Below are positions 1 to 34,060 of a DNA stretch of 34,060 bases, piece after piece. Every line of letters starts with the position of its first letter. Within the stretch, counting starts at the first letter, position 1. The translations under genes were made by a program, and so were the position numbers. The notes under the pieces are model-generated. The model was given only the letters and a program-made list of their open reading frames with translations, was not told the DNA's origin and searched no databases. This DNA comes from an uncultured Methanosarcinales archaeon (GTDB lineage: Archaea; Nanobdellota; Nanobdellia; Woesearchaeales; CALCXY01). The stretch lies in contig CAYLOA010000012.1 in NCBI GenBank assembly GCA_964385185.1, positions 1 to 34,060 of the forward strand. The letters are read 5' to 3'.

Positions 1-82
1 CATCAGCTATTTTCTTAATACTATCAAGACATTTCTTAATCGTCTTTTCATCATTATGAATAACTAAACAAGCACTAATCAT
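1..82 (-). CDS. GT2 family glycosyltransferase, N-terminal fragment (runs off the left edge)
   Basis: Not in the ORF track. The minus strand from ATG at 82 reads MISACLVIHNDEKTIKKCLDSIKKIAD, a typical GT2 first strand/helix. ATGA overlap with the stop of the upstream GT2 (79-81). Confidence 0.8.
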   Translation of the reverse strand, partial: MISACLVIHNDEKTIKKCLDSIKKIAD

Positions 83-771
83 GAGAATCGAAACCTCACT
101 AAATACCAGACAGCTTTAACACCATCCATCCATGTAATTTTCTTACCTTCTTCAAAACTTCGAGAATAATACTTCACAGGAACTTCAACAATCTTAAACC
201 CAGCCCTAATGACTTTTGCAGTAATTTCTGGTTCTAGATCAAAACGAGTAGATCGTAATGTTATCTTATCCAAAACTTCTTTATCAAACACCTTATAACA
301 AGTTTCCATATCGGTAATATTCTTCCAATACAACAATCGTGTCACAAAACTTAAAAAAATGTTCCCTAAATAATAAAAATTATACCGTGCAGTATGATTC
401 TTCAAAAATCTACTCCCAAAAACAACCTTACTTTTCCCATTAAGTATTGGCTCTAACAATTGCTTATAATCCTCAGGATCATACTCTAAATCTGCATCTT
501 GAATTAACACAATATCTCCAGTTGCCAAAGAAAACCCTTTCCGAACAGCAGTTCCTTTACCACCATTTTTATCTAATTCAAAAATAGTCATATTTCCTAA
601 GTTATGATTTTTCTTATACCCTTTAACCAAATCAACAGTTTTATCCTTACTCCCATCATCAACTACAATTATCTCCTTTTCTAAAGGAATCTTAACAGCA
701 AGCACTTTATCCAATATCTGGATAATAGTCTTCTCTTCGTTATATGCAGGCATAACTATGCTTAATTTCAT
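79..771 (-). CDS. GT2 glycosyltransferase, DPM1-like polyprenyl/dolichyl-phosphate sugar synthase
   Basis: Motifs LSIVMPAYNE, VDDGSKD, NGGKG, QDADLEYDP, DMETCYK. Start moved from 804 to ATG 771 (MKLSIV), 23 nt from the TATA box at 794-801. Confidence 0.9.
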   Translation of the reverse strand: MKLSIVMPAYNEEKTIIQILDKVLAVKIPLEKEIIVVDDGSKDKTVDLVKGYKKNHNLGNMTIFELDKNGGKGTAVRKGFSLATGDIVLIQDADLEYDPEDYKQLLEPILNGKSKVVFGSRFLKNHTARYNFYYLGNIFLSFVTRLLYWKNITDMETCYKVFDKEVLDKITLRSTRFDLEPEITAKVIRAGFKIVEVPVKYYSRSFEEGKKITWMDGVKAVWYLVRFRFS

Positions 772-793
772 ACTACCTTGGAAAACAACATGA

Positions 794-801
794 TTTATAA
801 A
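794..801. promoter_or_regulatory. Palindromic TATA box (TTTATAAA), probably shared by two divergent leaderless genes
   Basis: Its edges are 23 positions from ATG 771 (-) and 23 positions from ATG 824 (+). Confidence 0.7.
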
Positions 802-823
802 CATTACTCATCAATAATCTGGT

Positions 824-2473
824 ATGAAATATCCTAAAAACATCATTAGGAATGGTGCAATTATAGCAATTCTTCTCCTAGCACTCTACACATACAATGT
901 TCAAGTGCCAGATTTATACTTCGATGAAGCAATCTACCACTATCAAGCAAGAGTATTTGTTGAAGAAGGGACGTCTTTATACGATACAGCCATCTGGACA
1001 CCACCATTATTCAATTTCACCACATCCTTAAGTTTCTCATTATTTGGGATAAGTAACCTCTCAACAAGATTTTTCACCATAATAGCAGGACTCTTCACCG
1101 TATGGATTACATACTTATTAGCAAGACTCTATTTTAACAGATCCACAGCAACAGTAGCAGCACTACTCTTAGCAGTATCTCCTATTTTTGTAATCCATTC
1201 AAGAATTGCCATCTTTGATGTAATGTTAACTCTCTTCTCACTCCTAGCAATATTTGCTGTTGAAAAATATCAACTGAAACAAAAGAAACAATGGCTGCTC
1301 TACGCAGCATTATTCTTTAGTCTTTCTTTCCTAACAAAATTCAACGCTATTATCATCTGGTTCTTCTATTGGGCTTTCAAAATCATCTACCCTTTATTAA
1401 AAAAAGACATCAAAGAATTCAAAGAGAATGTCCAACAATGGGCAATCATAAACGCCATGTCAGCAATAATAATTTTCCTAGCGGTATTTATCACAGGAGG
1501 CATAGGAAGAGTCATTGCAATGGCCCATAATGTAGTTCTCCAATTCACCATACAATCAACTCAATTAGAATTTCCAAGATTATACCACTTTGGTGCGTTT
1601 GTTGACTGGCTCAGTCCAGTAGTCTACCCACTATTCATCATATCAATCGCTATCTTTGCATTAACCTGGAAAAAAGAGAAAAAGGGACTCTATCTTATGT
1701 GGTTCTTAACACTCACTCAACTCTTACTCTTAACCTACCTTCCAAGAAAGGCATCAAGGCATTTTATCCCTATGATACCCTTTGTTATGATTGTAATTGC
1801 CTACCATCTCTATCAAGCAAGACATGTGCTCAGCAGAGATCCCATTATTGCAAAAAAAGTATGGTACGGAATAATCTCTTTAATTATAGTCACCAGCCTT
1901 TTATTTAGCCTCATGCAAATAGACAAAGTAAACAGAAATACCTATTGGTCAGACACAGCAGACTTCATTGAATCTAATTATCCCAATACAACAATAATCA
2001 TTAATCAACATGATTATTGGTTTTTAGCAGAAATAAACGACAACCCTGCAATAACTCCTCACTTTCTAGATGAAAAATACATTATTCCAGATATTGACCA
2101 ATTAGTAATCACCACTTTCACTCAAGATGCACATGCAACTCAAGATCATGCCCCCTTAGACAATGATTTAACATTCTTCAATAGAAAAAAGAATACCACA
2201 TCTGAAGAATTTATTACCTATTTAGAAAAGAATGGTGAACGTGTATTCACTGGATACTTTGGAAGACAACCTGCTGTAACGATGTATAAAATCCACACAG
2301 CACCAGAAAAAGAACCAGGTATAAAAATATCAGCTCCACCCCCAGAATCAAAATCATTTGTGCTCAAAGCAATGTGGTCATTACTTTGCACAGCTCATAG
2401 AAGCAATCCATTAGTTGTAGAAAGCCTATTTACTCAAACACTTGCAGAACCATTAAGGCAAAAGTGTGGCTAA
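824..2473 (+). CDS. GT-C fold membrane glycosyltransferase (ArnT/PMT, GT39/GT83-like)
   Basis: Many TM segments. DLYFDE in the first external loop, then PPLF, SR..IFD, LTKFN and RH. Soluble C-terminal domain. Confidence 0.85.
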   Translation: MKYPKNIIRNGAIIAILLLALYTYNVQVPDLYFDEAIYHYQARVFVEEGTSLYDTAIWTPPLFNFTTSLSFSLFGISNLSTRFFTIIAGLFTVWITYLLARLYFNRSTATVAALLLAVSPIFVIHSRIAIFDVMLTLFSLLAIFAVEKYQLKQKKQWLLYAALFFSLSFLTKFNAIIIWFFYWAFKIIYPLLKKDIKEFKENVQQWAIINAMSAIIIFLAVFITGGIGRVIAMAHNVVLQFTIQSTQLEFPRLYHFGAFVDWLSPVVYPLFIISIAIFALTWKKEKKGLYLMWFLTLTQLLLLTYLPRKASRHFIPMIPFVMIVIAYHLYQARHVLSRDPIIAKKVWYGIISLIIVTSLLFSLMQIDKVNRNTYWSDTADFIESNYPNTTIIINQHDYWFLAEINDNPAITPHFLDEKYIIPDIDQLVITTFTQDAHATQDHAPLDNDLTFFNRKKNTTSEEFITYLEKNGERVFTGYFGRQPAVTMYKIHTAPEKEPGIKISAPPPESKSFVLKAMWSLLCTAHRSNPLVVESLFTQTLAEPLRQKCG

Positions 2474-4266
2474 ACAACAGCCAATACTAAACTACCTTCT
2501 CCTTGATGTGCAACTCTAAAAAAACCGGATTGTTGTAACTCTACAATTTTTTCATTCACCAAATCAACACCAAACTCTTTAGCATCCATGGCACCAATAA
2601 CAAGATAATCAAATTCATGATTAATCAAGAAATCTCTATACTTCTCAGGACTTCTCCCAATCCCTTTAGTCTGAAAATCAAGTATAGAATCACAATACGG
2701 ACAAAAGTATTTATCTGATGCAGCCATAGCACCATTTGCAAAGAAAGTAAAAGCAGTAACATCCTTTTGATCTCGTAACCAAAGATAGGTCTCAATCTCT
2801 CCTCCTGACTGCCAAAAAGCTCCAGGAGGCCACTGTGCTGTATTAACCGTATACTTTTGAACACCAGAAGTAAACCAAATACCGAGCACTACAACAATGA
2901 TCAAAGCGATTGCAGGAATATGCACTTTTTTTCCAAAACTAAGCAGTAACCACATACCTTGTGCTGCAAGTAAACAAACAGGGATAGCCAGTAACATCCA
3001 AGTCCTAAAGGGACTGATCTTAATAGGCATGGAAGCTGCATTCACAGCATAAAACATCATAATAAACCAAACTCCAGAAATAATGAGCCACTTCTGATCC
3101 TTAACAGATTTCTTAAACGTCAATACCAAAGCAATAATTCCTAATATAACCAAAATACTCACCACCAATCCAATACCTACGGGACTGTTAATCATATTCT
3201 GTTTTTGAGCTATAACAAAATCACTAATACTATACCCTCGATCTCCTGTTCCTCCGATATCTAAAATACTCGTACCGACAAATCCAACCCCTTTTACAGT
3301 TCCTAATAAACCCCATCGAAGCATGGTAGGACCCCACCAAAGTAAACTCAGTCCAACTCCTAATAATCCTGCAAAAATCTCTGGCTTAAGCAACTTTTTT
3401 TCAAGAACACATTTAGTGACAACATAACCTAAAAATAATAATCCAAAATACGTACTGTGGGTAGGTGTGATAATTAAATTTCCACCTACAGCAAGAGCTG
3501 TAATCCACCACCACTTTTTATCATCTTTAATTTTCTCTGCTGCATAAAAAGCTACAAAATACATCGTAACACTCAAACTAATAGCCCAAATAAAGTGACT
3601 CAAAAATGCAGGAATCATTGCTAAACAAAATGCAGCAAACAAAGCTTTCTTACTACTACCCATAAACTGTCGAGCAAAGAAATAAAAGAATAATGCCCCC
3701 AAACTTACAAATAAAGCGTTAAAAAACTTCAAAGTAAAATACATATCTCCACTGGTTTGATACAGCATTGCTAAAATTAAATCATAACCAGGAGGATAGG
3801 GATCAAAATATTGAAAATACACTTCAGGATTTCTTGGCTCTAATATTGATTTCTCTTGAGCGATATAAGAAACTCCTAATGCATGACTCCAAGGATCGTC
3901 ATCTTCTAAATAAGGATAAGCATGTGCCCCACCCAAATACATATACATACTAAAGATAAAAATAACCAACATAATTCCAGAATACAAACTTTTAGAAGTT
4001 AACTTAAAACCAAATTTTGGCTTCTCTTTATACCAGGAAAACCCAACAACAGCTAATGTAACCAATAAAAATAGCCACCAATGAAGAGGAATATTCAATA
4101 CACTAAATGTCACACCAAGAAGGATAAAAACAGCGATTCCTATTCCTAATCTCATAACCCATCGTTCAACAGGATCTTTGCCTTCTTCTACCTTAATTAA
4201 CCGAGAAACTCCATATCCTAATCCTAACATGTAGACTAAGAACAATATGATAGTAGTTAGACTCAT
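2470..4266 (-). CDS. Multi-pass membrane protein, probable GT-C fold glycosyltransferase
   Basis: More than 12 hydrophobic segments, acidic loop YLEDDDPWSH, then YPPGY. Soluble C-terminal domain with CPYC. Lies in a glycosylation cluster. Confidence 0.65.
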   Translation of the reverse strand: MSLTTIILFLVYMLGLGYGVSRLIKVEEGKDPVERWVMRLGIGIAVFILLGVTFSVLNIPLHWWLFLLVTLAVVGFSWYKEKPKFGFKLTSKSLYSGIMLVIFIFSMYMYLGGAHAYPYLEDDDPWSHALGVSYIAQEKSILEPRNPEVYFQYFDPYPPGYDLILAMLYQTSGDMYFTLKFFNALFVSLGALFFYFFARQFMGSSKKALFAAFCLAMIPAFLSHFIWAISLSVTMYFVAFYAAEKIKDDKKWWWITALAVGGNLIITPTHSTYFGLLFLGYVVTKCVLEKKLLKPEIFAGLLGVGLSLLWWGPTMLRWGLLGTVKGVGFVGTSILDIGGTGDRGYSISDFVIAQKQNMINSPVGIGLVVSILVILGIIALVLTFKKSVKDQKWLIISGVWFIMMFYAVNAASMPIKISPFRTWMLLAIPVCLLAAQGMWLLLSFGKKVHIPAIALIIVVVLGIWFTSGVQKYTVNTAQWPPGAFWQSGGEIETYLWLRDQKDVTAFTFFANGAMAASDKYFCPYCDSILDFQTKGIGRSPEKYRDFLINHEFDYLVIGAMDAKEFGVDLVNEKIVELQQSGFFRVAHQGEGSLVLAVV

Positions 4267-4353
4267 ACTACCTAAGAAAACATTTCTCTTTTTATACCTT
4301 ACGACGTCTGTAGCACCACAACATTTAAATCACCATAAATACCTCTTTCACCC

Positions 4354-5055
4354 ATGATTTCACTATTTTTACCATTCTACAACGAAAAGGATATTGTAGA
4401 AGAAAATACAAAAAAAGTAAGGGATAAACTTAAACAAATGGACATCCCATTTGAGATTATTCTAGTAGATGATGGTTCAACAGACTCCTCAAGTAAAATA
4501 GCAGATGAAGTTGCAGAAAAATACACAGAAGTAACTACAATCCACTATGAAGGAACTCCAACTAGAAGAGAAAACCTAGCTAAATCATTTAAAGAAGCAA
4601 AGGGAGAAACCATAGTCTTTATGGATATTGATCTCTCAACGTCATTAGATCATCTGGAAGGATTAATTGAATCCATAAAAAAGAATGATATAGTAATCGG
4701 TTCAAGAAAAGTTCCTGGATCTCAAACAGATCGAGAATTATTCAGAAAAGCCTTAAGTTTTGGCTACACCAGTTTCGTAAAAACATTATTCAAATCAAAG
4801 ATTCACGATTTCCAATGTGGTTTCAAAGCATTTAGAAAAGATATCATTCTAAACCTCGTAGAAGAAGCGGGTTATGACTCTTCATTAAAGAGAGGCTGGG
4901 CATGGGATGTTGAAATACTCATCAGAGCTGAAAAGAAACATCTCAGAATAAAAGAACTCCCTGTCAAATGGACTTGTGGAACAAACTCTTCATTAAACAT
5001 CAAAAGAGAATTGAATGTTATTCCTTATTTTCTAGAATTAAAAAAGAGGTTGTAA
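4354..5055 (+). CDS. GT2 dolichyl-phosphate glucosyltransferase-like (Alg5/DPM1-like)
   Basis: SLFLPFYNE, VDDGSTD, MDIDLS, DFQCGFKAF, WAWDVEIL. TATA-like TTTAAAT at 4324-4330. Confidence 0.88.
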   Translation: MISLFLPFYNEKDIVEENTKKVRDKLKQMDIPFEIILVDDGSTDSSSKIADEVAEKYTEVTTIHYEGTPTRRENLAKSFKEAKGETIVFMDIDLSTSLDHLEGLIESIKKNDIVIGSRKVPGSQTDRELFRKALSFGYTSFVKTLFKSKIHDFQCGFKAFRKDIILNLVEEAGYDSSLKRGWAWDVEILIRAEKKHLRIKELPVKWTCGTNSSLNIKRELNVIPYFLELKKRL

Positions 5056-5067
5056 ACACTATGCACC

Positions 5068-5466
5068 TCATGGTTCCTGATACATTCTTTCAACCTTACA
5101 TCCTAAATCAGAAAATACAGTAGTTACTCTCGAAACTTCAGCTTTGCTTGTGAGAGCTAGAAAATGAATATCATATTGCTCTAGATATTCTCTAGCAACC
5201 CTTTTTAAAATATTAGCAGCGGCACCATGATTGGTACTCTGTTCTGAATTGCTTGAACCCTGTCCTACAACATGAGTAAGAAAATACTTAGTATTGGTAG
5301 GGGCAGTCCAAACATAGGACAGAAAATGTTCAACATTCTTCAAAAAAAATCCTTCTCCTCTCAGTGTTTTTTTTACAAGACCGATATTAGTATAATCAAA
5401 TCTTGATGAATCCCTTCCAAATCTATTCACATCATCTGGTGTAGCTACAATAACCTCTGGTGCCAT
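5068..5466 (-). CDS. Hypothetical protein (132 aa)
   Basis: Fills the gap between two clear genes, ATG start, AT-rich upstream region. No motif recognised. Confidence 0.6.
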   Translation of the reverse strand: MAPEVIVATPDDVNRFGRDSSRFDYTNIGLVKKTLRGEGFFLKNVEHFLSYVWTAPTNTKYFLTHVVGQGSSNSEQSTNHGAAANILKRVAREYLEQYDIHFLALTSKAEVSRVTTVFSDLGCKVERMYQEP

Positions 5467-5580
5467 ATATGCTATTATATTTTCTTAAGCTTAAAAATTT
5501 ATCGAAACATTATAGTGTAAAAAGTATAAAATTTGTATACCTCCCAAACACTTAAAAAGAATCAAACCCTCCATCTTAGA

Positions 5581-6849
5581 ATGAACATTGCTGTTGTCGG
5601 TGGGGGAATAATTGGTCTTTCTCTAGCATATGAACTCTTAAAAAAAGGAGAACAAGTAACGCTTATAGAGAAAAATAATATTGGCGGTCTATTAGAACCT
5701 GTAAAAATAGGAAACACTGAATTAGAAAAATACTACCACCATTTCTTCCTCTCAGATAAAGAAGTTTTTGAATATATCAAAGAACTCAATCTTAAAGACA
5801 AATTAATCAAAAAGAACACTCCAATGGGATTCTATGTAGACAATAAACTCTACAACTTCTCATCACCTTTATCCTTACTACAATTCTCACCGTTATCCTT
5901 CATAGACAGAATAAAACTAGGACTAAGCATTGTCTACTTCCAAAAATGTTCTTCAAAAGGATTAGACAAACTTACTGTTGGACAATGGATGAAAAAACAT
6001 AATCTTATGCAACCTTACAATGTAGTCTGGAAACCCTTACTAATTGCAAAATTCGGAAAAGAACACTACAATAACATCCCTTGCTCTTGGCTCTGGGGAA
6101 GAATTAATCAAAGATCAAAATCAAGAGAATTCCTTAAAGAAAAACTCTGCTATCTAAAAGGATCATACATGACCTTAATCCATTCCTTAGAAAAATCGTG
6201 TAAAGACAAAGGACTAACAATCATAAAAGAAGAGGTCACATCACTTAAGGAAAATAAGGACCAAATTTCAGTAAAAACAAAAACACAACATACCTTTGAC
6301 AAAGTTATTCTCACAATACCTGCACCCATTATTGAAAATATCGTTCCGAAAAATAAACAAAAAGAATTCTCCTCCAATATAGAATACAAAGGAGTTGTTT
6401 GTGCCATTGCAGTGCTTAAAAAATCACTCTCACCATACTATTGGATAAATGTCTCAGATAAACGAGTAAAAACATCAGGAATAATTGAACACACCAATTT
6501 TATAGAAAAAGAACAATACGGAAAACATCTAGCATACCTATTCAACTATGAAGATCAATCTTCAACATTCCTAAACTCATCAGATGAAAAAATAAGAAAA
6601 CAATACAAAAATGACATTAAAACAGTCTTTCCAACTTATGACCAAAAAAACATTGAAAAAATAATTGTTTCAAAAGCAAAGTTCGCAACACCGTTATTTG
6701 ACATGGATTATCAACATAAAATACCACCTACAAAAACTTCAATTCCAAACTTATTCATCTGTAACATGACTCAAATCTACCCAGAAGACAGAAACGTTGC
6801 ACATTCAATTAGAGTTGCAAAAAAAGCCTTACCTATTATTCTAAACTAA
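5581..6849 (+). CDS. FAD-dependent oxidoreductase, protoporphyrinogen-oxidase/amine-oxidase-like family
   Basis: Rossmann motif MNIAVVGGGIIG, GG motif (EKNNIGGL), EKYYHH, IIEHTNF, QIYPEDR. Start moved to ATG 5581, 23 nt after CTTAAAAA (5551-5558). Confidence 0.85.
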   Translation: MNIAVVGGGIIGLSLAYELLKKGEQVTLIEKNNIGGLLEPVKIGNTELEKYYHHFFLSDKEVFEYIKELNLKDKLIKKNTPMGFYVDNKLYNFSSPLSLLQFSPLSFIDRIKLGLSIVYFQKCSSKGLDKLTVGQWMKKHNLMQPYNVVWKPLLIAKFGKEHYNNIPCSWLWGRINQRSKSREFLKEKLCYLKGSYMTLIHSLEKSCKDKGLTIIKEEVTSLKENKDQISVKTKTQHTFDKVILTIPAPIIENIVPKNKQKEFSSNIEYKGVVCAIAVLKKSLSPYYWINVSDKRVKTSGIIEHTNFIEKEQYGKHLAYLFNYEDQSSTFLNSSDEKIRKQYKNDIKTVFPTYDQKNIEKIIVSKAKFATPLFDMDYQHKIPPTKTSIPNLFICNMTQIYPEDRNVAHSIRVAKKALPIILN

Positions 6850-8437
6850 CACATTTCCTATCAATCTGTCCTTTCAAACGTGAAGGCAACAGTCCTAACT
6901 TTCCATCTAACTTCTCACAAAAATACCTAAAAAAATCCTCCTTCTTGTCTGCATTAGCAAAGAAAGTATACTCTTCTTGAGGAATCTCTCCAACAGTTTC
7001 TAATTGATACAACCAGAGACATGGAGTTCCTTGACAATCTACTGATTTTACCAAAGTCCCCTCACGTTTAACGTATTCCTCAAGTGCAGGAAAAGGAACT
7101 TCTCGATCTAACAAATACAAAGGATATCCTAAAAAGTAAATATCAGTTTTCAAAGGCTCAGAATACAATAAACTACTACCAATAGAAAAATCAGCAATCA
7201 AATAATAATCACCATCAACAAGCTCATCACCTGATTTAATAATTTCAACGTTTTGTGAAGTATAAAATGACTCAAACCCTCCTGTCCCAGTAGTGCTTGC
7301 TAATGAATGATAAGGGAAAGTATACTTAACACTAATATCCGATGGCAAACTATCTACAAATTCTCCCATCTCACTCCAAGGAGTATAAGAAATATTCTCT
7401 GAAATGGCAGCAACTGTCCAAACTGCAGGATAAAAAATCATTAACCCAATGACAACACCGAAAAACACTTTATTCTTATGAGGAACGAGTTTCATAACCG
7501 TTCGAGAAACCAACATGATAGTAAAAGGAATAATCAAAACTAAATGTCTTACACTACTCCTACCTTGTAATAAGGTAACAACAATAAATGAGACTACCAA
7601 AAAAACCAACAATCCATCTTTATGTTCTTTACTTTTCCACAAATACAATATACCAATCAACACAACCAAAAATAACAAAGGACTCAACCCTTGATAAAAT
7701 AACATAAGCACATAATAAAACGGATCAGAACTTAATACACTTTGAATTACAGAAAGATACACAAAACCATAAGATAAAGCAAAGATATTCTGAGGTTTAA
7801 ATCCAGTAGCAACAAGTAATAAACCAATAGCAGTAAGTGTAACATAGAGTTGCCTGAAAAAATGCAACTTGAAATACTTCCATCTATCCTTAACGTTAAT
7901 CATCCTCAAAAATACAAAAATAAAATACAAAGCAACTAATGTTAATGCACTAAATTTAGTCAACATTGCCAAACCAAAAAATAATCCAACAACATACCAA
8001 GGATATTCCTCTTCATAGCAATAAATAACAATTACAGAAAGTAAAGTAACAATAATTTCAACAAATGCAGATCGACTAAACAAGACATGGATAGGAACTA
8101 CAGCCATTAAAGCTGCAGCAAGTAAACTGGTCTTTTCATCATACCATTTCCGCATAATAAGATATACAATACCAACTGTAATCACTCCAAAAAGAGCTTC
8201 CATAATACGAACGGTAAATGTACTTATTCCAAAAAGATACATAGGAATGGCTTGTATCCACATAGCAAGTGGAGGTGGCTGAGCCAAAACAACCTCCCAA
8301 AGGCTTTCACCCTCTAAAAAGAGAGAAACTACGTTCAAATAACCATGTTCATCATAATAAAGATCCTGTCCTCCAAGCAAAACCACTCGAAATAACAGTG
8401 CAAGCACCAAAATAAGCCAAATATACCTTTTATTCAT
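6836..8437 (-). CDS. GT-C fold membrane glycosyltransferase (ArnT/PMT-like), paralog of 824..2473
   Basis: DLYYDE, PPPL, SRSAFVE, LTKFS, RH. Many TM segments and a C-terminal Cys pair like the paralog. Confidence 0.85.
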   Translation of the reverse strand: MNKRYIWLILVLALLFRVVLLGGQDLYYDEHGYLNVVSLFLEGESLWEVVLAQPPPLAMWIQAIPMYLFGISTFTVRIMEALFGVITVGIVYLIMRKWYDEKTSLLAAALMAVVPIHVLFSRSAFVEIIVTLLSVIVIYCYEEEYPWYVVGLFFGLAMLTKFSALTLVALYFIFVFLRMINVKDRWKYFKLHFFRQLYVTLTAIGLLLVATGFKPQNIFALSYGFVYLSVIQSVLSSDPFYYVLMLFYQGLSPLLFLVVLIGILYLWKSKEHKDGLLVFLVVSFIVVTLLQGRSSVRHLVLIIPFTIMLVSRTVMKLVPHKNKVFFGVVIGLMIFYPAVWTVAAISENISYTPWSEMGEFVDSLPSDISVKYTFPYHSLASTTGTGGFESFYTSQNVEIIKSGDELVDGDYYLIADFSIGSSLLYSEPLKTDIYFLGYPLYLLDREVPFPALEEYVKREGTLVKSVDCQGTPCLWLYQLETVGEIPQEEYTFFANADKKEDFFRYFCEKLDGKLGLLPSRLKGQIDRKCVSLE

Positions 8438-8457
8438 ATAGAACAGAGTTCAGAAAC

Positions 8458-8465
8458 TTATATAA
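8458..8465. promoter_or_regulatory. Palindromic TATA box (TTATATAA) between divergent GT-C and GT2 genes
   Basis: 21 positions from ATG 8437 (-) and 24 from ATG 8489 (+), within a 51-nt intergenic gap. Confidence 0.65.
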
Positions 8466-8488
8466 ATAGCTTCTCATTCAATATTACT

Positions 8489-9367
8489 ATGAAAATCGTT
8501 GTTTCCATACCTGCATACAATGAAGAGAAATCACTACCGAAGGTAATCGAAGAAGCACAAAAAGTCATGAAAACCACAAAATATGACTTTATTATCCAAG
8601 TAGTGGATGACGGCTCTACAGACAAAACTGCTGAAGTAGCTAAAAAGGCAGGTGCCATTGTATATTCACATCCTGGAAACTACGGTTTAGCTGAATCCTT
8701 CCGAACTGAAATTCACCATGCATTAGCAAATAAGGCAGATATCATAATCCATACAGACGCAGATGGCCAATACCAAGCTACAGACATTCCAAAATTAATC
8801 AAAGGAATTGAACATGGATATGATTTAGTCCTAGGAAACAGATTCAAAGGAAAGATTGAATCCATGCCAATCACAAAAAGATTAGGTAATAAAGCATTCT
8901 CAAGAGCAATCTCCAGAATTATTGGAAGAAAAATAGGAGATGCACAAACAGGTTTTAGAGCATTCACAAAAGAAGTTGCAAAATTACCAATTATCTCTAA
9001 TCATACCTACACACAGGAGCAAATTATTAGAGCAGTAAGATCAAAATTCAAACTAGCAGAAGTAGGAGTTTATTTTGCAAAAAGAGATGGTAAAAGTAGA
9101 TTGATGAAAAATCCTTTAGAGTATGCTTTCAAAGCTTGGATAAACATTTTTAGAATCTACCGAGATTATGAACCATTAAAATTCTTCGGAAAGATTGGAT
9201 TATTCTTTTTCATACCAGCAGTAGCTGCAGGTGTTTGGCTGTTATGGCTCTTCTCAAAATTCGGAGTAATTGGAAAAACACCTACTATTATGTTAGTTGT
9301 TTTACTTATGGGTATTTCAGTCCAAATTTGGTTGTTTGGTTTCTTGGCAGATATGCAGAGGAAATAA
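8489..9367 (+). CDS. GT2 DPM1/AglJ-like glycosyltransferase with two C-terminal TM helices
   Basis: SIPAYNEE, VDDGSTD, TDADGQY, DAQTGFRAF and a C-terminal hydrophobic hairpin. Confidence 0.9.
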   Translation: MKIVVSIPAYNEEKSLPKVIEEAQKVMKTTKYDFIIQVVDDGSTDKTAEVAKKAGAIVYSHPGNYGLAESFRTEIHHALANKADIIIHTDADGQYQATDIPKLIKGIEHGYDLVLGNRFKGKIESMPITKRLGNKAFSRAISRIIGRKIGDAQTGFRAFTKEVAKLPIISNHTYTQEQIIRAVRSKFKLAEVGVYFAKRDGKSRLMKNPLEYAFKAWINIFRIYRDYEPLKFFGKIGLFFFIPAVAAGVWLLWLFSKFGVIGKTPTIMLVVLLMGISVQIWLFGFLADMQRK

Positions 9368-9371
9368 ACAA

Positions 9372-10475
9372 ATGAAAATTCTCGTACTCACCTCAAGATA
9401 TACAGCTTTAAGAGATATTATAGAAGAAGATTTCGGAAGACAGACAAGATTATTCGCAGCATTACAAAAATTAGACAATCAAATTGATTTTTTCTGTGTA
9501 GATTACAAAAAGAAAGAACATAAAGATACAAAACTACATGGAATGAATATCCATATTAAACCGTTCACGCCGTTCAATCCACTTTCTCATATCAAACTCT
9601 ACAAACAACTAAAAAAGCAATTAAAACAAAAATATGATTTAATTATTGCAACTTCAGATCCACTCTGGGGAGTATTTGCACACAAAACTGCTAAAGCAAC
9701 CAAAACTCCATTTCTCTACGATCTCCACGATAATTATGAAGTCTATCAAACATACAAGTTACCTTTTTTCAAATATCTTGATCATAAAATAATCAAAGAA
9801 GCTGATATGGTAACAACTGTCTCTCACACATTAAAAGATTATATAAAAAAATGGAGAAAAAATAATGTCTATGTCATCCAAAACGGTGTAGATATAGATT
9901 TATTCAAAGAAACTAGACAAGCTCCTGCAAGAACTGCACTCAAACTACCACAAACTCCAAAAATAATTGCATATGCAGGATCTCTGCAAAAACAACAAGG
10001 AATTCACATCTTAATTGAAGCATTCCAAGAATTACAAGAAGAATTTCCCGATCTACTATTATTCCTAGCAGGAAGAATAAAAAAGGTAAAAGGAGAGGAA
10101 CTACACATTCAACATAAAGGAATTATCTACAAAGATGACCTTAATCAAAAAGGTGTAGTCCAAGTAATCAATGCTGCAGACATTGTGGTCATTCCAAATA
10201 CGGACAATGCATTTACCAAATACTGCTTTCCCTATAAATGTGTGGAGTATATGGCTTGTAACACACCCATTGTAGCCACAAATGTAGGAGATGTAGGAAT
10301 ATTCCTAAAACAATTTCCCCATACCTTGTGTAAACCAGATGATGTTGAAGATTTAAAAGAAAAACTAAAATACAAACTCACCCATGAAGAAAAAATTGAT
10401 TATCGTAAACATATTAAGAAAAACACATGGGATGCTATTGCTGAAAAACTAAATACCATACTTAAACAACTTTAG
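9372..10475 (+). CDS. GT4 family glycosyltransferase
   Basis: Start moved to ATG 9372 (MKILVL). YDLHD, NGVD, YAGSL, FPYKCVEYMACNTPIVATNVG. Confidence 0.88.
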   Translation: MKILVLTSRYTALRDIIEEDFGRQTRLFAALQKLDNQIDFFCVDYKKKEHKDTKLHGMNIHIKPFTPFNPLSHIKLYKQLKKQLKQKYDLIIATSDPLWGVFAHKTAKATKTPFLYDLHDNYEVYQTYKLPFFKYLDHKIIKEADMVTTVSHTLKDYIKKWRKNNVYVIQNGVDIDLFKETRQAPARTALKLPQTPKIIAYAGSLQKQQGIHILIEAFQELQEEFPDLLLFLAGRIKKVKGEELHIQHKGIIYKDDLNQKGVVQVINAADIVVIPNTDNAFTKYCFPYKCVEYMACNTPIVATNVGDVGIFLKQFPHTLCKPDDVEDLKEKLKYKLTHEEKIDYRKHIKKNTWDAIAEKLNTILKQL

Positions 10476-11655
10476 AAAATAATTCTTCAAACTTCCTACT
10501 TACTTTCTCCCAATCATAATGGTCTTTAATATGTTTCTGACCAGCTTTTACCATTTTTTCCCTTTTCTTTTTATCTTCCAATAATTCAATAATCTTCTTA
10601 CTTAACTCTTTACTATTCTTCTCCTCAACTAACAATCCAGTTTTGCCATCTTTGATAATATCAGGAACTCCCCCTACATTACCACCAATAACTACAGTTC
10701 CAGAAGCTAAAGCTTCTAAAAACACAACTCCTAATCCTTCAGTATCTCCATTTTTTGTAACAATTGAAGGTCCAACAAACACATCAGCTGAAGCAAAATA
10801 CTTTCCAAGATCTTCATTCTTTCGTTTACCTGCAAAAACAACATTCTCTCCAAGCTTCAAATTCTCAGCCTGAGCTTCCAACTCTATTTTCAAAGGACCA
10901 TCGCCAATAATAACTAATTTAACTTTAGGAAATTGTTCAACAACAGAAGGCATAGCATCTAAAAGATAAGTTAATCCTTTCTTCTCTGCTATCCTTCCAA
11001 CAAATAACAAAAACTCACCATCAATCCCAAATTCCTTACGAACTTTTTTATCCTTCAACTTAGGACTAAACTGTTTAAGATCAACACCCATAGGAATAAT
11101 ACTCATATCAACAGGATATAAATCCTGAACAGCTTTTCCTGTAGCTTTACTATTAACAGTACATGCACTACAATCCTGCAAAGCTCTTTTACCAATCTTT
11201 CTAAAGAAAGGATTTTTCAAAGGAAAAATATCTCCTGCATGTGCCGTTACAACATAAGGTGTACCAAATCTTCGTTTAATCTTTGAAGCAATATATCCTT
11301 GAGGAACAATCCAATGTGCATGAATTAAATCTATTTTCTCTTTCTTAACAATATTTCGTATAGCTTTCTCTTGAGCTTTCACCAGAAAAGGAGGTTGCAA
11401 CTTGGCCAGAAAAGATTTCTTCATATTAGCTAGGATTCCACCATCATAACAAAGCCTCTCAAAACCAAAGAAATACTTGAACCTTACAACGGTAACACCA
11501 TCCATTTCTTCTTCCAATTTAGCTCCAGGATGCCACGGAACTAAACAAGTTACCGTATGCTTCTTAGCAAGCAATCTACTCAAATAGAACACAAATCCCG
11601 GTTCTGAGTCTCCTTTCCACCGTGGAAAGGTGGTTGCTGTTACGAGTATATGCAT
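10462..11655 (-). CDS. GT4 family glycosyltransferase
   Basis: Start moved to ATG 11655 (MHILVTATTFPRW), with TTTATAAA at 11678-11685 23 nt upstream. HAHW..PQG, FVGRIAEKKG, EGLGVVFLEA. Confidence 0.92.
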   Translation of the reverse strand: MHILVTATTFPRWKGDSEPGFVFYLSRLLAKKHTVTCLVPWHPGAKLEEEMDGVTVVRFKYFFGFERLCYDGGILANMKKSFLAKLQPPFLVKAQEKAIRNIVKKEKIDLIHAHWIVPQGYIASKIKRRFGTPYVVTAHAGDIFPLKNPFFRKIGKRALQDCSACTVNSKATGKAVQDLYPVDMSIIPMGVDLKQFSPKLKDKKVRKEFGIDGEFLLFVGRIAEKKGLTYLLDAMPSVVEQFPKVKLVIIGDGPLKIELEAQAENLKLGENVVFAGKRKNEDLGKYFASADVFVGPSIVTKNGDTEGLGVVFLEALASGTVVIGGNVGGVPDIIKDGKTGLLVEEKNSKELSKKIIELLEDKKKREKMVKAGQKHIKDHYDWEKVSRKFEELFSKVV

Positions 11656-11745
11656 AGAATAACAAGGTATTTTTCCATTTATAAAAGTAGTGAAATAGAA
11701 GAACAACCCACAACCTTTAAAAAACAAATAAACAACATAACAACT

Positions 11746-13155
11746 ATGAACACCATCAAAAGAATAGCTAAAAATACAGCTATTTCCAGTGTATCAGAAA
11801 TAGTTACAAAACTCATCTATTTCGTAATAACCTTATACATAGCTAGACAATTAGGAACAGAATCATTAGGACAATACTCATTTGCATTTGCTTTCTCCAT
11901 GATTATGCTCATTGTAGCAGATATTGGTCTCTCACAACTGTTAATCAGAGAAATAGCAAGAAAAAAGTTCCTAGCAAACAAATACGTAACACATGCATTC
12001 TTAATCAAACTACTCACATCCAGTATTACAATCATCCTAACAATAGGTATCCTCAACATACTCAATTACCCTGCAATAACACGATCCATCACATACGCAA
12101 TGGTAGCTTTCATTATCTTGAGATCATTTTCAGAAATATTGTTCAGTGTATTTCGAGCACATGAAAGAATGGAATTTGATTCCAGTATCAGAATCCTAAG
12201 AATGGTCCTCATCCTTCCCTTTTTCATCTATCACCTAAACACAAGCCTCGCAAAAGCAGTCTTAGCTTTCCCCATAGTTGAAATATTCATCCTCATCATC
12301 TCATTGACCATAGGAGTAACCAAATTCTTCAAGTTTAGATTAGAGTTGGATATTGAATTCATCAAATCTATTTTCCAAAAAGCATTCCCTATGGGAGCAG
12401 CAATTATTTTCTCATCATTATATTTTTACCTAGGATCAATCATCTTGAGCAAATTCCAAGGTGATGCTGCCCTAGGAATCTACTCAGCAGCTTACAATTT
12501 CTCATTAGCATTACTCTTTATCCCTGCTATGTTCACTACAGCAATCTACCCCCTACTAAGCCGATACTACAAAGAATCAGATGAAAAATTACATAAACTC
12601 TTCAAATACAGTTTCAAATATCTCTATATCATAGCCCTACCCATCGCAGTAGGTGCACTCTTACTAGGAAATGAGATCATGACTTTATTCTACGGTCCAG
12701 GATTCCTACAAGCAGGTTTAGCACTAAAAATACTCTCATTATTCTTATTAATAAAATTCATTAACTTCCTCTTAGGAATCGTCCTCTACTCAGTCGATAA
12801 ACAAAAACAAAGGATGTATGCTCAAGCATCAACAGCTATTTTTAACATCATACTCAATCTTATTTTAATCCCAATCTACGGTGTGGTAGGTGCAGCTGTA
12901 GCCACAATAATAACAGAAATATTCCTATTCATTGCATATGATCACTTTGTAACTAAAAACATCCCTAGACTGCCCTATCACCAACTCACCTTAAAACCGT
13001 TAGCTGCAGTAATAGTCATGGCAGGAGTAGTAATGTTAACAAAATTCAATATCTTCCTTGCAATCATAACCGGAGCAATATCATACGGAACAATCTTACT
13101 AATAACAAAGACATTTAACGAAGAAGACAAAGCCATGCTCAAAAAACTAAGATGA
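11746..13155 (+). CDS. Wzx-like oligosaccharide flippase (MOP superfamily)
   Basis: Start moved to ATG 11746 (MNTIKRIAKN), with TTTAAAAA at 11716-11723. ARQLG..LGQY, DIGL, GIYSAA, NLILIPIYGVVGAAVAT and about 14 TM segments. Confidence 0.9.
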   Translation: MNTIKRIAKNTAISSVSEIVTKLIYFVITLYIARQLGTESLGQYSFAFAFSMIMLIVADIGLSQLLIREIARKKFLANKYVTHAFLIKLLTSSITIILTIGILNILNYPAITRSITYAMVAFIILRSFSEILFSVFRAHERMEFDSSIRILRMVLILPFFIYHLNTSLAKAVLAFPIVEIFILIISLTIGVTKFFKFRLELDIEFIKSIFQKAFPMGAAIIFSSLYFYLGSIILSKFQGDAALGIYSAAYNFSLALLFIPAMFTTAIYPLLSRYYKESDEKLHKLFKYSFKYLYIIALPIAVGALLLGNEIMTLFYGPGFLQAGLALKILSLFLLIKFINFLLGIVLYSVDKQKQRMYAQASTAIFNIILNLILIPIYGVVGAAVATIITEIFLFIAYDHFVTKNIPRLPYHQLTLKPLAAVIVMAGVVMLTKFNIFLAIITGAISYGTILLITKTFNEEDKAMLKKLR

Positions 13156-14186
13156 ACATCCAACACTTATTACACAACGCATTACAATCCTACTTTAATG
13201 GAGGTTTCTCTACGTTAGGATTTCTCACATTCCCATTACATAAATCAGTCTCTAGAAAAAATAAAAACCTACTAAAGGAAGCAGCTAAAAGAACAAATAC
13301 TAAAATAAAAGGATCATTCGAACAACAATTAGCTCAATTATACAGTATTCCTATAAAACCAGAAAAGAAAAAAACAACACTCATATTTCCTCAATTCTCA
13401 TCAAAAAAGGATCCAATATACCTAGAGCCTGTTGAAAACTTAACAAATGACCTAAAAAGAGTAAAAGATCTCTTGGTAGGACTCTATCTCCACGGTTCTT
13501 TAGCATCAGGAGATTACATTAAAGGATACTCAGATGTAGAAACGTTAGTAATAGTAAAAGACTCAACATTACAAAACAAAAAGAAGCTCAAACAACTCCG
13601 ATCAGCTTTATACAAAGCACGATATCATCTCTATCAAATTGACCCTTTGCAACATCATGGACACTTCATAATAGCAGAATCTGACCTCTTATCCTACCCT
13701 GAATCAATCCTACCTTTAGCTGCTCTAAAACATGCTAAAACATTATTAGGAAAATCATCAATCTCATTCCACATAAAAAATAGCAAAGAAGACACCAAAG
13801 AACACCTAGAATATTTCCTAAACTACTTCAAATCACATCCAGCCACATACTCATTATACGAAAAAAAGTTTTTCCTCCATGGAGTTTCACTCCTCCCTTC
13901 ATTATACTTACAATATGTAGATAAACCAATCTACAAAAAAGAATCATTTGCTAAAATAAAAAAACACTTCTCAAAAGAACTCCTCGAACCCATATTTGAA
14001 GTAGAAAAAATAAGAAATACCTGGCCAACTCCAAAAGTCCTTCCAGTAGCAAAATTACTAGCTAAAATAAACCCTCTACTGGTATACAGAATATCAGGAA
14101 CCATCCTAAACAAAAGGATTGCCATGGACGAATTAAAAGAAGAAATGGTAGATCTTGCAAATGCAATGGAGAAGAAGATACAATGA
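13152..14186 (+). CDS. Pol-beta-superfamily nucleotidyltransferase-like protein
   Basis: GLYLHGSLASGDYIKGYSDVETLVIV fits hG[S]x9-13Dh[D/E]h. Helical C-terminal region. ATGA-coupled to the flippase. Confidence 0.7.
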   Translation: MNIQHLLHNALQSYFNGGFSTLGFLTFPLHKSVSRKNKNLLKEAAKRTNTKIKGSFEQQLAQLYSIPIKPEKKKTTLIFPQFSSKKDPIYLEPVENLTNDLKRVKDLLVGLYLHGSLASGDYIKGYSDVETLVIVKDSTLQNKKKLKQLRSALYKARYHLYQIDPLQHHGHFIIAESDLLSYPESILPLAALKHAKTLLGKSSISFHIKNSKEDTKEHLEYFLNYFKSHPATYSLYEKKFFLHGVSLLPSLYLQYVDKPIYKKESFAKIKKHFSKELLEPIFEVEKIRNTWPTPKVLPVAKLLAKINPLLVYRISGTILNKRIAMDELKEEMVDLANAMEKKIQ

Positions 14187-15313
14187 TGCATCTCTACAAC
14201 TTCCCAACATCCTACTCAAGAGCAGACTATGAAGAAGCAACGAATAACATAGCTAATAAATTCTGTAATAAAAATTGCATCGCAGTCTACACATGGGGAA
14301 ATATAGGAGCTCCAGGAATATCAGACCTTGATTTTCTGATGGTAATGCAACCAAATACAAAAAAAATAAGAAGAATAACATTAAACAAACAAGAATCATA
14401 TCTCTCCTATCACCCCTTCTTCATCATCGATGAAGAAATAATAAAAAACATAAAATATATCTATCCTAACGCCCCATTAAAATTGGTCAAAGGAACGAAA
14501 GTCCAAACTGAAAAAATAGATAAAACCACAAAAGATGCCATAAACCTCATCCTATACATAGATATTGCAATCAGACACTATCCCAGAGATTTTCTAGAAC
14601 GTGTGATGAGAAATAAAATTGATGTAAGAAATGCACTCTTAAGATTAAACTCTCTATCACAATCATTTACAAAATGGTCATTCCTAAAACCAACAAAAGA
14701 ACAAAAAGACTTTTCAAAAAGAATTACACACCTAAGAAGTAATTGGTTTTCCATAGAAGAACGAAAAAGAAATCAACAAATAATAACATTGACAAATGAA
14801 GCAATTCCTTTATCTTTAGAAATCGTAGAACAACTAAAAAACCACATAAACAAAACAAACTTCATCCAAGTAAACAGATCAGAAAAACCAGTAGTATACA
14901 CAGGATTACGACATAGAACCTACTTTGTAGAAAATTGGGATCCTAAACATGCACTCAGTGATATGAAAACATTCTATAAAGCATATGGAAAATTTTACTC
15001 CTACCTTCCCATAGAATTTGCAGCTCTCTATGCAGAATATGCAAAACAAGAGGGAATTCTAAGCAATCATATAGAAAATAATCTAGAACAAATAGGATTT
15101 CAATACAAAATACAAAACAAAGACATCATTAAAAAAAGAATACACCTCCAAAACCATCAGGCCCAGATAGCAAAACAAACAAAACACTCACACTTTCCAG
15201 CATTTTACGATTTTGGATACAAATCTACGTTTGGAATCTTAAATAAAATAATCCACGTAGGAAGAAAAGCAAAAGACACGAAACTATACAAAAAACTCAC
15301 ACACAAGAACTAA
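14183..15313 (+). CDS. Pol-beta-superfamily nucleotidyltransferase-like protein
   Basis: AVYTWGNIGAPGISDLDFLMVM (hG...SDhDhh). Long helical C-terminus. ATGA-coupled to the previous gene. Confidence 0.65.
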   Translation: MMHLYNFPTSYSRADYEEATNNIANKFCNKNCIAVYTWGNIGAPGISDLDFLMVMQPNTKKIRRITLNKQESYLSYHPFFIIDEEIIKNIKYIYPNAPLKLVKGTKVQTEKIDKTTKDAINLILYIDIAIRHYPRDFLERVMRNKIDVRNALLRLNSLSQSFTKWSFLKPTKEQKDFSKRITHLRSNWFSIEERKRNQQIITLTNEAIPLSLEIVEQLKNHINKTNFIQVNRSEKPVVYTGLRHRTYFVENWDPKHALSDMKTFYKAYGKFYSYLPIEFAALYAEYAKQEGILSNHIENNLEQIGFQYKIQNKDIIKKRIHLQNHQAQIAKQTKHSHFPAFYDFGYKSTFGILNKIIHVGRKAKDTKLYKKLTHKN

Positions 15314-16710
15314 TATTGCTTTATTCTCAATTTCTTCATCATAATCCAACCTTTTTTAGCAGGTTCCATTAAATGATTCTGAACAAAAGGTACTTTCCAA
15401 GTCTTAAATCCAATAGCACCAAGAGTTTTACCAAAATGTCTTTTCAAAAATAATTCCATAATCTTCTCTTGTCCTAATCGATACGCCTTAATCCTCTCCT
15501 CACGAGTAAATTCTTTAGTCTCAAAAACAGGTTCTTCTCCCCAATAATGTAAACTATTCAAAAACTCATCTGGAGAATGTAACAGGGTACCATGTTCTTT
15601 CACCCAAGTAAACATCTCAGTTCCAGGATAAGGAACCATATTATAAAACCGAACTTGATCAATCCCTAAAGTAGCTGCAAACTTAGTATCTTCAACGAAC
15701 ATCTCATACGTCTGTTCAGGATTACCAATAATAAAGTTAACTTGGCAATCTATCCCAATTTCCTTAGTTAGTTTAACAGCACTCTTCAACGTCTCTTTAG
15801 TCATGCCTTTCTTCAACAATTTCAGTGAATTAGTATTAGAAGTTTCCATACTATAAGCAATCCAAACAGTCCCTGCATCTTTCAACTTACGTAACAATTG
15901 CTCATTAACTCTATCAGCTCGCAATCCATTCCCAAAAATTAACTTAAGCTTCATATCACTTTCAATAATCAAGTCACAAATCTTCTCAGCTCGTTCCATA
16001 TTAAAAGTAAAATTATCATCACTAAACTCAAACGTGTTAAATCCCTTAGAATACCAATGTTTCAACTCATTCACAGTACTTTCAGGACTTCTCTCCCGAA
16101 AAGGTCTTTCAAACACCAATGCAATAGAACAAAAGGTACATCGATACGGACATCCTCGTGAAGAAACAATAGGAATCCGTTTCTCCATCATTTTATCAAG
16201 TTCAAAAAGATCATATTTAGGCAAAGGCAAACTATCTAAGTCTTTGTTAGTAGCCATAGGAGGATTGGTAACAATTTCATCCCCATTTCTCCAAATTAAC
16301 CCATTTATTTCCTTAGGATCAACTTTGTTACATAAATCAGTAAAAGGTTGCTCTCCTTCACCATATACAACATAATCTGCTTTACAATCTTTCAGAATTT
16401 TACCAAACACAACTGAAGTATAAGATCCTCCAGCTGCAATAGGAATATCAAACTCATCTTTAATTTGATTCACAATCTCATAGGACATCTTATATCCAAA
16501 ACTAGCCATACTCATCCCGATAAGATCAGGTTTGTAATCTCGAATCTTCTGCAGTAAATCTCCTGTATCAGGATACAATCTCATATCTTGCAGTCCAACG
16601 GAATGTCCTGCTTTCTCCAATACAGCAGCAAGTGTAGCAATACCTGCATGAGGAATAGTTGCTACTACATATCTTCCCAAATTCGGTGGTAAAATCAGTA
16701 ATATTTTCAT
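15310..16710 (-). CDS. Cobalamin-binding radical SAM protein (class B methyltransferase-like)
   Basis: N-terminal B12-binding Rossmann domain (GEGE), SRGCPYRCTFC (CxxxCxxC), DDNF, PYPGT. Confidence 0.9.
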   Translation of the reverse strand: MKILLILPPNLGRYVVATIPHAGIATLAAVLEKAGHSVGLQDMRLYPDTGDLLQKIRDYKPDLIGMSMASFGYKMSYEIVNQIKDEFDIPIAAGGSYTSVVFGKILKDCKADYVVYGEGEQPFTDLCNKVDPKEINGLIWRNGDEIVTNPPMATNKDLDSLPLPKYDLFELDKMMEKRIPIVSSRGCPYRCTFCSIALVFERPFRERSPESTVNELKHWYSKGFNTFEFSDDNFTFNMERAEKICDLIIESDMKLKLIFGNGLRADRVNEQLLRKLKDAGTVWIAYSMETSNTNSLKLLKKGMTKETLKSAVKLTKEIGIDCQVNFIIGNPEQTYEMFVEDTKFAATLGIDQVRFYNMVPYPGTEMFTWVKEHGTLLHSPDEFLNSLHYWGEEPVFETKEFTREERIKAYRLGQEKIMELFLKRHFGKTLGAIGFKTWKVPFVQNHLMEPAKKGWIMMKKLRIKQY

Positions 16711-16829
16711 AAATACACCATCTTTTTTCTATTCATATAGAAAAAATAAGAAATGATACAAGTTTTTAATGTTAACGATTGTAAAGAGGAAAGTTTATTA
16801 AGATAATTCAGTGTATTCTCATTGATAAA

Positions 16830-17492
16830 ATGTTTGTTACAGAATTGAGCATTGTGCACAAAGGATGTTGGGGTTCTGAAATTCATCAAAAATTTCCTCA
16901 ATATCACTTTTCTTCAGTAGATTGCAGATGGGTTCGGGGTGAAGTTGTTCATATTGTAAGGTCAAAAGGTAGTATGTTACCCAAAAAAAATATCATTACA
17001 TATCTTAAAAATAGAAAGGATGTTTCCAAAGTAGATGTATTAAGCCAGGATGAAGATGAACTACTCCTAAGAGTTTCCACAAAAAGATTAAAAGAAATTG
17101 GGCAATTTTCAGATATTTTTTTTCAAAATGATTGTTTCCCTATTGCTCCCACAAAATTCATTGACAATACTGGAAGTATTGAAAATAAAGAGCTACTGAG
17201 ACTCCAAGACTATAAAGATGCTGACAGTACGATTCACCCACAAATATCAGATATTCCCTTTATAGTTCTCAGAGGAGGATCAGGACAAATTAGCAATCTC
17301 AGAAAAGCTTGTATAGCTCAAGGAATAAAATTTACAGATTTCACTTCTACCATGATTGGAGAAACCTATATCGAACAACACGAAAAAACAAAATCAACTA
17401 AAGAAGAAGATCTGGAATATTTTGGAATATGTATTTTTGGTGAAAAAAACAACCTCTCAGAACTTACCAAAAAGTTTTCATTATGGAAATAA
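16830..17492 (+). CDS. Apparent chimera: N-terminal domain of a Bat/HTH_10-type archaeal regulator fused to the C-terminal part of a DUF2000-like protein, possibly a pseudogene
   Basis: HKGCWGS at the N-terminus with no following HTH. The C-terminus YKDADSTIHPQIS.PFIVLR...FTDFT.TM...TY...LEYFGICIFG...LTKKFSLW resembles DUF2000 lacking its N-terminus. Recognised by eye only. Confidence 0.55.
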   Translation: MFVTELSIVHKGCWGSEIHQKFPQYHFSSVDCRWVRGEVVHIVRSKGSMLPKKNIITYLKNRKDVSKVDVLSQDEDELLLRVSTKRLKEIGQFSDIFFQNDCFPIAPTKFIDNTGSIENKELLRLQDYKDADSTIHPQISDIPFIVLRGGSGQISNLRKACIAQGIKFTDFTSTMIGETYIEQHEKTKSTKEEDLEYFGICIFGEKNNLSELTKKFSLWK

Positions 17493-17498
17493 GACTAA

Positions 17499-18431
17499 TT
17501 AATTTTTCTGCTTAAAATAAGCAATAGTATCTTGTAATCCTTCAGCTAAATCAACTTTAGGTTCCCAATCTAACAACTCCTTAGCCTTAGAAATATCAGG
17601 ACATCGTTGTTTAGGATCATCTTGAGGCAGATCCTTATAGACAATCTTACTTTCACTCTTAGTAATTTTCAAAATAGTTTCTGCAAATTCTTTAATAGTC
17701 ATCTCACTAGGGTTACCAATATTTACAGGCTCCACTTCATCGCTCATCATTAATTTGTAAATCCCATCAATTAAATCAGAAACGAAACAAAAACTCCGAG
17801 TCTGACTTCCATCTCCAAAAATAGTGATATCTTCACCAGCTAATGCCTGACTAATAAAAGCCGGCACCACCCTACCATCTTTCTCTCTCATCTTAGGACC
17901 ATAGGTATTAAAGATTCGAACAATCCGAGTCTCAACTTGATGCACTCTATGATACGCCATTGTAATAGCTTCAGCAAATCTTTTTGCTTCATCATAACAT
18001 CCACGAATACCTATAGGATTCACATTCCCCCAATAATCTTCCTTTTGAGGATGCACTTCTGGATCTCCGTAACATTCTGAAGTAGAAGCCAATAAAAATC
18101 GAGCTTTCTTCTCCTTAGCCAATCCTAAAGCATTATGAGTACCTAAACTTCCCACTTTTAATGTTTGAATTGGAATTTCTTGATAATCGATAGGTGATGC
18201 AGGACTTGCAAAATGAAAAATATAATCTAACTCACCCTCAACTTCAATAAACTTAGTAACATCATGATTAATAAATTCAAAACTGGGATTATCTTTTAAT
18301 AATTCAATATTATCTTCATTACCAGTAACTAAATTATCCATACAGATAACATGAAAGCCATTATTCAACAAATGTTCACATAAATGACTCCCTAAAAAGC
18401 CTGCCCCTCCCGTAACTAAAACTCGTTTCAT
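17499..18431 (-). CDS. uxs: UDP-glucuronate decarboxylase (UDP-xylose synthase), extended SDR
   Basis: [64 protein letters not shown]. Confidence 0.92.
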
Positions 18432-19177
18432 CGTAATGCCTCATAATCTTTATTTGCTGCTTCATATTGATCAAGACTTCCAATATCGTACCATTTCTCA
18501 TCTTCATCATCAAAAGCCCAACCATACATATCTTCTCGTTTATGCAACCATTCTAAAAAGAATCCGGGTGCGTCGGGTTTATTTCCATCCTTAAGATATT
18601 GTCTAAATAATCCAACCGTTCGTTTAGGATACATGTAAATTCCAGTTGAAGCAAGTGTGCTAGGAGGTTGGTCAGGTTTTTCTTGAAAGTCAATAACTTT
18701 TTTATCTTCATCTATAGCACAAATACCAAATCGAGTTGCTGCTTCAATATCTTTAATATCATACAGTCCAACAATCTCAGATTTCTTCTCCAAAAAGAAA
18801 TCATACATCTCTTTCAAAGAAAAATTAAACAAATTATCTCCTGAAATATCTAAAATATCATCATCGATCTTCATTTTATCCATAACAAGCATTTTATCAC
18901 CGATAGCTCCTAATCGATCTTCATTACTGGTAGTTCCATCATTAATAATAGTAACAGGAATACTACTTGAAAAGTCCTGTTCCCATTCAACAAATTGCTC
19001 AAAGAATTTCTCATTGGTAACGATATACACTTGATCTACAACACCTAATTCCTCAATCTTCCCGATAATATGTTCAACCATAGGTTTTCCCCCTACCGGA
19101 AGTAAAGGTTTAGCTTTATCTTTAGTTAAAGGATACAATCGTGTTGCATAACCAGCTGCTAATATAATAGCCTTCAT
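18428..19177 (-). CDS. Sugar-1-phosphate nucleotidyltransferase (context suggests UDP-glucose synthesis)
   Basis: [29 protein letters not shown]. Confidence 0.9.
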
Positions 19178-20472
19178 CGTCCAACTCCAATATATTGAAA
19201 TCCTGCTTCTTCCATCTCTTTATGCTCATAGATATTTCTTCCATCAACAATAATCGGTGCTTTTAACATTTTTTTAACAATAGCAAAATCCAAATTCCTG
19301 AATTCATCCCATTCTGTTACAATAATAAGAGCATCGCATCCCTCACAAGCATCATACGGAGTAAATGAATACTCTATGCCTTCAAAGATAGTCTCTGCAA
19401 CCTTTCGAGCAACAGGATCAAAAGCGTTAACCGTTGCTCCTTCTGCTTGAAGTTGTTTAATAACAGTTATTGAAGCAGCTTCTCTCATATCATCAGTTCT
19501 TGGTTTAAAGGCCAATCCCCAGATTGCAATCTTTTTACCTTTCAAATCAGGTAACAATTTCTTCAACTTAGGAACAAGTGTCTTTTTCTGTCTTTCATTG
19601 ACTTCATCCACTTCTTTTAACATACTAGCATCAATACCTTGCTCCTCAAGAGTACCTATCAAAGCTCGAACATCCTTAGGAAAACAACTTCCACCATAAC
19701 CTACCCCTGCTTGCAAGAATCGAGGACCAATTCTATTGTCAAGTCCCATTCCTTTAGCTACAAGCTTCACATCACCACCTACCTTTTCACAAAGAGGTGC
19801 TAATAAATTCATAAAACTAATTCTTGTAGCAAGCATGGCATTTGATGCATACTTAATCATTTCAGCTGTCTTGATATCAGTAAACATGATAGGCCGTCCT
19901 GTTCGCTCAATAGATTTATAGACTTTCGTCATCATCTCCTTAGCTTTCTCACTTGAAGTTCCTATTACAATTCTATCAGGAATAGTAAAATCAGTTATCG
20001 CAAAGCCTTCCCGTAAGAATTCAGGATTAGAAACCATAGCAAATTCATGCTTTGTTTCCATACTTTCTGTAATTTTCTTCTCTACTTGTCCAGCCGTTCC
20101 CACGGGAACCGTACTTTTATCCACTATAACCTTGAATCCGTTAATATGCTTACCAATAGACTCAGCAGCACTAAAAACATACTTTAAATCAGCCTTTCCA
20201 TCAGGCCCAGAAGGTGTTCCCACACATAAAAAGATGATATCGCTCTCTTGAATAGCCTTTTGCATGTCGGTTGTAAAATGTAATCGTTTTTCCTTAACAT
20301 TCTGCTCAACCATTTCCTTAAGTCCTGGTTCAAAAAAGGGCATTTCTCCTTTCTCTAAGCCTGTAATTTTATCGGCATCTACATCCATACAAATAACATT
20401 ATTTCCAAAATTAGCTAAACACGTTCCTGTAGTGAGACCTACATAGCCTGCACCAATCATTGTAATATTCAT
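19174..20472 (-). CDS. ugd: UDP-glucose 6-dehydrogenase
   Basis: IGAGYVG, VGTP, KSTVP, SNPEFLREG, KYASN, GYGGSCFPKD, GLAFKP.TDD.R, DGRN. SD GGAGGT at 20479-20484 (minus strand). Confidence 0.96.
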   Translation of the reverse strand: MNITMIGAGYVGLTTGTCLANFGNNVICMDVDADKITGLEKGEMPFFEPGLKEMVEQNVKEKRLHFTTDMQKAIQESDIIFLCVGTPSGPDGKADLKYVFSAAESIGKHINGFKVIVDKSTVPVGTAGQVEKKITESMETKHEFAMVSNPEFLREGFAITDFTIPDRIVIGTSSEKAKEMMTKVYKSIERTGRPIMFTDIKTAEMIKYASNAMLATRISFMNLLAPLCEKVGGDVKLVAKGMGLDNRIGPRFLQAGVGYGGSCFPKDVRALIGTLEEQGIDASMLKEVDEVNERQKKTLVPKLKKLLPDLKGKKIAIWGLAFKPRTDDMREAASITVIKQLQAEGATVNAFDPVARKVAETIFEGIEYSFTPYDACEGCDALIIVTEWDEFRNLDFAIVKKMLKAPIIVDGRNIYEHKEMEEAGFQYIGVGR

Positions 20473-20506
20473 AAGTAAACCTCCATAGAGATACCCAATA
20501 TGAGGC

Positions 20507-20558
20507 TTTTTATATATCTTACCCTTATCCTACTTTATCCTACCGATATACTTATATA
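20507..20558. promoter_or_regulatory. Divergent promoter with two TATA boxes and three phased TATC(C/T)TAC repeats (candidate RHH operator)
   Basis: TATA for ugd at about 20507-20516 (-) and for the regulator at 20552-20558 (+). Repeats start at 20515, 20526 and 20536. Confidence 0.6.
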
Positions 20559-20581
20559 GTTCAGTATCTACTTAAAAGAGA

Positions 20582-21379
20582 ATGAAACAAAAGATATCTA
20601 TTACAGTAAACAAAAAAACACTCACTGAAATAGATGGCTTAGTAGATAATGTATTTATCAGGAATAGATCTCATGCTATAGAACATTTGATAGAATCATC
20701 CTTAGGCCATAATAAAGTTGCAGTCATTCTAGCAGGAGGTTCTCCTGATGCTATTAAAATCTCAAACTCTGAATATCGACCTACAGCTAAAATACACAAC
20801 TCAACCGTAGTTGAAACAGCAATAAAAAAACTGAGAACTGCTGGATTTAAATCCATCTATGTGGTAGCTCAAGATCTTATTCTTACCAAAATATTTGAAA
20901 TCCTAAAAGATGGAACATCCTATGGGGTAAAAATTAACTACATTGAAGAAAAGGATGCAGAGGGCTCAGCTTCATCACTAAAACTCTTAAAAGGAAAAAT
21001 CTCATCCAAGTTCTTAGTAGTCTATTCAGATATCATTTTTGACCAAATAAATCTAGATGAAATTTGGAATGATCACCTTAAACAAAACTACATTGCAACG
21101 TTAATGTTAACTACGTCATCTACACCATCAGAAAAAGGAACTGTAAAGGTGGAGGGTTCGAAAATCTTAGAATTTACTCAAAAACCCAAGAAATCTGATG
21201 TCTATTTAGTATTCTCCCCGATCTTTGTTGCTGACCCTGAAATCTTCAACTATGATGGTGATTCATTAGAATATGACATCTTCCCCACCTTAGCTGATAA
21301 ATCATTATTACAAGGACACATCTCCTCTGAGAAAGAAATCCACATACATTCTGAAAGTGATAAGAGTAAAGTACATTAG
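20582..21379 (+). CDS. Ribbon-helix-helix DNA-binding domain fused to a degenerate sugar-phosphate nucleotidyltransferase domain, putative transcription regulator
   Basis: MKQKISITVNKKTLTEIDGLV...NRSHAIEHLI is a CopG/NikR-type RHH. It is followed by VAVILAGG lacking the G-T-R-L-x-P signature, plus YSDIIF and FTQKP. Confidence 0.8.
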   Translation: MKQKISITVNKKTLTEIDGLVDNVFIRNRSHAIEHLIESSLGHNKVAVILAGGSPDAIKISNSEYRPTAKIHNSTVVETAIKKLRTAGFKSIYVVAQDLILTKIFEILKDGTSYGVKINYIEEKDAEGSASSLKLLKGKISSKFLVVYSDIIFDQINLDEIWNDHLKQNYIATLMLTTSSTPSEKGTVKVEGSKILEFTQKPKKSDVYLVFSPIFVADPEIFNYDGDSLEYDIFPTLADKSLLQGHISSEKEIHIHSESDKSKVH

Positions 21380-22242
21380 AAAGAATCCATCTTCATAAAA
21401 TTTTCAGGTATCGCTTCCTTAACTTTTTCTCGAGGAATTTCTATACTCATAACATATCCATCAAGAAGGAACGGCTCATCATATCCTGGGAAATTCTTTT
21501 GATTAAATGTAAAATCTTCATCTTTGGTACTACAAATATATCCTCCTAATCCTCTTAATAAAGCATCGGCTGGTGCCGCATCCCAATCTTTACTATTTGG
21601 GATATTACTTGCACACACATGTATTCTTCCATTAAGTAAAGCGTCAACAGTACTCCCACTAGCTCCAGTAGGTACAATTTCGACTTCCAGGCCTAAACTT
21701 TCTCCTAGTGTATAATAGAAATCCTTCAATGTGTTATTTTCTTCATACCATTTCATACCACATAACAACTTTTCTAATTTTTGCTCTGGAATGGGTGTAA
21801 TTATTCCTTGATCTTCAAAAATAACATCTTTCCCATCAGAGTACCACATTCTATCTGCACCAGGCACATAAACAATACTTGCAACAGATGCATATGTCCC
21901 ATTAGGTTGTCTTTGTAATAATGCAACCATAGTGGCGTATCCTTCTTTTTTACCTTTACTAAAATCATATGTTCCATCAACAGTATCTAATTGCCAAAGT
22001 AAATCATAATCAAATCTAGTGGGATTAAGATGTTCTTCTGAATAAGATCCTGGAAACTGACGCTGAATAATATCAAGAATACTTTTACTAGATTCTATAT
22101 CAGCAGCAGTAACTAAATTGGGATACTTATAGTTTCCTTTTGTCACAGCCTCTACATTGCCAAATCTTGGAAGAATCTCATTAGCTGCAGCCCACCTAAT
22201 CAGCTTAACCATCTTCCTTACTTCACGAGTAAATGTTACCAT
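21376..22242 (-). CDS. Inositol monophosphatase / CysQ-like (FIG superfamily) phosphatase
   Basis: LVTAAD, SEE, WQLDTVDGT (a DPxDGT variant), KDWDAAP...GG. Confidence 0.8.
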   Translation of the reverse strand: MVTFTREVRKMVKLIRWAAANEILPRFGNVEAVTKGNYKYPNLVTAADIESSKSILDIIQRQFPGSYSEEHLNPTRFDYDLLWQLDTVDGTYDFSKGKKEGYATMVALLQRQPNGTYASVASIVYVPGADRMWYSDGKDVIFEDQGIITPIPEQKLEKLLCGMKWYEENNTLKDFYYTLGESLGLEVEIVPTGASGSTVDALLNGRIHVCASNIPNSKDWDAAPADALLRGLGGYICSTKDEDFTFNQKNFPGYDEPFLLDGYVMSIEIPREKVKEAIPENFMKMDSF

Positions 22243-22304
22243 AAAAATAGAAATTCAGTATCCTTTTTTAAGATATTGTTTAAATTAGGTATCAAAACAA
22301 AACC

Positions 22305-22312
22305 TTTATAAA
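22305..22312 (+). promoter_or_regulatory. TATA box for the 5S rRNA gene
   Basis: TTTATAAA with an A-rich BRE-like run upstream, ending 22 nt before the 5S 5' end. Confidence 0.7.
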
Positions 22313-22333
22313 TCACCCCAAACACCTATTATA

Positions 22334-22445
22334 TGGACGGCCATAGCTGTTTGGTTCACCTGTTCCCATTCGAACACAGAAGTTAAGCAAGCATACGTTC
22401 TGATGTGTACTGTACTTAAGTACGGGAAATTTGGAAAGCTGTCCA
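22334..22445 (+). rRNA. rrf: 5S ribosomal RNA (stand-alone, about 112 nt)
   Basis: Helix I TGGACGGC pairs with GCTGTCCA. GGCCATA, the loop C region ACCTGTTCCCATTCGAACACAGAAGTTAAG, and archaeal-type loop E GTACT...GGGAAA are all present. Confidence 0.93.
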
Positions 22446-22447
22446 CC

Positions 22448-22458
22448 TTATTTTTCTT
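22448..22458 (+). terminator. T-rich archaeal-type terminator after 5S rRNA
   Basis: TTATTTTTCTT directly after helix I. Confidence 0.5.
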
Positions 22459-22504
22459 AAATAATTTCAGAAAATCTTTTATACTTATAACATATAAATC
22501 TTGT

Positions 22505-23068
22505 ATGCGTGATACTACTCCAATTCTAGAAGCTTTAGAACAGATTGGTGAAGATACCGAAATATATCAAGATGAATTTTCAAAACATACACCAAAAGAT
22601 TTTCCAAATAATACTTTTCTTAAAGGAATAGTAGCAATATATGATAGTAGTACAGTGCCTAAAAACAGATTTTTAAAAGGTCGAGGTATTTCAATACATT
22701 ATAGTATTTCTAGGATGTATGGTCTTAATATTACATTGATTCAAGGAAACACAAATTTTAATGAACGAAGAATTTGGAGTGCAAATCCTGGATTAGCTGA
22801 CCTAGGAACAAGAATTGCAATGCGAACTGAGGGTCTTGAATTCTATAATGGTACTTTTTTGCAAACAAGATTACACAGTAATGAGGCAACTGCTGAAGGC
22901 ATCAGAAATGTTAGTAGGGCTCAAAATCAAGTGTACCAAGTTGTACAATATCTTGAACATAAACATGTAAACGATGCAGTAATGGCAACATTAGGAGACA
23001 GCAGTCTTTGCTATCCGCTAAAAGATACACAATTTCCTACAGCTCAATCAAAACATTCTTCTCCTTAG
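22505..23068 (+). CDS. Hypothetical protein (187 aa)
   Basis: The track start at 22403 lies inside the 5S gene. The next ATG, 22505 (MRDTTPIL), has TTTTATAC about 21 nt upstream. The 3' end overlaps the NFACT gene by 32 nt. Confidence 0.6.
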   Translation: MRDTTPILEALEQIGEDTEIYQDEFSKHTPKDFPNNTFLKGIVAIYDSSTVPKNRFLKGRGISIHYSISRMYGLNITLIQGNTNFNERRIWSANPGLADLGTRIAMRTEGLEFYNGTFLQTRLHSNEATAEGIRNVSRAQNQVYQVVQYLEHKHVNDAVMATLGDSSLCYPLKDTQFPTAQSKHSSP

Positions 23069-24155
23069 CATTAACACCTTTAACCAACTTATGATCTTTC
23101 AAATGATCTGCAATCTCATCCCAATTCATATTTTCCTCTAACGCTTTAACATAATCCATCACTTCTTTAATTTCTTGATAATGGGTATAGATAGCCTCAG
23201 CTTTAGCAGTATTCTCATCCATATCCTGTATAATCTTTTGTAATTGATTAGTTTGTTTCTTTAACAAATTCTCAACCTTTCCCACTTCTTTATCATACAC
23301 ACTTTCCTTCCCTTGCTCCACCTTACTAAGCAATGTAGTATTAACCAATCGTTCAACACCGTAAGAAAACAATTCAACCTTATGTTGATTCTTTTTATCA
23401 AATACAGTAAAGGCACAAGGTATAACATCAACGATATCAGTCTCATAAATTACTCGAGGATCTGCTTTACGAGTAAACACTTTCTGTAAAGCATCAAATA
23501 CTTTCAATATCTGATCAGCAGGTAATTTCTTGCTAGAATCAAAACCCAATTCAGAACACACTTCTTGTGCCAAACCGCCTCCAAGTCCTAAATCAACAGC
23601 TAAAGTCATCTCAACATTATCTTTTTTAGTTTCTTGAAAAGCTTTAGTCACATCTTTTAAATCAGAAATATCATACTTCAAAGCAGGATAATTATAGGTA
23701 ACTCCTCCTCGTAACTCATCTCCCCCTTTAGTATTCCTCCATAATCCTATAATAGTCATTTTCTCATCAACCAAAATCATATTCCCTTTAGCAAACAATT
23801 CAACAATCAATTGCCGTTTAGAATCTCTTCCTTCGAGATCAAATACAACTACTCGCTCAAATCCTTTTTGCTCAATCTTAACAATTCGAGTGTTTTCTAT
23901 ATGTTTTCGTAAAAAAGTACAAAATCCTAGAATTTGGTCGGGACTGGTTCGTTTACCTTCTGCCATATACAAAAAACCAGGTAAGAAAGCAGTAACAAAA
24001 TGTTTACCTAATCCAGTTACATGCACTTGCAAAGTTACCGTCTTCTCATCAGGCATATACACTCGTGAAATCTTACCACCTACTACTTTCTGTAAATCTT
24101 TCACAACATACCCTAATTCAAAAGCACTTAACTGTGTCTTAAAATGATCTGCCAT
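23037..24155 (-). CDS. rqcH: Ribosome quality control Rqc2/RqcH (NFACT) family, N-terminal portion only
   Basis: LSAFEL, FCTFLRKHI, IEQKGFERVV, LIVELFAKGNMILVD, HhH-like LGLGGGLAQEVC, then a coiled coil. Ends before the second coil and the NFACT-R domain. Confidence 0.85.
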   Translation of the reverse strand: MADHFKTQLSAFELGYVVKDLQKVVGGKISRVYMPDEKTVTLQVHVTGLGKHFVTAFLPGFLYMAEGKRTSPDQILGFCTFLRKHIENTRIVKIEQKGFERVVVFDLEGRDSKRQLIVELFAKGNMILVDEKMTIIGLWRNTKGGDELRGGVTYNYPALKYDISDLKDVTKAFQETKKDNVEMTLAVDLGLGGGLAQEVCSELGFDSSKKLPADQILKVFDALQKVFTRKADPRVIYETDIVDVIPCAFTVFDKKNQHKVELFSYGVERLVNTTLLSKVEQGKESVYDKEVGKVENLLKKQTNQLQKIIQDMDENTAKAEAIYTHYQEIKEVMDYVKALEENMNWDEIADHLKDHKLVKGVNAKEKNVLIEL

Positions 24156-24264
24156 AAAACTACCTAAGAAGAGAGTTATTTAAAGATTGTGTAATGATTC
24201 TAAAAAAACACCAAGAACTTCATAAATTACACTACATTTCAGAGAATTAAAATACAAAAATGAC

Positions 24265-24693
24265 CTAAGGTGTCAAATTATAAGATTCCCCGGCATTATT
24301 AGTATTCTTTAAACAATACTTTGTTATAATATATCCCACAACACCAGCAACAATAGCTGCAGGAATATCTTCAACTTCTTGTGCATTTTTTGGAATAATG
24401 TCCCACAAACCCTCGCCAAGAACAGCATACAGAGTTATACAAGGGGTGACAATATCTGGCAAATATTTTCCAAGGGTACTGAGAATTTTTGACTTTTTCC
24501 TTTCTCCATATGATTGAATGGACCGTCCATAGAGGCCAGCCATCATGATAGTTCCCATAACTGGGTTAAAATTGCCAATATGTTCTCCTACAATCCCTAT
24601 ACTTTTACGATCAACAAGATGGATAGCATCTAAAGTCCATCCAACTGCACCAATTCCACAAGCACCATAAAACACTTTATCTTCAAACGACAT
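24265..24693 (-). CDS. Hypothetical membrane protein (142 aa)
   Basis: About 4 hydrophobic segments and its own AT-rich upstream region. Confidence 0.65.
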   Translation of the reverse strand: MSFEDKVFYGACGIGAVGWTLDAIHLVDRKSIGIVGEHIGNFNPVMGTIMMAGLYGRSIQSYGERKKSKILSTLGKYLPDIVTPCITLYAVLGEGLWDIIPKNAQEVEDIPAAIVAGVVGYIITKYCLKNTNNAGESYNLTP

Positions 24694-24759
24694 ATAACAT
24701 CAAATAAATAGTATACTAGTCAAGTATAATAAATGTTTCTACAATTATATTTCATATAA

Positions 24760-24948
24760 TCAAGAATTTTTTAAGTTTTTACTGTAAACAATTTCATGAT
24801 CTCTCCAATCTATCATTTCCCATCCAAATCGATTAGCTAATTTTTCAGGAACAGCGTTAGTCTTGCCTCTGATATATGATCTTCCTTGCAACAGATTATG
24901 CGTCAACATAAATAAGTGGTATGGACTAATCTTCTTAAGTTTAACCAT
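24760..24948 (-). CDS. Small hypothetical protein (62 aa)
   Basis: Fills an intergenic gap, ATG start, TTATAAA about 22 nt upstream. Confidence 0.45.
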   Translation of the reverse strand: MVKLKKISPYHLFMLTHNLLQGRSYIRGKTNAVPEKLANRFGWEMIDWRDHEIVYSKNLKNS

Positions 24949-25020
24949 AATATTAAAATAGGTAAAATGTTATAAACGTTCCTGAATATATTAGACAACT
25001 AAAAAAATATTGGTAGATAC

Positions 25021-25482
25021 TTAGAAAAACAAACTATACACATCTTCATCTTCTTTATCATAATAATGATTCTTTAAAGATGTTTCAAGCTTAAACCCTA
25101 ATTTCTCATAAAACTTTTTAGCTCGATCATTGGAATGGTGAGTTAACAAATACAACTTACGCAAAGAAAAACCTTTCTTAACATAGAATGCTTTAATTTC
25201 TTTAACCAATCCGTCAAATAACTTCTGAGCTATCCCTTTCCCTCGAGCACTTCCCAAAACTGCAATCCTATTCAACTCTGCTAACTCATGTTTAGGCAAA
25301 TCATGAACTGTCCAAGAAGCAAAACCTAATATCTCACCATCCTCAACAACAACATAACGATGTTCTTTTCCAATTTCAGAAACAAACACTTTCTCACCCT
25401 CAGCAACGGTATCCATATTATAACTTTCAACCATTACTTTGGCAATCCCTTTTGCATCCGTAACTTTTGCTTTTCGTATCAT
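25021..25482 (-). CDS. GNAT family N-acetyltransferase
   Basis: IRKA, ILGFAS, RIAV..ARGKGIA (acetyl-CoA motif A), N..AKKFYEKLGF. ATGA overlap with the glmS stop. Confidence 0.92.
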   Translation of the reverse strand: MIRKAKVTDAKGIAKVMVESYNMDTVAEGEKVFVSEIGKEHRYVVVEDGEILGFASWTVHDLPKHELAELNRIAVLGSARGKGIAQKLFDGLVKEIKAFYVKKGFSLRKLYLLTHHSNDRAKKFYEKLGFKLETSLKNHYYDKEDEDVYSLFF

Positions 25483-27281
25483 TCCACAGTCACCACCTTA
25501 GCTAAATTCCTAGGTTTATCAATATCACAACCCCGTTGCAAAGCAATTACATAAGCAAACACTTGTAAAACAACAACTGAAACAATCGGACTTACATAAT
25601 CACTCATTTTGGGAACATAAATCACATCATCAGCAACCTTCAAAATCCCTTTATCCCCTTCAGTCGCAATAGCAATGATCTTTCCACCTCTAGACTTTAC
25701 TTCTTGCATATTATTTAAAACTTTATCATACAAATCATCTTTCAAAGCTAAAAACACAGAGGGCATATCCTTATCAATAAGAGCTATAGGTCCATGTTTC
25801 AACTCAGCCGCTGATTGACCTTCTGCATGAATATAACTAATCTCCTTCAACTTCAAAGCACCTTCTAAAGCAATAGGATATAAATATCCTCTACCCAAAA
25901 ATAACACATTATTATGAGTACTGTACTTAGAAGCAACTTTTACAATGGAATCATATCCCTTCAACACCTCTTTAACATTCCCACCTAATGAAGCTACCTC
26001 TTGCATCTCCATTACACCTTTCTCTCGGTTATATCCTTCCTTATGCTTGGCATAATACATACAAAACATAAGAAGTGTCTGAACCTGAGCAGTAAAAGCC
26101 TTAGTACTTGCCACCCCAACTTCTTGCCCAGCTTGTGTAGTTAAAGTAAAATTACTCTCACGAACAAGAGTTGAATGAGCAACATTACAAATACTCAGCA
26201 CAAAAGCCCCTTTTGCCCTTGCCTTATCAACAGCAGCCAAAGTATCAGCAGTCTCGCCAGATTGAGAGATAGCAATAACCAATGTTTTATCATCAACAAT
26301 CGCATCTCTATATCTAAACTCAGAAGCATACTGGACATCTGCTGGAAACTTCAAGAACTTCTCAAAATAATAACTTCCCACCAATCCAGCGTAATAAGCA
26401 GTCCCACAAGCAATAATAACAATTCTATGCAAAGGCTTCATCCGTAACTTCTTAAGCTCCTGACCAACATGGTCAAAAGTCTTCTTTAAAGTATCAGGCT
26501 GTTCATAAATCTCTTTAAGCATATAGTGTGGAAACTTCCCTAGCTCTGCCCGTACGATTTTTCTATAGATTGTTTGAATCTGAAATTTCTTTTTCTTCCG
26601 GGAATTAATATCAAAAAGGTGAATTTCGTCACCCACTTCTGCTAGTTCACCATCATGCATAACAACAGCTTCATTTGTATAATCCAAAAATGTTTGAAGA
26701 TCAGAACTTATAAATTTTTTCTGATCCCCCAAACCAAGAGTCAAAGGACTGCCGTTTCTGACACCGATTAGACTGTTAGATTTAGAGTCCATGACAACTA
26801 ATGCATACCTACCTGTCAGTTTTGGTAAAATATTTAAAATTGCATCCCTAAGTGAAGATCTTTTTTTGACCTCATCCTCAATCATATGAGCCAAAACTTC
26901 AGAATCAGTTTCAGATGTGAAAGTGTGACCATTTTTGTGAAGTTTTTCTTTTAACTCTTGAAAATTTTCAATGATCCCATTATGAACCAGAGCAATATTG
27001 CCCTTACAATCGGTATGTGGATGAGAATTTTCTTTTGTAACACCTCCACAAGTTGCCCACCTAGTATGACCAATACCAAGACTTCCAGATATACTTGAAA
27101 GCCTCAATTTCTTATTTACTATGTCAATTCTTCCAACCTCTTTTTTAACAATAATGCCCTTTTGGTTTTGAATTGCTATTCCTGCCGAATCATATCCTCG
27201 ATATTCTAATTTCTTTAGATTGTCAACGATAATCTTACTTACGTCATTCTCGGAAGAAATAACCCCTATTATTCCACACAT
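25479..27281 (-). CDS. glmS: Glutamine--fructose-6-phosphate aminotransferase (isomerizing)
   Basis: MCGIIG, EYRGYDSAG, GHTRWAT, HNGIIEN, TDSEV, ACGT, SQSGETADT, STKAF, LKLKE, ELKHGP, PRNLAKVVTVE. Confidence 0.97.
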   Translation of the reverse strand: MCGIIGVISSENDVSKIIVDNLKKLEYRGYDSAGIAIQNQKGIIVKKEVGRIDIVNKKLRLSSISGSLGIGHTRWATCGGVTKENSHPHTDCKGNIALVHNGIIENFQELKEKLHKNGHTFTSETDSEVLAHMIEDEVKKRSSLRDAILNILPKLTGRYALVVMDSKSNSLIGVRNGSPLTLGLGDQKKFISSDLQTFLDYTNEAVVMHDGELAEVGDEIHLFDINSRKKKKFQIQTIYRKIVRAELGKFPHYMLKEIYEQPDTLKKTFDHVGQELKKLRMKPLHRIVIIACGTAYYAGLVGSYYFEKFLKFPADVQYASEFRYRDAIVDDKTLVIAISQSGETADTLAAVDKARAKGAFVLSICNVAHSTLVRESNFTLTTQAGQEVGVASTKAFTAQVQTLLMFCMYYAKHKEGYNREKGVMEMQEVASLGGNVKEVLKGYDSIVKVASKYSTHNNVLFLGRGYLYPIALEGALKLKEISYIHAEGQSAAELKHGPIALIDKDMPSVFLALKDDLYDKVLNNMQEVKSRGGKIIAIATEGDKGILKVADDVIYVPKMSDYVSPIVSVVVLQVFAYVIALQRGCDIDKPRNLAKVVTVE

Positions 27282-28282
27282 GGGAAACCCCCAGAATATT
27301 TAGCAACAAGAATTCTTAACTTATCCTTCTTGACAGGATGCTTGAAACCTATAAGTTCTGCAAATTTGAGAATATTCTCTTTCTTGGTTATAGAGAAATA
27401 AAACATTTTAGTTCTATTTCTCGGATGGTGTATTAGAATTTGATTTGGACGAATACCAATCGATTGAACCAATTTATGAATATCTTGAAGAAGTTCTTTG
27501 CTTTTTTGAGAAATTACAATCATACTTTTCTGAGGGTAAAGGAATCCTTCGTCATCATAAAGTCCCTGTAACAAATATTTTGCAAGGTGAAGATTGTTCT
27601 TGTCAAAAACAAATGGAGGAATTCTCTTATTAAATTTATTTTTATCGTATTCCAGAAGTTCAAAGAAAAAGTGACCAAGAGTAGTTGGTAACCAAACTTC
27701 TTTTACATTGGTTGGTTTTCTTCTTTGATATATTTTGAAATCCCCAAATAATTTCTTAATATCGATGACAAATTGGTTAATTAAAGTATGAGATTGGTTA
27801 GCGTAGAATGGTCTATATTTTCCTTCGGGTACATTAGTATGAATTCCTCCATCACCCAAGAAATTACCGATAACCCTAAATAAGGACGGTGAAATCAGAT
27901 CCTTAAGATTGAATTCTACAGGAAATGAAGTTTTTGTTTTTATTGAACAAATATTTTTTAATACGGTCGACCTTTGGATTCCATGGTTATTTCCCAAATT
28001 TATCAGTGTGTTAATATTTATGAAGTAATTTTCAATTTTAAGAATTCTACGAACAGTATTGCTGGACGAATTAATTTGCCTGGCTGTAGAAGAATAATTA
28101 GAAATTCTATTATTTAACAATTCTCGAAATAAAGGTGTTATCTGACAATAATAATTCTCGAAATTGATAAATTTTGTGATATTCATAATCTCTTTTGGAA
28201 TATCGCCAAAATTTTGAGATTTCAGAGGAATTATTTTGTCCTGATTTTCACCTGTAGTGAGAGATTTAATCATTTCTTTCAT
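27269..28282 (-). mobile_element. Free-standing double-motif LAGLIDADG homing endonuclease gene with an N-terminal HTH-like region
   Basis: Motif 1 FRVIGNFLGDGG and motif 2 YLLQGLYDDEG, plus intein-endonuclease-style RIPPFVF and KFAELIGFKHP. No Hint domain. Base composition differs from the upstream operon gene. Confidence 0.88.
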
Positions 28283-30000
28283 TACACATCCCTCAATATG
28301 CCAACCAACTCCTTATGATTACCACCTACAAAATCAGCTCCTTCACCTTCACCATAAAGAACAGTCTTCCCACCCATCTTTCCTGCCATCTTCAAATCCT
28401 TCTCAAAATTGTCACCAACAAAAACACATTCATAGGGACTCACCCCTAAAGCCTGCATAGCCAATTTAATATATTCCTCGTTTGGCTTCATAACACCAAT
28501 AGAATCACTACTCAATACCAAATTAAAATATCCTTCCAACTTCAATCTCTTAATCTTGGGTATCAACACATCGCTAGGGTCTTCACTCACTAAAGCAACC
28601 TTATAACCTTCCAATCCCTCCAATAATTCGGGAACTCCAGAAAATACCTGTAATCTATTCAATAACACCTTCAAAAAAGCACCAAATGCACCTTCAACAT
28701 CCTTCAACCGATGTCGTTTTGCCAACAATCCATAGCTATACTTTCTATGTCTTTTTTTAGGGTCTGTATCTTCCTTCACCTGTTCAACAATCTCTTTCCA
28801 TCCAGCATAGAGATGTGCTTCTCTTCCACCTTGTTTAGCAAAAAACTTCATGGCAGCCTTATCTGCAAGAGGACTCACCACCTTAGTATCATAAAGTGTA
28901 TTATCAGCATCAAAAACAACAGCCCGGACTAAATGATCTTCCTCTAAAGTCTTAACAGTCTTTCCAGGATAGACCATCTTACCAGGCTTACAAATCACAT
29001 CTTTACCAATCGTAACACCATCTCCTAAAAACACACCAACACTACAGTCAGCTTTCTCATAATGATCTTTAACAAAAACCTCTGCCTTGCCACTCTTAAC
29101 AACAAATCCATCACCAACTACACAATTCTTACCAATCACAGAATCTATAATCTTACAATTATTACCAACAACAGCCCCTTCCATAATAACAGAGCCATCA
29201 ATAACACTATTATCGCCAACATTTCCAGCTACTCCAGAAAAATTCTTCAAAACTGTTTTTTTACCAATCTTCCCTCCAACCCAACCTTTTTTATCAGCAA
29301 ATTTCTCCACCAATAATCGATTAACAAGCAAAACATCCCAAGGTTTACCTAAATCCTCTCGTTTTCCGTCATAGACCCAATACGGCAACTTCCCACCCTC
29401 CCTTAAAACATACTCTGGAGGAGGGACTTCTTTTTTACCAGAAAACAAAATATCCTTCTCTATTCCAGCCAAAAACTTTTGAGTATTCAAAATCCCAGCC
29501 CCAACCAACCCTAATTTACTAGGAGCTTTCTCAGGTTTTTCCATAATCTCTACAACGACATCCTTTTCCAATCGAGCAATCCCATATCTTTTAGGGTCTT
29601 TCACCTTACGAAGTGTAATGACTCCGTCACCTTTGTTCTTCTTTAATAATGTCCCAACTAAGTCATCAGAATGGACACTATCTCCATACTTAAAAAGAAA
29701 ATGGCTATCAGTGAGTAAATCTCTAGCAGAATAGATCGCATGGCTAGGCCCTAATTGAACATCTTGCACGACATACCCTATTTTAGTCTTGCCATACTCT
29801 TTTCCACAACGCTCAGAAATCTCCCCAACATTATCTCGATTACAGATAATAACAATATCATCTATACCATGTTTAACAAACTCATCAATATGATAAAAGA
29901 GCAATGGTTTTCCCAAAAATTCTAGCATAACCTTACTCCCAGTCAAACTAAAAGGCTTAATCCTACTACCACTCCCAGCAGCAAGTAATACTCCAATCAT
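28282..30000 (-). CDS. GlmU-like sugar-phosphate nucleotidyltransferase with hexapeptide (LbH) domain fused to a C-terminal HAD hydrolase
   Basis: LLAAGSGSRIKP, YGD, MEKP, DLGKPWD, then hexapeptide repeats (VIMEGAVVGNNCKIIDSVIGKNCVVG), then HAD motifs VFDADNTL, VS, KP, VGDNFEKD. Confidence 0.88.
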   Translation of the reverse strand: MIGVLLAAGSGSRIKPFSLTGSKVMLEFLGKPLLFYHIDEFVKHGIDDIVIICNRDNVGEISERCGKEYGKTKIGYVVQDVQLGPSHAIYSARDLLTDSHFLFKYGDSVHSDDLVGTLLKKNKGDGVITLRKVKDPKRYGIARLEKDVVVEIMEKPEKAPSKLGLVGAGILNTQKFLAGIEKDILFSGKKEVPPPEYVLREGGKLPYWVYDGKREDLGKPWDVLLVNRLLVEKFADKKGWVGGKIGKKTVLKNFSGVAGNVGDNSVIDGSVIMEGAVVGNNCKIIDSVIGKNCVVGDGFVVKSGKAEVFVKDHYEKADCSVGVFLGDGVTIGKDVICKPGKMVYPGKTVKTLEEDHLVRAVVFDADNTLYDTKVVSPLADKAAMKFFAKQGGREAHLYAGWKEIVEQVKEDTDPKKRHRKYSYGLLAKRHRLKDVEGAFGAFLKVLLNRLQVFSGVPELLEGLEGYKVALVSEDPSDVLIPKIKRLKLEGYFNLVLSSDSIGVMKPNEEYIKLAMQALGVSPYECVFVGDNFEKDLKMAGKMGGKTVLYGEGEGADFVGGNHKELVGILRDV

Positions 30001-30980
30001 TTGACCAACTCCATAAGGATTTTTGCCACTTTTTCAGAATCATGTCTAATCAAATGAGGAAAAGCAACAATATCCTTTCCACTAACTCGTTCCAACTGCA
30101 ATAACTGACTCTTATCAAGATCTGCAACAAAGTTATCCACAATAACCAGCCCCTCATCAACAGAATCTATCTTTACAGGAATGGCACCGTCTCGTTTATA
30201 CAAAGCCAGTAACTCATCACTAGGCTTTCCACTATTCACCAAAACATAATCAAACACAAAATCTCCATACTTCTTAACTTCCTCAACATGCATACCAGCA
30301 GTAAAATGATCAGTCTGGCCTGGATGGGTCATCACATTGGTCACAAACACTTTTTTTGCCTTACTCTTGGCAATCGCCAAGCCAACTCCCTCAACCAAAA
30401 GTATAGGAATAATCCCTGTCCGTAAACTACCAGGACAAACAACAATCATATCAGCTTCCTGTAATGCCTTAACAACACCTGTAGCTGCCTTAACAGCATC
30501 TTTCAAATATAATCTCAAAACTTTGCTTTTGCTCTGCTTAATAATCTCCCATTCCCCTTCAATCTTAGAACCATCTAACAACTCTGCACAGATCTGTGTG
30601 CTTTCATTACTTACTGGCAAGACTTTTCCACGAACACATACTAAATTACTCATGGTCTTCAAAGCCTCTCCAAAATCGCCCTCAATCCTAGTAAGAGCAG
30701 CCAGCATTAGATTACCCAAAGCAACACCTGATAGATTCCCCTCTGTAAAACGATACTTCAATAGCTTCTGCAAAACTCCATCCTTTGCCAAAGTACTCAA
30801 AACACTCCTAGAATCACCTACTTGGGGGATGTCCATTGCCTGTCTAATCAATCCTGAATAGCCACCATTGTCTGTAACACCAACAATAGCCGTAATATCA
30901 ACGTCTAACTGCTGTAATCCTTCCAGAATAGCCGCCTGACCAGTCCCTCCTCCTAAACATACTATCTTTGGTCGTACCAT
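29997..30980 (-). CDS. yvcK: YvcK/GlmR (UPF0052, CofD-like) family protein
   Basis: IVCLGGGTG, VTDNGGYSG, GD.R, LGNLMLAAL, GE, PGSL.TGIIP.L, NVMT.PGQTD, IRHD. Confidence 0.9.
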   Translation of the reverse strand: MVRPKIVCLGGGTGQAAILEGLQQLDVDITAIVGVTDNGGYSGLIRQAMDIPQVGDSRSVLSTLAKDGVLQKLLKYRFTEGNLSGVALGNLMLAALTRIEGDFGEALKTMSNLVCVRGKVLPVSNESTQICAELLDGSKIEGEWEIIKQSKSKVLRLYLKDAVKAATGVVKALQEADMIVVCPGSLRTGIIPILLVEGVGLAIAKSKAKKVFVTNVMTHPGQTDHFTAGMHVEEVKKYGDFVFDYVLVNSGKPSDELLALYKRDGAIPVKIDSVDEGLVIVDNFVADLDKSQLLQLERVSGKDIVAFPHLIRHDSEKVAKILMELVK

Positions 30981-30999
30981 CCCATTACAAACAAAAGAC

Positions 31000-31044
31000 T
31001 TATATATAAAGGTTATTAAAGTATTTTTAATACTACTAAAAATA
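31000..31044. promoter_or_regulatory. Divergent promoter with an 8-7-8 inverted repeat (candidate operator)
   Basis: TTATATATAAA at 31000-31010 is the TATA for the yvcK operon. TATTTTTA-N7-TAAAAATA at 31022-31044 overlaps the expected TATA of the HTH gene. Confidence 0.55.
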
Positions 31045-31054
31045 GTTTTATACT

Positions 31055-31975
31055 ATGTTTATCGTCGAGAACAACCAATCACTACCTGCAAAAGAGCTCT
31101 CTCCAGAACAAGCTAAATCCCTCTCTTCCAAACTAGCTCAGTCCATCATAAAACAGCTAGCAAACACTCCCTCCTATCCCAAGCAAATAGCAAAACTCCT
31201 AAACGTCCATGAACAAAAAGTATATTACCATATTAGAAAGCTAGAAAAAACAAACATTATCCAACAAACAGAGACAAAAATCATTGGTGGCACTCCTGCC
31301 CACATCTACAAACTAAAACAACCTGCTTTTATCATAAAATTCAAAGAATTCCAGACCTCCACACACATACCTAGCATAAAAGAAACAAACAAAGAAGAAA
31401 AAGCATTCTTAGAGCCCTTTATCGAAGACGGACAGCTCAATGCTTCAATTATAGTAGGCTCCCCAGACCCCCACGGTCCTGAAAAAGCAAGATCAAGAGA
31501 CGGCTATTATGCCATAGACTTAGCATTATTCCTTGGCTCCTACCTAAACTACCTCCCGAAATTAAACGTAAAGCTCGACACAGAAACAAGACAAGAAGAT
31601 CTCCAAAACAACCTAGTCTTAATCGGAGGTCCAGTAGTCAACACAATAACTGAAAAAATCAACTCTTCTCTACCCATCAAATTCATAAAAAAAGAGAATT
31701 ACACACTACACTCAACAATCTCAAAGAAAGACTACCACTCTGACACCATTGGCATCATAACAAAAATAAAATCCCCTTTTAACAAAAAGAAATCAATCTT
31801 ACTAATAGCAGGTAAACGAAACACAGGAACAAGAACATGCATAATAGCATTCTTAAAACACTTCAAAGAAATATTAAAAGGAAACTCCAAACAACCTAAA
31901 ACATTCGCTAAAGTAATAGAAGGAATAGACATGAACGCAGATGGTATCGTAGATGAGGTTGAATTCTTAGAATAA
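31055..31975 (+). CDS. Winged-HTH (ArsR/HTH_20-like) transcription regulator with an uncharacterised alpha/beta C-terminal domain
   Basis: IIKQL..PSYPKQIAKLLNVHEQKVYYHIRKLEKTNII plus wing (GGTPAHIY). C-terminal IVGSPDPHG...RSRD, NLVLIGGPVVN and LIAG...GTR. Confidence 0.8.
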   Translation: MFIVENNQSLPAKELSPEQAKSLSSKLAQSIIKQLANTPSYPKQIAKLLNVHEQKVYYHIRKLEKTNIIQQTETKIIGGTPAHIYKLKQPAFIIKFKEFQTSTHIPSIKETNKEEKAFLEPFIEDGQLNASIIVGSPDPHGPEKARSRDGYYAIDLALFLGSYLNYLPKLNVKLDTETRQEDLQNNLVLIGGPVVNTITEKINSSLPIKFIKKENYTLHSTISKKDYHSDTIGIITKIKSPFNKKKSILLIAGKRNTGTRTCIIAFLKHFKEILKGNSKQPKTFAKVIEGIDMNADGIVDEVEFLE

Positions 31976-31976
31976 A

Positions 31977-34049
31977 ATGTTTGATACAAAAAAAATACAT
32001 AGGACCCTTGAAAAAATTCAAAAAGATATTGAAAATCATGAATTAGATAATTATGGGCTTCCCTGGTGGGATGACAAAAGAGTAGAAGATGTTGATGCCT
32101 TAGTTAAGGATCTCATAGAACTCAGAGATGTACACGGTTTTACTTCTCAGGGCATGAATGAATGGTTAGTATTGTTAGAGTATGCTCAAGCTGCCTACCA
32201 TAAAGGTATAAACCGTGAAAAAGCGGAAACAGAACTGAAGAAAAGAGATCCAAAAGAAATTAAAAGATTAAATTATTTCTTGAAGAAATTAGTTAACGAC
32301 ATTAAAATCTTTGAAACAGAAGGCACAGGAATGCTAATCCTTGAAAACCATAATTTCCCCATTGAAAAATACCCTGAAGCTGCTCAGTTTATGGCACATC
32401 ATCCAGGAGATTTAAAGAAGATGAATCAGGCAGCTGGTGATAATGCTGGGAAATTGTTCCAGTATGGTTTGCCAAAAGTTGTTGGAGCTGGTTTGGTGAC
32501 TGAAAAATATTGGCCTGGTTTAATTAAGATGGCTCAGGCAGCTGGTGATAATGCTGGGAAATTGTTCCAGTATGGTTTGCCNNNNNNNNNNNNNNNNNNN
32601 NNNNNNNNNNNNNNNNNNNNNNNNNNNNNNNNNNNNNNNNNNNNNNNNNNNNNNNNNNNNNNNNNNNNNNNNNNNNNNNNNTATGGTTTGCCAAAAGTTG
32701 TTGGAGCTGGTTTGGTGACTGAAAAATATTGGCCTGAAATTGTGAAGGGTTTAATTGAGATGGCTCAGGCAGCTGGTGATAATGCTGGGAAATTGTTCCA
32801 GTATGGTTTGCCAAAAGTTGTTGGAGCTGGTTTGGTGACTGAAAAATATTGGCCTGAAATTGTGAAGGGTTTAATTGAGATGGCTCAGGCAGCTGGTGAT
32901 AATGCTGGGAAATTGTTCCAGTATGGTTTGCCAAAAGTTGTTGGAGCTGGTTTGGTGACTGAAAAATATTGGCCTGGTTTAATTAAGATGGCTCAGGCAG
33001 CTGGTGATAATACTGATAGTTTGTACTGGTTTGGTTTGCCAATGGTTGTTGAAGCTGGTTTGGTGACTGAGGAAAATTGGGATAAACTAGTAAAATTAGT
33101 TAAGATATTGAGTAAGAACCTAGATAAAAAAAACATACAGAATCTGTTCCATAAAACACTCTCTCAATTTATACTCTTTCATAAAGTTGTTGATGTAAAC
33201 ACAATTGGGGATTTTACAGTAGCGGTAGTCAATAAATATGGCAAAGGACATCAACAAATAAGTAAAATTTTTAAGGAATTAGTTCCATTGGTAGAATCTA
33301 ATGAAGATTTGGAACTTTTATGGTCCTATTTGAAAATATCCTCCGTGATTTCGTTTAATTTATTTAAAGAATATAAAAATCTGGATGAAAAAAATAGAAA
33401 AGCATTTTTAGAAGACCATAAAAAAAGATATAGTGATATTGTCTTAGGAAAAGATACTAAATTTACTGTGAAGAATTTTCCGTATATTTTACACGCTATC
33501 AATTCCCCTAGTTTATCTGATCAAAAACTTAAACAAACACTAGAAACCTACGGTAAAAAAGCATCCGAATTACCTCCTACTACATTTACTTCTTTTAATT
33601 TAAAATCTATCAAGGATGTAGGAGGATTAAAAGTAAAAGGAAAATTAGATGAAAAACTATTTACTTATTATCGTGAATTTATCCAACTAATAAATAACTC
33701 TAAGCCAATAGAAATAAATTATAATGAATTGCTTGCTGAAAAAGTAAAATATAGTGAATCAATTTTAGGTACAGAATTTTCATTTGAAATAGCATGGCGA
33801 GTGAAAATGCTTGAAGTATTTTCTAACCTAGGAGAAGCAATGAAAAATAAATTAATAAAAATTACAAATGAAGACTTTAAATCATTTTCAAATGACTTAT
33901 TTGAATTGAGGGATGTATATAATGCATTTCTGGAATTGTATAATGATATCCTGCAGATAGAAGCCAATCTGATCTATTTAAAGCAAAAGCTTTTACGCTG
34001 TAAAGAACTTCATCTAAGCCCAATTCCTTACTTAAAGCTATATCTTTGA
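31977..34049 (+). CDS. Large hypothetical protein with internal 36/40-aa tandem repeats (spans a 100-N gap, so true length is unknown)
   Basis: Open frame on both sides of the gap. Repeat unit MAQAAGDNAGKLFQYGLPKVVGAGLVTEKYWP(EIVK)GLI(K/E). Confidence 0.7.
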   Translation: MFDTKKIHRTLEKIQKDIENHELDNYGLPWWDDKRVEDVDALVKDLIELRDVHGFTSQGMNEWLVLLEYAQAAYHKGINREKAETELKKRDPKEIKRLNYFLKKLVNDIKIFETEGTGMLILENHNFPIEKYPEAAQFMAHHPGDLKKMNQAAGDNAGKLFQYGLPKVVGAGLVTEKYWPGLIKMAQAAGDNAGKLFQYGLXXXXXXXXXXXXXXXXXXXXXXXXXXXXXXXXXXYGLPKVVGAGLVTEKYWPEIVKGLIEMAQAAGDNAGKLFQYGLPKVVGAGLVTEKYWPEIVKGLIEMAQAAGDNAGKLFQYGLPKVVGAGLVTEKYWPGLIKMAQAAGDNTDSLYWFGLPMVVEAGLVTEENWDKLVKLVKILSKNLDKKNIQNLFHKTLSQFILFHKVVDVNTIGDFTVAVVNKYGKGHQQISKIFKELVPLVESNEDLELLWSYLKISSVISFNLFKEYKNLDEKNRKAFLEDHKKRYSDIVLGKDTKFTVKNFPYILHAINSPSLSDQKLKQTLETYGKKASELPPTTFTSFNLKSIKDVGGLKVKGKLDEKLFTYYREFIQLINNSKPIEINYNELLAEKVKYSESILGTEFSFEIAWRVKMLEVFSNLGEAMKNKLIKITNEDFKSFSNDLFELRDVYNAFLELYNDILQIEANLIYLKQKLLRCKELHLSPIPYLKLYL
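32421..33084 (+). repeat. Coding tandem repeat with 108-nt and 120-nt unit variants
   Basis: Units start at 32421 (108 nt), 32529 (interrupted by the gap), 32760 (120 nt), 32880 (108 nt) and 32988 (degenerate). DNA is near-identical between units. Confidence 0.95.
32582..32681. other. Assembly gap (100 N placeholder) inside the repeat
   Basis: Exactly 100 N. Unit starts 32529 and 32760 are 231 nt apart, which is not a sum of 108 and 120, so the gap size is nominal. Confidence 0.95.
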
Positions 34050-34060
34050 ATGCTAAAACT

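Follow-up and report, generated by a model that had tools for sequence, protein, structure and literature searches.

The window, by which we mean the whole 34,060-nucleotide stretch of DNA analysed here, encodes on its minus strand a free-standing endonuclease of 337 aa that combines a helix-turn-helix (HTH) part with a double-LAGLIDADG core (27269..28282, minus strand; ORF list, Pfam and AlphaFold (AF2) model). The gene, denoted HEG hereafter, is flanked by a GlmU-like/HAD gene and by glmS, both of which it overlaps. The GlmU-like gene (28282..30000, minus strand) encodes a 572-aa fusion of NTP-transferase, hexapeptide and HAD domains detected with Pfam, and forms the resident left flank of the insertion; its stop codon overlaps the HEG ATG as TAATG at 28282. 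On the other side, glmS (25479..27281, minus strand) is full length (600 aa, with Pfam GATase_6/7 and two SIS domains) and starts with its own ATG at 27281, inside the end of the HEG ORF, such that the last 13 nt of the latter (27269-27281) are shared. A first-pass annotation made from the sequence had described a free-standing LAGLIDADG gene wedged into an operon with no intergenic DNA, and both the description and the two overlaps are borne out.

A genome of the same genus, G001, provides the empty site. There, the GlmU/HAD gene is joined to glmS by TAATG and glmS is followed by a GNAT gene; in the window, the identical TAATG leads into the HEG ORF instead of glmS. The flanking products are 54% (GlmU/HAD protein) and 60% (GlmS) identical between the two genomes. 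The comparison supports the HEG being an insertion relative to G001, and the TAATG overlap with the upstream stop suggests that the HEG ATG occupies the ancestral position of the glmS ATG.

The HEG product starts with a leader (residues 1-32; 28187..28282, minus strand) that is disordered in the model (pLDDT <50 for residues 1-29), followed by a predicted HTH DNA-binding part (residues 33-110; 27953..28186, minus strand) delineated from model helices and profile matches. The match of the window protein to an HTH chain is weak (8dtq, E 0.4), and hhalign also aligned this part with the HTH of a GlmS intein; Pfam HTH_3 is present in one homologue, and the database sources name one or two homologues XRE-family HTH regulators. 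In the AlphaFold model (pLDDT 88), the helical HTH is succeeded by two LAGLIDADG helices within a single chain, in the alpha-beta-beta-alpha-beta-beta-alpha double fold. Foldseek retrieved as top matches the intein endonuclease domains 7qsu, 1dq3 and 2cw7 along with I-DmoI (TM about 0.7 on the target), with probability 1.00 for I-DmoI, PI-PfuI and TliVMA. Like I-DmoI, PI-PfuI, PI-PkoII and TliVMA, whose structures are solved, the HEG product is a monomeric double-LAGLIDADG protein in which each motif ends with an acidic residue, but it is only 18-22% identical to these proteins, which are encoded in an rRNA intron or belong to inteins, and has an extra N-terminal HTH domain.

The sole Pfam match in the ORF is LAGLIDADG_3 (residues 237-312, E 5.4e-12); Pfam detected no intein, Hint or Intein_splicing family, in agreement with the first reading of the sequence, and the ORF, with its own start and stop, lies outside any intron or intein. 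Family alignment placed LAGLIDADG motif 1 (LGDGG, residues 142-146; 27845..27859, minus strand; catalytic D144) and motif 2 (YDDEG, residues 242-246; 27545..27559, minus strand; catalytic E245). Across 22 of 22 family members, G143, D144, G145 and G146 of motif 1 and D243, D244 and G246 of motif 2 show no variation and position 245 is always acidic (D or E), so that the acidic catalytic residues, already recognized in the window protein, are retained throughout the family.

The family includes 21 full-length homologues with 44-58% identity to the HEG product, and its host range is that of DPANN (Woesearchaeota/Nanoarchaeia-like) archaea. A wider family also exists, made up of HTH-LAGLIDADG proteins that are 300-440 aa long and have a winged helix at the C terminus. 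Comparison of relatives with and without the HEG, as had been proposed in the first-pass annotation, yielded, besides the empty site in G001, a HEG located directly 5' of a full-length glmS in all 23 related loci (12/12 from genomes and 11/11 from metagenomes; 20 are distinct, three being duplicates, and two contigs end inside glmS). In each of the 23, a complete glmS starting from an ATG of its own comes after the HEG stop, and the two genes are always co-oriented and often translationally coupled. None of the 29 glmS loci obtained from 29 of 60 sampled relatives, same genus included, has a HEG at glmS. In 14 of the 19 assessable distinct loci, the window counted, the HEG ORF begins with an in-frame leftover of the glmS 5' end, that is, a displaced host-gene fragment beside the HEG and the full-length host gene; likewise, 11 of the 22 database HEG proteins begin with a GlmS N-terminus. 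The longest leftovers stop at the same point, between RWA and THG of a conserved GlmS motif, and the leftover of L061 is an uninterrupted copy of the glmS 5' end up to RWA. In the window, only the ATG of the old glmS copy remains. Linkage and leftovers support the view that the family is dedicated to the glmS 5' end.

The distribution of the HEG is patchy: mapped onto the GlmS C-half tree, it requires 11 changes, each of which falls on a well-supported branch. The HEG data reject host clades in two AU tests (4e-6 and 1.6e-4; 0.09 in the third), and synonymous divergence is lower in the HEG than in the adjacent glmS in five of five close pairs. Together with the empty site, the changes and the AU rejection are the mark of sporadic, horizontal spread relative to the host gene. 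At the same time, dN/dS of 0.13-0.15 in the two least saturated pairs indicates that the HEG evolves under purifying selection.

An alternative history would involve an old, immobile resident: a single ancient insertion that duplicated the glmS 5' end in tandem, passed down by vertical descent and disappeared repeatedly through recombination between the two 5' copies, with the enzyme active or not and with the compositional anomaly described below having some other cause. Direct repeats would favour precise loss, the HEG family is as divergent as its hosts (40-58% identity for the endonuclease and 35-51% for GlmS), and the window copy has no left arm. Furthermore, contigs from four sequencing runs carry the HEG identically, bridging both junctions without differences, and the empty-site joint is found in none of them, although this is a weak argument because contigs drop rare variants, and a missing joint is no evidence either way. 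We nevertheless regard such a history as unlikely, given that it requires at least 11 losses among the 46 rows, runs against the rejection of host clades and the reduced synonymous divergence of the HEG, and leaves unexplained why the motif at the insertion point is never canonical in carriers.

The purifying selection on the HEG, its constant orientation and frequent translational coupling with glmS, the HTH domain with an XRE-family name given to a homologue, and the existence of the wider winged-helix family would also fit a domesticated, WhiA-like HTH-LAGLIDADG regulator of glmS or its operon that no longer cuts DNA. WhiA-like proteins are recognized by loss of the catalytic residues and by vertical, housekeeping conservation; here, both catalytic acids are kept in 22/22 members, the gene is missing from 29/29 glmS loci of sampled relatives, and its tree is incongruent with that of the hosts, so that the vertical conservation named in the first-pass annotation as an argument against homing is not seen. 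A regulator would, in addition, give no role to the leftovers and the site variants, and we consider this explanation very unlikely.

The point at which the leftovers end suggests where a mobile HEG would act. The family insertion junction falls between glmS codons 76 and 77, and the putative target and immunity site, predicted from leftovers and motif counts, spans codons 72-79, which in the window read HTRWATCG (27045..27068, minus strand; canonical HTRWATHG). Canonical RWATHG is present in none of the 20 HEG-linked glmS genes vs 19 of 27 unlinked ones (Fisher 3.8e-7), the linked set coming from a global search and the unlinked set from one genome per family. Among 11 independent pairs on the C-half tree, about 7.6 differ in this same direction and 0 in the opposite one (sign test, median p 0.0078). 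The canonical motif is also missing in eight of the 27 unlinked genes, so that the variants are not exclusive to carriers; the HEG-free G001 allele reads RWSTHG. Codons at the site are exchanged through two-nucleotide changes (GCN to AGY; CAY to ACN or TGY), and one-step forms (GGC, AAT) are present as well. The glmS comparisons were made without L053 (unalignable N-terminus), L054 (C-terminal piece only), L060 (contig ending early in glmS) and the duplicates L058, L063 and L065; L066, an N-part only, was included in the site count and not in the C-half tree. The common junction between RWA and THG and the loss of the canonical motif in carriers point indirectly to a predicted site-specific double-strand cleavage at the canonical site, in line with the earlier placement of the target in the 5' part of glmS, and suggest a candidate position for it.

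The window glmS is also a compositional mosaic. The first-pass annotation had noticed a collapse of strand skew over the HEG and the glutaminase half of glmS and had read the corresponding 1.76 kb as a conversion tract. Plus-strand GC skew over all bases is -0.40 to -0.68 over 28150-30000, about 0 (-0.01 to +0.11) over 27250-28299 and -0.14 to -0.17 over 26500-27099; at 26950-27399, it amounts to -0.28 to -0.32, so that the raw skew is partly back at the extreme glmS 5' end. At third codon positions, the G:C counts are 42:45 in the HEG and 40:26 in glmS codons 1-250 vs 87:14 in codons 251-600, 139:36 in the GlmU/HAD gene and 88:23 in CofD. This split within glmS (Fisher p = 3.4e-4) is the most extreme among 40 glmS genes, and the window glmS ranks first for internal heterogeneity among 428 ORFs of at least 300 aa from its own genome. 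Change-point analysis of 581 G/C third positions delimited a block of weak skew, the candidate imported tract (26520..28282, minus strand), which consists of the HEG and glmS codons 1 to 177-254. Its left boundary is at HEG codon 4-8 (28271/28259) and its right boundary at glmS codon 177-254 (support interval 26751-26520); ending the block at glmS codon 1 or 78 is 7.2 lnL worse, and 0/100 permutations were as extreme as the observed score. Thus, in third positions the collapse extends over the HEG and the glutaminase half as claimed, with the reservation that the raw skew is partly restored at the glmS start. The skew had been said to return near the PHYMLKEIYEQP motif, which indeed occupies GlmS residues 251-262 (26496-26531), as placed in the first-pass annotation. 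Lysine codons, suggested as a further marker of foreign DNA, proved not to be a clean one because the resident GNAT gene also favours AAA over AAG (14:6).

The phylogenetic evidence on the glmS 5' half is divided. In the protein tree of GlmS codons 1-254, the window pairs with the HEG-free, same-genus G001 (support 88/95), and it also stays with G001 in the tree of codons 1-250; the possibility, which we considered, that all of the 5' half came from a distant donor is thus unsupported. Only the tree of codons 1-110 moves the window to HEG-linked alleles, those of L059 and L066, which carry its closest HEG relatives (88/78), and AU tests for this segment do not reject the host-tree groupings (p 0.19 and 0.17). 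Separate trees, as the first-pass annotation had advised, suggest at most a shift of the extreme 5' end and none of the glutaminase half as a whole. A one-residue insertion near GlmS codon 12 is shared by the window, L056, L057, L059, L066 and L024, and is absent in G001; the partial HEG sequence of L066, which was left out of the HEG tree, is the most similar to that of the window. Segment-identity regression gave no significant deficit for the window GlmS (z -1.6, 0.08 and -0.8). Discordance of the first 85 glmS codons is widespread, including pairs in which both members are without a HEG, so that the max-chi-square test, which returned 'significant' breaks with HEG-free third sequences as well (codons 83, 91, 191 and 245), does not single out the window; the relationship of 5' discordance to site state is a trend (Mann-Whitney p 0.074). 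A foreign origin of the window glmS 5' half up to about codon 250 is therefore partly supported, by the composition and not by the trees, and the imported tract may reach codon 177-254.

The HEG is, in our view, likely to be a free-standing homing endonuclease specific for glmS, one that restores the gene it targets by bringing along a fresh, resistant 5' end. The enzyme would cut endonuclease-free glmS alleles within the DNA encoding the glutaminase active-site motif HTRWATHG, between RWA and THG, and the break would be repaired from a carrier allele in which the old glmS 5' end precedes the HEG and the HEG precedes a complete glmS whose site is altered. Codons 1-76 of the recipient would pair with the donor leftover, the HEG and the fresh 5' end bearing the resistant site would be copied into the recipient, and the right break end would resolve somewhere downstream within glmS. 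The outcome would be a glmS that is intact and begins at a new start codon, while the HEG, fused in frame to the displaced old 5' end, would use the start codon of the latter and presumably its promoter as well. The spare 5' end, and not RNA or protein splicing, would accordingly keep the gene functional. In the window, the leftover appears to have been whittled down to the ATG, whose overlap with the upstream stop is still that of the empty site; with no left homology arm, this copy may no longer home. Such a mechanism, if true, would mean that splicing machinery is dispensable for a selfish nuclease that settles within the coding region of an essential gene, and would explain the short glmS 'pseudo-starts' fused to the HEG by gene callers in half of the database entries.

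An intein exploits the same conserved stretch of glmS. GlmS inteins, among them the M. jannaschii 'GF-6P' intein recorded in InBase, are present in hundreds of proteins as HTH, LAGLIDADG_3 and Intein_splicing domains inside GlmS, inserted between GH and (S/C)RWATHG, four codons upstream of the HEG junction (12 nt). Their endonuclease module likewise consists of an HTH and a double LAGLIDADG, and hhalign aligned it with the HEG over 251 columns (probability 99.4, E 4.6e-21). The intein differs in that the host gene is saved by protein splicing, whereas the HEG is devoid of a splicing domain and would depend on the spare 5' end. The similarity of the modules, the proximity of the junctions and the intein endonuclease domains among the best sequence and structure matches might suggest that the HEG is a degenerate GlmS intein stripped of its splicing domain. 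An intein, however, is defined by a Hint domain in frame with both exteins and by a nucleophile at +1, and the HEG has neither a Hint nor a splicing family; its ORF ends in a stop, glmS restarts with a complete 5' end of its own, and the junction follows RWA, not GH. The GlmS intein was also rejected as the nearest relative of the HEG: GlmS inteins do not figure in the top 150 of the 2108 profile matches, and other free-standing proteins are closer. An intein label does not fit the gene as it now stands, and derivation from a GlmS intein is extremely improbable.

Homing with no intron or intein has counterparts in phages, where the T4 Seg and Mob enzymes are free-standing homing endonucleases that spread by intronless homing. 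The same is reported for F-CphI of cyanophage S-PM2 (PMC6083498). The phage systems resemble the HEG in having an ORF of their own between or beside conserved genes, with no intron or intein, a target in the neighbouring conserved gene, and spread together with flanking resistant sequence. The HEG differs from them in its LAGLIDADG family and archaeal chromosomal location, in its insertion into the coding frame of the target with duplication of the 5' end, and in that the displaced 5' end is retained in the family, where it leads into the endonuclease in frame.

Duplicated host-gene ends are also known from fungal mitochondria, for example, in Allomyces atp6 and Ophiostoma rps3. 'Introns with N-terminal duplication' have been described in Tremella fuciformis mitochondria (PMC7315562), and mobile elements of fungal mitochondria with duplication of host-gene ends have been reviewed (PMC8393795). 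In such cases, an element linked to a homing endonuclease carries a copy of part of the host gene, resulting in a functional gene and a displaced fragment, and a partial foreign replacement of the host gene has been proposed, too. Those elements reside in organelle genomes, mostly as annotated introns in various genes, whereas the HEG belongs to a single family devoted to a single gene of prokaryotic chromosomes, and the family junction has a defined place within an active-site motif and is matched by a set of altered sites.

Phages and organelles are well-documented hosts of free-standing homing endonucleases, whereas archaeal chromosomes have, to our knowledge, hardly been reported to carry them. 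Our literature search found no paper linking LAGLIDADG enzymes with glmS, and LAGLIDADG is not mentioned in the best-ranked literature on DPANN and Woesearchaeota. We see an even chance that, alongside introns and inteins, the HEG exemplifies a third strategy by which a homing endonuclease can persist within an essential prokaryotic gene, with the element carrying a spare resistant 5' end that has a start codon of its own, the displaced end serving as translation leader and as left homology arm for further homing, and the glutaminase motif being a battleground shared with the intein. If so, pressure from the intein and the HEG would drive changes in the active-site motif and shuffle the glmS 5' ends of DPANN archaea, and the proposed mechanism would offer a natural example of selfish-element pressure on such a motif. 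The HEG also lends itself to specificity studies, being a compact HTH-LAGLIDADG scaffold whose target can be predicted. The host is a tiny marine archaeon whose strain is present in marine and vent samples, and the stretch occurs in 20 public sequencing runs of 17 studies.

The window covers a complete 34-kb contig from a genome of 1.3 Mb, with a G+C content of 34%. ORF prediction and Pfam searches delineated, all on the minus strand, a CofD-like gene (29997-30980), a 572-aa fusion of NTP-transferase, hexapeptide and HAD domains (28282-30000), a 337-aa LAGLIDADG endonuclease ORF (27269-28282), glmS (25479-27281), and a GNAT gene (25021-25482). The fusion protein joins a GlmU-like part (NTP-transferase and hexapeptide) to a HAD phosphatase domain and is also present in G001, a genome of the same genus (54% identity), and in another related genome, G020. 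The endonuclease ORF starts in a TAATG overlap with the stop codon of the upstream gene and ends 13 nt into glmS. In G001, where the endonuclease is absent, the GlmU/HAD gene leads via TAATG into glmS, followed by the GNAT gene; in the window, the identical TAATG opens the endonuclease ORF instead, so that the endonuclease start codon occupies the former position of the glmS start. Judged by this gene order, the endonuclease gene is an insertion relative to G001. A glmS match was found in 40 of the 61 genomes searched (that of the window included), and the endonuclease gene was absent from 29 of 29 glmS loci, which represent 29 of the 60 sampled relatives. The exact stretch 25400-28700 recurs in 20 public runs, which belong to 17 studies of marine, seawater and hydrothermal-vent metagenomes; the contig pieces listed for four of these runs carry 0-2 differences each, indicating that the carrier strain is widespread.

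The sole Pfam match in the endonuclease ORF is LAGLIDADG_3. The AlphaFold model (pLDDT 88, pTM 0.84) consists of three parts, namely, a disordered leader (residues 1-29), a helical HTH part (approximately 33-110), and a double LAGLIDADG core. Its top structural matches are the intein endonuclease domains TliVMA, PI-PfuI and PI-PkoII, along with I-DmoI; PI-PkoII is also the top PDB match by sequence (E 1.2e-5). Public data contain 21 full-length homologues, at 44-58% identity, and the related loci are labelled as Woesearchaeota, Nanoarchaeota and Nanoarchaeia MAGs. The acidic residues closing the two motifs, D144 and D or E at position 245, are retained in 22 of 22 aligned family members.

DNA was recovered for 12 genome and 11 metagenome loci, three of the latter being duplicates. 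In all 23 loci, glmS comes directly after the endonuclease gene, at full length and with a start codon of its own (two contigs stop within glmS). Among the 19 distinct loci with a readable upstream side, the window counted, 14 have an endonuclease frame that begins with a piece of glmS, from Met-Cys-Gly-Ile, and 11 of 22 database proteins have the same GlmS-like opening. These leftovers span 19 to about 85 residues. The long ones all end at RWA, where native GlmS reads on into THG, and that of locus L061 is an unbroken copy as far as RWA; the shorter ones end after RGYDS or contain internal deletions, and the Ala at the junction is kept in all leftovers. The old piece was lost in the window and in loci L018, L021, L022 and L057. 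Together, the leftovers and the downstream glmS define the layout of the family: the old 5' end of glmS runs in frame into the endonuclease, and after a stop codon comes a complete glmS.

Codons 72-79, which include the RWA/THG junction, were aligned across 47 glmS genes. Of the 27 endonuclease-free genes, 19 have the canonical RWATHG, vs none of the 20 endonuclease-linked ones (Fisher 3.8e-7), which carry RWSTHG, RWGTHG, RWATTG, RWATCG (the window) or RWATNG. Across 11 independent carrier/non-carrier pairs on the tree of the C-terminal half of GlmS, about 7.6 differ in the expected direction and none in the opposite one (sign test, median p 0.0078). In the DNA, two substitutions within one codon separate the common variants from the canonical form, and one-step intermediates are present as well. 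This is the pattern expected of an enzyme that would cut the canonical sequence near the boundary of codons 76 and 77, in which case each carrier would need a resistant copy of glmS. Variant sites also occur in eight endonuclease-free glmS genes, including that of G001; these genes may once have been linked to the endonuclease or may represent resistant alleles. The first-pass annotation had proposed a free-standing homing endonuclease that targets the 5' part of glmS; from sequence, this proposal appears right in kind, and the putative target is now narrowed to a specific site, within a defined element layout.

Carriers are dispersed on the GlmS C-half tree, with 11 changes, all forced by well-supported branches, and the endonuclease tree splits into two clades that cross host clades. 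The endonuclease data reject the host clade of loci L017, L014, L025 and L061 (AU 4e-6) and major host clade I (AU 1.6e-4); a third test gave 0.09. Conversely, the GlmS C-half rejects endonuclease-type groupings (3e-8). In the two least saturated pairs, the endonuclease has a dN/dS of 0.13-0.15. Its synonymous divergence is lower than that of the adjacent glmS in 5 of 5 pairs.

Intronless homing in phages is exemplified by the T4 Seg and Mob enzymes, and F-CphI is reportedly another phage case. A literature search (LAGLIDADG with glmS; free-standing archaeal LAGLIDADG enzymes; LAGLIDADG with DPANN or Woesearchaeota) did not find the glmS endonuclease system. The nearest described analogue comes from fungal mitochondria, where elements linked to homing endonucleases bear a second copy of the N-terminal end of the host gene; a partial replacement by foreign sequence has been proposed there as well (PMC7315562, PMC8393795).

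On the plus strand, C exceeds G across the whole contig, and a block of weak skew around the endonuclease, noticed in the first-pass annotation, is real. Third-codon-position G:C counts on the coding strand are 139:36 in the GlmU/HAD gene, 88:23 in CofD, 42:45 in the endonuclease gene, 40:26 in glmS codons 1-250, and 87:14 in codons 251-600. None of the other glmS genes in a set of 40 has a split as strong as that within the window glmS (Fisher 3.4e-4), which also ranks first among 428 long ORFs of its own genome. A two-boundary change-point fit places the block between endonuclease codon 4-8 and glmS codon 177-254 (26751-26520). Placing a boundary at the start of glmS worsens the fit by 7.2 lnL, and the observed score was reached in 0 of 100 permutations. 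Plus-strand GC skew is about -0.3 across nearly the whole contig, independent of gene strand, and falls to about 0 at four more spots (4500-5500, 8500-10000, 16500-17500 and 22000-23000), which may be further foreign inserts. Past 32 kb (32000-34060), it turns to +0.32/+0.35; this flip could mark a replication origin or terminus, or an inversion.

The same annotation suggested that the endonuclease had brought in a foreign 5' half of glmS. Composition agrees, with the putative foreign stretch extending to codon 177-254, whereas the tree of codons 1-254 joins the window to G001 (88/95). Only from about codon 200 on is G001 the closest match to the window GlmS; it ranks 41st of 46 over codons 1-33 and 25th over codons 34-71. 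In the tree of codons 1-110, the window groups with loci L059 and L066 (88/78), whose endonucleases are the nearest relatives of its own; forcing the window together with G001 costs 9.7 lnL (AU p 0.19). In a regression over all pairs, the deficit in segment identity was not significant. Discordance of the first 85 codons is frequent, whether or not a pair includes carriers, and the window-G001 pair ranks 9th of 88. Protein similarity gives a weaker signal than composition. A replacement of the 5' end through the site (approximately codons 1-85), in either the window or G001, is taken as likely. A co-transferred 5' end is probably right in kind; an extension to codon 250 is suggested only by composition.

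Inteins in GlmS abound in public data (proteins P0025-P0143): among the best 120 of 835 long GlmS proteins, most contain Intein_splicing and LAGLIDADG_3, and some also HTH_3, an XRE-type HTH. In 6 of 6 sequences read (P0025, P0036, P0040, P0060, P0067 and P0132), the intein is placed after GH and before (S/C)RWATHG; the free-standing junction lies four codons further downstream. These positions show two different, predicted selfish elements using the same conserved stretch of glmS. In six intein-free glmS genes (L016, L018, L029, L031, L035 and L036), codon 73, after GH, encodes Cys or Ser instead of Thr. This Cys or Ser matches the residue next after the GlmS intein and may be the trace of an intein since lost. 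An alignment of 251 columns joins the family profile to the HTH and LAGLIDADG module of a GlmS intein (probability 99.4, E 4.6e-21). A profile search of 1.84 billion representatives yielded 2108 such HTH-LAGLIDADG proteins at E <= 1e-3; the best 150 of these include no GlmS intein, and other free-standing proteins of 300-440 aa are closer to the family, so that common descent from the intein module is no more than a possibility. Distant free-standing relatives (363-365 aa, 25-27% identity), in which a winged-helix tail follows an HTH and a LAGLIDADG core and which may be either mobile or domesticated, are encoded between the ribosomal protein P0 and P1 genes in G001 (L005:1333-2424) and between aminoacyl-tRNA synthetase and topoisomerase genes in the related genome G059 (L003:1282-2379). 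The window's own genome contains a weak LAGLIDADG match (L002; G000:C4:23214-23546; 28% identity, E 7e-5) within a 1278-aa open frame, probably an intein in a large protein.
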